NCBI RefSeq assembly: GCF_031769215.1
Contig: NW_026782030.1
Location: forward strand, 1 to 64,000
DNA length: 64,000 nt
Reading direction: 5' to 3'
DNA from: Ylistrum balloti
Lineage: Eukaryota
Shown here: in pieces, positions 1-64,000 of the stretch
How the letters are laid out: each line of letters begins with the position of its first letter
How positions within the stretch are numbered: position 1 is the stretch's first letter
Notes under the pieces: generated by a model
Told to the model about the DNA's origin: nothing
The model's input: only the letters and a program-made list of their open reading frames with translations
The model's database searches: none
Position numbers and translations under genes: made by a program

Positions 1-1105
1 ACGGTTGCTTAACACACATTGTTATAGTTGATAACTAATTCAATGATTCTATAATCTTATCATTTCTTATCAGACTTGTAAGCTAATCCACTTTGAATTT
101 CAAATATACAAAAATCTCTTTATAATAAAGAGACCAGATGTGTCGGTGCGACATGAAAACCCTCGCTGGTAACCAATGAAAATGTCCTTGTCATATATTA
201 TTTGAATAGTTGTACCCATACCTTTATCAATATGTGTTGGTGATTAGTTGAAGCAAGGCTCAAATCTACAGAATGAGCGTGATATGAAAGGGTTTTTTTT
301 GTTTTGTTTTGTTTTTTGTTTTTTCTTTGGTTTTTTTTCGCGTTGAAGTCCAACCATGTCATGAATAGGCCAGAGGACATTACAAGAGGCCGCAAATCCA
401 TAAGCAGTTTTTGATAATGACTGTGAAATAAGATCGGGAGTTTTGCCTGTTGATAGTAAAGAATATGAAGTAGAACCGGAGTTGTGTCTGTTGAGTTTGT
501 GGTGAAGAATCTTAAGTGAAATTGGAGACATAACTTTAGATTCTATGGCAAGTAATTCTAAATGAATTTTGCCGATTTCAGCTTACAGACACATTGGTAG
601 AGATCGTGATATCAAATTTATAGCCTGCTTGCATGATCTAGGGTTAATGATATGAAAATATATCAAATAAAAGTTATATACAACAGAGAAAACAATACCA
701 TAAGTTACTAATCAAGATCATGATGGACACACAAAATGACAGATATCTAAAACCAGAATAATAAATTGTGAAATATTGTTGCTCGGTTGCCATCTTTCAT
801 AAACTTCCACTCTAGATCGATAAGGCTCTGACGTTTGCTTATTTCCTTATATACCAAAATATACTGTTTCTGGGAAATTTTCTTAAAACGTACCACGATC
901 AATGACCATTATTTTCCACACAAGCTTCTGACTGTAGACGAATGATAGCATCAGCTACATCTTATTTTATTTATTGATATTTTGTTTGTAGATAACTCAC
1001 ATTTCAATATTTGTCTTCGCTAAAATGTAGACAAGCACAAATAAAGAACGACGTGCAATGCCAGCATGAGTTGATCTGCCGTTTGAATGCGGGAAGAAAA
1101 TTGTA

Positions 1106-1177
1106 TTCCCAAGCGGGGAATCGAACCCCGGCCGCCGCGGTGAGAGCGCGGAATCCTAACCACTAGACCACTTGGGA
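1106..1177 (-). tRNA. tRNA-Glu-CTC: tRNA-Glu(CTC), intact
   Basis: Minus strand TCCCAAG TG GTCT AGTGGTTA GGAT T CCGCG CTCTCAC CGCGG CGGC CGGGG TTCGATT CCCCG CTTGGGA A: 72-nt cloverleaf, A and B boxes, TTTT just downstream. Confidence 0.97.
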
Positions 1178-1782
1178 CATGTGTATTGAGACGACTTGAC
1201 TGTTTGTGCTTGACGGTCTCGTAACAATTTGCAGCAGGAGCAATAATAACGGTTCCTCTAACGTTAGACATTGGAACTGTGTACACTGTTACTCTTGTGG
1301 TGGCTAAGGCGGATGGTTCGTCATATATGTATGGGATGTGGAACAATTATACATAACCGGATCAAGTGAATAGCACAGTTCGCGGAGCCTTAACTAGAAA
1401 GTTATTTGAGTTAGACGTTGTCAGTCTGAATCCGAGTAGTGTTGATGTTATCGACCAATCTGTTTTCACAGGTTAGTTCTAGCTCGAAATTCACCTACAC
1501 GGATACAGTGTTTTAAAAGTTCACGAACACATAACTCAGATGTTCTTGGAAAATTGATGGAGATCATCTATGAATAGTATTTTATGTTTTCTTAATCTAG
1601 GGAAGCAAAATATGAATTTAATTGAGAACACCACACCGTCATTGATTAAAATAAGTATAATTAGGTACCAAACTTGCGAATCTTTTACGAAATACATGGA
1701 TAACTTCAACGCGAATTCAATTCCACAATGATAATTTCCTTAACGTGAAAACGTTAAGTACGATTTGACAGCAACTTATCAG

Positions 1783-1808
1783 GTCAGGAGGGCCGAGCGG
1801 TCTAAGGC
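1783..1808 (+). pseudogene. 26-nt 5' stub of tRNA-Leu (T8G)
   Basis: gtcaggagggccgagcggtctaaggc matches Leu nt 1-26 except position 8, then jumps to the start of a duplicated ~565-bp block. Confidence 0.9.
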
Positions 1809-2367
1809 AATGCTAACTGTTCCTCTAACGTTAAACATTGGAACTGTGTACACTGTTACTCTTGTGGTGGCTAAGGCGGATGGTTCGTCATCTGTATATT
1901 GGATATGGAACAATTATACAGAAGCGAATCATGTGAATAGCACAGTTCGCGGAGCCTTAACTAGAAAATTATTTAAGTTAGACGTTGTCAGTCCGAATAG
2001 TGTTGATGTTATCCATCAATCTGTTTATCATACTTAAACTTTTCTCGAAATTCGTCTTCTCAGATACAGTACTTAAAAGTTTACGAACACATAACTTTGC
2101 TTTTCTTGGAAATTTTATGGAGATGGTCTATGAATATTATTTGATATTTTCTTAATTTGATGAAACAATATTTTCTTAATTTGTTGAAACAAAATATGTA
2201 TTTAATTGAGAACAAGGCACCGTCATTGATTGGAATAAGTATAACTAAGCACAAAACTGGCGAGTCTTATACGAAATACATGGATAACTTTAACGTGAAT
2301 TCAATTGCACAACGATATTATCCTGAACGGGCAGAGTTTCAAGTGCGATTTGATCCACATTTGTCAA

Positions 2368-2451
2368 GTCAGGATGGCCGAGCGGTCTAAGGCGCTGCGT
2401 TCAGGTCGCAGTCGGGTCTTCCCGGCGTGGGTTCGAATCCCACTTCTGACA
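2368..2451 (+). tRNA. tRNA-Leu-CAG: tRNA-Leu(CAG), intact
   Basis: 84-nt class II cloverleaf, anticodon loop TTCAGGT, long variable arm, GGTTCGAATCC B box, T6 terminator at 2457-2462. Confidence 0.97.
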
Positions 2452-3615
2452 TACAGTTTTTTCGTCGTTAACATTCACCTCACTTAACATTACTTCGTAC
2501 CGGTAAAAAGGTTTTTTCTAATATATACCTCCACAGGACGGTTGCTTAACATACATTGTTATAGTTGATAACTAATTCAATGATTCTATAATATTTTAAT
2601 TTCTTATTAGACTTGTCAGCAATTTCAAACATTCAAAAATCTCTTTATAATAAAGAAACCAGATGTGTCAGTGTGACATGAAAACCCTCCCTGGTAACCA
2701 ATGAAAATGTCCTTGTCATATATTATTTGAATAGTTGTACCCATACCTTTATCAATATGTGTTGGTGATTAGTTGAAGCAAGGCTCAAATCTACAGAATG
2801 AGCGTGATATGAAAGGGTTTTTTTTGTTTTGTTTTGTTTTTTGTTTTTTCTTTGTTTTTTTTTTCGCGTTGAAGTCCAACCATGTCATGAATAGGCCAGA
2901 GGACATTACAAGAGGCCGCAAATCCCATCAGCAGTTTTTGCAAATGATTGTGAAATAAGATCGGGAGTTTTGCCTGTTGATAGTAAAGAATATGAAGTAG
3001 AACCGGAGTTGTGTCTGTTGAGTTTGTGGTGAAGAATCTTAAATGAAATTGGAGACATAATTTTAGATTCTATGGCAAATAATTCTAAAAGAATTTTGCC
3101 GATTTCAGCTGAAACACACATTGGTAGAGATGGTGATATCAAATTTATACCCTGCTTACATGATCTAGGGTTAATGATATGAAAATATATCAAATAAAAG
3201 TTATATACAACAGAGAAAACAATACCATAAGTTACTAATCAAGATCATGATGGACACACAAAATGACAGATATCTAAAACCAGAATAATAAATTGTCAAA
3301 TATTGTTGCTCGTTTGCCATCTTTCATAAACTTCCACTCTAGATCGATCAGGCTCTGACGTTTGCTTATTTCCTTATATACCAAAATATACTGTTTCCGG
3401 GAGAATTTCTTAAAACATACCAAGATCAATGACAATTACTTTGCACACAAGCTTTTGACTGTAACGAATAATATCATGAGCGAATTCTTTCTTTTTTTCG
3501 CTTGATGGCAACTGACATTTCAATATCTGTCTTCACTAAAAAGTACATTGGAAAAAGCAAACGATGACAGGCAATGCCAGTTTTTAGGCCATTTCAATGC
3601 GGGAAGAAAAATGTA

Positions 3616-3687
3616 TTCCCAAGCGGGGAATCGAACCCCGGCCGCCGCGGTGAGAGCGCGGAATCCTAACCACTAGACCACTTGGGA
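3616..3687 (-). tRNA. tRNA-Glu-CTC: tRNA-Glu(CTC), intact
   Basis: Identical to the 1106-1177 copy; T5 terminator (plus-strand a3607-3611). Confidence 0.97.
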
Positions 3688-4292
3688 CATGTGTATTGAG
3701 ACGACTTGACTGTTTGTGCTTGACGGTCTCGTAACAATTTGCAGCAGGAGCAATAATAACGGTTCCTCTAACGTTAGACATTGGAACTGTGTACACTGTT
3801 ACTCTTGTGTTGGCTAAGGCGGATGGTTCGTCATCTATGTATGGGATGTGGAACAATTATACATAACCGGATCAAGTGAATAGCACAGTTCGCGGAGCCT
3901 TAACTAGAAAGTTATTTGAGTTAGACGTTGTCAGTCTGAATCCGAGTAGTGTTGATGTTATCGACCAATCTGTTTTCACAGGTTAGTTCTAGCTCGAAAT
4001 TCACCTACACAGATACAGTGTTTTAAAAGTTCACGAACACATTACTCAGATTTTCTTGGAAAATTGATGGAGATCATCTATGAATAGTATTTAATGTTTT
4101 CTTCATCTGGGGAAGCAAAATATGGATTTAATTTAAAACACCACACCGTCATTGATTGAAATAAGTATAACTAAGTACTGAACTGGCGAATCTTTCACGA
4201 AATACATGGATAACTTCAACGCGAATTCAATTCCACAATGATATTATCATTAACGTGAAAACCTTTAGTATGATTTGACAGCAACTTATCAA

Positions 4293-4318
4293 GTCAGGAG
4301 GGCCGAGCGGTCTAAGGC
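4293..4318 (+). pseudogene. 26-nt 5' stub of tRNA-Leu
   Basis: Same stub and junction as 1783-1808. Confidence 0.9.
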
Positions 4319-4881
4319 AATGATAACTGTTCCTCTAACGTTAAACATTGGAACTGTGTACACTGTTACTCTTGTGGTGGCTAAGACAGATGATTCGTCA
4401 CCTTTGTATGGGATGTGGAACAATTATACATAACCGAATCAAGTGAATAGCATAGTTAACGGAGCCTTAAATAGAAAATCCTTTGAGTTAGATGTTGCCG
4501 TCTGAATCCGAGTAGTGTTGATGTTATCCATCAATCTGTTTATCATACTTAAACTTTTCTCGAAATTCGTCTTCTCAGATACAGTACTTAAAAGTTCACG
4601 AACACATAACTTTGCTTTTCTTGGAAATTTTTGGAGATGGTCTATGAATATTATTTTATATTTTCTTAATTTGATGAAACAATATTTTCTTAATTTGCTG
4701 AAACAAAATATGTATTTAATTGAGAACAAGCCACCGTCATTGATTGGAATAAGTATAACTAAGCACAAAACTGGCGAGTCTTATACGAAATACATGGATA
4801 ACTTTAACGTGAATTTAATTGCACAACGATATTATCCTTAACGGGCAGAGTTTCAAGTGCGATTTGATCCACATTTGTCAA

Positions 4882-4965
4882 GTCAGGATGGCCGAGCGGT
4901 CTAAGGCGCTGCGTTCAGGTCGCAGTCGGGTCTTCCCGGCGTGGGTTCGAATCCCACTTCTGACA
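4882..4965 (+). tRNA. tRNA-Leu-CAG: tRNA-Leu(CAG), intact
   Basis: Identical to 2368-2451, followed by a T-tract. Confidence 0.97.
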
Positions 4966-5941
4966 TACAGTTTTTTCATCATTCACCTCACTTAACATTA
5001 CATCGTACCGGTAAAAAGGTTTTTTCTAATATATACTTCCACAGGACGGTTGCTTAACACACATTGTTATAGTTGATAACTAATTCAATGATTCTATAAT
5101 CTTATCAGACTTGTAAGCTAATCCACTTTGAATTTCAAATATACAAAAATCTCTTTATAATAAAGAGACCAGATGTGTCGGTGCGACATGAAAACCCTCG
5201 CTGACAACCAATGAAATGCTGGTTATTAGTTGAAAAACAAGGCTCACATCTACAGAATGAGCGTGTTATGAAAGTTTTTTTAAATTTTTTTTTCGCGTCG
5301 AAGTCCAACAATGTCATGAATAGGCCAGAGGACATTACAAGAGGCCGCAAATCCATAAGCAGTTTCTGCAAATGATTGTGAATTAAGATTAGGAGTTTTG
5401 CCTTTTGATAGTAAAGGATATGAAGTAGAACCACTGCAGATGTGTCTGTTGAGTTGGTGATCAAGAATCCTAAGTGGAATTGGAGACATAGCTTTTGATT
5501 CTATGGCAAATAATCGGAAATAAATTTTGTCGATTTCAGCCTGCAGACACATCGGTAGAGATTGTGATATCACAGTTATACCCTGAGGGAGAAAACAACA
5601 CCATAACTTACTAATCAAGATCATGATGGACACACAAGACAAAAATAACTAGAACCTGTCCATAAATTGACAAATAGGGTTGCTCGTTTTTCATCTTTCA
5701 TAAACCTCCACTCTAGATCGATCAGACCTTCTTAAAACATACCAAGATCAATGACAATTACTTCTTTGCACACAAGCTTTTGACTGTAACGAATAATATG
5801 ATGAGCTCATTGTTTCTTTTTTTCCGCTTGGTGACTACTCACATTTCAATATCTGTCTTCACTAAAAAGTACATTGGAAAAAGCAAACGATGACAGGCAA
5901 TGCCAGTTTTTAGGCCATTTCAATGCGGGAAGAAAAATGTA

Positions 5942-6013
5942 TTCCCAAGCGGGGAATCGAACCCCGGCCGCCGCGGTGAGAGCGCGGAATCCTAACCACT
6001 AGACCACTTGGGA
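5942..6013 (-). tRNA. tRNA-Glu-CTC: tRNA-Glu(CTC), intact
   Basis: Identical 72-nt copy with T5 terminator. Confidence 0.97.
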
Positions 6014-6618
6014 CATGTGTATTGAGACGACTTGACTGTTTGTGCTTGACGGTCTCGTAACAATTTGCAGCAGGAGCAATAATAACGGTTCCTCTAACGT
6101 TAGACATTGGAACTGTGTACACTGTTACTCTTGTGTTGGCTAAGGCGGATGGTTCGTCATCTATGTATGGGATGTGGAACAATTATACATAACCGGATCA
6201 AGTGAATAGCACAGTTCGCGGAGCCTTAACTAGAAAGTTATTTGAGTTAGACGTTGTCAGTCTGAATCCGAGTAGTGTTGATGTTATCGACCAATCTGTT
6301 TTCACAGGTTAGTTCTAGCTCGAAATTCACCTACACAGATACAGTGTTTTAAAAGTTCACGAACACATTACTCAGATTTTCTTGGAAAATTGATGGAGAT
6401 CATCTATGAATAGTATTTAATGTTTTCTTCATCTGGGGAAGCAAAATATGGATTTAATTTAAAACACCACACCGTCATTGATTGAAATAAGTATAACTAA
6501 GTACTGAACTGGCGAATCTTTCACGAAATACATGGATAACTTCAACGCGAATTCAATTCCACAATGATATTATCATTAACGTGAAAACCTTAAGTTTGAT
6601 TTGACAGCAACTTATCAA

Positions 6619-6644
6619 GTCAGGAGGGCCGAGCGGTCTAAGGC
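6619..6644 (+). pseudogene. 26-nt 5' stub of tRNA-Leu
   Basis: Same stub as in the other units. Confidence 0.9.
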
Positions 6645-7207
6645 AATGATAACTGTTCCTCTAACGTTAAACATTGGAACTGTGTACACTGTTACTCTTG
6701 TGGTGGCTAAGACAGATGATTCGTCACCTTTGTATGGGATGTGGAACAATTATACATAACCGAATCAAGTGAATAGCATAGTTCACGGAGCCTTAAATAG
6801 AAAATCCTTTGAGTTAGATGTTGCCGTCTGAATCCGAGTAGTGTTGATGTTATCCATCAATCTGTTTATCATACTTAAACTTTTCTCGAAATTCGTCTTC
6901 TCAGATACAGTACTTAAAAGTTCACGAACACATAACTTTGCTTTTCTTGGAAATTTTTGGAGATGGTCTATGAATATTATTTTATATTTTCTTAATTTGA
7001 TGAAACAATATTTTCTTAATTTGCTGAAACAAAATATGTATTTAATTGAGAACAAGCCACCGTCATTGATTGGAATAAGTATAACTAAGCACAAAACTGG
7101 CGAGTCTTATACGAAATACATGGATAACTTTAACGTGAATTTAATTGCACAACGATATTATCCTTAACGGGCAGAGTTTCAAGTGCGATTTGATCCACAT
7201 TTGTCAA

Positions 7208-7291
7208 GTCAGGATGGCCGAGCGGTCTAAGGCGCTGCGTTCAGGTCGCAGTCGGGTCTTCCCGGCGTGGGTTCGAATCCCACTTCTGACA
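7208..7291 (+). tRNA. tRNA-Leu-CAG: tRNA-Leu(CAG), intact
   Basis: Identical 84-nt copy followed by a T-tract. Confidence 0.97.
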
Positions 7292-8449
7292 TACAGTTTT
7301 TTCATCATTCACCTCACTTAACATTACTTCGTACCGGTAAAAAGGTTTTTTCTAATATATACCTCCACAGGACGGTTGCTTAACACACATTGTTATAGTT
7401 GATAACTAATTCAATGATTCTATAATCTTATCATTTCTTATCAGACTTGTAAGCTAATCCACTTTGAATTTCAAATATACAAAAATCTCTTTATAATAAA
7501 GAAATCAGATGTGTCAATATGACATGAAAACCCTCCCTGGTAACCAATGAAACATGTTCTTGTTATATATTATTTGAATAGTTGTACCCATACCTTTATC
7601 AATATGTGTTGGTGATTAGTTGAAGCAAGGCTCACATCTACACTATGAGCGTAATATGAAATCTTTTTGATTTTATTTTGAGTCGAAGTCCAACAACGTC
7701 ATGAATAAGCCAGAGGACAAAAGGCCGCAATCCCATCAGCAGTTTTTGCAAATGATTGTGAAATAAGATCGGGAGTTTTGCCTGTTGATAGTAAAGAATA
7801 TGAAGTAGAACCGGAGTTGTGTCTGTTGAGTTTGTGGTTAAGAATTTTAAGTGAAACTGGAGACATAACTTTAGATTCTATGGCAAATAATTCTAAAAGA
7901 ATTTTGCCGATTTCAGCTTAAACACACATCGGTAGAGATGGTGATATCAAATTTATACCCTGATTGCATGATTTAGGGTTAATAATCTGAAAAGAAATAT
8001 CAAATAAAAATTATATACAACAGAGAAAACAATACCATAAGTTACTAATCAAGATCATGATGGACACACAAAATGACAGATATCTAAAACCAGAATAATA
8101 AATTGTGAAATATTGTTGCTCGGTTGCCATCTTTCATAAACTTCCATTCTAGATCGCTAAGGCTCTCCCGTTTACTTATTTCCTTATCTACAAAAATATA
8201 CTGTTTCCGGGAAAATTTCCTAAAACGTACCAAGATCAATGACCATTATTTTCCACACAAACTTCTGACTGTAGACGAATGATAGCATCAGCTACATCTG
8301 ATTTTTTATTTTATTTATTGATATTTTGTTTGTAGATAACTCACATTTCAATATTTGTCTTCGCTAAAATGTAGACAAGCACAAACAAAGAACGACGTGC
8401 AATGTCAGCATGAGTTGATCGGCCGTTTGAATGCGGGAAGAAAAATGTA

Positions 8450-8501
8450 TTCCCAAGCGGGGAATCGAACCCCGGCCGCCGCGGTGAGAGCGCGGAATCC
8501 T
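8450..8501 (-). pseudogene. tRNA-Glu 3' part (nt 21-72), interrupted by Tx1 element A
   Basis: ttcccaagcg...gagcgcggaatcc(t) runs directly into a T11 tract (the element's poly(A) on the minus strand) instead of aaccactagacc. Confidence 0.95.
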
Positions 8502-8550
8502 TTTTTTTTTTCTTTAAAAATAAATCTTTTAATGTTCCCAGCGAATTGGA

Positions 8551-8574
8551 CCTTCGGGGTTGGGGCCCCGAAGG
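8551..8574 (-). promoter_or_regulatory. 3'UTR stem-loop of element A (9-bp stem, loop CCCCAA in RNA sense)
   Basis: ccttcgggg ttgggg ccccgaagg is a perfect inverted repeat, conserved by covariation with 14455-14478. Confidence 0.8.
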
Positions 8575-8730
8575 CTCCTCACAGTTCATATAAAATACAA
8601 ATATAAACAATTCATACAATACATAAAATCACAGGTTTGCTAAATAATAAAGAATCACATTTTTTAAAAATTGCGTTGATGCAAACATACAATGTTTACT
8701 AATACTGATGAAACAAATAACTTGACATAG

Positions 8731-11700
8731 TCATATAGATAAGACGTAGGAAGCTAAATTTACATTACTTAGAGAAAAGTCGACTTCCTTTAATAATTTA
8801 TTGTCAGCAACAATATATTTCTTGAACAAACTGCATTGTTTTTTCATCTGGTAGTAATGTTTGATATAATCAAAATACTTTCTGAAAGTATACTTAAAAA
8901 AGCCCTTCAGATTTAATTTAGACATCCCATTAACAACCAGATTACGCCTTCTAAGAATGCTAAAGCGTACTGTACCTAAAAGGAAGTTGATGAAAAAAGG
9001 ATTTGTTTGTTTAACCTTGCTAGTGTAACCCAGAAGTATAAGTTTACCAAGATAAACATCTGAAAGATAGGTCTGATCAGCATCGGAGAAAAGCTTCTTA
9101 CTTAATTTGTCAATGTAGGCCAAAAATTCTGCAAGGTCTGAACACTCAACAAACAGATGCTGTAGGGTTTCCTTCTCGGAATTGCACAATAGACAAGTGT
9201 CACTGTCAACTTTCCCTATTTTCTTTAACTTTTCCATTGTAAAAATAGTATTATGCACAATACGAAAATGAACATCAATGATGTCACAAGGTAGAAATTG
9301 CAAATACATAATGGAAAAGACGCGAGGAAGACAAACATTCTGAAAAATTTCTGACCAGTACCCCGAAGATTTAGGACATTTGAAGCAATAACGGATAAAA
9401 CAAGCATAAATATCACGAGTAGTTTTGGGGCGTAGCTGAATAGTAGTCCCATTTCCATCTTTGTAAGTAACACACAGCCCTGGCTCTGTTCTTCTATTTG
9501 TATGTACATTAGTTAAAATCACATCTTTATAATTGACTGGAATAGATTTCATAATAGTATCATAATGAGATAACAAGATATCATTAGAGATATCGAGGTT
9601 AGCTTCTTTAACTACCTTAGCTACTGTGCTTGAGGAGAGGAACTTTGACACAACTTCAAGCGTTAGATGCTTAACCTTTACAATACCCGCCCTAGCAAAA
9701 CACTCAATAAAAACAGGTTTCTCATTGTCCATAATGTTAGAGTTAAAAAACAAAGGCTGTTCATAAATGAAAAAGGTATCCATATTAAAACAAACCTTAT
9801 TTACTGCCTGAAAGGCATACCATGCTTTCAACATTTCGCGGTAAACAATAGGCACTGTTCTTAAATATTTATCAGGAAATTTACAATAAATTACTTCAGC
9901 ATCAAGATTTAAACCAAGTATTTTGTTGAAAAAATAGCTGCACATATTCTTCCAGACAGCAGTACAAGACGTGTCCAACCATCTAAATAAAAATTTTAAT
10001 CTGAAAGATCTCAATTTTAATTCAATGTCAGGTACATTTAAACCACCTTCCTTTCTTTTACCAATAATAGTGTCATAGGCTACTAAATGTGATCTACCAT
10101 GCCATAAAAAATCAATAGATAGTTTCTTGATATTACTAATAACTGACAGAGGAATAGTCTGTGAAGTTAGACAATACCAACACCTGGACATCAATAAGGA
10201 ACTGATTACAGTAGCTCTTCCTTGTATAGTCAATTGCCTCTGCGACCACATTCTAAGAATATTTTTAATAGACACAACTTTACTATCCCAGTTCTTTTCG
10301 TTACACATGTGTATATCTATACCGACAAATACACCCAACACACATATAACCTTATCACATAATTTGATACGTAGTTTTTCAAGTTCATCCATTGTGATAT
10401 TACCTTTACCAATACATAACATTTCGGACTTATCTTTATTTATCTTGGCACCAGAGCCCTTACTGTAGACTTCTAACAGGTTAAAAACATGTTTAAAAGT
10501 TTCCTTATTTCCAAGTGTCAACGTCGTGTCGTCTGCGTGTTGATACACCTTAGACTCAAATTCATTATGAGGAACTTTGATACCAGAAATATCTGGAGAC
10601 TTTAAAAACATATTCCCCAGAGGTTCCGCGGCCAAAACGTAAAGCATCGCCGAAATAGGACACCCTTGTCTCACTGAATTTCCAATAGAGATAAAATTTG
10701 TCAAATTACCATTATATTTGACAGAACTGGAGATTTTAGTGTAAAAAATCTTGATCCAATCAACGAAATTCTCACCAAAACCAAATTTTTTCAAAAGTTT
10801 AAATAAATACGGATGACTAACACGATCAAAAGCCTTTTCTTGATCAATTTTGAGGATGTACCCTTCAAGTTCCTCTTGATTTGTTAAATCAATGATATCA
10901 CGAACGCTAAAAATGGTGTCCGAAATATCCCGCCCTATAACACAGCACGACTGAAATTCTGAAATGATTGAGGGTAAAACAGACTTAAGGCGATCTGACA
11001 TTACCCGAGCAAGGATCTTGTAGTCTACATTAAGGAGACTAATTGGTCTCCAATTTTTCAGAAGAGACTTATCCCCCCTTTTCTTGTATACAAGGTTAAT
11101 AACACATCGTCTCATAGTTCTTGTCAATTCTTTTTCAGCCCAGATACTTTCTACTACCCGAGGAAAAACATATTTTAATTCATCAAAAAAGTTACAATAA
11201 AACTCAACAGTCAGGCCGTCCAAGCCGGGACTCTTACATTTGGACATAGTAGACAAAGCTTTTTGTATCTCATCAACAGTAATAGCAGAGTCACACTTAT
11301 CTCTATCCTCCACAGAGATAGTTTTGTCAATAAAAGATAAAAGATTATCAATATCATCATCATTTGTCTCAATACAATTATATAAATCATTATAAAAATT
11401 GAATATTTCATTAGACATTTCATCACCAGTTGTCAATATTTTCCCATCAACATCACGTAAACATTTTATAGAATTGCAGTTCTGTCTATATTTCTCCAGC
11501 TTTAAAAAATAACTGGTATTTTTATCACCATCAACGGCCCATTTACACTTAGACCTTAACACAGCACCATTACATCTCTCTTTTTCAAACTTTTCCAAAC
11601 TTTGTCGGAGCTCTTCATATTTAGTACAATCAAAAGGTTTACCATTGGCTATATCACAGGAAAATTCCTGTAGCTTATTTTGAATTTTATAATGTTCAGA

Positions 11701-12639
11701 CATCCGTTTTTTACTTCGATCCTTTCCATATATCTGAGAAAATCTCTTTATTTTAAATTTCAGATTATCCCACCACACTGAAGGTTCATCGATAAACAAT
11801 GAACATTTCCGTTCCTCAGAAATTAAATTTCTTATTTTAACATTATAATCTTCTTCAAGTAAAAACCAATTGTTCAAAATCCATATACCAGGGCCTCTTT
11901 CCTCAATACAAGTATCCAATTTCATTGTAACTAAAGAATGATCACTAAACGTTGTATCATTATAATAGATATTCTGCACATAGGTACTTAAATGTCTGGA
12001 AACCAAGAAGTAGTCGATTCTACTCTGTGACAAATTTCCATTACGTACCTGTTTACGGGAAAAAGCCGAACAATTTCTATTTCTACTGCGCCACAAATCA
12101 GAAACATTGCAAGTAAACATAAGGCTTTTTAATGAAGCCAGACTTGGGGTTGTATGATGTGCAGTAAATCCAGTCCTATCAAAACTGGAGAATGTGGAGT
12201 TAAAATCCCCACCAAAAATAATTTTATCTGCATCATCCGACAACCACTTTTTCAAATTATCAAAAAATATTTTTCTCTCACCATCAACATTTGGTGCATA
12301 AACATTAACTAAATCCCACTCTAAATTCTCAATGGATATTTTCAAACGTAAAACTCTCCCGTCATAACCCTCATACTGGATAACATTATTTTTCCATTTA
12401 TTAGAAATAAGGAACGCAACTCCCTTTCTGTGGTTAGTACTGTTATCATAAATAATTTTACCATTCCATAAATGTTTTATTTGATTTACAAAATCATCAT
12501 CCCAAAAGGTCTCTTGCAGGAAAGCAATATCACAAAAATTACTATTTACCAGTGCAAAAACACTTTTAACTTTATCCACATCTCTGAGGCCATTCACATT
12601 AAATGATACAAAACTAAGCATAATAATAGCAAAAAACAT
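8731..12639 (-). CDS. Tx1 ORF2, 1302 aa: APE endonuclease + reverse transcriptase + C-terminal CCHC motif
   Basis: APE motifs SFNVNG, LQET, NVYAPN, GGDFN, SRIDYFLVS, SDH. RT motifs KSPGLDGLTVEFY, WRPISLLNVDYKILA, DQEKAFDRV, VRQGCPIS, QHADD. C-terminal CLLC-x7-HLFVEC. No stops or frameshifts. Confidence 0.97.
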   Translation of the reverse strand: MFFAIIMLSFVSFNVNGLRDVDKVKSVFALVNSNFCDIAFLQETFWDDDFVNQIKHLWNGKIIYDNSTNHRKGVAFLISNKWKNNVIQYEGYDGRVLRLKISIENLEWDLVNVYAPNVDGERKIFFDNLKKWLSDDADKIIFGGDFNSTFSSFDRTGFTAHHTTPSLASLKSLMFTCNVSDLWRSRNRNCSAFSRKQVRNGNLSQSRIDYFLVSRHLSTYVQNIYYNDTTFSDHSLVTMKLDTCIEERGPGIWILNNWFLLEEDYNVKIRNLISEERKCSLFIDEPSVWWDNLKFKIKRFSQIYGKDRSKKRMSEHYKIQNKLQEFSCDIANGKPFDCTKYEELRQSLEKFEKERCNGAVLRSKCKWAVDGDKNTSYFLKLEKYRQNCNSIKCLRDVDGKILTTGDEMSNEIFNFYNDLYNCIETNDDDIDNLLSFIDKTISVEDRDKCDSAITVDEIQKALSTMSKCKSPGLDGLTVEFYCNFFDELKYVFPRVVESIWAEKELTRTMRRCVINLVYKKRGDKSLLKNWRPISLLNVDYKILARVMSDRLKSVLPSIISEFQSCCVIGRDISDTIFSVRDIIDLTNQEELEGYILKIDQEKAFDRVSHPYLFKLLKKFGFGENFVDWIKIFYTKISSSVKYNGNLTNFISIGNSVRQGCPISAMLYVLAAEPLGNMFLKSPDISGIKVPHNEFESKVYQHADDTTLTLGNKETFKHVFNLLEVYSKGSGAKINKDKSEMLCIGKGNITMDELEKLRIKLCDKVICVLGVFVGIDIHMCNEKNWDSKVVSIKNILRMWSQRQLTIQGRATVISSLLMSRCWYCLTSQTIPLSVISNIKKLSIDFLWHGRSHLVAYDTIIGKRKEGGLNVPDIELKLRSFRLKFLFRWLDTSCTAVWKNMCSYFFNKILGLNLDAEVIYCKFPDKYLRTVPIVYREMLKAWYAFQAVNKVCFNMDTFFIYEQPLFFNSNIMDNEKPVFIECFARAGIVKVKHLTLEVVSKFLSSSTVAKVVKEANLDISNDILLSHYDTIMKSIPVNYKDVILTNVHTNRRTEPGLCVTYKDGNGTTIQLRPKTTRDIYACFIRYCFKCPKSSGYWSEIFQNVCLPRVFSIMYLQFLPCDIIDVHFRIVHNTIFTMEKLKKIGKVDSDTCLLCNSEKETLQHLFVECSDLAEFLAYIDKLSKKLFSDADQTYLSDVYLGKLILLGYTSKVKQTNPFFINFLLGTVRFSILRRRNLVVNGMSKLNLKGFFKYTFRKYFDYIKHYYQMKKQCSLFKKYIVADNKLLKEVDFSLSNVNLASYVLSI

Positions 12640-13935
12640 TCAAGTGCTTTTAAGTTTTTTAGTTTTCTTTTTCCTTTGAGGTTTGTGGACCTTTCCAGAA
12701 TCAACACGTGACTTTAAAAATTCCCGCGAACGCAAAATGGAATCAGTCACTAGAGCACCCTCTACCTCGTCCTCCTCACTTACATCAGAACCCTTGCTAT
12801 CTGGCCACATCGACCCAGAAATAGGTACAGGAGTACATGAGCCATCAAAATCTATGATGTCACCAAAGCAAACATCCCCATTAGGGGCGAGATTACCATC
12901 TGCCATATCTGTGTCCTTCTCTAACTTTTCAGGTACAGTAATGTTGGGATTAACCTGCGAGACCGTGACAACCTCTGAAACCGTGTTATTACTTTCAATA
13001 TGCTCAACCGGAACATTCACCTGTATACACTCTGCATTAACTTCCTCATCTCCATCCAAATCCTGTAATTTCTCACTGACGACATTTATCTGTGTGTTAT
13101 CGCTACCTGTGTAATCACCGCAGTCAAACATGTCACACTTGCACGAATCCAACGTTTCCTTGCATTTGTTACATTGTTCACGGCTACCAAAACAAATACA
13201 GTCATACCGATTACACCCCGTGCACAATCGTATGGCATTGTCCCGCCTCGGCGCGCGCGAACAATCACACTCAAACCTCACCTCACCACATCGGGTACAC
13301 GGCTCAGTCGTACATGCACGTTTGAAATGCCCCTGGGCATTGCATCGGAAGCACTTAAACTGTGGACACTGACGAAACAGGTGTTGGTCACTATAACACA
13401 GAGTGCAAACTTTCACCTGGTTGTCGTGTATAACACGAAAGTAATCATTCCCGAATTTGATACTGTAGGGTAACGATTTCAGAGATGGTGGAAACTTTAC
13501 CCTAACATATCTTGTACCATCCGCTATCTGAGTTCCTTTGTAAAATCGTCGCTTAATAGGCGAAACAATTTCAATGTCCAGACTTTCAAGCTTTTCAAGG
13601 ATATCGTCATCAGATATATATGCTGGTAGATATAAAAAGCTCACCATCAGAAACTTCTGTGTTAAATCATAACACTCGTATGTCCTACCTTCAATATCAA
13701 TTCCCTGCAATAACATGTTCGTCATTGCACGGCAATCGAGAGTGACCTCGTATAGGTTCCCAGATTTAGGGACACACGCCAAAACGGTTCCATCCCCACA
13801 CAACTGAGTAATGGTATCAATAACCTTGCCAGCCTTCACAACTTTATTATCCAAAATGTCAACACAAACAGTATTTTCTTTTAAATAGTGTCTTTTTTCA
13901 CTTTGTTTATTACGAGAGGCGTCCTGAGACGCCAT
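12640..13935 (-). CDS. Tx1 ORF1, ~431 aa gag-like nucleic-acid-binding protein
   Basis: The track start at 13989 is TTG; the first ATG is at 13935 (gagATGG, MASQD). Tx1-type VSFLYLPAYISD...GTRYV region, CCHC knuckles CTLCYSDQHLFRQC and CFRCNAQGHFKRAC, acidic linker, basic C-terminus. Confidence 0.92.
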   Translation of the reverse strand: MASQDASRNKQSEKRHYLKENTVCVDILDNKVVKAGKVIDTITQLCGDGTVLACVPKSGNLYEVTLDCRAMTNMLLQGIDIEGRTYECYDLTQKFLMVSFLYLPAYISDDDILEKLESLDIEIVSPIKRRFYKGTQIADGTRYVRVKFPPSLKSLPYSIKFGNDYFRVIHDNQVKVCTLCYSDQHLFRQCPQFKCFRCNAQGHFKRACTTEPCTRCGEVRFECDCSRAPRRDNAIRLCTGCNRYDCICFGSREQCNKCKETLDSCKCDMFDCGDYTGSDNTQINVVSEKLQDLDGDEEVNAECIQVNVPVEHIESNNTVSEVVTVSQVNPNITVPEKLEKDTDMADGNLAPNGDVCFGDIIDFDGSCTPVPISGSMWPDSKGSDVSEEDEVEGALVTDSILRSREFLKSRVDSGKVHKPQRKKKTKKLKST

Positions 13936-14355
13936 CTCGCCCCGGTAAACACCGGTAACAAAAATGTCAACAAAACTGACGAAATACAATCAATTGTCAC
14001 ATCATCAATATTTTGTTGTAAACACGAATATCCAATGATTATATAAGTCAGAAAAGTAGGGTTAAAAACCCCGTCTTACCACCGATGTTTGACGATTATA
14101 CAACAGGTAAACAAACGACGTCCATTGACCTTGAAATCATCACCGGAACCCAAAACATACCAAGTTCAATGACCATTACTTTGCATACAAGCTTTTGACT
14201 GTAAGGAATAATATGATGAGCTCATTGTTTCTTTTTTTTCGCTTGATGACAACTGACATTTCAATATCTGTCTTCACTACAAGTACACAGGAAAAAGCAA
14301 ACGATGACGGGCAATGCCAGTTTTTAGGCCATTTCAATGCGGGAAGAAAAATGTA

Positions 14356-14407
14356 TTCCCAAGCGGGGAATCGAACCCCGGCCGCCGCGGTGAGAGCGCG
14401 GAATCCT
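14356..14407 (-). pseudogene. tRNA-Glu 3' part (nt 21-72), interrupted by Tx1 element B
   Basis: Same junction as at 8501: gagcgcggaatcc followed by T10. Confidence 0.95.
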
Positions 14408-15166
14408 TTTTTTTTTCTTGTAAAAATAAAAATTTTATTATCCCAGCAATAGGGTCTCAAGGGTTGGGGCCCTTGAGATTCCTCACAGTGTAATCATTTC
14501 ATAATCATGTATTAAAAATAGATAAAAGGTAAAAAGAAAAATCACATGTTTCATAACAAAGTAACCATAACTATCACAGACGAAAGTTTTACAAATTAAC
14601 TGAGACACGATCGTCAATCACAGATACAATATTGTTATCACAAATAAAGTATTTTCGGAAAAGTGAAACATTGTTTTTCTTTCGATAGTGATTAAAAGCA
14701 TAGTTGATAAATTTTTTGACTGTAAACTTAAAGAATCGCAATATTGGAACACTACCTTCATTTAACATGACCATATTTCTTCTTTTGTAAATACAAAATC
14801 GTGCCACACTCAAAACAAAGTTTATGAAGTACGAGTTAACATTTTTTGAATTTCTGCCACAGCCTAAAAGAACTAGCCAATCATAATTGAGTACATTCAC
14901 AATTTCCGAAGGCACTCTAATAAACAAACTATCCAACATATCGGTTAAAAAGACGTTAAGGGTAGATAACTCTGGACATCCAATAAATAAATGAAAAAGA
15001 TTACCTGGTGGCTACTGGCATACCGGACATGTATTGAATCTGACATACCACACTTCATCAATTTCTTTTTCGTAAAAATAGCGTTATGTGCAACTTTAAA
15101 ATGGAGCTCGACACACTCAGCCGGATAATAAGGCACGTGTACCATTCTATAAATACTGTCGACCTC
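14408..15166 (-). mobile_element. 5'-truncated Tx1 element B (different family), decayed, 13-14 bp TSD
   Basis: Encodes only the ORF2 C-terminus (VHVPYYPAECVELHFKVAHNAIFT...CPVCQ*PPGNLFHLFIGC...FINFVLSVARFCIYKRRN) with one frameshift and one in-frame TAG. AATAAA plus poly(A). TSD gagcgcggaatcc(t) at 14394-14407 and 15167-15180. Confidence 0.93.
14455..14478 (-). promoter_or_regulatory. 3'UTR stem-loop of element B (9-bp stem, loop CCCCAA in RNA sense)
   Basis: tctcaaggg ttgggg cccttgaga is a perfect inverted repeat. Confidence 0.8.
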
Positions 15167-15200
15167 GAGCGCGGAATCCTAACCACTAGACCACTTGGGA
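15167..15200 (-). pseudogene. tRNA-Glu 5' part (nt 1-34, includes the TSD)
   Basis: gagcgcggaatcctaaccactagaccacttggga, followed by the normal upstream flank. Confidence 0.95.
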
Positions 15201-15805
15201 CATGTGTATTGAGATGACTTGACTGTTTGTGCTTGACGGTCTCGTAACAATTTGCAGCAGGAGCAAAGATAACGGTTCCTCTAACGTTACACATTGGAAC
15301 TGTGTACACTGTTACTCTTGTGGTGGCTAAGGCGGATGGTTCGTCATGTACGTATGGGATGTGGAACAACTATACATAAACGAATCAAGTGAATAGCACA
15401 GTTAACGGAGTTTTAACTAGAAGATTCCTTGAGTTAGACGTTGTCAGTCTGAATCCGAGTAGTGTTGATGTTATCGACCAATCTGTTTTCACAGGTTAGT
15501 TCTAGCTCGAAATTCACCTACACAGATATAGTGTTTTAAAAGTTCACGAACACATCACTCAGATGTTCTTGGAAAATTGATGGAGATCATCTATGAATAT
15601 CATTTAATGTTTTCGTAATCTGGGGAAGCAAAATATGAATTTAATTGAAAACGCCACACCGTCATTGATTGAAATAAACATAACTTAGTACTGAACTGGC
15701 GAATCTTATTCGAAATACATGGATAACTTCAACGCGAATTCAATTCCACAATGATATTATCATTAAAGTGAAAACGTTTAGCATGATTTGACAGCAACTT
15801 ATCAG

Positions 15806-15831
15806 GTCAGGAGGGTCGAGCGGTCTAAGGC
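15806..15831 (+). pseudogene. 26-nt 5' stub of tRNA-Leu
   Basis: gtcaggagggtcgagcggtctaaggc (one extra substitution), followed by a small deletion relative to other units. Confidence 0.85.
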
Positions 15832-16363
15832 AACTGTGTACACTGTTACTCTTGTGGTGGCTAAGACAGATGGTTCGTCATCTTTGTATGGGATGTGGAA
15901 CAATTATACATAACCGAATCAAGTGAATAGCACAGTTCACGGAGCCTTAAATAGAAAATTCTTTGAGTTAGATGTTTCCTTCTGAATCCGAGTAGTGTTG
16001 ATGTTATCCATCAATCTGTTGATCATGCTTAAACTTTTTCTCGAAATTCGTCTTCTCAGATACAGTACTTAAAGGTTCACGAACACATAACTTTGCTTTT
16101 CTTGGAAATTTTATGGAGATGATCTATGAATATTATTTTATATTTTCTTAATTTGATGAAACAATATTTTCTTAATTTGTTGAAACAAAATATGTATTTA
16201 ATTGGGAACAACGCACCGTCATTGATTGGAAACACTATAACAAAGCACAAAACTGGCGAGTCTTATACGAAATACATGGATAACTTTAACGTGAATTTAA
16301 TTGCACAACGATGTTATCCTTAACGGGCAGAGTTTCGAGTGCGATTTGATCCACATTTGTCAA

Positions 16364-16447
16364 GTCAGGATGGCCGAGCGGTCTAAGGCGCTGCGTTCAG
16401 GTCGCAGTCGGGTCTTCCCGGCGTGGGTTCGAATCCCACTTCTGACA
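16364..16447 (+). tRNA. tRNA-Leu-CAG: tRNA-Leu(CAG), intact
   Basis: Identical 84-nt copy followed by a T-tract. Confidence 0.97.
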
Positions 16448-17648
16448 TACAGTTTTTTCATCGTTAACATTCACCTCACTTAACATTACATCGTACCGGT
16501 AAAAAGGTTTTTTCTAATATATACCTCCACGGGACGGTTGCTTAACATACATTGTTATAGTTGATAATTAATTCAATAATTCTATAATCGTATCATTTCT
16601 TATCAGACTTGTAAGCAAATCGACTTTGAATTTCTAACATACAAAAATTTCTTGATAACAAAGAAACTAGATGTGTCGGTGCGACATAAAAACCCTTGCT
16701 GGCAACCAATGAAAATGTTCTTGTCATAAATTATTTGAATAGTTGTGCCCATACCTTTATCAAACTGTGTTGGTGATAAGTTGAATCAAGGCTCACATCT
16801 ACAGAATGAGCGTGATATGAAAGTTTTTTTTGTTTTTTTGTTTGTTTTTTTTTTTTTGTTTTTTTTTTTTGTTTTGTTTTTGCGTCGAAGTCAAACAACG
16901 TCATGAATAGGCCAGAGGACATTACAAGAGGCCGCAATACCACCAGCAGATTCTGCAAATGTTTGTGAAATAAAATAGGGAGTTTTGACAGTTGATAGTA
17001 AAGAATATGAAGTAGAACCGAAGTTGTGTCTGTTGAGTTTGTGGTCAAGAATCATAAGTGAAATTGGAGACATAACTTTAGATTCTATGGCAAATAATTC
17101 TAAATGAATTTTGCCGATTTCAGCTTACAGACACATTGGTAGAGATCGTGATATCAAATTTATACCCTGCTTGCATGATCTAGGGTTAATGATATGAAAA
17201 TATATATCAAATAAAAGTTATATACAACAGAGAAAACAATACCATAAGTTACTAATCTAGATCGTGATGGACACACAAATGACAGATATCTAAAACCAGA
17301 ATAATAAATTGTGAAATATTGTTGCTCGGTTGCCATCTTTCATAAACTTCCATTCTAGATCGATAAGGCTCTGATGTTTGCTTATTTCCTTATCTACAAA
17401 AATATACTGTTTCCGGGAAAATTTCCTAAAACGTACCAAGATCAATGACCATTATTTTTCACACAAGCTTCTGACTGTAGACGAATGATAGCATCAGCTA
17501 CATCTTATTTTATTTATTGATATTTTGTTTGTAGATAACTCACATTTCAATATTTGTCTTCCCTAAAATGTAGACAAGCACAAACAAAAAACGACGTGCA
17601 ATGCCAGCATGAGTTGATCGGCCGTTTGAATGCGGGAAGAAAAATGTA

Positions 17649-17720
17649 TTCCCAAGCGGGGAATCGAACCCCGGCCGCCGCGGTGAGAGCGCGGAATCCT
17701 AACCACTAGACCACTTGGGA
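17649..17720 (-). tRNA. tRNA-Glu-CTC: tRNA-Glu(CTC), intact
   Basis: Identical 72-nt copy. Confidence 0.97.
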
Positions 17721-18251
17721 CATGCATATTGAGACGACTTGACTGTTTGTGCTTGACATTGGAACTGTATACACTGTTACCCTTGTAGTGGCTAAGGCGG
17801 ATGGTTCGTCATCTATGTTTGGGATGTGGAACAATTATACATAACCGAATCATGAGAATATCACTGTTCACGGAGCGTTAAACAGAAAATTCTTTGAGTT
17901 AGACGTTGTCAGTCTGAATCCGAGTAGTGTTGATGTTATCCATCAATCTGTTAATCATACTTAAACTTTTCTCGAAATTCGCCTTCTCAGATACAGATCT
18001 TAAAAGCTCAAGAACACATGAACTCTGATTTTCTTTAAAGTTTTATGGAGATCATCTAAGAATATTATTTAACATTTTCTTAATTTGATGAAACAAAATA
18101 TGTATTTAATTGAGAACAAGGCACCGTCATTGATTGGAATAAGTATAACTAAGCACAAAACTGGCGAGTCTTATACGAAATACATGGATAACTTTAACGT
18201 GAATTTAATTGCACAATGATATTATTCTGAGCGGGCAGAGTTTTAAGTACG

Positions 18252-18899
18252 GAACTTCGCCCATCGTCTCTGTGGTTTTTGTGGAAACAGCTTTCCTCGT
18301 ATCAGTCTCATATTTGTAGTAGTGTGGCAAAATTATGGTTAATAAGTCCAAACTGTGAGCTGCTATGTGCCAAATGTAAAAGGAGGTCTTTGGACGCTCT
18401 AGCACATTGCTTACTTGATTGTAATCATCCAGATTTGGTTGCTTTTCGTGATGATTTTTTCACAAATATTGTTAACAATTTTCCCGTTGAACTGTACGTC
18501 ACACTAGATAATCTAGAAAGACAGGACTGTATTTGTATCATGTTAGGACACATACCTGACGATGTACGGGAACTACTCCCAGATGAAGAATATTGCACAA
18601 AGTTTGCATACGAGTGTTGTTGCTTTTCGGTTAAAGCTGTTGATTTCACTTTTCAGTGAATCTGTATATGTTCTTATTTGCATTCAAATGGAATACTTAT
18701 ATATATATATATATATTTGTATTATTGTCTCTAAATTATTTTCCCATTTCATATATTTTTCCATGGCTATTTTCGTCTAAGTACTATTCCTAATTGTCAT
18801 TAATATTGTATGTACCTTATATATTTGTATTAATTTTCTGATTCTTTGTCTTAAATTTGTAATGTACTCTTCATTTCTGGAGGAATAAAGTCAAAGAAG
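18252..18899 (+). mobile_element. 5'-truncated non-LTR retrotransposon 3' fragment (clade unresolved, RTE-X/CR1/L2-like)
   Basis: ORF 18279-18659 with C-x2-C-x8-H-x4-C (CAKCKRRSLDALAHCLLDC), AT-rich 3'UTR, AATAAA at 18884, short aag tail, 7-bp TSD aagtacg at 18245-18251 and 18900-18906. Confidence 0.8.
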
Positions 18900-18926
18900 A
18901 AGTACGATTTGACACTCATTTACCAA

Positions 18927-19010
18927 GTCATGATGGCCGAGCGGTCTAAGGCGCTGCGTTCAGGCTGCAGGCGGGTCTCCCCGGCGTAGGTTTGAATCCT
19001 ACTTGTGACA
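18927..19010 (+). tRNA. tRNA-Leu-CAG: Divergent tRNA-Leu(CAG), possibly pseudogenised (T-loop TTTGAAT)
   Basis: 84 nt with 9 substitutions versus the array copies. All stems still pair, but C56 is T. T5 tract follows. Confidence 0.8.
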
Positions 19011-19049
19011 TACAGATTTTTCATCGTTAACATTCACCTGACTAAACAC

Positions 19050-20004
19050 GGCTGTATCCCGATTTGCCCACTATAAATGTAAGTATAGTTATATTATTCA
19101 ATTACACAAACCATCGACCTCAAATACAAACAATTATAAGATGATCCCAGAAGTGGTGATGATAGTGCTGTTACCAGATAGTGAACACTGTTCCATGTAC
19201 ACACATAATCATTATGATAATGCTAGCTGATGATGAGCAGGTATCCCAAACCACAATGATTATTTACACCACGCACACCCCATACAGCGTGATGCAGGAG
19301 GAGCAACAAGACCACGTGCGAAGAGATATCGAAGCATCGACAACAGACTGGCCAAACATAAGGAGCGATTCCAGACTCAGAGGATCAACATCATGGAGTA
19401 CGCCGACGCAGCATCACATCTTCTACACCTGGGATGAATTCCTCAGTTTTATCATGTGCAATGTGCTGGACTGATAATAATGTGCAATGTGCTGGACTGT
19501 CACACATCCTTTAGAATACTATGTTTTATTTTATTTATATGTATGTAATGCCAAACTTTCTTCTTTTTGTATGTTTAATTGTATATTATATGTAAAAGAA
19601 ATGATAAACTTTCTGCTTTGCATGTTGAATTTTATTTATATGTATGTACTGTGTAAGAAATGATAAACTTTCTGCTTTTGCTATCTAATATAATGTGTAT
19701 AATAAAATAAATGAAATCAAATAAATTGTAATGAAAAGTGCTGTTCTGTAATGTGTACTGATTAACTTTCTGCTTTGCTATTATAATAAGATAAATGAAA
19801 CAAAGTAAAATAAAATGTAATGAAAGGTACTTAGTGTAGACTACAGGTATAATCTCAGGTATTAGCTCACACAGGTAAAAACACAGGTAAATGAACTCAG
19901 GTGAAATCTATAGTTAATCTAAAACTGACTATGAGTGGTTTTCTATTGTCTTCCTAAAACAACACCTTTCTTTGTTTAAAAAAGTGGGCAAATCGGGAAC
20001 ACCC
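19050..20004 (+). mobile_element. Internally deleted MULE/Mutator-like DNA transposon with TIRs
   Basis: Left tgtatcccgatttgcccact (19053-19072) is inverted to right agtgggcaaatcgggaaca (19983-20001). Frame 19279-19437 reads IQRDAGGATRPRAKRYRSIDNRLAKHKERFQTQRINIMEYADAASHLLHLG*, which resembles (from memory) animal MULE transposase C-termini. No TSD found. Confidence 0.6.
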
Positions 20005-20489
20005 CATCAAGAGTACTTGATAAAGATATCTTTTGTCTCCAAATAGCATGTTTTAACTGCCTCGGCTTTTTTCTAAGCTGATTCCAAAATGAAATGATTA
20101 TACTTGACTTGTGAATAAATGACGAGAAAATTCCCATGAGACGAATACGGATTTAGAGTTAGGAGTGCGGCCTCCACAATTCAACCTTCCCATCATTTCC
20201 CGTTTCTGTTACAGTTTAATATGTACTGTTATTTCATTCTCTTGTATGGAAATATTTACTAAAATGTTTGTCGGTATCAATATGAAAATATAAACTTTCA
20301 TAAAGGAAATCGTTGTTTACAACAGATGAAAGGACTATACCAATGACTAGAGGATTTACATCCTAGTCCATTCCTAACCTAATTTAACAAATATAACACA
20401 TACATTGACGTATTTTGTATTCCGATAGAGAACTGCAATAGGAAACTGAGGGCTGCAGTTTTGTTACACGAGACTGAAGAGTAACATAC

Positions 20490-20730
20490 CTGTGTGAAGA
20501 GAAATGAATATGTTTGACGAATCGGAGACAAGACTTTTGACATCAGCCGGAATATGAAAGCACACTTCTATTACGATAACACGCTTCAGCTCAACACGTG
20601 TCCCTGTGGCCGGGGAGGAGACAGGGCTTAGCGAATACTTTTCACAAACTTGTCTTTCCATAAGTAGTAGAAAAATTGACATGGAAAGCGAAAGTGTAAT
20701 TATTTTTACAAACTCGCGGTCCGATGTATT
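20490..20730 (-). other. Exon-like segment with a hydrophobic stretch (orphan or pseudogene)
   Basis: Open frame VMNTSDREFVKIITLSLSMSIFLLLMERQVC...ISLHT bounded by aaacaag| and CAG|gtatgt. No family recognised. Confidence 0.2.
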
Positions 20731-22924
20731 CATTACTTGTTTAAAATACATGGGCTTAATTTATATTTCACAGTTAACTTATTGGCTGCCAAAGAAAATA
20801 GATAGATAAATAAGTAAATAAGTAAATGAACACAGCTCAAATTAAGGTAAGATGAACAATAACTTTATGGTTATTTTTCAGGTCATGTATGAAACTTAAA
20901 GTGACTACTTACACAATAGGAAATATCCGGACTTCACACCTTATCAGAATGCAATAGCTAAGTTTTTCAATGATTAACTTCATTACTGAAATGGAGATGC
21001 TTGTCATTACCCTATTGTGTGCTTACAGTGTGTTAAGTCCAACTCCAGTCATACCTCTCTCGAGAGATGTAGAACTTCCATTTCTAATGCCAATATCAAA
21101 CAGACTGTACAGACATCCATACAATCAATTACTGAAGGCTTGAATCTAATTAGTGGACAACTATTGCAACCAGAACATGTCTTTCCTTCCTCACCCCCCA
21201 ATATCCGTCTTTCATTCATATTTTCTTTCATCGTCTTTTCTTTCCCTTTCTGGTATTTTGTATCGATATTACTACAGACTTTTGTTTATTGTAATATTGG
21301 GATAAGCCAGGAAACTTTCAGAACTTGTGCCCTATCCATTTGATTATTTGTTTTTACTAAAATAAATTCTAATTAAATGATATGGTGTTACCAAATCAAA
21401 TTCTAGCTCGGCCTAAACCCTAAATGTAATCAAGAGCAAATATTTAAAAACAAATTTTTTAAAACTGTATATGAGGGATTATTACTGTTGGTCTTTAAAA
21501 TAGTTACTTTGAACGTATAAATATATATATTTGAATTCTATAATTAAATATAAATCATATTTATATGATCCATCTTTTAAGTGTAATATATGCTTTAGTG
21601 AATTTATCGATCTGTACTGATTGACCGCGTGTACAAAGGTCGATAACTCTGTCTTCCCTGTAGCTATATTTCAAGTTCGTTATTACCTTACGTTAATTAA
21701 ACCATCTGATACAGAAAAGTAACAACGTAAATTTTATAACAGTATACAAACACGTGATTACAGACATCATACAGACCCGATGAGAGCAAGCTTTTGGCTC
21801 AATTGATCTCTTAAAACGTAAGCAACCTAAACGCATATTTAAACAGTTTTGTAATTTCTATTGTGATTTTACATTAAATAGAGCAATTATTTAAAAAATA
21901 CTAGGATTTTTCTGTAATAGTATATTTTTTTCAAAAAATTCTTTCTCATGTCCGTGTAACAAGGACATTTCAATATGAAATGAAACTCATCTTCTGTATC
22001 AACTAAATTACTTAATTGTTTGTTTAGATCTCTTACACATTCGTGATAGTTTGTAATATATCTGGCCGAGACATTAGAAGCACAAAGGAATTAACAAACA
22101 TCACAGTCTAAATAAACAATACACCTGGAACAATACGAACACCTGTTTTATAAATAACATTACACTAGTCCCAACATTTACTGTTCCCATTTAGTTAGAT
22201 TTGTCGAATTTTCACGGTCGACTAGCCAAATACAAAATTATTTAAAAGAACTACAATTTGAAATTGATATTGATAAGTTTCAATTATACCTATTTTTGTG
22301 ATTTAAACGGGTAGATTTTTCTATATTTGGTTTCTAAACAGTTTAGAATTGCTTATAATACATTAAAATATATGTTTCCTTATAAATGCCCTTTATAATC
22401 ATGCAACGACTTTGAGCCTCAAATAGAAACAAAGATTTCTATTATAATTGATACATAACCGACAACCGTCCGTTGGTAAATGATATTCTGTATCTGTATT
22501 AACTTTTATAATGAAATACAATAAATATACAAAGCAAATTATTTGAATAGAGCTACCTGCTATTTATTACGGAATGAGCCCTTTATTCCGTTTAATATCA
22601 ATTAATGATACTGAATGTCATATGTAAAACTCTGTTATTATAATTACAAAGAAGCAAAAGCAATGATTTTAATTAATATTGATACAAATACACAACAGTT
22701 CATTGAAGAAATTCGTGTCAAAATGCAACATTCACCTAGCGGTATCATATCATTGAATGAGCTTATAGGTTAAAGGTCATTGTATGATAAATTTGTTAAA
22801 TGGGATAAGTTGTAAGTATACAATATCTTTCGAATATAATATATCAGCACATATAGTGCATTCTCACAAAGATAACAAATTCAAATTGCACTAAATGAAA
22901 AGATTAATATATGCAATGTGAAGG

Positions 22925-23570
22925 CAAGAGGCCCATAAGCCCGGTATCTACATTAGAGGAAAGATGTTTTAAAGATTTATATTTTTTTTTCTATGAGGCA
23001 CATTCCCGTGCACCGTTACAAAACTTTGTTCCTTTCACTCAAGGTTCTTACAGATCAAATTTAGACAAAATTAAATCATTGCTTCAGTATTATAAGAATG
23101 TTTAAGGATTTGCAATGTTTTCAATGTTGGGACTCATCTCTCATGCACCAAGGGCCGAAACCCACTTTTTATACAAATTGAACTTTTCTACTCTTGGATG
23201 CTTAAGACTAAATTTGAAAAAATCTCATTCCTGTGATTTTAAAGTATTTGCTCTATTTCCTCCTTTGGAGTCAACCCCTCCGCCCCAGGGGACCAAATCC
23301 GTCGTTTATGAAAACTGATTTCCCTTTACCTAATGTTGCTTTAGATCAAATTGGGACAGAATCTCGAATTTGTAAGGAAAAGGGACTTAAAATAGTTGAC
23401 CAAAGTTCCCATAGTAGACCCCGCCCCCAATAGGGCCAAAACCCACCATCTTTACAAAATTGGATATCCTATCCCAGGGATGCTTCTGACCAAATTTTGT
23501 CAAATTCATCACTAGTAACGATTTGTTGGAAAAGCTGACAGACTCACTTAGCTGAAGGACGAGATATACC
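22925..23570. mobile_element. Decayed Helentron-associated non-autonomous element (HINE-like) with internal subrepeats
   Basis: Starts caagaggcccat; internal degenerate repeats (gggcc..aaaccca..tttacaaa...atgctt...caaattt); ends gactcacttagctga. Resembles abundant bivalve HINE repeats (recall, not searched). Confidence 0.45.
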
Positions 23571-26418
23571 AAAAGAAAAGAAAATCCAACAGATCTAAAA
23601 ATTAATCACGAGAATAAATACAAAACAAAACAGAAACCGACCAAACACCTTCAGCATATCAAAAACGACAGATACGAGAGACAGGGTATCATCAAAACCA
23701 GTGCTGATTTGGATAACAAGTCAAATGGTTCCGAAATAAAAATTACTAACTGCAATCAAGCATGCTTTTCATATTTCCATTATCGTGTTCTTATCGAAGA
23801 TGGCAGTGCTTTAATTTGAAGTGAGGTATGGCCGAATGTGATACAAATGGACACTTTTTAAATTACGTATTTAGCATTCAGATGGTTATGGAACTTGATA
23901 ACGTTTGTTTTAAAATATCTGATAGCATTCTAAATAAAATTTATTTTAAATTTAGCATACAGAAACGTAAGATAAATTATACGGTTGAATTTGATTTCCA
24001 ACACAACAATGAATACAACGCGTGGCCCCATGTCGTAAATAGGGTTTTAAAGCTAATATTTAGGTCTTAAAAGATGTTGCCCGGTTTTCCCTCGAAATAA
24101 CCATGCTTAATGTGTAATAAATGTGTATTTTGCTACCATCTTCATTTTCCACATTTATATGATTTCATTGTTTGACATTAATGTTGCAGCGATGTCGTGA
24201 CTAATTGATCTACTTTCTTATCAGCATTACCATTACATTGCTACTGAATCTTTTACCATCTTACTATTGACTGTCACAAAAACAACAAGAAAATATCAAC
24301 ATGTCAACATACTCATAATCCAAATTCAAGTAAAACACATTCTCGATACTCCAGGGGTTACGATACGTTAATTGGTTCCTGGAGAACAAATTAACCAATC
24401 ATAGGCATATACAATCCTTTTGAAGATTACAACGAAGCTACAATCAACTACAATATACCGTTATGCGACCTCGAGATTCGTTTTTTATGTACTTCAAAGG
24501 ATCAAACTAGTCTATTCGTTTTGTCCACAAGGTGTTGCACATGGAATCTCTAATTATACCATGACGTATTCTAGAGGTGTAGAGAACGAAATTGATTGTA
24601 ATCCCTGGAGTTATCGAGGATGAATAAAACTATAGCAAAATATATACAAAAGAAAGATGTACATGAATACTTATTAAAAAAATACAAAAAGACCAACATT
24701 ATCAATTCAATTAACTTCATGAAGATGTTAGTAACTTTACTTATTGATAAGATACAAACATATGCAATATTCAGTTTATATCACACGCTTTTCCAATAAC
24801 GGAGTTTCGACATAAACATATCACAGATAGGTTGTTACAGTTGTGTTACAAGGTACAAGGATGTCTTTATGGCGTTCGTTCCACTTAAAACATTTACTCG
24901 CGATAACTATCTTCAGCCATCTGAGGCGTGAAATTCTCCATAATCATATATGGGATTTGTTGTACTTTAACAGTAATTAGGAATCTAGAAGCTTTATCCC
25001 TGTATGAAATAGTCGTGTGGATAATGTTGAAATGTTAAATGCTGGAACTTCTTTCGAAAAATGTTGGTCAGGTGTTTTTAAACTGACCGCACTTCCTTTG
25101 ACGATCAGACAAGAGGTTTACAGTTGTCAGCATTATTGCCAAGGTAAGGCTTGATAATTACTCTTGTAAGGTAGAGCGGTACATGAACGCTGGTGTTCAA
25201 ATACACAGTAAACACTTTATGCGACAACATTTCAATTGCTTAACATCTACTTAACGTTAAGGCATCGTTGTTAAAGGGACCTTATACAGTGTATCATAGG
25301 CAATAATATAATATGTTTACAAGTTGTATGCGGAATAAGCTAGCAAGATCATGCTTATATATATAATAGTCTCAGTTAATAAATAGTGGTGATAAGTAAC
25401 AATTACACAGGTATATACAAGGTTATTGTTAAACAAAAGTGGTCAAAACTGACATGTAAATATTAAGAAAACCAAAGAGATAACAAAATCAAAGGACAGG
25501 ACATCATGAACTTCATTTTTTCTGGCTATATATTGAGCTTTATGTTATTTACGAACAAAATTTATTCTGAATCATAAATACTCTTTTCGCTAGAATTATG
25601 TTAATAACTTTGGTTGTGTTATTGTTGAATATCAAATGCATACATAGCTTTGTTGATTGGTGATAAGGATTTTTATTTCTCCTTTTGTCTTTCGTTGAAA
25701 TAACTAACGTCAGGCATCGCAAGGGAGATAATCAATCAAATCTAAGTAATACCACCAGGGATAATAACACAAGTAAACTAGCGTTCATAATTAGCGTTTA
25801 TTCCACATGACGTGATTTTAATTTGGGAATGTCAAATGTCATACTTCAACTCCTATTCAAATGTGAATTTATTTAAATTATATTTCTGGTACCAACTTTT
25901 GCTCACTACAAGGCGAATTGCTTCTTCCTGACACTTTGACATTCTATTTGTAATAACGACAAAAGGAACATTTCATTGTTATTCGGAATTTAATACAAAA
26001 ATCCATCAATCATTTCGTACGTTTTACTGTCAATTGTTCGAGTAAGTTTAGTTTAGTTTAGACCTATTACCCATGTACTTTAACAGCAAAATCCGAAAAT
26101 TCCTGCCTGTGGGTTTACTTTTTTTTTAAATGTAAAGCTCTATTACTGTTTGGAGACACCAAAGGTCTTTGCAGTGTATATCTTATCATGTTTACTCCAG
26201 ACTGATCAGATAACAATTTAGTTTGGATAATTATTTTAATTATAATCAAATTCGTGCATATTATTATTTCTTAGCATTTCAGGAATTTGTGACATGGAAA
26301 TGATAATGTAAGCACTTTTCTAACAAAAGGGCGTACCCTTGATAATCATGTGGTTTGTGATGCATATCTAGCCGTCCGCCATTGAATGTGGCTGTAACTA
26401 CACTGTCTGTCCCCACTT

Positions 26419-26451
<33 letters not shown>
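26419..26451. repeat. (ATC)11 microsatellite
   Basis: Direct reading. Confidence 0.95.
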
Positions 26452-26452
<1 letters not shown>

Positions 26453-27379
26453 CGGTCCACTGTTTTCAATTCTTAACTCGTCTTATATTTGTATAAATGT
26501 GTCAACTTCATTTGTAGATTTTCATCTTGCCCCAGATCGTGTTAGGTCATTCGAAAGTTAAGACTTGTAAATACGAGTTCTGTGGAATTAAGAGGATGAA
26601 CAGTCTTCAGGAGTGCTGTGTTAATAGTGGCACGGCTAAAAATATACACTTGTATTTGACATCGTTCTAAAATTATAAGATACATGAAAATTACGAAATT
26701 CATATAAATTTTTTTGATTGCAATGTATACATTGTACAAATGAAAGGAATTGATAATATCACTGAATATTTATTAATTCCCGAATGTACAAATAATCAAT
26801 CAATAATTAAGTTCTTTGTTATGTAATGAATATTTCTTCTATGGATGTAAAAATTTTTCAATGTTTAAATCATCACCGTTTCGGTTGTATGATAAAACAT
26901 GTACTTTACCTTTGACATAATGTTTTATTTAGTCAATATTTTATTGGCTATCCCGCGAATGACGTCATGTTATATATATAAAGAATTCAATGACAACATA
27001 TTTATGACACCAATCCTAATAAATATCACGTTCTTGGCACGTAGAACGTTTGAAATGTTCAAAAGTCATCAGTACTGAATGAGTCATTCAACAGCTGAGC
27101 ACGACTTTTTTTAACTGTGAGTTTAATAAAACCTTCTTCAGAAATTAACGTTTTTGTCACAAAAGTCAGTGGACAGTATAAAAAATATATCGATCGATTT
27201 CAATTCGAATAGAAGATGTTTATAATGTAAAATTGAAAGAAAAGCCACCTTGATATTATACTTGTAGGATCAGTATGATAAACATAGCAAACTGGAATAA
27301 TGGTGTCTGTCAGTTCCAGTCAATTATGTTAAATAATTTGCATTATATAACGCATGTCACTTTCACTAACCATAATCCA

Positions 27380-27830
27380 TTGGATATAAGAACAAGCTTT
27401 ACAGTGTATATTTCTAATGTCATCAAGTACTTATGCGATTTATTTTATTGTAACCAGCATACATATTATATCCAGTCTCTGGATCCTTTTGACATCGCGC
27501 TAGGTAAAAGCAGACAATATCATCGCGTCTAGGAAATTAAAGAGACTAAAGACCCTTCTACAACAGCCGCGCACATATATCTTTTCCATCCACGAACACA
27601 ACAGAGGCAGCTTCCTCCTAAGCGGTATGATAAGAGTGATGATTTCAATTCCCTGATTGTGAATTTTCCATTATAAGATAGTAATCTACCTGTTTCCCAA
27701 ACTCGAGGTGTAAACATTCGCAGTTGATTCGATCTTCATTATTTTCGGTAGACGCAAGTTGAGAAAGATTGTGGAAAATTTAAAATCACTACGCTGATCA
27801 TAAATATGTTGTTATCTTATGTTATATTCA
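27380..27830 (+). mobile_element. Decayed Penelope-like element RT fragment
   Basis: 27542-27735 reads ETKDPSTTAAHIYL...KRYDKSDDFNSLIVNFPL*DSNLPVSQTRGVNI/SQLIR, matching the recalled PLE RT motif LYDKRDDFNFxIVNFP..SNIP...YGVYISQLIR. Contains a stop and a frameshift. Confidence 0.65.
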
Positions 27831-28319
27831 TGTGTTCGATGTTCCTAGGTATGACATATGGTTTGGTTGATAAACTTTATTTCATTTGCGAACGTAACAT
27901 TATATACTGCAAATCATCAGTTTGTCATTAGGATCGGACAGGTTGTATCCATGCTGTTGACACATTAGACTCTTTCAGGGAGGCGGTATTTGTACATGAA
28001 CAATTGTCGTTTGTATTTTTGCGATTTCCGGAGTGTCCTGTTGGTGTTGATTTTGATGCTACTGCCAAACCTGTGGCTCATACAAACGATACATTGATGC
28101 ATCAACAACGACCCTGTGCAATCTGCATCTATACCGGCTGACAAATCAGTCTACATTTTATCATATTTTGTTGCCATTTTTGCAGTTCTGATGTATCATT
28201 TGTAATGATAATGTAAGCAATACGATATAATATTAAACGTAGATATAGTTTAAGGATGAACGGCCATTATACTGTAACTCCACAACAAACTATTACAGTT
28301 TTTAGTGTAAGCATGAACA

Positions 28320-28420
28320 TTAAGTATAGCATTGGAGAAGACTTCTCTAACAAGAGAATTGTCCCGACACAACTTCTCCTAGATAAAGGTCACCAGCCGG
28401 AACAGTTTTAAAATTCCCTG
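28320..28420 (+). mobile_element. Second Penelope-like RT fragment
   Basis: SIGEDFSNKRIVPTQLLLDKGHQPEQF*NSL resembles the motif downstream of SQLIR (EDF..R...T.KLL.QG). Confidence 0.3.
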
Positions 28421-31400
28421 GTAATAATGTAATGTTTTGCCTATTTAGTAGTCAATACGTCCTAAGCGGTAACCTGGCTGATTATAAACATATAGAGTCA
28501 GGGGTCCTATAACTACCCTCATATCAAGAAAAAAAGTGGAAGATCATGATTTGTCAGGATGAAAATCGTGGATATGGCCTTTTTTCAATGGATTTGTTTA
28601 TGAAGTGCGTCACTAGCACCTATGCAATTATTAAATATCTTATAGGTATGTAACGTATAAATAGATCTGATTTTGTAGAAGTGTGGTCAGAACTGGAACT
28701 TTGCCGATGGTTTGGATTTAAATGACCTATACATAAGGTATCACTTTCCCATATATTTACATTGTCCATCTGCCAACGCTGTATTTTTCTGATAAACTTG
28801 TAAATGCATTGAAAAACACGTAACAAATATGTTAACTGAACCTCAAATTCGATCAAAACTAAACCAAAACATGCATATAGGAAATATTTTCACGTGATGA
28901 ACCTTGGAAAGAGAACATGGGAAATAATACCATGTGTTCTGGAAGAGTATTCGTCTTCTACTGCATCGGCGACACTCGCAATGAACATCTTGGTTTATCC
29001 AAGTAAGTCATGTTACATTGCCAAATGAAAACGACTTAACAATTAGGCATTTTATCATTGATTGTAAGTGAAAGGTTTGTACACAATAGGTTTTGTTACG
29101 GAACTGTAATAAATGACGGAGTATTTGTGTATTGGAAGTATAGTGGGATGTTTGCAGAAACTGGAAATGAAGCATAAAGCATAGCAACATTGGTATAGAG
29201 GCTTAGATGCTCCACAAATGCCAAGAATCATGTGATACCATAATAAAAAGCTTATTAAATTGTTTCTTTTGTTCACCGGTCAATTAATATTTTGCCAACA
29301 TTTCGACCTCTTTACTTCATAATCTAACGTTGGTATTAACCGATTGTGACTTGATAAGCAAATGTCAATTAGAGTACCCAGGCAAAATATGGAAATCCGC
29401 CATGGGGCAAGTATGTTACTCTAATGCAGAGGTTTGAGAAAATAGTATTTAGATTGTCTTAAAAGAGTTATTGATATGGATGAACGGTGTGATGATTACC
29501 ATAAAATTAAACCATTGCATATTGAAACCAATGGCAACATATAAACCTGTATGTAAAAGTCTTATGATTGAAGCCAACATTTACTTCTTATTAGAAATTT
29601 ATATTTGAATTGCTTATGACAAATAGGAATTTTGCCCATGACGGGATAAGCGTAATGAAGTCTCTAGTGTACTTACGTTATGATTTATGTACAGAGGTAG
29701 GTAAAGAAATGTCTAGACAATGTATACGAATCTAGCTAAGACTTTTGGGGTGAGCAAGTATGGAAGATCCTCGGTCCTATTACCATAAACGATGTGAAGC
29801 TGTAAATTTTACTAAGTGATGAAAGGTAACTTGCCAGCAACACTGTTGTGATAATGAGAAACCTGCTTATGTTGTTGACGACACTACCCTTGCTATGATG
29901 AGTCATTTAAAATAAAACATTCGGGATTTCTTCACAAGATTTATGTGAAACATTTACATAAGTAAATTATGATAATATAACTCCTGTCATGTATTGAGAT
30001 GTCGATTCCTCGTTCATCACAAAAGAGGTATCCAACTTTTTGATATAATGATTTACATTTTAACTGAAACACGATACACTTTGACAAAGGGTAGTGTGTA
30101 TATCAGCTTACTAGTCCTTTCAACATACTTTTTGTGATTTTTAAAACAATTTGTAAATTCATTTCATAACTGATGGTTACCAAGAACAATATAAGATTGG
30201 AATGTATTATTATTTAAATAAGCCCATTACCGTTTAAACCTATGACGAATTTATTATTCCTTATACGTAAGCCGTCAATGTTAAATATGATCCCTGCTGT
30301 TTTCTAGTGTCTAGTGTCTTTTATCAGACATCGATAATGTGATTTATCGTCCTTGTTTAGACTTGAATTATAATCTTTGTTGTGTTGATATCAAACAGAC
30401 GCGGACAACTACCCACTTACTGTTTGATGTACGAGATTAAAAAAAGTACATAGATACAAGGTAAACTGCAATTTGAAACGAGAAAACATTTTGAAAACTG
30501 TAAAACAGCTATGCAATCAATTACGTTTTGTATTTTAAACTGAACATAAGACACTTTTAATTGTTACGATAGTTAGCTATATTGTCTCATCATATTTTGA
30601 TTAAGATAATTATTTATCAAAGCTTTACCAGGTACAGTGGTTAATTCAATTGTGCAAACACAGTATCTTTTGTATCTTAATACGGAAAAGCAGAAAAATA
30701 CTGTAAGGATTGCTTTTGTCGAGAGAGTAATATTTCTGTAAAACATAGGAATGTTTTATTTCAGAATTGAATTAACAGTTATATATATATGATAAATGAA
30801 GTAATAGCAACTGTACGGACAAGATAATTGTCTAATTTTCGAGGCAACCTGACACTTTATCAAGATACAAATATTACATAAATTACTTCACATACATGGA
30901 ACATAAAACAAATACAAAGTTATAAATCTAAATCGAGAGCGGTGGGGTGTCTCGATAATTCTTCGGCCGATGGACGCCAAAGGCCCTTCTTATCATTTGA
31001 ACCACCGAAATCAAATAATGATATCATTTATTGTCAATTATGTTATGAAAAAGAAAACCTTTTTATGATATGGTACAAATGCACCAATAAAATGGATACA
31101 AATGGTAACTTATACCTTTAATTTCAAGTCAGGGTTGAATTTGAATTTGTGCTTGCCCGTTGTATGTATTTTCAACGTACCGTTGAAACGAAAACAAATT
31201 TCATTCATAAATTGGTTCTGTATATCTTGTTGCAAAAATGATATTGCATAATTTGTTTCTGTTATTTATTATTTGTCTACACATTACAGGTGCAATATAT
31301 GATATGCCTAACATCCTATACTGTATCAACACGTGAAACGGCCACTCAAGTTTTCACAGATATATCAACTTCAAACGATTTTAATCCAAACAACCTCATG

Positions 31401-34400
31401 CGAAGCTCTGAGAAAGTGTAAACGCATGCGTCTAACGCGATCCATGAACTTTAAGAACGCATGGGGTATTTTCCTCACAGAAATCTTTTGTTTTGTACAT
31501 AATCTTTGCATCTTGGCCAAGCATTGCTTTGACCCTGATTAGACCATTGAATCACTCTCTTGAAGACGTTTGAGGTGTAGTGGTATATATGTACAACAAG
31601 TTGTAGTATTGTTTGATTACAATCTTTGCACTCTCTCACAGTTATATAATCGTCGCACAGACAATTCTTATTGATCAGGCATTGAAACATGCGAGTTGAT
31701 AACCCTATTTAAACGTAGGTCAAACGTGCTTTCTTGTGAATGAAAATCTGTTATTTGTGATTAATATCAATTCAGTGCCGGGTAGCAAGCCAATCCAACG
31801 CATGTGATGATTGAATGTTGTAATTTAACCAAATCGGCACTTTAAATTAGCCAAAGGCCCTCTTTATCGAATAAAATCAACGAAACTTATAAAAAAGAGA
31901 TATCATATATATATACATATATTTGTTTGTAAGTAAGTTTGCCTTTATAGACAAACACAACGTTTCATTAGCCAATCGGCATTTAGAACTAATTTATGTA
32001 GAGTTGAGTTATTGTTAAGTATATACCAACAGCAATATATCACGTCTTAACAAGATTAATGGAGCACAATTACAAAGAAAAAGGTTCCGACTAAGCACTC
32101 TCATTAAACACCTGGTCTTTGCGCTACTGGTTTACACGGAGGAGAAAGTTTTACACGCGAGTGATTTGAGATGTAATAAACACTTACGACAGAGTTTAAC
32201 ATAACGAAGGTCAGGTCAAGTCACATCCGCTCAAAACTTTTCGTGAACAATCATTTTCGATATATCTATTACTTATCATGCTTGTATATAAACTCATTCT
32301 TTATCAGCTGACTTGTCATGTGTGAAAGTCGTCATTTTTTCTCTTTGAATTTGCTGATTTGTCAAATTCACATAGTAGCTGTTTGATTTTCAGTTAATGT
32401 TAATACAAAGAAGTGCCAATGTTGTCATCCTAATTACTCTTTAAATCTTTATATCTTAATTATGAAATCTAGTAGTGATAACGACGTCGTGAAGGATTGT
32501 ATAGTCATGTTCATCAAGGAACTGGTAAACGCTGAAAATGTCCCCAATACATTATATAATGTCGATGACAAGAAATCTAAATTTTGTTTGTTTATTTGTT
32601 TTTTTTTTTTTTTTTTTTATTTTGATAGAGATTTTCTTTCGCATTTTGTTTCCTTTTTACCGAACTAAAGAACAAATGGCCAACGATTTGGAAAGCTTCG
32701 GTGAAATTAAGCATGACATAGAAATCAGGAACCACGTTAAATAGTTAATTTCTGTTTTATTTAGATGCAGTGGTAACCTTTCAATTTTATCATTGCACAG
32801 CAATAATATAGTATAACTAATTCAAAGTCAGTTGTGTATAAATTTAGAGTTTATGATTTTCCAGTGGCATAGGATAATAGCACACAATGAAAACATAATG
32901 GAAACCAGCCGCTTTTTCTCCTTAAAAAGTTTAAAATGTTAAAAATAATAAACATAAACCTAGAACTGTTTTTGCTTAACGTTTCTATGAGTGTCAGTTT
33001 CCTAAAGACAAAATCACCATTTGCTCTTACCCAGTAGGCATTCATATCGGTCATGAATTTAAACTGCTATATCATTAACCTGACCTTGACCGCTATGTGA
33101 CGTTCTCCAGTAAAAAGAAAAAAAGAGCTAGTCTAAAATGCTACAATTTGATGACATCATAAACATGTGGACGTCATGAATGTACAGGGTAGATAATTCC
33201 CATACAAAATTACGACACGTAAGAGGAAGGAATAATAATGATATCATTTTGTAGATCTTGTTCATTTATCCATGCATTGGTTGTACGTTTCATAACATAA
33301 TACATTTTTATTAACCTTTACATGAATAAGACGGTATCTTGAATCTATTTCAGAAGACGTCCTTTACTGATAAATATATAAACATTAATCTTGTCAACAG
33401 GTTTCGGTGGCATTCATAATGTAATAATTGCAACTTGATTTTAATGAGACGACAGATGTGTTTATAATTATGAAAAAACGTGTAATTGAGACAAAATCTG
33501 ATAGTGTATGAAACGAAAATTATACTCCGATAACGGTTAGATACAAAATCATGCTATTCAAGAATCAATAATGTTTGACAACAATGTATTCAAACGTTCA
33601 GTGAAAGATTGTTTGGGTGTCACCTGTTGACATGAGGTCACTAGGTTGTATATCACTACATTAAGCTTTGTTTGACTAAACCGATGACCGACACAAATCC
33701 CACGCCATAGCTTGACAACAGCCTTTGAAATCTAATCTCACTGTAAGTAATGATTTAGAAAGTGTATTTATCATTATCGTATCTCGGCCAATCGTAATTG
33801 TTGAAATATCTTTAGACATTTTTATTGTATCTATAGTATGAATTGCAAATATTATTATGTCATCAGGATATCGGAATTAGTATTGCATCTTAAGAATGAT
33901 AAATTATTGACAATCATAAGAAAATCATAATTATTGTTACCTTGTCGACAATGGTGAACAAAATGCATATTGACAGTTATACACGTATGCATATTACGTT
34001 TATCAATATACATCCGGAAAATGTAATTGACAAGCCAAGGGACAACGGAATCATTATTTGTGTTATTATGATATGTATATAATGGGACTTTTTAAAGCTG
34101 TGCAAGAAAGAGAAGAGAATATGCTCGCATGGTGTAAAAAAGCGACCACGTATAAGACACCACTTACAGATCGGGGGTGTTTTCTCCGGTGTCCTCGGTT
34201 CAGATGACATGGAAGAGCCCTTAAATAGCGTTGCATTCTATTGTATGGAGCTCTGCAAGTACAGTATGCGAGTTCTACATGGTGTCCCTTTTGCGACTTC
34301 CTCTTTTTAAACGTTTTCTATCCCATGACACTTCACCTGTGAGTAAGGCTTCTGGACAAGAAATCTTTTATAAAAACAACAAGAAAATACCAAAGAGGAG

Positions 34401-37400
34401 AATAAGACCAGGTTTTCTGAAAGAGTAACCGCCTTCTGCTTCATTGACGACACCCGCCATGTCAATCTTAATCAATCCTAGTAAATAATGTCACGTTCTC
34501 AAATAGGAAGAAGGTATACAACAACGAAACTAACAGACGAACTAACGGTCATCAAACATGTCGATCTTCACAAAAAAAGAATATTTCTCGATGAGAATAC
34601 TATGATGACCATAACATTTCATCATAATTCTCATTAACCTGTATCTCTTTAAACCCTGTGTTACAGTTTGTGTAGACGAAATCCTGCACGAAAGTCTTGA
34701 TATATGGAGAATGCCCTTGAATATGGATCTATTGAATTAAAGCTTTGATAAGCATGATATAGAAAAGCTCATTATGTCCAGCCTCGTATGGTTACAAATT
34801 TCTTTCTCAAGTGGATCAGTTGTCTGGAAGATCTTACAACCAGACTAGTTGTTAATTAGAAATTCGATATATTTTTTTTATTATTTCGTCCTTTTTGGGT
34901 TCATTTTTCAAGAAACCGCAGCAGTATAGTTCAAAGCCATATATATATGAACCGCCGTTCACCTGTCTTGGAAAAGGAAGATCACACAACGAAAGAATCT
35001 GTGCATTCTTTCAGTTTAGTTCAGTTTGGCGTATAGTGTTATACTGAGTGGAAACATAACATGTTATAATAGAAGATTCCTTGTTTATAAACAGTAGTTA
35101 CTACGCCCTTATTGTAGCTAAGTATAATGTTACCGAGTGGAGTGTCTTACTGGGAACGTTTCGCAATATACTTCAGTGTGGCAGTACTATAAAGACTGCT
35201 TAGGATCCATCACTATCTGGAGTAGGCTTACAGAAACATATTGCATCCTCGCGCGGCTATCAAAACTATGTGTTAACATGATTTTAATATTCATTTCTAT
35301 TTCATATGAATATATATATATATAACTTTTTCATTTACCCTTCTAGGTATTTGATATAAATGAAAATGTTTCTTTAATCTTACATGAATGGAGAATTATT
35401 TCATATAATTTATTCATCACATAACTACCATGTTATCAGTGGAAGAACACCTTTTTCATTGCTATGACTAACGGGTAATAAACGGAGCTGACATCGCATT
35501 GAACAACATGTGTAGTTGATAGGTAAAACCTCTCGAAAACTCCGTATGTATGATACACTTATATATGTATGAATTCGTTAATCAAAATTTGTTCTACATA
35601 ATGGTGATGTTATTTCTGCATATGATAATTTCTAACAAATGTTAAAAAGAAGAAAAGAAACAGGAAGACATTGTATTTTACATTAAGAATACTGAATAGT
35701 AATGACAGCCAGATTTCTTTACCGTTACCTATTAATTTTACGGGCTTAATCCGGTTTTACACCAGAAAAGTGTGTTGTATTGTTTCAGTCGCCGTCTGTA
35801 GACATGTAGGTATGTAGCCTTTTATCTTCTGAGACAGACATCAACATACGATTTCCTTTACAAGCCCACACACTTTTTATGGCTGTCCCATGTATGTATA
35901 TTTCGCACGGATGCCTTACCGATAAAGAAAGCAATAAGACCGTGTTCCGTCGAAAGAAAACAAAACTTCAAGCATACCTCTAATACTCGATTAACGGTTT
36001 TCATTTATCTTTTTATAGGATTTATACACTATTTAAACAAAGAGAACATTTTGTCTGCTCTGTGGAACGCGCAACGCTCCGGCGTGTTAACAGTGTGGCA
36101 TTGAAGAGACAGAACACAGGTGCATAATGTTACCAAGGCTAGCTACAGTCGTACAGGACGCCGAATGGTCATAACTCTTTTGAACTCAAAATTAATGCAC
36201 ATACCCATACATAAAACAAATAACCATAAAATTCACTTCAAATACTTACCTTTCTGTAAATCTTAACCCAAAATATGTTTTCCGAATTAAATTTCGTTTT
36301 CCTTTTAATAGCATGTGAATAGTACATATCTAAAGAAATAAAATATCTAGACTATTACAAGCACGCTATATACAATATTTAACTTGCATTTTTTTCTTTG
36401 AAGATTTTGAAATCTATAATTTATTTCTTATTTATAGAAAGAAATGCACGTCCTTCTTTGCTTGAATTAATATGAATACAAAATATAGATTAAAATATAC
36501 TTAATATAGAACTATCTAACCGCAACTGTTGTGTGGATAGCGAACACAAGCTCTTATATACATTAGTCATGTAAATAATAATAACGAAATAAAAATAAAA
36601 AGAATGTCATTTTTCTCAATTCCCGTCTTTGACGCCCAATACTTTGGTACAATATACAAAAGTTCATAAAAGAGTGGTCTGTCGTAAAATATACAAGCAA
36701 ACATCATTCTTACTAACTGTTTACCTTAGATAAAAATAAATAACAACAGATCAAAAAAGCAATTAAATAGAGACTGGAATGTTAAAATTTACTTAAATAT
36801 TCATTCTGATGGATTGCATTCATTTTCCGTTGCTTTTTTTTTTTAGTCTGTTTATCTGTTCATCATTAACTTTGTTCCCATTTGAGAACGTTATATCATT
36901 CTTTAGGATAAAGTAGAATTTACAAGTACATGGTACATAGCGTCAGTGATGCAGCAGATTACTAAAAGGAGGTTACCCTTCCGGAACACCTGGTCCTATT
37001 CTGTTTGTATTTTCCCAAGGAATTTTTGTGTTAATATATCGCTTGTCCTCTTTCTTTATATCTATCTTGAGTTGGAATCAAGATTCCCTAAAACTGCCGG
37101 TATTTTCTTGTTGCTATTTTCCTGATATCTTATTTGAAAATTCTCAAACATGACAACTGTATCACCTGTTTACCTTAGTATCGCGTTGATTATCGACTTA
37201 TCCCTAAATCCATATTATAATGGAAGATCAACACATCAGGTAAGTTTCTGGCTCTACTCTATCTAATGATAAGTGCTCTGTCGATCATCGGATACAAAAA
37301 TATCTCTACTAGAAAGTGAATTGCTATATTTTGATTACATTAACGGGGGGAGATAACGGATATTACAATAACAGACTCGGCATTCAGACATGCTAGTGGT

Positions 37401-38555
37401 GAATTTGTTTTGATTGTGGCATTTTCTGGAAACACTGAATCGGATGTGAAATCATGATAAATACATTGGTGTCTAGTGAGGACTTCCGTTATCCAATGTC
37501 ACATATTACAATTTTATGACTATTTTGTTTATTTATTTTTTTTTTTTTTTGTTACTAAAATTACCTCAAAACATTTAAACAATCAATTAATCCATTTCAT
37601 AATTACCTTGCGCATGCAAATGTGCTATTGCTATTTACATATATGATGCATAATTCATACCCTTATTCAAATGATTTGTTAAACAAATACATTGAGCATG
37701 CACGTGTCAATTTGCTTTGAGGATATGCATGAGTGGTGAAATTGAATATTTGAAAGGTACAAACAACATTACGTATATTTCTTCCATTAGTTCATAACCG
37801 TAAAGCATAGACATGTTCCACTGTGATGTTAACAGTTTATTATGTGTTATTGACCGTGTCTACTCGTTACCATCTCGATGTTGACAAGAGTTATGCATCT
37901 GATAATCTGTGTACTTGTTATACAAAATTGATAGGCGATATTATCTTTCAGTAGAATTTGAGATTTTTATTATACCTTCCCAACATAAATGGTAAAGATA
38001 ATGGACCAAAACGTGATGAAAAAGTAGCTAAAATCAATTATATGTCATTATGGCTTTGCTACCCCTCAAATAGTTCGTTTGTGTCCCCGAGACTGATGTA
38101 AGCGTAGAGCATATGTGCAGTGTTAGACTAGCGCCCATAGAAGACAAAGATAAAGTGAAAGTAGAAAGGATAGCAAATCAGGAAGATAGTTATCAGGTGT
38201 CAAAAGAGTGACAAAGAGGGCAAAGACAAAACATCATATGTCGGGTATGTAAAGGTAAGTAATGAAGTGATGTCGTGTCAGATATATTCAAGACAACCAC
38301 AGAACACACGGTAAATGTATTTGACAAATGTCATGTACCTAAAGTAGCATATAAAACAGTAATAATGAAAGTATAAGCGTACACAGAAAATTATCTCTCG
38401 TAGATCAAGGAAGGTTAAAATATGCTGTTACGGTAATTCATGAAATACGTAGAAATAGAGAAATACAGGTGCTGTTCATATGCTTCTATAGAAAAAAAAA
38501 CTAACACAGAAATACAGAAAGTATGATTATTAAAACAGAGTTTGTACATAATAGA

Positions 38556-39466
38556 CAACACGGAGATACAGGTACGGTAAGTATGTTTGTATGGAATAGT
38601 CAACACGGGGACACAGGTTCGGTAAGTATGTTTGTATAGAATATTTAGCACAGAGATACAGGTACGGTAAGTATGTTTGTATAGAATAGTCAACACAGAG
38701 ATACAGGTACGGTAAGTATGTTTGTATGGAAAAGTCAACACAGAGATACCGGTACGGTAAGTATGTTTGTATAGAATAGTCAACACAGAGATACGGGTAC
38801 GGTAAGCATGTTTGTATAGAATAGTCAACACAGAGATACAGGTACGGTAAGCATGTTTGTATAGAATAGTCAACACAGAGATACAGGTACGGTAAGTATG
38901 TTTGTATAGAATAGTCAACACAGAGATACAGGTACGGTAAGTATGTTTGTATAGAATAGTCAACACAGAGATACAGGTACGGTAAGTATGTTTGTATGGA
39001 ATAGTCAACACAGAGATACAGGTACGGTAAGTATGTTTGTATAGAATAGTCAACACAGAGATACAGGTACGGTAAGTATGTGTATAGAATAGTTAACACA
39101 GAGACACAGGTACGGTAAGTATGTTTGTATAGAATAGTCAACACGGAGATACAGGTACGGTAAGTATGTTTGTATAGAATAGTCAACATGGAGATACAGG
39201 TACGGTAAGTATGCTTGTATAGAATAGTCAACACAGAGATACAGGTACGGTAAGTATGTTTGTATAGAATAGTCAACACAGTGATACAGGTACGGTAAGT
39301 ATGCTTGTATAGAATAGTCAACACGGAGATACCGGTACGGTAAGTATGCTTGTATAGAATAGCCAACACAGAGATACAGGTACGGTAAGCTTGTTTGTAT
39401 AGAATAGTCAACACAGAGATACAGGTACGGTAAGTATGTTTGTATAGAATAGTCAACACAGAGATA
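38556..39466. repeat. 45-bp minisatellite, ~20 copies
   Basis: Unit cacagagatacaggtacggtaagtatgtttgtatagaatagtcaa. One 43-bp unit near 39070. Explains the 15-aa periodic ORFs. Confidence 0.97.
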
Positions 39467-42400
39467 GTAACTACACGAGGATTTGAAAAGTTTGCTTAAG
39501 TTATGGTTCAGTCGTTGTTTGCCTTATATCTATTCGGGAACGAGATATAGTTTTCTTGGATTGACCAAGATTTACATGGCGGGTGTCGTCGGTGGAGTAG
39601 AAGGTGCTTACTCTTCTGGAACATCTGGTCTTATTTATTTATTATTTTTTTTTTATTTTTTCGGTAGTCTCACTGTAACGTTTTCTTCTAGTCAAACCTT
39701 CCTAAGTGTCATTACTGTTTTGTAAATTTAATGTGTTGTTTTAATATCTTTTGTATTACGACACATGCAGTAACTTTCTACTGAAAGTTTTAGTATGTGC
39801 GTAAACGCTACGCTATTTCATTTAATGATGATGATGATGATGAATCTCATACAGTATAATACATTAGTACTACAATAATATAATTGTTTCAAACTGTATA
39901 ATATACTTAATTGGTAACAGCTATTGGTCGTTTTGGTGATATGTGGTAGCGGTACGAGGCTTTAAAACCGACGTGATATTGTTCCATTAATCACTGAAAA
40001 CAATGGACGTCGACAACCGGTACATCGTGTCCCTGTAGCGTCCATACTCGTAATGATGATCACAGCCCAACACCCTTACCTCTGGTTGTCGGGCTTGACG
40101 ACTACAGTTACTATATTATTGGTGAATCCTGGTAACAAATTGTACACTGTAATGTTACTAGGACGTTAGCATATTTTCAACAAAAATAAAACTAGGAAGA
40201 CAACAGTTATCCATCATATACATGTATTCGATGTGTAGAATACACAGATATGCAAACTCAAATGTATTTTAGGTCAACATTCGACTTTGAAGTTATGCAG
40301 GAATTTGGAAGTTTTTTCGTTATTTTTTTCCAAACAATTTGCCACAATTTAACTTAAAAGCTGTATATTGATGATTGGGATACTATCTGTATGCTCAAGA
40401 CTACATTTGATGGAGAATGTATATATTATATATATATATAGTTACAGGTTTGGAAATCATCTTTGTCAAAATACGGTATTCGTTAGATGTTCAATAATTT
40501 TAATGGACATGACCTTAAGCAAAACGGCTAATGCTGGGCAATATTTCAACAAAATTACATAGTTGATCTAAAATCCATATACGTGGGGGCGATAATGGTA
40601 AAAATAATACTTCAATACTTTTGCATATAAATACATACAAATGTAATAACAGACAAATTTGGTGACTGTTTGACAATTTTCTTTACTTATTTCTAAAAAA
40701 AGGTCTTTAATTAAGTTTGTTTTTATTGTGTATTCGTATTTACACATTATCTCATCAAAAACAGTGATCATTTTCGTTGGAAAACATTTTAAATATCACT
40801 GGGGGCAATGTTTTATTGATGAATCTAAGTCAATTAAGCTTGTCCGTTTTTCTGGAGATGGAGCTTATCTGAGATAAATAGAGCAAGTAATGCGATGTTT
40901 CGTCAAATAAAGGTAATCTATTGAGAGAGTGATAAAAAATAACTATTTTCGAGTTGTCTGATTTAAAATAAATTTGAATATCAAAAATCAAAATCATTTA
41001 GTATGATCCTTTTTAAACTCAAAGATAAGCGCACTCCCTGAGGTCTCCATACATTTCCAAAAATAACTATCATAAATAATATGGAAAATTATATTCAATT
41101 TATTTCAAACAAATGTCAGACAGATTGAATCACTTAAGTCCTCCTCAATGAAAGCCGACACACGCTGCGAACAGCTCTTAATAGATTCATTCATTCTGTA
41201 ACTCTTTGAGGAGAACTGTCGGTATAAATAGAAAGACCTTTTTCAGTCGTTATAATATTTAACATATACTGTATAAAGACTCTTTTGTGAAATGGGAAAG
41301 TAAATTATTTCATCTAAGGGAGAATTTTTACGAATCATTTAGGTAGAAAATGTTTTTGGTAAGATAAATAAGTGTTGCTTGCCATGGTGTCAAATTTACT
41401 TCTTCGATGTCTAGTGTCGTAAATTTGATTCGGTAGCGATTATTTTTAGACTAGTCGTTAATTCATTTTATGTTACTGTTATCAACAAATAAAATTATAT
41501 CAATGTTTACCATACAATTACTTTGGTACTTCGGTTTTATCAGCTGTATGATGTGATTACTCCAACTTTCTGTACATAAACATTTTCGCCCAATAGATAA
41601 TTACTTTTATGCCTAATTTGGCTGATTAGCAACATCTACTCGAAAATAAAAAAATACGTTAGTGTAGGTATTGTTTTTTTTAAATATGACAATCAATCGG
41701 TATTTAGACAAGTAATGAATATTGATGAAAAAGATACGAGTTCACACTGAAATAAATGTACATCTCGATTTTTTGTAATCGCCAGCAATACCTTTGCAGT
41801 ACCCAAATTGATCATAAAGGTGATTGTTTTTGCCCGACTTAAAATTATTAGTTTCTTATTTATTGTTTTAATTGTTGAAATTCACTTCTTTCTTCTTCTT
41901 TCCTCCTCTCTTTCTGCCTTTATTGATTTTCATATATCTTTAATCATCGAACCGCCTCATTTATGTACAAGCATTGACCACAGATTTCTACCCATTTAAA
42001 AAGATCAAAGAATCCCATTTAATTCTCGACTTCTATCTAAAAGGAACTTCAATACATTTTATGTGGTCAGGCCAGAATTGTGTTTATCAATTTGTTAAAG
42101 AAATTCGATGACTAAAATTTGTGACTATAGAAGCAAAATGGTAAAGTAGAGTGTAATAAATATAAACACTCTAGTTTACCTGTTTGAAACAAGAAGTCCT
42201 ATTGGTGTATCTTGAACGCAAGATAATAATCTGACCGTTCTGTATAACACACGAGTTGAAACAAGCTGTATCCCCTGTAATAATGTAATAGGACTTCCCC
42301 TTGGTAGCTGAGCGGTTTTATATGCTATGATATCAATCACAAATGAAAGATTATGATAAATTTGATACATTTTCCTCTCTAGGAGGTTGGAATTAAATAT

Positions 42401-45400
42401 TGTATTTAGATGTTGGTACGTAAAGTTAGATATTAAATTAATTAATCGGGTTTCGTAAATCTAGTTTCATTTTTATCATTATCATGTAGTTTGAAAAGTG
42501 TAACAGCAATCCTAGTGGCCAGCTTTATTATGAACAACACGAAAAGTACATACATATAAGGATTTGTATGTTGATAACTACTACTAAGAACCATCCCCCT
42601 TCTTTAAGAACACAAAATGCATTCACCGCTGAAATGCACAATGAAACAATCAAACAAACAAGTCCATAGTTATTCAGTGTCCATATAATGTTTTAATGTA
42701 ATCTATGTTTTATCTCCGTGAAAGTATTCGATTAAATGTTGTTATATTGAATTATGGTCTGTATGCACCAATATTCATTTTCCTTACTCGCCATTTTTAT
42801 TTTCACCTGTTACGGAAGCCTAGTATTACTGATGAGTTAAAAACTGACCAAACAACAGCATTAATCTGTTTACTTTGAAATTGAAATTAACACTACGTTA
42901 AAACAGCTCTTTACATCAGACTGCTAACATTACCCAATATTGGCTATAACCGATACTATACTGACTTGTGTTGATATACATGCATGTGTATTTGTCAGAG
43001 TAAGAATGGTTTCTTCGGTAAAATAAACGCACACTGTATCTGACAAAGTAGTACGTTGTACACGACGAATGGCACATTTATAGGAAATTTGATCCCATTT
43101 GATAGTGTTGCCTGTTTTGCTATTTACTTGGTTGGTTTTGTGGTAATAAATGTCACTCGTTTAACAAATTGTTTAACATCGTGTAACCACAAATGTTCTA
43201 CGGATTGCCTTAACGGTATCCACTTACTCCTTGTTCAATGGTATAATTTGCTTGGCCCACATGTTTCGGAAGATTGGGTCTTTTTTGAAAAATTCGAACA
43301 CTTTCTGATGAGGTTATCTTTTTAAAGCCGTATATTTCTACAAGTTTTTAACAGCATGAACCTATTTTAGACTGTTTGGGTGATTGTAAGTATAACATTA
43401 TAAAAATGTATTATATGTATCAATTATGTTCTTTAAAAAAAGAAAAAAGTTAAATCTCAGCAATGTCCACAAAAAAAAAAAAAAAAAACCAAAAAACAAA
43501 AAAAAAAAATCAAGATTTCACTTGTTATGGATTCGATACTTTGTTTTTTCACTAAATCTTTCATATTGATATCAAGAATATGACGTATCTATAGTACCTG
43601 GTGATTCACGATGCAGAAAACCACTACAAGTAAATGTATTTTGTTTGTTGGGTATATCGTGAGCAGCCAGTTGATACCTTACTGAACAACATGCAGGAGG
43701 CCCCTCACATGCGATCAAAGGAATTAGAGTAAAGTATCTTGCCCAAAAATACAACCACGTCAGTACAGTCCTGTCATTCTCTCCGTTTCCTGAGAAACTC
43801 AAATCACCACACTTGCGGTTACCTTGGCCAACTCTCTGCAGACTGAGCTGACATATTTTTCAAACTGATACGGCCAATTATGGATAATTGAAGGCATGTG
43901 TCAAAAACCGATAATTATATATTGTCTTTCCCTAACTATGCGATGTTACCTCTATATATCAGTAACTATTTTAGGACTCATTTAGTTTGTAAATATGACA
44001 TGATAAAAGTGCATTTCCCACGGTAATTGAAAATATATATCCCGAGACGTCGGTAATGGGAGTGTACTTACCAGTATACGTGTCAATAGGCAATATATTG
44101 TAGAGAAGATGTTAAGTGTTAATATATTAAATACAAGTAGCGTTTATCCTAGTGTTTTCGCATGTGCAAAACATTTTTCGTAAATACCCACATATCAGAA
44201 TACTTTTGACATTATAATTTTTATGTGGCATTTTGTTTAAAATATTACGACAAAAACTATGTGTCACAGATGGAAAAAAGTGGCTTTCTGTTTACATCTT
44301 CTAGCGAGAACTGTTCATTGTAAAAGAGAAAAAAAAACAATTTCGTTCCCAAACACATTGAAAAACACACTTCACAGGCTGAATGAAGCAAAGCAGTCCA
44401 TAATTTTATCTTTTGTTGTGTCTGTAACGTGTCATCTAGGTCTAAAAATGTTGAAATGCTAAGATATGTATTGTTAGTGTCAACGAAGTGCTGTATAGCG
44501 TATATTGTATGTCTCTTACCGACCAATCCCGTCATTTTGTGGGTGTTCCCTTATCTAAAACTCATCACTTAAAGAGCCAATTTAACCGTATTAAGGTACT
44601 TGTAATACACTGCTTAACACTAATCATCAGTAGGGATAGTGATTTAAGTATATGTCCGTGCAGCCGTTTATATTATGTCTCTGAAAATGCACAGACCAAT
44701 AAAACCGGAAAGACTGCTAGAGTGCCACCTATTGTATTTAGAAAGAAAGACAATTAAGATTTAGGTATAGATGCTATCAGTGCGAAAAATCCGCTTCCGT
44801 CTGTCATGTTTTTTTAATGTGTCTATTGTAAACTGAATCGATATTCATTCTTTCACATTTTAAAATAAAGCCGTCTGGAAATTAACTTTAAGAAATCTGT
44901 TTCCTATTGGCCTAAATAGTTTCAAGATAGGTCCTGTTGTGTGCAAAAGACTAACAATGCAGTAAGTGTCCCCTGTAGATTTTTGTTAGATAAACTTAAA
45001 CCCAGACCACCTTAGATTTCTCCCCACGGGGACTGTTGTTTCATTCATATTTATAACTTAAGTAAATTCAAGTCATTTAGTACAATCGTGAATGGGTGTT
45101 TTGAGAAGATGATGGATCCCCTACCTATAACCCAGTTTCCTGCCCCAACTAAACCAGCCAGTGAAAATTGTTGACCCCATCTGGACCGATCTGCTTACAT
45201 TTGAACCACAAAATCGCGGACTAAGGATTGCTATACAAATTTAAATAATATATGTTCTGAATACAATGCACACTTATGGACAAATTGGGTGATTTTGAGG
45301 CCTCTGATTGAGGGTAAATGTTTGAAACCACGGTGTCAGAATACCGGCGGACAATTAAAGCATATGTGAAACAAGTGATAAGTTTTGTGAGGCGATTACG

Positions 45401-46150
45401 CTGTCGATGTGTATATAGTGACTAGTGTGTTTATCGAGGCGTCAGGCTCTGGGTAGCCCTTTAATGTGCAGAGTGTATGATCAGGGACTCATTTAAAAGG
45501 AAATCACCGTGTACACGTATATCACACCTGTCGACACAGGTACATGTTTACACACTGACCTGCTGCTGTTAGGATTATATAGTATACACAGGTACGTTGT
45601 AATCATTTTTGGGAAATGATCACTTCAACGTCTCATGCCTTTTAGGACTGATAAAACTGAATGTACAGATTTGGTTTACAAACATCCATTTGTAAGTAAA
45701 TTTGTTAAGTCCGAATGAGAAATATAGAAAGCTTTAAGATAAAGGGCTATCTTGTTTAAATGATTCTCTCTAAGTTCTTGCATGCAATTTATGTTTTGGA
45801 ACTAGGAAATGTTTTATTCATAGTCTTAATCAAAAGCATAACCATTTTATTCATTTAAAACAAATATATCAGCATCGTAGAATAATACACATCGTTTTAA
45901 TTGTGAAACCTTTTTTTTTGTAATAAGTACTTAAAAACTGCGAAATGTTATTAATAAAATTGATTACAAAGGCCGGTTATCAATTTTCTTTATTTTACAG
46001 TCGCATCGATATGAACTATAATTTAATACCTAATCATTGAACATTAAATATATCATCCCATTTTTATCATTACTAATATTCCTCCAACAAGATATTTTTT
46101 TAAAGAAAGAAATCATCCATTTTTTTTCTTTATTACAGATTTACCAAATC

Positions 46151-46217
46151 ATGCCAACCTTTGCCGACTATAGGGCACACATATTTGCCGTGATTGCCAG
46201 CAGTTTAATCACATTTG
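46151..46217 (+). CDS. CUB gene coding exon 1 (signal peptide)
   Basis: MPTFADYRAHIFAVIASSLITF, donor G|gtaagt. An acceptor at 46138 implies an upstream non-coding exon. Confidence 0.7.
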
Positions 46218-49200
46218 GTAAGTCAAATTCATATTTATTATCTCCAAACATTGTATTTAAATTGCTAAACGATGAAAAGCGCTTAGAGCATTTATGTTCA
46301 AGAATAATTTATACAATACAAATTTGATCAGATATATATTTTAATGCTGATAATTCCGTTTTTTTTTCAAATATTGAAAAAAAGGACACAAAAGTAGTGA
46401 ATGAAAAATACTTCATTGAAAATTAATTAGTAGCACAAAATAGCAGTGCGCGCAATATTTTGGAGTGCTGTATTGGATTACAGCATTCATAATACATTAT
46501 AGAATCGAAAAATAAGACCCATAAATATCTGCATAGTCTTAGGCTCGATGCAGGCCATACATCAGAGCTTTGTTACTGTGTATATTCTCCTCTGACACGG
46601 GGTCATGTTACTTCACAAATAAGCCAAATTCGACACCAGATATGTAACATTGTTGTGATTCTCGTGTAGTTTTTATCAACTTTACTCAATTAGCTTTGAC
46701 AGAAACGTCAACTCTATTTTATGTCTATTCAATGCTAATGGTAGGGTTTGTATGTCGTTACTAGGTCATTAGAAGGCTGTGTGCATATATCTGCAACTTA
46801 ATGAAACAAAATGATAGCACGTTGCTGATACATATTGACTGATCAAATTTCAGGACGTATAAAATTTCTACAAACTAGACTCTTCGTTAACCTTTTTTCC
46901 ACGTAATGAATAGCAATGATTTAATGTGCCTATTGACGTTGTTTTCATGTTTCCGTTCGTTTCCTCTTTGGACCGGTTTTTTTTATATTCATAATAAACA
47001 TGTTTTATCCGATGGGTGAAATAAAATCGTATTTAATTCTGGGTATGACCGGAGTAAATTTAAAGTCCAAAGAGCAGATAAATTATTTATGTAAAATATA
47101 GAAAAATATACAGAATTAATTTTGGTGTAAATTCACAGATGTTTCATTAATTATTTACAAATTTTAAACGCACAAGCAGCAGTAACATTTGTTTTATCAA
47201 TTTTTACATTGATAATGACTCTTTTTAGGTTCATTTTGTCAATATACGCCTTATGGCCTTTATGGTATCAGTTTTGATATTACGTCACCATGCTACATTA
47301 ACCAGGATTCAACAGCATTGTCCAATTCTTTCAATTCAAATATTTCAATTAACCTCTCTTTTTCGGTGAAGGTATTTTTTAATGAACCATTCAAAAGATA
47401 TCAACATTCCTGTGATCAATAATTCCTTTCTTGTCACATTTAACTGTATTTTTTTCCTAAACAATGTTCTTAAATATATAATTGCCTGTGCTGCATTCCA
47501 TTCAAGTTGGATGTCCAGGTTAATCTTGTCCAAATCATGGATTGATAGTATTAAGTATTTATCACCGTATTCATTCATCTTCTTACTAATATGTTTATTT
47601 ATTTGTTTATAATACCAAGGAAAGAGCTTCCATAGGCTATGTCTGTTGCCCAATCCCTGTTGTCAGTAAAATTTTGAAAATATTCTTGAATAAAACATCT
47701 ATTTATATCGGGCGGCCGTGTGGCCCAGTGATAAAGCATTCCCCATTCGCAATGGTTGTAATATTTATAAAATTTTATGTTTTTTTATCTATATTGTCAA
47801 TTTCCATGTGATCTAATTGGTTCTTTCAGTGTCATCTCAAACCTGCAGTGTTACGGATCCCAATGTGTTGCCTTCGACATTAGACCTCACTGTATTTTCA
47901 TCGCCTGGCTACAATGGCGGCACAGGAACATACAGCGCGTAAGTCATCGTTATCGTCATTACCTAAACATATCACTACAATTTTCCCGATATCTATTTAT
48001 GGGTGATATTTTCCCCCAAGGAATGTCATTTAATGTGAATAAAAGTCGTTGCAGATATGCATTTGTATTACAAGGGCAAATTTTCTAACATCTTCATAGT
48101 GATGTTTAAAGGATTAATGGATATGTCTCTTTAACAAGGTTTTTTGATTAGTAGTAATTGTCCATTGAGATTTTTCTCCAGTTCGTATGTATAATTGTGT
48201 TCTCGTTTCCTTTATTTATTTTTTATATTCATTATTTGATTTTTTTTATCTCTTACTAAAATTATATGAATTACGTTAATGATCGCCTTATTTGCAATTT
48301 CATTTTAACATTAACTAATTGATATCATTTCATGACTTTCAGTTGTTCAAATTTCACCTGGTAGCGTTTCGTTTTTCCTTGTATATTATTTATTGACGAA
48401 AGTACGTCACAGTTCATATATTCTAAAAAAAATGTTGATTTTTAGAAACATGGACTGTTTCTGGCTAATAGACGCTGGAGCGGCTGACCTGCAATTACTG
48501 ATGTTTATGACTTACGACACATCATGTCCAGGCGATAAGATATATATTTACGATGGTAAGGGCAATTTATCATTGTTCCCAACTACAGTTTTCCCGTTCT
48601 GCTGTACATAGGAAAATGGCGACACTCAGTTTACATGGCGTGCTAGAAAGAAATTAGAATATTGTTATTTTTTAAACGTTCAACTTTCTTTAATCAACCT
48701 TTATGAATGTTCGCTGGTCGATAATAATCATTTAACAAAATGTGTGACAGTGTTTTGCAATGTCATACAATGTGACATTATCCTATACATGTCAATTTGT
48801 GTTGTTTACAGCGTTAACCGTGTTAACGCCTTATTATCATTAGATGAGTATGTACTCTTAACTCGTTTTAGTGTCAGCTCTCATGCTGTTGGTCAAGGCT
48901 AGGAATACAATGCTAATAATTGTGAAACGAAACTAATAATTTCCTCATAATCAATGACCATTGATCTTATATAGAAAATATAGAAAAAAATAAGCATGAT
49001 TGGAAAGCGCTACCTCTCATATCCACACGTATTAATATGCAACGTGCCTTAGCGTGCTCACTCAAAGATATTAGTTTATGAGCTATATAATTTTACGTCC
49101 TATCAACAATATAGTCATTTACTGCTATGAATGCGAGGCGAGTTCATATGAAGAGTGCATGTGTTAGTGAGAGGCTGCGTTTTTTGTAAGCCTCAGTGTG

Positions 49201-52200
49201 ATAGCTGAATTAATAGTGATAGCATACTGAACTTTACTGGCGAAAAGCCCAGCAGTACATCTTACCCGGTCATATTATACTAACATCAGGCGAATTAGTT
49301 GTTACACTGCTTCAACACTGACCGTTAATCAAAGAGTATTCACTTTCTATTCAGTCCGGTATGTTTCTGCTAGAAAACAGACCCCAAAGCGTGAACATCA
49401 GGACGTACAAACAAGATGGCAACTTTACTAGATATAAATGAGGACAAGACAGTATACAATTTCATTATTTTGTATCGTATAGCAAATCAATGTTCATGAT
49501 ACATTGCATAGATAAATATCAAAACAGTGCATTAGCTGTGACATTAAGAACTCCGTAAACATGCGATGTTATATCTGTCATTCACATGTATTTTTATTAC
49601 GTAAAAGCTCTTTAATAAGTTAACGTATTTAAGTATCGTGATATAAAATTCTTCGATGTTTTTTGTATGAAAATTGTTGAATTTTCTGTCTTCTTAATTG
49701 CTGAGCAAGTATCCAAAAATCCTACGGTGACCAGCTGGTTATTATTAGTATGTAGCTGTTCTACTCGGCACTCATCCTCGATACTCTAGTGGTTACGATC
49801 ACAAGAAATGAAAGTTTGTCAGACCTATTTCTAATCAAAGATGTATGGGATGGATCTTCCTCATATTTCATATCAACATTGTCACTTGTTGCATTCGTTA
49901 GATTTTGGTGCCGATCAGAAGAACAAAATGACTGCCAGCTGGTTATCTTGGATTTCAGTATTTGTCAACCTTAGTTCATTCAAAGTACAGGCTAGATATT
50001 TTTCAAATTTCACATGAGCGCTCCCCTTTCTGTTATAAGTGCCATGTTGATATAGGGAGTTCTAGGGGAAACAAAATGACATACAGGCGGCCATCTTCGA
50101 TTTAGGCAATGGATGTGTGTTCCTCTCTTTCGTGAGAAGCTTGAGATAAACCTGTTTTCAAATTTATATAAAGGCTCCCCTTGGACCATAGTTGTGTACA
50201 AGTTTTTAATTATCTGAAAAGTAAAATGACCAACAGGCGACTATCTTGGATTTCGACAGAAAAATTGTTATCTCTATTTTTTCGAGATCTGAAATGAAGA
50301 AAAATGAATAAAAACAAAATGGTTGATTGATTACCATCTTGGATTCGGCAACTAAACGCGGGAATTTTCAAAGTTCATAGCACGGAAAATAAAACAGAGG
50401 AGACGAGAGAAAAGAAAGATTAGACGATGGTGGGAGCCAAGATCCCTTTGGAATCAATTGTTGAAAATGATACATTAAAATAACATTACACCATGTTTTT
50501 ACACCTGTACACAGAATATTCTCTGTAATCAGGGACTAATAACCTCTATTTTGAGCTAATTCAAAAATTACTTTATATCCGCCGTTTCAGTTTTTGCAAG
50601 CAGGATATTTTCGCGTTAATTGATATTTGAAAGCGGGAGAATATTATGTGTCTAGGTGTGATTTTTTTGCTCTCTGTAGATGAGGTATTGATTACAGCAT
50701 AAAGGGAAAAACAGACATCATTAGGTTCTTTCCGTTAAAAAAACTCTCATAAAAGAAATGTACAAGGTCTTTTTGAATGTGTTACAATTTCTCGAGTCTT
50801 ATTCAATCACATTTCTAAACGGCATGTTTCTAACACACAATACCTATTCTAAATGGCAATAATGAATATACAGATCTGTAGAAAAACGATAATAAAAGGA
50901 GTGGTATGAAATAATAATACATGTGGAAAAAAACACACAAGTTCTAACAAAAAATCCAGAAGTAGATGTATTTCACCGACGGAACTTGTTCTAACAGTTA
51001 TGAAGTAGGTTTCCATGGTCACTTCCAATTCAAATGACAACAATATTTTTAACTTTTACTTTATTTCCTAGGTAACGCCAACACAGACACGGCATTGGCT
51101 AATGGTGTTTGTGGAACTCCGTCCGCTCCAACACCATATTCTACCACTCAGCGTTACGCACGCGTGGAAATGGTCTCTGATAATTCCATCCAGAAGGCGG
51201 GCTTTCAAATTGACGTCATAGCTACTAAAGACAATTGTGAGTAAATACATATAACCTTACTAATTGTGAGTCATACATATTTCCTTACTCATTGTGAGTC
51301 AATATGTATTACCTTACTCATTGTGAGTCAATACGTATTACCTTCCTCATTTTGAGTCAATACGTATTACCTTTCTCATTGTGAGTCAATACGTATTACC
51401 TTCCTCATTGTGAGTCAATACGTATTACCTTCCTCATTGTGAGTCAATACATATTACCTTACTCATTGTGAGTCAATACATATTAACTTACTCATAATGA
51501 GTCAAAACGTATTACCTTCCTCATTGTGAGTCAATACGTATTACCTTACTCATTGTGAGTCAATACGTATTACCTTACTCATTGTGAGTCAATACGTATT
51601 ACCTTCCTCATTGTGAGTCAATACATATTACCTCACTTATTGTGAGTCAATACAGATTACCTTACTCATTGTGAGTCAATAAATATTACCTTACTCATTG
51701 TGAGTCAATAAATATTGCTTTACTTATTGTGAGTCAATACATATTACCTTACCTATTGTGAGTCAATGGCATGTGTTACTTACATTTGTCTTCTCCTTTG
51801 CCTTTTAAACTATTTGTAAATATTTATTTTGTCTCCATATTCAAAGTACACCAGGTGACTGTTTTGATCCTCTCCTTTCTGACATCCCATTCCTCTTGGC
51901 CTTTTTTGGTGTCAGCTACGTGTTTTAGAATAAGGAATAGGCGCAGTAATCCCCGAATTTCTGGTCTTTGAATTGGTATTATCGTGTTATTACTCTTACA
52001 ATTATCGAGGTAAAGATATGGATAACAGTGGAGATAGATACTTTGGAAGATATATCTTAAGAGAGACATATACTAGGGGAGACATATTAGGGGAGATGGA
52101 TACTAGGGGAGACCGATACTTTGGGAGACATATACTAGGGGAGATGGATACTAGGGGAAGACATATATTAGGGGAGATGGATACTAGGGGAGACCGATAC

Positions 52201-55200
52201 TTTGGGAGGCATATACTAGGGGAGATGGATACTAGGGGGAGACATATATTAGGGGAGACATATTAGGGGAGATGGATACTAGGGGAGACATATTAGGGGA
52301 GATGGATACTAGGGGAGACCGATACTTTGGGAGACATATACTAGGGGAGATCGATACTTTGGGAGACATATATTAGGGGAGACATATTAGGGGAGATGGA
52401 TACTAGGGGAGACCGATACTTTGGGAGACATATACTAGGGGATATGGATACTTTGGGAGATATATATTAGGGGAGACATATTAGGGGAGATGGATACTAG
52501 GGGAGACCGATACTTTGGGAGACATATACTAGGGGAGATGGATACTTTGGGAGACATATATTTGGGGAGACATATTAGGGGAGATGGATACTAGGGGAGA
52601 CCGATACTTTGGGAGACATATACTAGGGGAGATGGATACTTTGGGAGACATATATTTGGGGAGACATATTAGGGGAGATGGATACTAGGGGAGACCGATA
52701 CTTTGGGAGACATATACTAGGGGAAATGGATACTTTGGGAGACATATATTAGGGGAGACATATTAGGGGAGAAGGATACAAGGGGAGACAGATACCAGGG
52801 GAGATGGATACTAGTTGAGATAAATACTACGGAGAGATAGATATTAGAGGAAAATAGATACTAGGAGGAGATGGATACTAGGGGAGATAGATACAAAGGG
52901 AGATGTATACAAGGTGAGATGGATAATTGGGGACATGCTAGGGGAGGTAAATACTAGGGGAGGTGGATACAAGAGGAGGCGGATACCAGAGGAGATGTAT
53001 ACCATTGGAGGCGGTTACTAGAGGAGATGAAAACTTTACTCTAACAAATGTTTATAACATTACCAACTATGGATACTGCCTACGATAACAAGAATATAAA
53101 AACATAGCTTTCAGTAACTTATTAGCTTTTAACTTTTTTTCAAACCTATGATAACAACATGTCTTAATGCAACATGTGCAGGCCCACATCAGATAACATG
53201 GATGTTAAGTATGTGTTTATGAAAACATGATGCTGTCTACATTTCTTAAAAACAATATTTTTTGTATACGTAAATTTGAAATTCAGGTATTCGTTGTGTA
53301 TACAATACGTCTGTACTGACACTTTAATACATGTTTTTTCTTAAATATAATTTATCATTACACCGAAGGAAGGATCGTTCAACCCTGCTTTACTGTCCTT
53401 ATCATACCACTGTTACTTGTTGAACATCCTGTCCTACCGCCCTGTGTCATGATATATACCCTATCTTTCTGACCTGTCTCATAATTTATATTCCATGTTA
53501 CCACACTGTCTAATGATATAATTTCACTGTCTTTCTGACCTGTCTCATAATTTATATTCCATGTTACCACACTGTCTAATGATATAATTTCACTGTCTTA
53601 CTGCCCTGTGTCATGATATATACCCTATCTTTTTGACCTGTCTCATAATTTATATTCCATGTTACCACACTGTCTAATGATATAATTTCACTGTCTTACT
53701 GCCCTGTGTCATGATATATACCCTATCTTTTTGACCTGTCTCATAATTTATATTCCATGTTACCACACTGTCTAATGATATAATTTCACTGTCTTACTGC
53801 CCTGTGTCATGATATATACCCTATCTTTCTGACCTGTCTTATAATTTATATCCCATATTACCACACTGTCTAATGATATAATTTCACTGTCTTACTGCCC
53901 TGTGTCATGATATATACCCTATCTTTCTGACCTGTCTCATAATTTATATTCCATGTTACCACACTGTCTAATGATATAATTTCACTGTCTTACTGCCCTG
54001 TGTCATGATATATTTTCCCTATCTTTTTGACCTGTCTCATAATTTATATTCCATGTTACCACACTGTCTAATGATATAATTTCACTGTCTTACTGCCCTG
54101 TGTCATGATATATACCCTATCTTTCTGACCTGTCTCATAATTTATATTCCATGTTACCACACTCTCTAATGATATAATTTCACTGTCTTACTGCCCTGTG
54201 TCATGATATATACCCTATCTTTCTGACCTGTCTCATAATTTATATTCCATGTTACCACACTGTCTAATGATATAATTTCACTGTCTTACTGCCCTGTGTC
54301 ATGATATATTTTCCCTATCTTTTTTACCTGTTTCATAATTTATATTCCATGTTACCACACTGTCTAATGATATAATTTCACTGTCTTACTGCCCTGTGTC
54401 ATGATATATACCCTATCTTTCTGACCTGTTTCATAATTTATATTCCATGGTGCCACACTGTCTAATGATATAATTTCACTGTCTTACTGCCCTGTGTCAT
54501 GATATATTTTCCCTATCTTTTTGACCTGTCTCATAATTTATATTCCCTGTTTCCAAACTGTTTCATAATAAATATTCCACATGTTACCGCCCTTACTGAT
54601 CAGGTCTTAAAACATCAATTTAAATAATTTAAAAACTGAAAGGCTTATGGCAAATGAATTTTCATTCAATACATTGATCGTTGAATCAAATTATTGAGCA
54701 AAATACCGACAAAATAAAAGATAAAGAAATGCAATTAATGCATTTAAAAATCGGAACAAAATTAGACACAGCAACAACAGGAAACATAGCGCAACCTGAT
54801 GGACGAGACACATTTCTGTATACGAACGTTACTAATGAGTTATGTACCAGACTCGAGGATAAATAGGGATGCCCCGAATAGTAGAAGACACTAGCTCCAT
54901 GTAAACAAAAACAGATAAACATATACTGACGAATACACTGCTAAAAAAAATCCCGGCCATACAATACAAATACAATTCATTAAGTCTTAATTTACATCAA
55001 ACATGTTCATTTTTCGGATTAAAGTTTCTTAGACGCGCATTCATGACAGGAAATTAATGAATTATTTTTTATTAAGAAAATTAAAGGAAAATTCAGCAAA
55101 TTAAAATCTTTAATTAGCCCTATAATTTTTTTTTTTTTTTTTTTTTGTTGATGAACAAATTAAGGGGATTTTCTCTAAGTTACGGGATATTCGGTATACA

Positions 55201-58200
55201 GAATTTTAATGATCCGATAAGGTATGATTTCTGTTTCATCATCCAAGCTTGCCATGTAAAATGTTTCCAGGGTTCTACAATAACGACAGTCTCCAAAATA
55301 ACGATGTCGGTGACTTTGATAAAATATTTTACAACAGATATCAATGTATTAGTTTTTATTTCACTTATAGTCAATCATTGCTTGTCGAAATTGGTGCTGA
55401 AATGTTAAAATCACATCCACATTTTTGTGAATGTTACTCAATAAAAATTCTAATCCCGATTAGATAACGCTTCATTTAAGATGTTTAATACACTTACCGA
55501 GCTCAATTTAAAACCGTGAATTACATCATGAATTTATTCAAGTGGAGCGTTAAATATGGGTCCTCGTTGTGATTTTAATATCAAAGAGTTAATTAAAGTG
55601 AAGCATCTTCAACGAGGCAGGTGGAAATCAAATTCGTTATCTCATATATCATCCATGTCAGTCGCTACGGTGTGCAAATGACAGGATGGGAGACGACAAA
55701 TGAACCTGGGTTAATATACGTTTATAAATAAGTTTTGATATATTTCTCAGTATACAGACATATCGGTTTTTTCATGTCATCAGCACTTTCGTGTACATTA
55801 GTAGTAACTGATTATCCATATATAACATTTTAAAAAATAAAATAGAAGTTTGGATGAGTCAAATACATGTTAACTAAAAGCTAAAATCAGAACAAATGTA
55901 TGATTCAGAGTTACGCACTTGATATACAGAGTACCTTAAAAGTCCAGGACAATTATGTTAAAAGCTACATATTATACAAAATTTTAATTGCCTCACCTCC
56001 TCACAAACAAAACAAACAAAAAAAATCAATTCTATTCTATAACAAGGACGTGTTTTCCTCAATACATATCAAGGGAGACGAGACCTTGCCTCATATGTAT
56101 CATAAATCATTTCTAATATAAAAATAACAAAATGGTGTTGTTATCTCGCGATTTTTTTTTCGTCGTCATATGATATTTCACAATCCAATAAAAACCTTAA
56201 ATGAAATGTTGTAAGTGACCTTTACATTTTCTTTAAGGTGACATCAATATTGTCAACTAATGAACAGGTACAGGAACCCCTCTAAACGTCCATTTTTCTA
56301 TCTATATATCGTACAGATACAGGAACCCCTTTAAAACGGCCGTTGCCCTATCTATATATCGTACAGATACAGGAACCCCTTTAAAACGGCCACTGCCCTA
56401 TCTATATATCGTATAGGGAACAGGAACCCCTTTAAAACGGCCACTGCCCTATCTATATATCGTACAGGAACTGGAACCCCTTTAAAACGGCCGTTGTCCT
56501 ATCTATATATCGTACAGATACAGGAACCCCTTTAAAACGGCCACTGCCCTATCTATATATCGTATAGGGAACAGGAACCCCTTTAAAACGGCCGTTGTCC
56601 TATCTATATATTGTACAGATACAGGAACCCCTTTAAAACGGCCACTACCCTATCTATATATCGTATAGGGAACAGGAACCCCTTTAAAACGGCCACTGCC
56701 CTATCTATATATCGTACAGGAACTGGAACCCCTTTAAAACGGCCGTTGTCCTATCTATATATCGTACAGATACAGGAACCCCTTTAAAACGGCCACTGCC
56801 CTATCTATATATCGTATAGAGAACAGGAACCCCTTTAAAACGGCCGTTGTCCTATCTATATATTGTACAGGAACCCCTTTAAAACGGCCATTGTCCTATC
56901 TATATATCGTATAGGGAACAGGAACCCCTTTAAAACGGTCATTGACCTATCTATATATTGTACAGGAACCCCTTTAAAACGGCCATTGCCCTATCTATAT
57001 ATCGTACAGGAACTGGAACTCCTTTAAAACGGCCATTGTCCTATCTATATATCGTATAGGGAACAGGAACCCCTTTAAAACGGTCATTGACCTATCTATA
57101 TATTGTACAGGAACCCCTTTAAAACGGCCACTGCCCTATCTATATATCGTATAGGGAACAGGAACCCCTTTAAAACGGCCGTTGTCCTATCTATATATTG
57201 TACAGGAACCCCTTTAAAACGGCCGTTGTCCTATCTATATATCGTATAGGGAACAGGAACCCCTTTAAAACGGTCATTGACCTATCTATATATTGTACAG
57301 GAACCCCTTTAAAACGGCCATTGCCCTATCTATATATCGTATAGGGAACAGGAACCCCTTTAAAACGGTCATTGCCCTATCTATATATCGTACAGGAACT
57401 GGAACCCCTTTAAAACGGCCATTTTCCTATCTATATATCGTATAGGGAACAGGAACCCCTTTAAAACGGTCATTGACCTATCTATATATTGTACAGGAAC
57501 CCCTTTAAAACGGCCACTGCCCTATCTATATATCGTATAGGGAACAGGAACCCCTTTAAAACGGCCGTTGTCCTATCTATATATCGTACAGGAACTGGAA
57601 CCCCTTTAAAACGGCCATTGTCCTATCTATATATCGTATAGGGAACAGGAACCCCTTTAAAACGGTCATTGACCTATCTATATATTGTACAGGAACCCCT
57701 TTAAAACGGCCATTGCCCTATCTATATATCGTATAGGGAACAGGGACCCCTTTAAAACGGCCATTGCCCTATCTATATATCGTACAGGAACTGGAACCCC
57801 TTTAAAACGGCTATTGTCCTATCTATATATCGTATAGGGAACAGGAACCCATTTAAAACGGCCATTGACCTATCTATATATTGTACAGGAACCCCTTTAA
57901 AACGGCCATTGTCCTATCTATATATCGTATAGGGAACAGGAACCCCTTTAAAACGGTCATTGACCTATCTATATATTGTACAGGAACCCCTTTAAAACGG
58001 CCATTGTCCTATCTATATATTATGCAGGAACTGGAACCCCTTTAAAACGACCATTGACCTATCTTTATATTGTACAGGAACCCCTTTAAAACGTCCATCG
58101 TCCTATCTATATATCGTTCATGAACTGGAACCCCGTTAAACGTCCATCGTCCTATCTATATATCGTACAGGAACTGGAACCCCTTTAAAACGGCCATTGT

Positions 58201-61200
58201 CCTATCTATATATCGTACAGGAACTGGAACCCCTTTAAAACGGCCATTGTCCTATCTATATATCGTACAGGAACTGGAACCCCTTTAAAACGACAATTGC
58301 CCTATCTATATACCTTACAGGAACACATTTGGTTGTCGCTTGCTCTTTCATTCTCGGGTGTAGCGAACATTGTGAAATACTTAGGATGATGAATATCATG
58401 GGAACATAATATGGTAGTTACCGACTGTAGTTAACTTCAGTGTAGCAACATAGTTAAGTTGTTGGTCAATTGAAATTAAAGACACTGCGTTTAGAAAGAG
58501 AAAAAAAATCATGAAAATGTTTTAGTATAGCGAATGTTCTGACGTAGTAGGATGATGATTTGTTGCCTTAGCAACAGGAAAATGCATATAGGCGGATGAT
58601 TTTTGCCCCTAAATTGTCAGCATTGTGAATGCTTGGAAAAATCACACCTCCAAAGCAAACTAGAATTAACACTTTACAAAGCCACTTTCCGAAGTATTCA
58701 GATGTGTGATCAGATAGTCCTCAGTACACTCACTCATAATTTGGTCTAGATTCTTTATCTATCGTAATTCCTCTAAAGCTTTTCTCAGCGTGTATGACGT
58801 ATGAGTTACAATGTTCGTGTTTGTCGTGCTAATATTATCAGATAGCTTGTACCGGGACAAAAGCCTTGACGCTCTGATCTCACTAGGACTTCATATATGT
58901 TACAGCAGGAACGGGATGTACAGCCACACAGTCCATCACAGCCACGAGCTCATATCAGATGCTGACCAGTCCTAATTTCCCTGACAAGTACCCTAGGTAA
59001 ATATTTCTGAATAGACAGCGATTGTTCTCAATACTGTGTATCTTAACATTATCAACACTCTCCAGGCTTGAGGGTCATCATGGTGAAGACAGTAGCGGGC
59101 TGAGTGACACTTATATTATCTGGCATTTGGGACATGCTATTTGGATCTTACTAGGGTCGCCCCTTGCTAGTAAACCAATTGAAAAATACAAATACTAAAT
59201 GATATATGGTTAAAGAATGTTTACCCTACTTTTTCCACTCGTAGCTCGTATCCGCCCTTTACATATTTGTCACTCAAACTAACAGTATTATATATCAAAA
59301 CGAACACCTATATATATCTGGACAAAATCGCAGATGTAAAAGCATGACATCCATCCAGTAAATGAGACAACGAAGCTCCAAACTTTGGACCAGTTTATAT
59401 ATTGCTTCATATGCAGATGATTACCAAACATATAATCGCAATGCAGCTATTTCGTTCTCTATAGAATTATTTATATTTAAATAAATTAAAATAGATGCGA
59501 AAAAGCAGTACACAAATGTAATGGAATATATGTTGTCTGTAATGTATTATCTAGTAAAATCCGATATGTGTGGTCGTGCCTATCAGTTCGAGAGACAAAC
59601 AATTATTACCATATACAGTAACAGCTACCAAGGTCTGAAATACATGTACTTACAAATGTGAGCATGCAATATGATCTGAAAATGCATAACAATACAGGGC
59701 GTGTCGGTAATGTATGTACATATGATAGCACTGCCTATTGTAGACGGATAAATGCTGTAACCGAGAGTTTTAATCATCTTTAACATATTGGCTTGCTCTG
59801 TCATACAGTCAATCGGCAGGAAATTGCCAGGGGAATATAAGACACCTGTGGACACAGTTTAACATTTAGCTTCACATATTAGATGTTATTTATGGAAATA
59901 AATAGGGGAAAGTGGTAGATGGAAAAAACTATTTGTCATTTTGTGAATGTCCCAAACAGCGTATCTTGTTACAGTGTGTTTGTGTCATTCCGGAATTTTG
60001 ATATCACAGTATTTGCTGATATGTATCGGGAAACACTTGCAGCAAAATTACCAAATGCACTTAAATGTAGTTACAAACCCAACGACAAAGATCTACATTG
60101 CCTATGTTGGACAATGAAATTGATTTTATCTTTTTTTTTCATCAATAAGAACCAAATTATTAATTTAATTACGCCATACAGCTGTTTCGTCCATTTCGGT
60201 TTCGTCGGTGAAACCTGAATATTCAAACCTTGGAGGCGTCTAAGTTAAACTGAAATCGAAAGAAAAAAAAAACGTTGAGAAATAGATGGAGAAATGCACT
60301 AGTCCCTAAATTATCACGATGAATAAGGCTATACAAAGCAGGCGAGTGTTAAGGGATACTAGCGGAGAAAGTGAGGATAGGGAAGTGATAGTAATCCGAA
60401 GAACACGAATAGATCAATGTTGGTTTGTTACGTTGCTGTTAAGCAGAATACGCGCGCATTACCCTTGTTCTGCATTGGGTATTCACATTAGTCGCCTCTT
60501 CTGATAATGCGCAGTAAGTTGATGAAAGATTAATATGTTGAAATATGCTGTACGTAAACTCTATACATAGTGTAGACAGACAGGAACCGGAATTGAATCC
60601 GTTATATATGTATATCATTTTTAAGTATAACATTTTAAAGAATTCCTCACAAATCGTCTGCTCTGTTTACAGTAACAGTGATTGTCGTTGGGCACTAATC
60701 AGTCCGGACGGGTACCTGGAAATAGACGTTATTGTTAGTGATGTGGAGGACGACGATCCATCATCCTGTGATTATGACAAATACTTAATATACGATGGTG
60801 GGTAACACAGCTGTATTTTAACTCTCCCTGAAATTAAATAACTAAATCATCTGTATGCAGTATATAAAATTAACGGTAGATAACATACAACTACCTTTAA
60901 AATCTCGTGCGACTAGTTCAACCATTTTATCATACGTGCTAAAACTTTACGTATATAGGTATTTCAAAATGTGTACAATGTTCACAATTCACTATGTATG
61001 CATGTATGTAATTCCGACCAGCTATCGGGATAAATACGTTAATGTCGTATTTCTTGCAGGCGCTAACAAATGCGATAATAACAATATAAGGATGATATGC
61101 TCTGAGTACCCCAAAGTTACATCGTACAGTCTTAACTCCACGGAATCAACAGCGACTGTAACACTCGAAAGTGATGGCTCCGTCAACAGACGTGGCTTTC

Positions 61201-61733
61201 TGTTACGCTTCCGATCTATTTCAATACCAACAACGACACCCATTACCACAACGACTGTCACTACCACCACCCCTACAACCACAACAGCTTTCATCGCCGC
61301 TGTCAGCTCCACAACTGCACGCAATGAAAAAGGCCAACGTAAGTTACAATATTGCAATGTTTATTAACCTACTTTTTCTTTTTTAATTTCTGACGATTAT
61401 TTTGCTTTTTCTTTCGTAAGTAATTTCTAAAATCAATCAAACATATCTATTTCAGTTTTGGAAATGAATATGGAGCTACTCGTTGGAATCGTATTTGGTT
61501 CCCTTCTGTTGATAGCATTCACGATTGTGACTGTTGTTGTTGTGGTGAAGAAAGTTTCCATTCCACACGAGAAAACAATAACACCGGTTCAGCCGTACAG
61601 ACCGAGACCACAACCTGAGATGCAGGCAAGGCCAAGACGATCAAATGGCAGCACAAAACGACCATCTCTACCTAACGGACATAAGACGCAGGCGACGGGC
61701 TTAGGGACAACACGCACCGTCACTGCCTGGTGA
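46151..61733 (+). CDS. Type I membrane protein, 407 aa: signal peptide, 2 CUB domains, Thr-rich stalk, TM, ~60-aa tail (8 coding exons)
   Basis: Exons 46151-46217, 47830-47938, 48446-48555, 51072-51236, 58906-58996, 60673-60797, 61060-61338, 61456-61733. All introns GT-AG, phases compatible (1,2,1,1,2,1,1), total 1224 nt, no internal stop. CUB motifs C..SPGY/SPNFP, C.W.I, C..D...YDG, CG/CS, SD.S....GF. Confidence 0.88.
47830..47938 (+). CDS. CUB gene exon 2 (CUB1 start)
   Basis: tttcag| VSSQTCSVTDPNVLPSTLDLTVFSSPGYNGGTGTYS |gtaagt. Confidence 0.88.
48446..48555 (+). CDS. CUB gene exon 3
   Basis: ttttag| ANMDCFWLIDAGAADLQLLMFMTYDTSCPGDKIYIYD |gtaagg. Confidence 0.9.
49690..50350. mobile_element. 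Decayed non-autonomous element with repeated ccatcttggatt motifs
   Basis: Variants of ggcggccatcttggatt near 49940, 50087, 50235 and 50333. Confidence 0.35.
51072..51236 (+). CDS. CUB gene exon 4 (CUB1 end)
   Basis: cctag| GNANTDTALANGVCGTPSAPTPYSTTQRYARVEMVSDNSIQKAGFQIDVIATKDN |gtgagt. Confidence 0.9.
51232..51767. repeat. 29-bp minisatellite, 19 units, starting at the exon 4 donor
   Basis: Unit attgtgagtcaatacgtattaccttactc; cores at 51237, 51266, 51294, 51323 ... 51758. Confidence 0.97.
52030..53030. repeat. G-rich 14/16-bp minisatellite with a 94-bp higher-order repeat
   Basis: Monomers gatggatactagggga, gaccgatactttggga, gacatatactagggga, gacatattagggga. HOR starts at 52381, 52475, 52569, 52663, 52757. 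Confidence 0.95.
53429..54548. repeat. 98/100-bp tandem repeat, ~11 copies
   Basis: gccctgtgtc recurs at 53439, 53603, 53701, 53799, 53897, 53995, 54095, 54193, 54291, 54391, 54489. Confidence 0.97.
56266..58322. repeat. 44/50/51-bp minisatellite, ~42 copies
   Basis: Core ggaacccctttaaaacggccattgtcctatctatatat with variable linkers. Confidence 0.97.
58906..58996 (+). CDS. CUB gene exon 5 (CUB2 start)
   Basis: ttacag| SGTGCTATQSITATSSYQMLTSPNFPDKYP |gtaaat. Confidence 0.9.
60673..60797 (+). CDS. CUB gene exon 6
   Basis: ttacag| SNSDCRWALISPDGYLEIDVIVSDVEDDDPSSCDYDKYLIYD |gtgggt. Confidence 0.9.
61060..61338 (+). CDS. CUB gene exon 7 (CUB2 end plus Thr-rich stalk)
   Basis: ttgcag| GANKCD...MICSEYP...ESDGSVNRRGFLLRF...TTTPITTTTVTTTTPTTTT... 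|gtaagt. Confidence 0.9.
61456..61733 (+). CDS. CUB gene exon 8 (TM plus cytoplasmic tail)
   Basis: tttcag| LLEMNMELLVGIVFGSLLLIAFTIVTVVVVVKK...TVTAW*. Confidence 0.9.
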
Positions 61734-64000
61734 CGTCATTAATTGAACACGTTATTGTGACGTGCTTCATGCACAAGTGTGTCATTAATATGATATAAAT
61801 GTTATTTTCGAACTTAATTTCCTTTGATATATTCAAGAAAGTAACGAAATCGTTAAAAATGATTTTGGATCGAAGTCATTGGGGAACAACCTTAACAGTA
61901 TGATGATATTCATCCTGCAACTGGCACTGTCATTGTCAGGGTACACCTGCAACATATATTTTGCTGTATTCGGCAGTGACTGAAAACAACGTGCATTAAT
62001 TCGACAGAATTCGACAGAATTACTTTCTGAATTTGCTTTAGAATTACGTTTAATAGTATGAATAACTGTTGGAATCAATGATTTTATATGCTGTAATGAA
62101 TAAGTTTATTTACGAAAATTGAAAAAATCTCTGTCTTATCCGGTGAAGTTCATTTCAGCGCAGAGCAATTATTTTGGCGTACGTCATCAGGCAAAATTCA
62201 GCTTAACGTCAACGACAGGTAAACAAAGATTGAACGATATAACTGCTGAAGTTTTGATTGTCTGATTTTCAATCAAAGTTGCAGGATAAATAGAATACAT
62301 GTTCAGTGTCTTAATAAATAATTCATTTTGGCCTGGGACAGTAAGACTTAATGGCTCGCCAGATGCTTGGCACTTTTTGTCTATCTCCACTCTCGCCAAA
62401 ATTCAGCTGATATTTTAAGACATTGATCATGTATTCTCTATTTATATTATCTTATATGACAAGTCATTGTTATATGACGTCACTGTTGACCCCGTCATTA
62501 ATCGCTCAATATTTACTGATTCCGGTAGTCTGTGGGCATTAGCGTGACTACTTTCATTGTTATTGTATGCTAAATGGATGGTACTAGACATTTAATCTTT
62601 CTGATCAATTCTTTGTTTATGATGTACCAACCAGTGCACATTTTGTTATTTTTGTCTGTTAAGAATAGGTTCGTGGCAGCGTCGCGGTGAACCATTGTGA
62701 GGGTCTAGCATGTGTTATATGTGTAATGTTTTATTTAAAAATGCCATGTGTTTACACTGCCAAATGGTGAAAATGGAACGGGTTTTGTGCAATACTTCAT
62801 GCCAATTTCATTCATCTTTAATGCCTATTTAAATTCATATATATTTACATATTACCACTTGTAGTTAATGACTGTTTCAATCTAATATAAACGGAATCAC
62901 AGATTTGACAGAAACGTTTGAGAGAGATCTGTATTGATCGTAAAATTCCAATGACGAGCAATTGATATTGGAATCATCGATAGGCGATAATGTCTGTTCT
63001 GTGCAATAAAAGTAATATTGTATTACCCTATTTTATATGAAGCAGAAAATGAAAATCATCTGTGACTTTACAAATTTGCATGGCGATCTCCAAATGTTCA
63101 GTTGATAATATTCAACACTTCTGATTCAAAACATAACGCAAAATGGTAGTTTCTAAGACTTCATACTGGAAAACAAAAGTGGATATGCTTAACATGTTGA
63201 TATGTAAACAATATCATTTCAGATAAATATAGGTATCGATTTAATTAATGTAGATGTCTACTTCGTTAACTATATAATGATTAGCTATCTCATGACAGTT
63301 CACAAAGATTAAATGATTGTTTTTGATTACAAATATTTTCAAATCAAAGTTGCGGAAGACGCCATTTGATGTACGGAAAAAATCCAGCTTTATTGTGTAA
63401 AGTTGTGTTTTATTTATAACATTGTAAGACTCTTTCGTATGTAAAAAAAAAAGTAGTTTTAAACGTAATTTGAGATGCTGAACAGGAGTTTTACAAACAT
63501 TGACATCATTTAAAATACTGGAGAGTTCATACAATCTTACAGAGCCTATACGAGAAATTCAGCAACAAACTATGAAGGACGTACACGTCAGTGTATACAT
63601 ATAAATACATCAATGGATAATATAATCTACATTGGTTTTATTTCGAAGTTTATTTTATTCCATTTCATGTAGTTACCCATAATTATGGTACTTAAACGAA
63701 AACGTCTGAATGGTATAATGAGGTTGATTTGTAGATAACGATATATTGAACGTGGATTTATGTGATTTGTTGTTGGTTGTTTTCGGATGTGTGCAGAGTG
63801 AGAGACTGAACATAGGACAATAAACACAGGTGAAGATATTTGTACAGAAGGACAGAAATATGATGAAGAGTAATTGATCGTTGTATTTAACTGAAAGTTT
63901 CAAAAATCAAATATATATGAAATTTCAGTTTTGACTTCATTCTGTGGTGATGCACTTGTTCTCATTGTTTATCTTTCGTGTTGAAATTTGTTGAAGAATG

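Follow-up and report, generated by a model that had tools for sequence, protein, structure and literature searches.

Two Tx1-like LINEs in the genome of Ylistrum balloti are inserted at the same base of two tRNA-Glu(CTC) genes, yet the families to which they belong are not restricted to tRNA-Glu: near-identical copies elsewhere in the genome are found at the matching position of many other tRNA genes and, for some families, at one fixed position of 5S rRNA genes. This is an unusually broad yet exact way of choosing a target. The two elements were first seen in a 64,000-nucleotide stretch (the window; contig NW_026782030.1, positions 1 to 64,000), for which an earlier note proposed a sequence-specific lineage that cuts within the tRNA-Glu gene body and uses the multicopy array as a safe harbour. 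The shared insertion point that the note described proved to be real, whereas its interpretation is only partly supported, and its central claim, a lineage specific for tRNA-Glu, does not hold.

Results

ARAGORN identifies four intact tRNA-Glu(CTC) and five tRNA-Leu(CAG) genes in a 2.5-kb array in the window, and two further Glu genes are split. The features of the split region are as follows:

8450–8500 (−), 3′ part (nt 22–72) of a split tRNA-Glu(CTC) gene, the downstream flank of element A, identical to nt 22–72 of the intact gene at 5942–6013
8501–14151 (−), element A, a full-length Tx1-like LINE of 5651 bp, with poly(A) at 8501–8511
8526–8592 (−), 3′UTR hairpin of A (stem, CCCCAA loop, stem) plus a conserved tail motif
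8731–12639 (−), ORF2 of A, 1302 aa, uninterrupted, with APE endonuclease (aa 11–234), RT (520–742) and zf-RVT (1107–1167)
12640–13989 (−), ORF1 of A (open frame of 449 codons, first ATG at 13935), with weak CCHC zinc-knuckle matches
14152–14355 (no strand assigned), normal array spacer (downstream flank of the next tRNA-Glu) joined directly to the 5′ end of A
14356–14406 (−), 3′ part (nt 22–72) of a second split tRNA-Glu(CTC) gene, with target site duplication (TSD) copy 1 at 14394–14406
14407–15166 (−), element B, a 5′-truncated copy (760 bp) of a second family, with poly(A) at 14407–14416 and hairpin at 14431–14496
15167–15200 (−), 5′ part of the same tRNA-Glu gene (nt 1–34), with TSD copy 2 (nt 22–34) at 15167–15179

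On the + strand, ...gagcgcggaatcc is followed by a T-tract at 8500/8501 and again at 14406/14407, and comparison with the intact gene at 5942–6013 places both junctions between tRNA nt 21 and 22, with each element in the sense of the tRNA and its poly(A) joined to nt 22. Element B is followed by a second copy of gagcgcggaatcc and then by tRNA nt 21–1, giving a 13-bp TSD of nt 22–34. Element A has no TSD. Its 5′ end is joined to array spacer about 205 bp downstream of the next tRNA-Glu gene, and alignment with other array units shows that the 5′ half of its target gene, a tRNA-Leu gene and about 2.3 kb of array are missing. This junction is spanned by contigs of four public DNA runs; these contigs showed no empty-site joints, which in an array says little. 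A and B represent different families, as the 760 bp of B does not match A by BLAST and ORF2 of A is 47% identical to that of a full-length B copy. They are therefore two independent insertions and not one duplicated event, as the earlier note had also held.

Both ORFs of A are open. Pfam finds Exo_endo_phos, RVT_1 and zf-RVT in ORF2 at the positions listed above, which together with the two ORFs and the A-tail are the features of a Tx1 element, although these are shared with the wider L1 group. NCBIfam and the protein Atlas added nothing beyond the APE and RT domains, and the best solved relatives of ORF2 are human LINE-1 ORF2p. In a comparison with solved structures, made without Repbase reference sequences, the endonuclease matches PDB 2v0r ("LTX"), reportedly the L1 endonuclease carrying the Tx1L β-hairpin loop (Repanas et al. 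2007, PMC1950540), better than wild-type L1 endonuclease (72.8 against 53.6 bits), the loop aligning as VRNGNLSQS against VRDGHVSQS. This gives partial support to a grouping with Tx1L and not with L1. In ORF1, zf-CCHC and zf-CCHC_2 matches at aa 194–227 fall below the Pfam cut-offs, with cysteine-rich motifs visible in the translation.

We then examined the 3′ flanks of the other genomic copies, the check that the earlier note had itself named as able to overturn its proposal. Family A comprises three full-length copies, 98.2–98.3% identical and alike in length and 5′ end (GGGTTCCGG...): that in Glu-CTC in the window, one at nt 27/28 of a 5S rRNA gene (5′ flank 5S nt 1–27, with a TSD of about 11 nt) and one in Val-TAC (16-nt TSD). 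Their endonuclease-coding 780 nt differ by only 4–8 substitutions, none in the β-hairpin loop, while the 5S copy also has a 7-nt deletion. Element B is 98–100% identical to 11 other copies, and family B copies sit at the same D-loop/D-stem boundary of Glu-CTC, Glu-TTC, Val-CAC, Val-TAC, Gly-TCC, Ile-AAT and Leu-AAG genes, with TSDs made of each tRNA's own nt 22–34; two B copies lie outside any gene. Only 1 of 3 A copies and 2 of 11 B copies (one Glu-CTC, one Glu-TTC) adjoin a tRNA-Glu gene. That none of the five Leu genes of the window is hit, a point made in the earlier note, is a sampling effect, because B sits in a tRNA-Leu(AAG) gene on another contig with a 13-bp TSD.

Two further families and several subfamilies extend this picture. 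Family H copies (99% identical) are found in 5S genes (7 copies) and in Val-AAC, Val-CAC, Val-TAC, Gly-TCC and Ile-AAT, and family G in 5S only (3 of 3 copies). Other subfamilies are found in Lys-TTT, Lys-CTT, Gln-TTG, Thr-TGT, an Asn-like gene and tRNA-like heads, one of the latter being tested and found to be a dispersed repeat. B was never seen in a 5S gene and G never in a tRNA gene, and thus the families differ in preference. The endonuclease hairpin loop, compared between 5S-only, tRNA-only and dual families, is conserved in all and does not explain these preferences. In a quick tree, 5S users and tRNA users are interleaved.

All families share a 3′UTR hairpin kept by compensatory changes, with five of 11 pairs changing on both sides across 12 subfamilies; the corresponding covariance model scores 84.8 bits on A. 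It is probably the handle that the reverse transcriptase binds, a role inferred from sequence alone. Of 63 element tails found through this hairpin and classified by hand, 11 adjoin 5S genes, about 23 adjoin tRNA genes at the site and about 16 adjoin tRNA-like SINE heads, about 50 in total, while the flanks of about 10 could not be assigned. All of the 5S and tRNA-gene cases lie in the sense of the gene. This census is a lower bound, as only 150 of about 215,000 candidate tails were scored, and some copies lie on near-identical contigs (C30/C149/C1113) and may be alleles or duplicates, so that event counts, although not the number of distinct target types, are inflated. An Rfam scan of 20 loci with unassigned flanks returned only an intact 5S gene and a sub-threshold hammerhead, and no other Pol III RNA such as U6, 7SL or RNase P. 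Searches for public RNA runs found none on record as RNA, and no RNA run shows expression.

The rule that fits every case in tRNA genes is a first nick 2 nt 3′ of the invariant G18G19 at the end of box A, corresponding to the nt 21/22 boundary in most tRNAs and to 20, 21 or 22 nt from the tRNA 5′ end as the D-loop length varies. The second-strand break is loose, giving TSDs of 0–24 bp or a deletion. For families A, G and H the poly(A) end is also joined to nt 27/28 of 5S genes, a site that shares no motif with the tRNA site: a weight matrix built from 7 tRNA sites and scanned over a 5S repeat unit ranks the true 5S site 257th of 974 positions, and shifted or opposite-strand matches sought by eye (GGTT, NACCR) do not put the nick in register.

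Relatives elsewhere behave alike. In Mytilus edulis they are found in tRNA-His (17-bp TSD) and in Gly-CCC, and on metagenome or Logan contigs in Phe, Lys-CTT and Ile-TAT/Ile-AAT, with a relative 33% identical at the same 5S nt 27/28. Some of these use shifted positions in the D-arm (His 9/10, Ile 18/19, Gly-CCC 22/23).

Discussion

The earlier note was right in that the elements are APE-type, Tx1-like LINEs that insert with single-nucleotide precision, that they use multicopy small-RNA genes and that the two insertions are independent. We read A and B, with good confidence, as two members of a clade of Tx1-like non-LTR retrotransposons that integrate by target-primed reverse transcription inside genes transcribed by RNA polymerase III. 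What the flanks establish directly is the fixed structural position in many different tRNA genes, the fixed 5S position for families A, G and H, the orientation in the gene's sense, the loose second-strand break, the shared hairpin, and that tRNA-Glu(CTC) is only one of at least 13 tRNA targets. What we infer, and only tentatively, as it is somewhat less likely than not, is that the site is set by the bound Pol III machinery (the TFIIIC A-box module with TFIIIB and Pol III), which would take the same geometry on tRNA and 5S genes, and not by one DNA motif; contact with any of these factors is part of this inference. The register with G18G19 fits a factor bound to box A and direct DNA readout equally well.

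Target-specific LINEs are the main natural models for putting DNA into defined safe places in a genome, and the known ones each recognize one sequence. Here single families hit one exact structural position in tRNA genes, of which more than a dozen kinds are targeted, in tRNA-like SINE heads and in 5S genes, which asks how an APE-type endonuclease can be both so exact and so broad and gives a clean experimental contrast of two unrelated target sequences and one protein. The elements also disrupt Pol III genes instead of sparing them and go with array deletions, and they probably shape the turnover of tRNA and 5S arrays in these genomes. A truncated LINE tail placed just after box A is also a plausible starting point for new tRNA-derived SINEs. 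In a more far-reaching and rather unlikely view, which the data do not exclude, the clade would read the assembled Pol III transcription complex and not a DNA sequence, nicking the template strand at the downstream edge of the TFIIIC A-box module, about 26–28 bp from the start site, on both tRNA (type 2) and 5S (type 1) genes. It would then be the first LINE known to integrate inside Pol III genes guided by the transcription machinery, and a natural footprint of where that module sits on 5S genes.

In the literature searched, which did not include Repbase itself, we found no description of a Tx1 or other LINE family spanning many tRNA species plus 5S. Mutsu (Tx1 clade, zebrafish; Kojima and Fujiwara 2004, described in PMC5340908) is an APE-type LINE with two ORFs and a poly(A) tail that inserts at a fixed site in the 5′ half of 5S rRNA genes, in tandem arrays, with many copies having open ORFs. 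In target behavior, family G and the 5S copies of A and H resemble it. Mutsu subfamilies are reported as strictly 5S-specific, each with its own target sequence; A and H also enter many tRNA genes, and B was found in tRNA genes but not in 5S. Dewa (Tx1 clade, zebrafish; PMC3706591) likewise lives in tRNA gene arrays, but in the spacer of one array type, that of tRNA-Leu, whereas the present junctions lie inside the gene body, next to box A, in many kinds of tRNA gene. NeSL-1_TV (tRNA-Pro), LIN15_SM (tRNA-Arg) and LIN25_SM (tRNA-Glu) (PMC4640811) are non-LTR elements inserted inside tRNA genes that carry a different, restriction-like endonuclease (PD-(D/E)xK), each being reported for one tRNA species. 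Dada DNA transposons (PMC3706591, PMC8869645) target tRNA genes around box A and the anticodon, and also 5S genes, at times with loose specificity, as for Dada-tV in Val, Gly and Ala genes; these are DDE transposase elements with 6–7 bp TSDs, each family being tied to one or a few similar sequences, and no single family is reported to span more than 10 tRNA species plus 5S. Dictyostelium TRE5-A and DGLT-A and yeast Ty3 (PMC5006619, PMC5391098) are guided by the Pol III complex and use any tRNA gene regardless of its sequence, TRE5-A also profiling Pol III complexes on the rDNA element that carries 5S. They insert outside the gene (about 15–50 bp upstream or about 100 bp downstream) and spare it, while the elements described here split the gene at a fixed internal base; the breadth of targets and the missing common motif are compatible with such guidance.

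The main alternative, possible and only slightly less likely than guidance by the bound Pol III machinery, is direct DNA readout with two recognition modes, in which the endonuclease or another ORF2 domain would read the conserved 3′ end of box A (..GGTN, with the nick after N) in tRNA genes and, separately, an older, Mutsu-like 5S site, without any host factor. In its favor, the nick keeps register with G18G19 whatever the D-loop length, the shifted positions used by relatives look like evolving sequence specificity, the 5S site is conserved in the relative 33% identical, Tx1L and R1Bm endonucleases are sequence-specific in vitro (Christensen 2000 and Feng 1998, as cited in PMC8869645), and Dada-tV shows loose specificity across similar tRNAs. 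Against it, one protein family (A, with its near-identical endonuclease) would have to read two unrelated sequences, the tRNA-derived matrix finds no similarity at the 5S site, and an exact GGTTA at about nt 70 of the 5S gene is not used.

A secondary spread by recombination, gene conversion or segmental duplication between tRNA arrays is very unlikely. Some loci are indeed duplicated between contigs (loci L033 and L037 share one flank, and L121 and L122 are 99.6% identical), and one B copy has a Val-CAC 5′ flank and a Val-TAC 3′ flank, yet 5′-truncated copies of different lengths, with unrelated flanks, carry TSDs made of the target's own sequence in Glu-CTC, Glu-TTC, Ile-AAT, Leu-AAG, Gly-TCC and 5S. 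A lineage specific for the tRNA-Glu(CTC) gene body, for which the two insertions in the window speak, is refuted by the flanks of the other copies, which lie in 5S, Val, Gly, Ile and Leu genes.

Insertion of Two LINEs within the tRNA Array

Bases 1-19,000 hold a tandem array with a 2.5-kb period, in which tRNA-Glu(CTC) on the minus strand alternates with tRNA-Leu(CAG) on the plus strand. ARAGORN finds 4 intact Glu genes and 5 Leu genes, and two more Glu genes are split. The features relevant to the split genes are as follows.

5942-6013, minus strand: intact tRNA-Glu(CTC) gene used as the reference for numbering
8500/8501: junction of the first split Glu gene with the poly(A) of element A
8501-14151, minus strand: element A, 5651 bp
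14406/14407: junction of the second split Glu gene with the poly(A) of element B
14407-15166, minus strand: element B, 760 bp, 5'-truncated
15167-15179: second copy of the duplicated target, followed by tRNA nt 21-1

At both junctions the plus-strand text ...gagcgcggaatcc runs into a T-tract, and comparison with the intact gene places this point at the boundary between tRNA nt 21 and 22, with the poly(A) of a minus-strand element joined to nt 22. Element B is followed by a second gagcgcggaatcc, giving a clean 13-bp duplication of nt 22-34. In element A the ORF1 frame has 449 codons, with the first ATG at 13935 and only weak CCHC matches, whereas ORF2 comprises 1302 aa with APE endonuclease, RT and zf-RVT domains, and both frames are open. 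The 5' end of A is the true 5' end of its family, because two other copies start at the same base. Element A has no TSD and abuts ordinary array spacer about 205 bp downstream of the next Glu gene, so that about 2.3 kb of array was lost, including a Leu gene and the 5' third of the target. This junction is spanned by contigs of four public DNA runs from two studies. Target deletions instead of TSDs are found for two further full-length insertions (loci L126 and L127), and in all three cases (for A, at 14152) the 5' end of the element is joined about 95-205 bp downstream of the neighboring upstream tRNA gene (Glu, Thr, Gln), a spacing that may or may not be meaningful. Elements A and B belong to different families, as ORF2 of A and of a full-length B copy are 47% identical. 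The observation made in the earlier note, that two independent insertions sit at the same base of tRNA-Glu(CTC) genes, is thus confirmed in every detail.

Targets in the Rest of the Genome

The interpretation put forward in the same note, a lineage sequence-specific for the tRNA-Glu gene body, is not supported, as the rest of the genome changes the reading. The assembly containing the window (648 Mb) was searched with the last 800 bp of A, with B, with a pattern derived from the shared 3'UTR and with a covariance model of that region. Family A has three full-length copies, 98.2-98.3% identical. Next to the window copy in Glu-CTC, one copy sits in a 5S rRNA gene, its 5' flank being 5S nt 1-27 plus about 11 nt of duplicated target and its 3' flank starting at nt 28, and one sits in tRNA-Val(TAC), with nt 1-21 plus a 16-nt duplication as the 5' flank, its last 167 bp having been lost later. 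Over the 780 nt that encode the endonuclease, the 5S copy differs from the window copy by four substitutions and a 7-nt deletion and the Val copy by eight substitutions, none of these lying in the beta-hairpin loop. In one public run (X5) a contig continues from the 5' end of A at window position 14151 into CACCACTACACCA on the plus strand, which reads ..TGGTGTAGTGGTG in element sense. This would be another A copy joined directly, without duplication, to a tRNA 5' part ending 2 nt after GG, although only 13 bases are known.

For family B the 3' flanks of 11 copies (98-100% identical) were read, leaving out a further fragment on contig C1021 that lacks its 3' end. These copies are in Glu-CTC, Glu-TTC, Val-CAC (two loci with identical flanks, perhaps allelic), Val-TAC, Gly-TCC, Ile-AAT and Leu-AAG, while three further copies lie off the site: one at the 5' edge of a tRNA-like sequence, one in a 5S spacer and one in unassigned DNA. 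Truncated copies carry TSDs made of each tRNA's own nt 22-34, of 13 bp in Leu-AAG and 10-13 bp in Glu-TTC and Ile-AAT. A 107-bp B copy at locus L042 (G000:C469:179942-180972) is joined about 7 nt upstream of a tRNA-like sequence, near where its transcription would start and not at the usual internal site, and no TSD was seen. A full-length B copy at locus L125 (G000:C1113:47000-53500) has a Val-CAC 5' flank and a Val-TAC 3' flank. Its two copies of the 16-nt duplicated stretch differ at the first base of the anticodon, and seven extra bases lie at the 5' junction.

Family H copies are 99% identical. Seven are in 5S genes and the others in Val-TAC, Val-AAC (3), Val-CAC, Gly-TCC and Ile-AAT, with TSDs of 10-11 bp, 6-7 bp or 0 bp. 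Family G, with an ORF2 69% identical to that of A, was seen three times, always in 5S, with a 24-bp TSD where the 5' junction was read. More distant subfamilies adjoin Lys-TTT, Lys-CTT, Val-AAC, Gln-TTG, Thr-TGT, an Asn-like gene and several tRNA-like heads. For the one head examined, the sequence is a dispersed repeat with at least 40 diverged copies, which suggests a SINE. About 430 bp beyond a SINE-head insertion on contig C333 (L041:8-58, plus strand), there is a near-threshold match to the type III hammerhead ribozyme (45.8 bits against a gathering score of 48.5; E = 2e-7).

In total the flanks of 63 tails were read and classified by hand, because automatic pattern matching under-counts. 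Of these, 11 adjoin 5S genes, about 23 adjoin tRNA genes at the site, three adjoin tRNA genes further in, about 16 adjoin tRNA-like heads and about 10 are unassigned. These counts come from an incomplete census, are lower bounds and include some near-identical contigs (C30, C149, C1113), so that the number of distinct targets is the robust figure. Every insertion in a tRNA or 5S gene is in the gene's sense. Mixed arrays of 5S rRNA and tRNA-Val genes on contigs C30 (59-136 kb), C149 (738-790 kb), C1113 (whole 85 kb), C568 and C323 are heavily colonized by families A, B, G and H, with several elements per 10-20 kb. C1113 and part of C149 are 99.6% identical over 6 kb and may be allelic contigs. 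A search for expression data found none.

Position of the First Nick

Native gene sequences were recovered from intact neighbors. As the A before the junction cannot be told apart from the poly(A), the position is decided by tRNA-Leu(AAG), in which the TSD starts with T, as GGTC/TAAGG (the slash marking the nick). The rule that fits all tRNAs is a nick 2 nt 3' of G18G19, the last bases of box A. The distance from the 5' end of the tRNA is 20, 21 or 22 nt depending on D-loop length, so the site follows the GG and not the gene start, and the bases after the nick (nt 22-34) differ freely between targets. In 5S genes the junction is ...GAAAACA/CCGG, at nt 27/28. A weight matrix built from seven tRNA sites ranks that 5S position 257th of 974, and an exact GGTTA at about nt 70 of the 5S gene is not used. 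The first nick is therefore exact, whereas the second-strand break is variable (0-24 bp) or replaced by a deletion, as in other APE-type LINEs.

A Shared 3' Hairpin

All subfamilies end with a hairpin (stem, CCCCAA loop, stem), followed by a conserved CCTAT..TGGGA..AATAAA stretch and the A-tail. Across 12 subfamilies 92% of cells pair, and five of 11 pairs change on both sides. No shuffle of 500 reaches the observed covariation score, and sliding the partner by one column drops pairing to 68%. This fits a stringent-type LINE whose RT recognizes its own 3' end, a function inferred here from sequence alone.

Relatives in Other Organisms

The closest database proteins are 42-46% identical, and the named ones are from Mytilus. 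The targets of relatives are listed below, with P numbers as our handles.

Relatives of the elements, with target and position of insertion
Mytilus edulis P0015: tRNA-His, nt 9/10, 17-bp TSD
Mytilus edulis P0042: tRNA-Gly(CCC), nt 22/23
Metagenome P0006: tRNA-Phe, nt 21/22
Metagenome P0012: tRNA-Lys(CTT), nt 21/22
Logan contigs P0020 (one protein): Ile-TAT and Ile-AAT, nt 18/19
Metagenome P0067 (33% identical): 5S gene at ...A/CCGGTTCTCG, the same site as here
Holothuria P0072: a tRNA-like sequence

Many Logan contigs stop at the A-tail, as expected when the flanks differ between copies. In a quick ML tree (SH-aLRT support only, midpoint root), A and H pair, followed by G and then B, the Mytilus and metagenome tRNA users form the sister group, and the distant 5S user and the sea-cucumber element lie outside. 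Use of 5S and of tRNA genes is thus interleaved over deep divergence.

Comparison with Known Elements

Assignment to the Tx1 clade is likely, though it rests on partial evidence. The architecture fits, and the endonuclease matches PDB 2v0r (molecule name LTX), reportedly the L1 endonuclease chimera carrying the Tx1L hairpin loop, clearly better than it matches native L1 endonuclease. The nearest known kinds are Mutsu, for the 5S site; Dewa, in tRNA array spacers; the RLE-type tRNA-specific LINEs; Dada DNA transposons, which use box A, the anticodon region and 5S, sometimes loosely; and TRE5-A and Ty3, which use any tRNA gene but insert outside it. A LINE family that enters more than ten tRNA species and 5S at one exact base is described in none of the papers searched, a search that did not extend to Repbase, and the 2015 list of Tx1 targets names U2, U5, 5S, satellites, microsatellites and transposons.

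Target Site Recognition

What the analysis establishes is a clade of APE-type LINEs that integrates by TPRT into Pol III genes at fixed bases, always in the gene's sense, and with target ranges that are broad and differ by family; how the site is found, including any contact with host factors, is inferred. We tentatively favor, at somewhat less than even odds, guidance by the bound Pol III machinery, on the grounds that one near-identical protein uses two unrelated sequences, that heads of putative SINEs sharing little beyond the promoter boxes are also used, that orientation is fixed, and that 5S and tRNA use travel together in the tree. Furthermore, the tRNA site lies at the 3' edge of box A, which, with a short 5' leader, is about as far from the transcription start as 5S nt 27. 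TFIIIC takes the same orientation on 5S and tRNA genes. Direct DNA readout with two modes remains possible and is only slightly less favored, being supported by the register with G18G19 and by the shifted, narrower sites of relatives.

One natural experiment, although a single case, is suggestive. At a tRNA-Ile(AAT) gene carrying a nested double insertion (locus L083, G000:C580:616593-617259), the poly(A) of an H copy is followed by GAGCGTCGTGCTA, then by a 22-nt remnant (TAAAAGAT plus an A-run) that looks like the extreme tail of another family, and then by GAGCGTCGTGCTA again and the rest of the tRNA. This represents a 13-bp TSD around an almost empty insertion, which left two copies of nt 22-34, and the later H insertion used the copy still preceded by box A.

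What the first reader, a model, noticed from the sequence alone, without database searches (positions are those of the whole stretch)
8512..8586. 3'-terminal RNA hairpin conserved by covariation between the two families, with a possible pseudoknot
Seen (RNA sense): A has CCUUCGGGG-CCCCAA-CCCCGAAGG and B (14455-14478) has UCUCAAGGG-CCCCAA-CCCUUGAGA. Both have a 9-bp stem and an identical loop; four of nine pairs differ and all four are compensated. Both are preceded by ACUGUGAGGA and followed by GCUGGGA, a poly(A) signal (AUUAAA / AAUAAA), a U-rich stretch and poly(A), while the rest of the UTRs do not align. Loop CCCA could pair with the conserved UGGG to form a 4-bp pseudoknot. Established: stringent-type LINEs such as eel UnaL2 recognise a 3' stem-loop. 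Inference: this is the cis element recognised by ORF2 for target-primed reverse transcription, notable in an L1-group element.
Basis: partly seen in the sequence, partly recalled or inferred. Interest (0 to 1): 0.8.

Follow-up and report, generated by a model that had tools for sequence, protein, structure and literature searches.

The report
Conserved RNA hairpin in LINE tails
Two very different jumping genes (LINEs) that both land in scallop tRNA-Glu genes end in the same small RNA hairpin, kept by matched base changes; it is most likely the tag their copying enzyme recognises, a kind of signal already known from other LINEs.

Summary
On the minus strand, element A (intact) and element B (5'-truncated, decayed) each carry a perfect 9-bp hairpin with the identical loop CCCCAA. 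The hairpins lie at 8551-8574 and 14455-14478. Four of the nine pairs differ on both sides and none is broken. Both hairpins are flanked by identical ACUGUGAGGA and GCUGGGA, then A(A/U)UAAA, a U-rich tract and 10-11 A.

The ORF2 C-termini are only 33% identical, so the block is under selection. Substitutions are concentrated in the stem (8/18 against 4/32 outside it, p=0.017). Random stem changes keep all nine pairs in only 5 of 10,000 trials.

New context:
- Two bivalve relatives, inserted in tRNA-Lys and tRNA-Leu genes, have unrelated hairpins at the same distance from the A-run.
- Six other relatives have no such hairpin.
- ACUGUGAGGA is the last copy of a UGUGA motif enriched across this group of relatives (26 found, 4.7 expected).

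The pseudoknot has no support, because all four of its pairs are invariant. Recognition by the reverse transcriptase is the best reading but is untested. A comparable stem-loop is already published for L1-clade LINEs in plants. Verdict: a new member of a known kind.

The parts
8551..8574 (-). Element A hairpin: 5' arm 8574-8566 (CCUUCGGGG), loop 8565-8560 (CCCCAA), 3' arm 8559-8551 (CCCCGAAGG). A possible extra G8575-U8550 wobble pair closes it.
14455..14478 (-). Element B hairpin: 5' arm 14478-14470 (UCUCAAGGG), loop 14469-14464 (CCCCAA), 3' arm 14463-14455 (CCCUUGAGA).
8576..8585 (-). A: invariant 5' flank ACUGUGAGGA. It holds the last of three UGUGA motifs in the 3'UTR; the others are at 8629-8633 and 8655-8659.
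14480..14489 (-). B: invariant 5' flank ACUGUGAGGA. It holds the last of three UGUGA motifs; the others are at 14542-14546 and 14574-14578.
8536..8542 (-). A: invariant 3' flank GCUGGGA, the proposed pseudoknot partner of loop CCCA.
14441..14447 (-). B: invariant 3' flank GCUGGGA.
8501..8533 (-). A: AUUAAA hexamer (8533-8528), U-rich AGAUUUAUUUUUAAAG (8527-8512) and a run of 11 A (8511-8501) that abuts tRNA-Glu position 22 (GGAUUCC, 8500 downward).
14407..14439 (-). B: AAUAAA hexamer (14439-14434), U-rich AUUUUUAUUUUUACAAG (14433-14417) and a run of 10 A (14416-14407) that abuts the same tRNA-Glu position.
8512..8730 (-). A: whole 3'UTR (219 nt), downstream of the ORF2 stop.
14417..14588 (-). 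B: whole 3'UTR (172 nt), downstream of the decayed ORF2 C-terminus.
8734..12639 (-). A ORF2, 1302 aa: AP-endonuclease, reverse transcriptase and a C-terminal zinc motif. It is the presumed reader of the tail.
12643..13989 (-). A ORF1, 449 aa, with a weak CCHC zinc-knuckle match. It is an alternative RNA-binding partner.
14592..15166 (-). B: remnant of the ORF2 C-terminus, with one frameshift and one in-frame stop. B is 5'-truncated inside tRNA-Glu and has a 13-bp target duplication, GGATTCCGCGCTC.

Best explanation
The hairpin is a structured element of the LINE's 3' tail RNA. It most likely marks the transcript as the template for the element's own reverse-transcription machinery ('stringent' template recognition). 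The protein would read the invariant loop CCCCAA and the invariant flanks ACUGUGAGGA and GCUGGGA by sequence, and the 9-bp stem only by shape. The hairpin sits at a fixed distance from the poly(A) signal and the A-run where target-primed reverse transcription starts inside the tRNA-Glu gene.

Shown: the hairpin exists in both elements, it is kept by compensatory change, its loop and flanks are invariant, and two other tRNA-targeting relatives have a hairpin at the same place.

For: - Structure: 9/9 pairs in both copies, 4 double changes, 0 broken. The hairpins are far more stable than shuffles.
- Selection: ORF2 C-termini are 33% identical and coding DNA about 50% identical. Yet 38 of the 50 tail columns are identical, and substitutions concentrate in the stem (8/18 vs 4/32, Fisher p=0.017). 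Random stem changes keep pairing in 4.6e-4 of trials.
- The asymmetric, non-palindromic loop is conserved while the arms change. This fits a single-stranded hairpin, not a DNA half-site palindrome.
- Position: the best local hairpin starts at -67, -67, -70 and -70 from the A-run in A, B, L093 (tRNA-Leu) and L090 (tRNA-Lys). Each beats 98-100% of shuffles. The layout is hairpin, 15-18 nt, A(A/U)UAAA, 13-17 nt, A8-11.
- Precedent: L1-clade plant LINEs have a conserved loop and flank with covarying stems (PMC3472496). ZfL2 ORF2 binds its tail stem-loop, reading the loop specifically and the stem generically (PMC4176376).
- In the same species, Logan contigs in three of four runs match the tail up to 8599 and then diverge. 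Summed contig depth over the tail bin is about twice that of the next bins in three of four runs. This hints at further elements sharing the tail.
Against: - Only two sequences carry this particular hairpin, so formal covariation power is minimal (31/500 shuffles).
- Six of ten related families (L002, L083, L084, L087, L088, L092) have no significant hairpin, so relatives manage without one.
- An identical loop and flanks on ORF2s this diverged would suit a host factor at least as well as a co-evolving element protein.
- The fixed spacing to the poly(A) hexamer also fits a role in 3'-end formation.
- There are no RNA data: no RNA run holds the element.
- No SINE partner was demonstrated.
- B lacks the ORF2 region that would be compared.
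Confidence: 0.5

Rival explanations
1. The hairpin is read by a host factor, or acts in RNA 3'-end formation, export or stability. For example, it could be an upstream auxiliary element of the poly(A) site, and not the reverse transcriptase's recognition tag.
For: - Spacing to the A(A/U)UAAA hexamer is constant at 15-18 nt in four families.
- Loop and flanks are identical on two ORF2 lineages only 33% identical.
- The UGUGA repeats upstream look like binding sites for an RNA-binding protein.
Against: - Related families with the same kind of poly(A) signal have no hairpin.
- Loops differ completely between A/B, L090 and L093, which is unexpected for one host factor.
- No known polyadenylation element has this form.
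- No RNA data are available.
Confidence: 0.25
2. The tail is an exchangeable module. One family acquired it from the other by recombination or template switching inside the shared tRNA-Glu arrays. Part of the identity would then reflect shared history of the tail and not constraint on every conserved base.
For: - In a tree of the last ~215 residues, B falls in a supported clade (96) with P0005, P0023 and P0029. A falls in another clade (93) with P0024, P0002 and P0006, whose other members have different tails and targets.
- A and B lie next to each other in one array.
Against: - The AU test does not reject A and B being sisters (p=0.37).
- The spacer and post-hexamer parts of the tail have diverged (about 12/17 identical each), so the tail is not recent.
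- Exchange would not explain four compensated pairs. It is compatible with the main explanation and is not an alternative function.
Confidence: 0.12
3. The tail forms an H-type pseudoknot (loop CCCA with UGGG). Alternatively it mimics or derives from tRNA-Glu, with loop CCCAA resembling the acceptor 5' strand and GCUGGGAA the acceptor 3' strand, coupling the RNA to its tRNA-Glu target.
For: - The pairing can be drawn, and the connecting loops of 1, 1 and 9-10 nt are sterically possible.
- A and B share a target and a tail but not their closest ORF2 relatives.
- The inner five pairs of A's stem equal the tRNA-Glu T-stem.
Against: - All four pseudoknot pairs are invariant, so there is no covariation.
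- An alternative extension of the hairpin that uses the same bases is the predicted minimum-energy fold in A.
- Tail-to-target similarity is no better than shuffles for A, B, L090, L093, L002 and L088 (P 0.33-0.99).
- B's stem does not match the T-stem.
- The loops of L090 and L093 have no downstream complement.
Confidence: 0.06
4. The hairpin has no function: a GC-rich palindrome carried along by both families.
For: Only two copies were seen, and B is a dead copy.
Against: - Selection signatures.
- It is a GC-rich island (64% and 55% GC) in roughly 31% GC UTRs.
- Two further families have a hairpin at the same position.
Confidence: 0.05

Closest known systems
3' stem-loop of stringent L1-clade plant LINEs (maize LINE1-1_ZM lineage; Ohshima 2012, PMC3472496)
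   Same: It is an L1-group element ending in poly(A). It has a stem-loop near the 3' end with compensatory changes in the stem and conserved bases in the loop and the flank.
   Different: The sequences differ (loop UCU and flank CGAG there; loop CCCCAA and flanks ACUGUGAGGA/GCUGGGA here). The plant case is backed by a SINE partner sharing the tail; none is shown here. The host is an animal, and this element is site-specific for a tRNA gene.
UnaL2 / ZfL2 (L2 clade) 3'-tail stem-loop bound by ORF2p (Hayashi 2014, PMC4176376)
   Same: A hairpin in the last ~100 nt; loop identity is critical while the stem sequence is replaceable as long as it pairs. This matches the A/B pattern of an invariant loop and a covarying stem.
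   Different: A different LINE clade. Those tails end in short tandem repeats, not poly(A). There are no binding or retrotransposition data here. No match to any Rfam family was found in the tails apart from the tRNA remnant.
Target-specific Tx1-group LINEs (Tx1L, Keno, Kibi, Koshi, Mutsu, Dewa; Kojima and Fujiwara 2004, as cited in PMC4494074 and PMC3706591)
   Same: ORF2 with AP-endonuclease, reverse transcriptase and a C-terminal zinc motif; insertion at one fixed site of a multicopy small-RNA gene.
   Different: The listed targets are U2, 5S, microsatellites, transposons and the spacer of tRNA-Leu (Dewa). Here the insertion is inside the tRNA, at position 21/22. I found no paper in the held library describing a 3' hairpin in this group. 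Clade membership was not formally tested here.
SART1 (R1 clade), stringent and ending in poly(A) (cited in PMC3472496)
   Same: A site-specific LINE whose 3'UTR is needed for retrotransposition and which still ends in poly(A). This shows that poly(A) and a specific 3'UTR signal can coexist.
   Different: A different clade and target (telomeric repeats). The detail of the structure comes from my own knowledge and was not checked here.

Membership tests
Stringent-type LINE 3'-tail recognition stem-loop | A stable stem-loop within about 100 nt of the 3' end of the LINE RNA | tested here: met
   The hairpins lie 40-63 nt upstream of the A-run. They fold at -22.5 and -14.4 kcal/mol, with 0/200 shuffles as stable.
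Stringent-type LINE 3'-tail recognition stem-loop | The stem is maintained by compensatory substitutions between related families, with loop or flank bases conserved | tested here: met
   4 of 9 pairs changed on both sides and 0 are broken. The loop (6/6) and flanks (10/10, 7/7) are identical. Only two sequences were available.
Stringent-type LINE 3'-tail recognition stem-loop | The tail is shared with non-autonomous partners (SINEs) or other elements mobilised in trans | tested here: inconclusive
   Contigs from three runs match only the tail up to 8599 and then diverge. Summed depth over the tail bin is about double that of the next bins in three of four runs. Their sequences could not be read. 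No further copy occurs in the window.
Stringent-type LINE 3'-tail recognition stem-loop | Bound by the element's ORF2 protein and required for retrotransposition | not testable with these tools
   This needs binding, TPRT or retrotransposition assays.
Curated Rfam RNA families (any LINE 3' element or other cis-element) | A match to a curated covariance model | tested here: not met
   At the gathering threshold the window gives only tRNAs. Permissive scans of both tails give only the tRNA-Glu remnant (24.7 and 28.8 bits) plus chance-level hits.
H-type pseudoknot | The second helix (loop CCCA with downstream UGGG) is supported by covariation or is favoured energetically | tested here: inconclusive
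   The four pairs are invariant. A competing nested extension is the predicted minimum-energy fold in A but not in B. No pseudoknot-capable folding was run.
tRNA-like or target-derived 3' end | Tail similarity to the target tRNA above chance | tested here: not met
   Local alignment of tail against target tRNA gives P = 0.79 (A), 0.73 (B), 0.50 (L090) and 0.33 (L093) against 500 dinucleotide shuffles.
Tx1 / L1-group target-specific LINE | ORF2 with AP-endonuclease, RT and a C-terminal zinc motif, plus insertion at one fixed target site | tested here: met
   Pfam matches Exo_endo_phos, RVT_1 and zf-RVT. A and B both join tRNA-Glu at GGTTA|GGATTCC. Relatives join other tRNAs at the equivalent place.
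Tx1 / L1-group target-specific LINE | Phylogenetic placement of the RT domain within the Tx1 clade, next to reference Tx1 elements | not tested
   No reference Tx1 sequences were on hand. The label rests on domain architecture and on earlier unchecked notes of this scan.

The most novel reading that the evidence does not exclude
The tail is a target-coupled or exchangeable module, not a lineage-bound RT tag. Two ORF2 lineages whose nearest relatives hit other tRNAs share both the tRNA-Glu site and this exact loop-and-flank signature. The hairpin, perhaps as a CCCA/UGGG pseudoknot or by pairing with the tRNA-Glu acceptor strand, would then help dock the RNP at tRNA-Glu genes, or would let different families mobilise each other's RNA.
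Probability: 0.08. Interest if true: 0.8.

Novelty: new member of a known kind. Interest (0 to 1): 0.4.

Why it matters
If the hairpin is the template tag, this intact scallop element offers a compact package: an endonuclease/RT protein, a roughly 50-nt tail signal and a defined tRNA-gene target. That would make 'stringent' template recognition in the L1/Tx1 group directly testable, where the mammalian paradigm is relaxed poly(A) recognition.

The comparison with hairpin-less relatives gives a natural experiment on how tail recognition is gained, lost or replaced. The hairpin-less relatives carry UGUGAUAU repeats plus UUUUAAUAAAGAU-An tails.

It remains an incremental addition to a known class of LINE signals.

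Tried and rejected
- A covariance model built from A+B was searched over 83 sources (the window, two close relatives and 80 distant Tx1-like metagenome loci). It also ran on the window with filters off. Only A and B matched.
- The metagenome protein scan returned only relatives at 27-33% identity, none with the motif.
- Pattern scans of the viral and prokaryotic genome collections gave nothing, or two chance bacterial hits without a stem.
- A protein-word search with the C-terminus found one B-like fragment (P0121), but its contig ends before the tail.
- A trick search used the peptide read across the tRNA-Glu/tail junction. It found only intact tRNA-Glu genes.
- The sequencing-run search found DNA runs only, so no expression or 3'-end data. 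The variant table was truncated before the hairpin positions.
- The idea that the tail derives from, or mimics, tRNA-Glu was rejected: similarity is no better than shuffles.
- The idea that A and B cannot be sisters was not upheld (AU p=0.37).
- I considered a U-rich/A-rich triple-helix (ENE) reading from memory. The hairpin has no U-rich internal loops, so I did not pursue it.
- UGUGA enrichment does not extend to distant Tx1-like elements (3 found against 4.8 expected).

Full report
**Setting.** The first 19 kb of the window are a tandem array of tRNA-Glu(CUC) genes (minus strand) and tRNA-Leu(CAG) genes (plus strand), with a period of 2.3-2.5 kb. Two LINE copies lie on the minus strand inside tRNA-Glu genes.
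- Element A is intact. ORF1 is at 12643-13989. ORF2 is at 8734-12639 and has AP-endonuclease, reverse transcriptase and a C-terminal zinc motif.
- Element B runs from 15166 to 14407 and is 5'-truncated. Its ORF2 remnant carries a frameshift and an in-frame stop.
- Both join the tRNA at the same nucleotide (GGTTA|GGATTCC). B has a 13-bp target duplication.
- Earlier notes of this scan say the genome is a scallop.

**The observation.**
- Each 3'UTR ends with ACUGUGAGGA, one base, a perfect 9-bp hairpin with loop CCCCAA, a 9-10-nt spacer, GCUGGGA, A(A/U)UAAA, a 16-17-nt U-rich stretch and 10-11 A.
- All nine pairs form in both copies. Four differ on both sides and none is broken.
- The hairpins alone fold at -22.5 and -14.4 kcal/mol, with z -4.4 and -5.2. 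They are the best local hairpins of the last 110 nt, unmatched by 100 dinucleotide shuffles.

**Is it more than chance?**
- A and B are far apart. The last 150 residues of ORF2 are 33% identical, and the coding DNA is near 50% identical.
- Against that background, 38 of the 50 columns from ACUGUGAGGA to GCUGGGA are identical.
- The differences are not spread evenly: 8 of 18 stem positions differ, against 4 of 32 elsewhere (Fisher p=0.017).
- Eight random substitutions in the stem leave all nine pairs canonical in only 4.6e-4 of a million trials.
- The arms change while an asymmetric loop stays fixed. This argues for a folded single strand, not a double-stranded palindromic binding site.
- The caveat is sample size. 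With two sequences, the column-shuffle control cannot fall below about 0.06 (31/500).

**Relatives.**
- ORF2 has many homologues at 41-46% identity, several annotated from Mytilus, plus metagenome and Logan contigs.
- I fetched twelve. Where the 3' junction is present, the element sits inside a tRNA gene at the equivalent place, between the D-loop and the 3' strand of the D-stem. The targets are Phe-GAA (L002), Met-CAU (L083), Asn-GUU (L088), Lys-UUU (L090) and Leu-CAG (L093).
- None carries the A/B motif. The covariance model built from A and B found nothing in the sources it searched (the window, L001, L002 and 80 distant loci). I read the 3' ends of the close relatives fetched later by eye and saw no CCCCAA hairpin.
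- L090 and L093 have their own, unrelated hairpins at the same place. The best 34-nt hairpin window starts at -70 in both, compared with -67 in A and B. Their energies are -10.5 and -11.6 kcal/mol, reached by 2/100 and 0/100 shuffles.
- All four share the layout: hairpin, 15-18 nt, A(A/U)UAAA, 13-17 nt, A8-11.
- The other six families (L002, L083, L084, L087, L088, L092) have no hairpin better than shuffles. Four of them (L002, L083, L087, L088) end in UUUUAAUAAAGAU-A9-10 or a near variant.
- So a hairpin at this position recurs in the group but is not universal.

**The flanks.** ACUGUGAGGA is not special to the hairpin.
- UGUGA, usually as UGUGAU(AU), occurs 26 times in nine 3'UTRs of this group, against 4.7 expected.
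- A and B each have three copies at similar distances from the A-run, and the last one is the 'flank'.
- The enrichment is absent from 25 more distant Tx1-like elements (3 found, 4.8 expected).
- The repeated motif is therefore a second candidate cis-signal, more widely shared among these relatives than the hairpin.

**Pseudoknot and tRNA mimicry.**
- The CCCA/UGGG helix can be drawn and is sterically possible. Its four pairs never vary.
- A nested extension using the same bases is the predicted minimum-energy fold in A but not in B.
- I also noticed that the inner five pairs of A's stem equal the tRNA-Glu T-stem. Loop CCCAA and GCUGGGAA resemble the two acceptor strands.
- Local alignment of each tail against its own target tRNA is no better than shuffles for any of six elements (P 0.33-0.99). 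B's stem also does not match the T-stem. I reject that reading as unsupported.

**Are A and B sisters?**
- In a tree of the last ~215 residues, B groups (support 96) with P0005, P0023 and P0029, which target Lys, Asn and Leu. A groups (support 93) with P0024, P0002 and P0006; the latter two target Met and Phe.
- That would make the shared target and tail either convergent or exchanged.
- However, the AU test does not reject a tree with A and B together (p=0.37).
- Common descent from a tRNA-Glu-specific ancestor that already had this tail remains the simplest account.

**Other data from the species.**
- Four DNA runs hold the element; no RNA run does.
- Laid on 8500-14495, contigs of three runs match the tail up to 8599 and then diverge.
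- A deeper contig in three of the runs shows small indels at 8517 and 8525.
- The tail bin has about twice the summed contig depth of the next bins in three of four runs.
- This hints at further elements sharing the tail, but their sequences were not shown.

**Mechanism.** The best reading (about 0.5) is a stringent-type template tag.
- The element's protein would read the loop and flanks by sequence and the stem by shape, positioned upstream of the A-run where reverse transcription begins.
- This mirrors ZfL2, where ORF2 binds the tail stem-loop, loop swaps abolish mobility and stem swaps are tolerated (PMC4176376).
- It also mirrors an L1-clade plant lineage with a covarying stem and conserved loop and flank (PMC3472496).
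- The main rival (about 0.25) is a host-factor or 3'-end-formation element. It is suggested by the fixed spacing to the hexamer and by identical loops on very different ORF2s.
- None of the functional steps has been tested.

**Novelty.**
- Hairpin tags in LINE tails are well known, including in the L1 group, so this is a new member of a known kind.
- I found no paper in the held library on a 3' hairpin in Tx1-type elements, or on Tx1-type insertion inside bivalve tRNA genes. That is absence from that library only.
- An earlier first-reader note (s1-234451) reports a covarying 3'UTR stem-loop in two other Tx1 elements of this genome. I could not see or test it.

Noticed in passing
L002:6986-7050, L083:5990-6070, L088:7023-7087, L090:4425-4490, L093:6086-6150; window 8500 and 14406: Relatives at 41-46% ORF2 identity sit inside different tRNA genes: Phe-GAA, Met-CAU, Asn-GUU, Lys-UUU and Leu-CAG, with Glu-CUC here. 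All are at the equivalent position, between the D-loop and the 3' D-stem strand, in the same orientation as the tRNA, with A-runs of only 8-11. This is a radiation of LINEs targeting the inside of tRNA genes.
   Followed up: partly
window 8629-8633, 8655-8659, 8579-8583; 14483-14487, 14542-14546, 14574-14578; 3'UTRs of L001, L002, L083, L087, L088: UGUGA (mostly UGUGAUAU) is repeated 2-4 times per 3'UTR in this group: 26 found against 4.7 expected. It is not enriched in distant Tx1-like elements. From memory, some copies (UGUGAUAUA) fit a PUF-protein type consensus; I did not test this.
   Followed up: partly
window 13990-14250: Element A has no tRNA-Glu 5' half at its 5' end. Upstream of ORF1, the sequence runs into the downstream flank of the tRNA-Glu that B interrupts, so a spacer and a tRNA-Leu unit are missing. 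This looks like an array deletion or recombination at A's 5' junction.
   Followed up: no
window 12637-12642 (minus strand): The ORF1 stop UGA is followed directly by the ORF2 AUG in the same frame (UGAAUG). In relatives the two ORFs are 2 nt apart or overlap by 1 nt. This suggests termination-reinitiation or readthrough.
   Followed up: no
window 8512-8527 with 8501-8511; 14417-14433 with 14407-14416: The U-rich tract just before the A-run (UUUAUUUUU in A, UUUUUAUUUUU in B) is about as long as the A-run and separated from it by 4-5 nt, so the A-tail could fold back on it. This is AU-rich sequence, so it may mean nothing.
   Followed up: no
window 14356-14423 and 8450-8518 (minus strand): The Rfam tRNA model still scores the tRNA-Glu remnant plus the end of the LINE tail at 28.8 and 24.7 bits (threshold 29), as a full-length match. 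Most of the score comes from the intact 3' two-thirds of the tRNA.
   Followed up: no
window 8500-8599 (runs X1, X2, X3, X5): Contigs of the same species match only the last ~100 nt of element A. They then diverge (loose end at 8599 in three of the four runs) or differ before 8528 (one run). The tail bin has about twice the summed contig depth of the next bins in three of four runs. Possibly other families or non-autonomous elements carry the same tail.
   Followed up: partly
L088:5506-7022: The tRNA-Asn-targeting relative has a 1.5-kb 3'UTR, while its relatives have 85-490 nt. A GAGAGGCGCTYGCCACC motif near its start is shared with L089.
   Followed up: no

What the first reader, a model, noticed from the sequence alone, without database searches (positions are those of the whole stretch)
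14394..15180. A second, deeply diverged family uses the same site and defines a 13-14 bp staggered cut ending at anticodon position 34
Seen: element B is flanked by gagcgcggaatcc(t) on both sides, i.e. tRNA nt 21/22-34 (A)GGATTCCGCGCTC, so second-strand cleavage falls between C34 and T35 of the anticodon. By hand alignment, ~86 C-terminal ORF2 residues are only ~35-40% identical to element A. B has a frameshift and a TAG inside the zinc knuckle, while A is intact. Inference: target specificity was kept through a long divergence, with successive families occupying the same site (B older, A recent).
Basis: partly seen in the sequence, partly recalled or inferred. Interest (0 to 1): 0.82.

Follow-up and report, generated by a model that had tools for sequence, protein, structure and literature searches.

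The report
Second LINE family inside tRNA-Glu genes
A 760-base stump of a jumping gene (a Tx1-type LINE) sits inside a scallop tRNA-Glu gene at exactly the same nucleotide as an unrelated-looking full-length LINE nearby; both belong to a large group of LINEs that insert inside tRNA genes, but the stump is a young copy, not an old one.

Summary
Element B (14407-15166, minus strand) splits a tRNA-Glu(CTC) gene. It is flanked by a perfect 13-bp duplication, or 14 bp counting one ambiguous T, equal to tRNA nt (21)22-34. Removing B and one repeat restores the gene exactly. B's ORF2 tail is 33-44% identical to element A at protein level and 55% at DNA level, and A has the identical 3' junction. The TAG and the frameshift are present.

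- "B older" fails. In four public runs from two studies, contigs up to 6 kb at high depth cover all of B and continue 5' of it. They differ from B only at the two lesions.
- Kept specificity is unproven. Relatives at 41-48% identity end in tRNA-Asn, Lys, Leu, Thr, Tyr, Gly and His genes, most at the same A21|G22 position. Closely related families use different tRNAs, and one family has Lys and Tyr flanks on a single contig. The tree puts B with other-target families, but A+B as sisters is not rejected (p=0.11).
- A single copy gives one TSD. A mussel relative has a 16-17 bp TSD.

More distant kin sit at the U2 snRNA site used by Keno, so these are Tx1-type LINEs. The scan had already noted Tx1 LINEs inside other tRNA genes on other pieces of this genome.

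The parts
14356..14406 (-). tRNA-Glu(CTC) nt 22-72, the part downstream of B on the tRNA strand
   Evidence: Identical to 1106-1156 of the intact gene.
14394..14406 (-). Target-site duplication, copy next to the poly(A) tail (tRNA nt 22-34)
   Evidence: Exact 13-mer, followed by T at 14407.
14407..15166 (-). Element B: 760-bp 5'-truncated copy of a Tx1-type LINE (family B)
   Evidence: Poly(A), TSD and an ORF2 C-terminal remnant. Public contigs continue 5' beyond 15166.
14407..14416 (-). A10 tail of B
   Evidence: Read directly.
14455..14478 (-). 3'-UTR hairpin (9-bp stem, 6-nt loop) shared with A at 8551-8574 through compensatory changes
   Evidence: Alignment and arms checked. This is the subject of another finding (s1-236929).
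14589..15166 (-). ORF2 C-terminal remnant of B, including the stop codon at 14589-14591
   Evidence: Translations and BLASTP to A and to 60+ relatives.
15012..15014 (-). In-frame TAG inside the CX2CX8HX4C zinc knuckle
   Evidence: It lies within the 15002-15013 cluster where all four runs' contigs read other letters.
15026..15035 (-). Frame break: one base missing relative to the multi-copy contigs
   Evidence: Frame change. The contigs carry one extra letter behind 15034 (table 4).
15167..15179 (-). Target-site duplication, copy at B's truncated 5' end (tRNA nt 22-34)
15167..15200 (-). tRNA-Glu(CTC) nt 1-34, the part upstream of B on the tRNA strand
   Evidence: Identical to 1144-1177.
8501..14150 (-). 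Element A (context): full-length LINE with ORF1 12640-13935, ORF2 8731-12639 and an A11 tail joined to the same tRNA-Glu nucleotide. The 5' end is approximate.

Best explanation
B is a 5'-truncated copy of a distinct Tx1-type (L1-group, APE endonuclease) LINE family, inserted by target-primed reverse transcription. The proposed steps are as follows. The element's endonuclease nicked the antisense strand of a tRNA-Glu(CTC) gene opposite nt 21/22, or 20/21 if the ambiguous T belongs to the target. Reverse transcription started at the short A-tail and stopped early, 760 nt in. The sense strand was broken 13-14 bp downstream, between nt 34 and 35, which gave the nt 22-34 duplication. A and B belong to one large clade whose members insert inside tRNA genes in the tRNA's own orientation, most of them at this same D-arm position. 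The tRNA species chosen differs from family to family. Family B is not an old, extinct predecessor of A: full-length, near-identical copies appear to be present in several individuals. Shown: the anatomy, the divergence from A, the shared junction, the relatives' targets, and the long high-depth contigs. Inferred: the order of the nicks, recognition by the endonuclease, and current activity of family B. Whether A and B inherited or separately acquired the tRNA-Glu target is open; I lean towards a labile target choice.
For: The TSD, poly(A), truncation and exact restoration of the gene are. A carries APE, RT and zf-RVT domains plus ORF1 CCHC knuckles. Its ORF2 matches human L1 ORF2p over residues 9-896 at E 6e-70, and its best endonuclease match is 2v0r 'LTX', E 3e-18 against 2e-12 for the native L1 endonuclease 1vyb. 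From my own knowledge, not checked here, LTX is an L1 endonuclease carrying a Tx1L loop. Kin at 32-33% identity join poly(A) to TCTGTTCTTATCAG... of U2 snRNA, which is the published Keno site (PMC6136364). Relatives' 3' junctions: Asn-GTT, Lys-TTT, Leu-CAG, Thr-AGT and Tyr-GTA at A21|G22; Gly-CCC at 22/23; Gly-TCC near 24/25; His-GTG at 9/10 with a 16-17 bp TSD. The tree places B (SH-aLRT 99) with Leu-, Gly-, Asn- and Lys-targeting families and places A with P0001. Contigs of 6058, 5586, 3958 and 1123 nt at depth 185-227 cover all of B, and those in three runs run on 5' of 15166. Adjoining spacer contigs have depth 15-52. No other fragment of this clade lies in the 64-kb window: 2 of 6 tRNA-Glu genes are occupied and 0 of 5 tRNA-Leu genes.
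Against: Only one B copy with flanks could be read, so site specificity of family B rests on one insertion plus the clade's general behaviour. Contig depth is not a copy number, and contigs drop rare variants. Logan contigs stop at the A-run, so the flanks of other B copies were not seen. B's endonuclease is missing from the window and could not be compared with A's. Tx1 membership rests on kinship to Keno-like loci and to L1 ORF2p, not on a tree with named Tx1 references. The His, Gly-CCC and Gly-TCC families do not nick at nt 21/22.
Confidence: 0.78

Rival explanations
1. One reading: tRNA-Glu specificity was inherited unchanged from the common ancestor of A and B, and families succeed each other at the site, B being the old one and A the recent one.
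For: The same tRNA and the same nucleotide are used. Strict parsimony needs one change fewer if Glu is ancestral. The AU test does not reject A+P0001+B as one clade (lnL difference 8.7, p=0.109).
Against: The best tree puts B with Leu-, Gly-, Asn- and Lys-targeting families. Families about 0.28 substitutions per site apart (His versus Thr) already differ in target, against 1.5 between A and B. The succession part is contradicted: B has a perfect TSD and a pure A10 tail, and long high-depth contigs differ from it only at the two lesions.
Confidence: 0.2
2. Neither family is tRNA-Glu-specific. Each recognises a short D-arm motif, or the tRNA gene's chromatin, and hits several tRNA species. Two hits in tRNA-Glu then reflect this abundant local array.
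For: One contig of the P0012 family has tRNA-Lys(TTT) nt 1-38 at its 5' end and tRNA-Tyr(GTA) nt 22 onward at its 3' end; both tRNAs share GGTA|GAGC at the junction. The nick position just 3' of the A box is shared by six different tRNA species. An earlier scan note (s1-234354) reached the same view for mussel relatives.
Against: The five tRNA-Leu(CAG) genes interleaved in the same array are all unoccupied, although a relative (P0029) uses exactly that tRNA. The Lys/Tyr contig may be a metagenome assembly chimera. Only two insertions are available in the window.
Confidence: 0.3
3. B is a decayed copy of A.
For: Same site, same orientation, and similar last 100 nt (72% identity).
Against: DNA identity is 55% overall and 51% in the coding part. 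Protein identity is 33-44%, and B is closer to P0005, P0014 and P0023 (42-46%) than to A. Public contigs show a separate full-length family.
Confidence: 0.01
4. The TAG and the frameshift are errors of the reference assembly, not real lesions of this copy.
For: In all four runs every contig over 15002-15013 and 15034 reads the other letters, and none carries the window's letters. The runs hold only 0.89-0.91 of the sampled words, even in the best holder. Nine changes within 12 bp is an odd mutation pattern.
Against: Contigs collapse low-depth variants into the high-depth path, so a single truncated copy with private changes would not be visible (a stated limit of the tool).
Confidence: 0.3

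Closest known systems
Keno (Tx1-type LINE specific for U2 snRNA genes; Kojima & Fujiwara 2004, as cited in PMC6136364 and PMC4640811)
   Same: APE-type LINE that inserts at one nucleotide inside a multicopy small-RNA gene. Loci 32-33% identical to A end at the published Keno site.
   Different: The target is U2 snRNA rather than a tRNA gene, and the identity is only about one third.
Dewa (zebrafish Tx1-type LINE)
   Same: A Tx1-type element tied to tandem tRNA arrays.
   Different: It is described as targeting the spacer of tRNA-Leu (PMC3706591). A and B cut inside the tRNA coding sequence.
LIN25_SM, LIN15_SM and NeSL-1_TV (NeSL-related LINEs specific for tRNA-Glu, tRNA-Arg and tRNA-Pro; PMC4640811)
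   Same: Non-LTR retrotransposons specific for tRNA genes, one of them for tRNA-Glu.
   Different: NeSL-related LINEs are restriction-like-endonuclease (RLE) elements (PMC4640811). A has an APE endonuclease, so this is parallel evolution and not kinship.
Dada DNA transposons (PMC3706591, PMC8869645)
   Same: Family-by-family targeting of particular tRNA or snRNA genes at fixed internal positions.
   Different: They use a DDE transposase, make 6-7 bp TSDs and involve no reverse transcription.
Human LINE-1 ORF2p (PDB 8uw3, 8sxt, 9k6g)
   Same: Endonuclease plus RT core aligns over about 890 residues at E 6e-70. TPRT hallmarks are present.
   Different: By general knowledge, L1 is only loosely specific (TTTT/AA), whereas A and B hit one nucleotide of one gene.

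Membership tests
Tx1-type (L1-group) APE non-LTR retrotransposon | ORF2 with an N-terminal APE endonuclease followed by an RT | tested here: met
   Met for A: Exo_endo_phos E 2e-14 and RVT_1 E 2e-34; L1 ORF2p E 6e-70. B lacks this part in the window; it was inferred from homology of B's tail to full-length kin.
Tx1-type (L1-group) APE non-LTR retrotransposon | C-terminal Cys/His zinc knuckle in ORF2 | tested here: met
   zf-RVT E 4e-7 in A. A CX2CX8HX4C spacing is present in both A and B; in B it is interrupted by the TAG.
Tx1-type (L1-group) APE non-LTR retrotransposon | Groups with named Tx1 elements in an RT phylogeny | tested here: inconclusive
   No named Tx1 reference sequence was available. 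Indirect support comes from kin sitting at the Keno site in U2 and from the best endonuclease hit being the chain named 'LTX'.
Tx1-type (L1-group) APE non-LTR retrotransposon | TPRT hallmarks: A-tail, target-site duplication, 5' truncation | tested here: met
   A10 tail, 13/14-bp TSD, and truncation relative to contigs of up to 6 kb.
Sequence-specific (site-specific) LINE | Independent insertions at the same nucleotide of the target | tested here: met
   A (8500/8501) and B (14406/14407) join the same tRNA-Glu nucleotide in two different gene copies. This holds across families, not within family B.
Sequence-specific (site-specific) LINE | Most copies of the same family lie at that site and few lie elsewhere | tested here: inconclusive
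   Only one flanked copy of B and one of A are available. No other fragment lies in the 64-kb window. Public contigs stop at the A-run.
Dewa | Inserts in the spacer of tRNA-Leu arrays | tested here: not met
   A and B interrupt the tRNA-Glu coding sequence at nt 21/22.
NeSL / LIN tRNA-specific LINEs | Restriction-like endonuclease C-terminal to the RT | tested here: not met
   A has an N-terminal APE domain and no restriction-like domain was reported by Pfam.

The most novel reading that the evidence does not exclude
A and B are two tips of a large radiation of APE-type LINEs, present in bivalves and possibly beyond. Their members nearly all nick tRNA genes at one structural position (A21|G22, just 3' of the A box) and re-target from one tRNA species to another over short evolutionary distances. 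That would make them a naturally re-programmable, site-specific insertion system for multicopy genes, and I found no paper describing it in the library searched.
Probability: 0.35. Interest if true: 0.72.

Novelty: new member of a known kind. Interest (0 to 1): 0.5.

Why it matters
Site-specific LINEs such as R2, R1, Keno and TRAS are models for how a retrotransposon recognises DNA, and they are being developed as tools for targeted gene insertion. If this clade holds, it offers dozens of related endonucleases that cut the same structural spot in different tRNA genes. That is a natural series for mapping which residues read which bases. For this genome, it means tRNA arrays are being eroded by at least two apparently live families at once: 2 of the 6 tRNA-Glu copies in this window are occupied. 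The narrower claim of a second family at the same nucleotide is a modest addition to that picture.

Tried and rejected
- A word-based protein search restricted to A's residues 1000-1302 found nothing. The whole-protein search worked.
- Neither A nor a full-length B is in the protein collection, so other scallop copies could not be fetched by protein. For that reason I did not spend the large representative search.
- Contigs for P0014, P0001, P0006 and P0027 stop before or inside the A-run. P0060 had no DNA available. The flank of P0033 is unreadable low-quality sequence.
- No TSD could be found for L002, L003, L005, L007 or L093, because those contigs lack a tRNA 5' part.
- The AU test of A+B monophyly was not significant.
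- The metagenome scan returned mostly distant kin at 27-33% identity and only two clade members.
- Five literature searches found Dewa, the NeSL/LIN elements and Dada, but no paper on APE-type LINEs inside tRNA genes. Repbase itself could not be searched.
- B as a decayed copy of A was rejected on identity.
- I built no family-B consensus. The read tool returns differences rather than contig sequences, and I only describe them.

Full report
**Setting.** The first 19 kb of the window is a tandem array of tRNA-Glu(CTC) genes on the minus strand and tRNA-Leu(CAG) genes on the plus strand, with a unit of about 2.5 kb. Four tRNA-Glu genes are intact and two are interrupted. Earlier notes of this scan call the genome a saucer scallop.

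**The observation.**
- The 13-mer GAGCGCGGAATCC lies at 14394-14406 and 15167-15179, each time followed by T. Only 0.01 matches are expected by chance.
- On the tRNA strand this 13-mer is nt 22-34, with A21 ambiguous. The anticodon CTC occupies nt 34-36.
- Joining 14356-14406 to 15180-15200 gives the intact gene letter for letter.
- The insert (14407-15166) has the tRNA's orientation and ends in A10 next to the downstream repeat.
- It holds the last ~190 codons of an ORF2. The frame breaks near 15026-15035, and a TAG at 15012-15014 sits inside a CX2CX8HX4C knuckle.

**B is not A.**
- Element A (8501 to about 14150) is full length. ORF2 has 1302 aa with APE, RT and zf-RVT domains, and ORF1 has two CCHC knuckles.
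- B's protein remnant is 33% identical to A over 135 aa and 44% over 32 aa.
- DNA identity is 55% overall and 51% in the coding part. It rises to 72% in the last 100 nt, where a 9-bp-stem hairpin is kept through compensatory changes. That hairpin is the subject of another finding (s1-236929).
- A's A11 tail joins the same tRNA-Glu nucleotide, at 8500/8501.
- A has no 5' repeat. Its 5' end abuts array spacer about 200 bp from the next tRNA-Glu (agreeing with note s1-237030). Only the first-strand site is therefore shown to be shared.

**What the elements are.**
- A's ORF2 aligns with human L1 ORF2p over residues 9-896 at E 6e-70.
- The best isolated endonuclease match is PDB 2v0r, named 'LTX', ahead of the native L1 endonuclease. 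From my own knowledge, not checked here, LTX is an L1 endonuclease carrying a Tx1L loop.
- A word search found about 47 full-length proteins 41-48% identical to A, then groups at 36-40%, 32-33% and about 29%. They come from Mytilus genomes and from metagenome or Logan assemblies.
- Four metagenome loci at 32-33% identity join their A-tail to TCTGTTCTTATCAGCTTAAT of U2 snRNA. This is the published target of the Tx1-type element Keno (PMC6136364).
- A and B are therefore Tx1-type LINEs, the group that already holds most known APE-type elements specific for small-RNA genes (PMC4640811).

**Where the relatives sit.** I fetched the DNA around relatives and read what follows the A-tail.

| Relative | Locus | tRNA gene | Junction |
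|---|---|---|---|
| P0023 | L002 | Asn(GTT) | A21\|G22 |
| P0005 | L003 | Lys(TTT) | A21\|G22 |
| P0029 | L005 | Leu(CAG) | A21\|G22 |
| near-identical to P0006 | L007 | Thr(AGT) | A21\|G22 |
| near-identical to P0012 | L008 | Tyr(GTA), with its intron | A21\|G22 |
| P0042 (Mytilus edulis) | L093 | Gly(CCC) | one nt further on |
| P0007 | L095 | Gly(TCC) | about nt 24/25 |
| P0015 (M. edulis) | L087 | His(GTG), inside a His array | nt 9/10 |

- In every case the element has the tRNA's orientation. The nt 21/22 calls for the loci where only the 3' flank is present rest on the standard tRNA D-arm numbering, since the 5' side was not on those contigs.
- The P0015 element's 5' junction follows nt 25/26, so its TSD is 16-17 bp.
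- The nucleotide shared by A and B is thus largely a clade-wide habit: nicking the antisense strand just 3' of the A box, at a TA step in six of the ten families. It is not something peculiar to these two families.
- TSD length varies: 13-14 bp here and 16-17 bp in the His family. Other scan notes report 18 bp for an iMet insertion (s1-240622, not tested by me).
- One copy cannot define the family's stagger.

**Is the tRNA-Glu target inherited?**
- An IQ-TREE tree of 51 rows puts A with P0001 (SH-aLRT 99). It puts B in a separate 12-row clade (99) with the Leu-, Gly-TCC-, Asn- and Lys-targeting families. A FastTree of 92 rows agrees.
- Targets change over short distances. The His and Thr families are about 0.28 substitutions per site apart, and Lys and Asn about 0.5. 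A and B are 1.5 apart.
- Contig L008 carries tRNA-Lys(TTT) nt 1-38 at the element's 5' end and tRNA-Tyr(GTA) at its 3' end. Either one family uses both tRNAs, which share GGTA|GAGC at the junction, or the assembler merged two copies.
- B contributes only 190 aa, and holding A+P0001+B together costs just 8.7 lnL units (AU p=0.109). Descent from a Glu-targeting ancestor therefore cannot be excluded.
- My reading: the nick position is conserved over a long divergence, while the origin of the shared tRNA species is unresolved and the target is labile.

**Age of B.**
- Four public DNA runs from two studies hold 0.89-0.91 of B's sampled words.
- Laid on 14250-15350, each run has one long contig covering all of 14408-15166: 6058, 5586, 3958 and 1123 nt, at depth 185-227. 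Contigs of the adjoining spacer have depth 15-52.
- The contigs run on beyond 15166 into sequence absent from the window. A full-length family B therefore exists, and its copies are alike enough to assemble as one path.
- The contigs differ from the window copy at nine clustered positions (15002-15013, which include the TAG) and by one extra letter behind 15034, where the frame breaks. One run shows a single further difference.
- The two lesions are thus private to this truncated copy, or they are errors of the reference. Contigs cannot tell which, because they drop rare variants.
- Together with the perfect TSD and the pure A10 tail, this contradicts 'B older, A recent'.
- Depth is not a copy number, and I did not see the flanks of other B copies.

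**Specificity within the window.** A tblastn search with A and seven relatives finds no other fragment of this clade in the 64 kb. Two of six tRNA-Glu genes are occupied and none of five tRNA-Leu(CAG) genes, although a relative uses that very tRNA. This is suggestive, but it rests on only two insertions.

**Comparison with the literature.**
- The searched papers describe Dewa, a Tx1-type element in the spacer of tRNA-Leu (PMC3706591).
- They describe NeSL/LIN elements, which carry a restriction-like endonuclease, specific for tRNA-Pro, tRNA-Arg and tRNA-Glu (PMC4640811).
- They describe Dada DNA transposons inside tRNA genes (PMC3706591, PMC8869645).
- I found no paper on APE-type LINEs inside tRNA coding sequences. 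Repbase could not be searched, and most subscription journals are not in the library, so this absence is weak evidence.
- The scan itself had already noted Tx1 LINEs in tRNA-Lys, tRNA-Gly and tRNA-iMet genes on other pieces of this genome (s1-234354, s1-240622, s1-234342).

**Verdict.** The feature is real, and B is correctly identified as a second, deeply diverged family at the same nucleotide. It is a new member of a known kind, namely Tx1-type LINEs specific for small-RNA genes. The evolutionary account needs correcting: family B appears young and multi-copy, the shared position is a property of the whole clade, and retention of the tRNA-Glu target is unproven.

Noticed in passing
L002 7023-7032, L003 4425-4434, L005 6086-6093, L007 6113-6122, L008 7624-7633, L087 7338-7347, L093 8915-8925, L095 (A7); window 8501-8511 and 14407-14416: A-tails are short and nearly uniform (7-11 A) in all ten families. 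In many they are preceded by AAAGAT or AAAG. This suggests the A-run is templated by the element rather than added by polyadenylation.
   Followed up: no
L008 1427-1465 and 7634-7710: One element has tRNA-Lys(TTT) nt 1-38 at its 5' end and tRNA-Tyr(GTA) nt 22 onward at its 3' end. Either the family uses two tRNA species, or two copies recombined, or the assembly is chimeric.
   Followed up: partly
L001 ~170-215, L002 ~180-225, L095 ~205-250, L087 ~1660-1710, L008 ~1635-1680, L093 ~3085-3130: A conserved inverted repeat of the type CCCCTTCACC...GGTGAAAGGGGGG lies just upstream of the ORF1 start in many relatives. It may be a 5'-UTR hairpin.
   Followed up: no
window 13936-14355: A's 5' end abuts array spacer about 200 bp from the next tRNA-Glu. 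tRNA-Glu nt 1-21, a tRNA-Leu gene and about 2.2 kb of spacer are missing (nearly one array unit), and there is no TSD.
   Followed up: partly
window 15035-15103 (public contigs of 409 nt): A low-depth contig (about 21-27) is 87% alike over this conserved ORF2 stretch and diverges on both sides. It points to a third related family in the same species.
   Followed up: no
L057 5290-5302, L058 5826-5834, L062 5681-5688, L070 5825-5833: Keno-like Tx1 elements are joined to U2 snRNA at the published Keno site in metagenome contigs.
   Followed up: partly
L093 11966-12009: A weak type I hammerhead ribozyme match (26 bits, below the gathering score; E 0.034) lies 3 kb downstream of the Mytilus element.
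   Followed up: no
window 52001-53000: A 1-kb stretch has GC 0.44 and GC skew +0.59, flanked by stretches with skew about -0.29. It was not examined.
   Followed up: no
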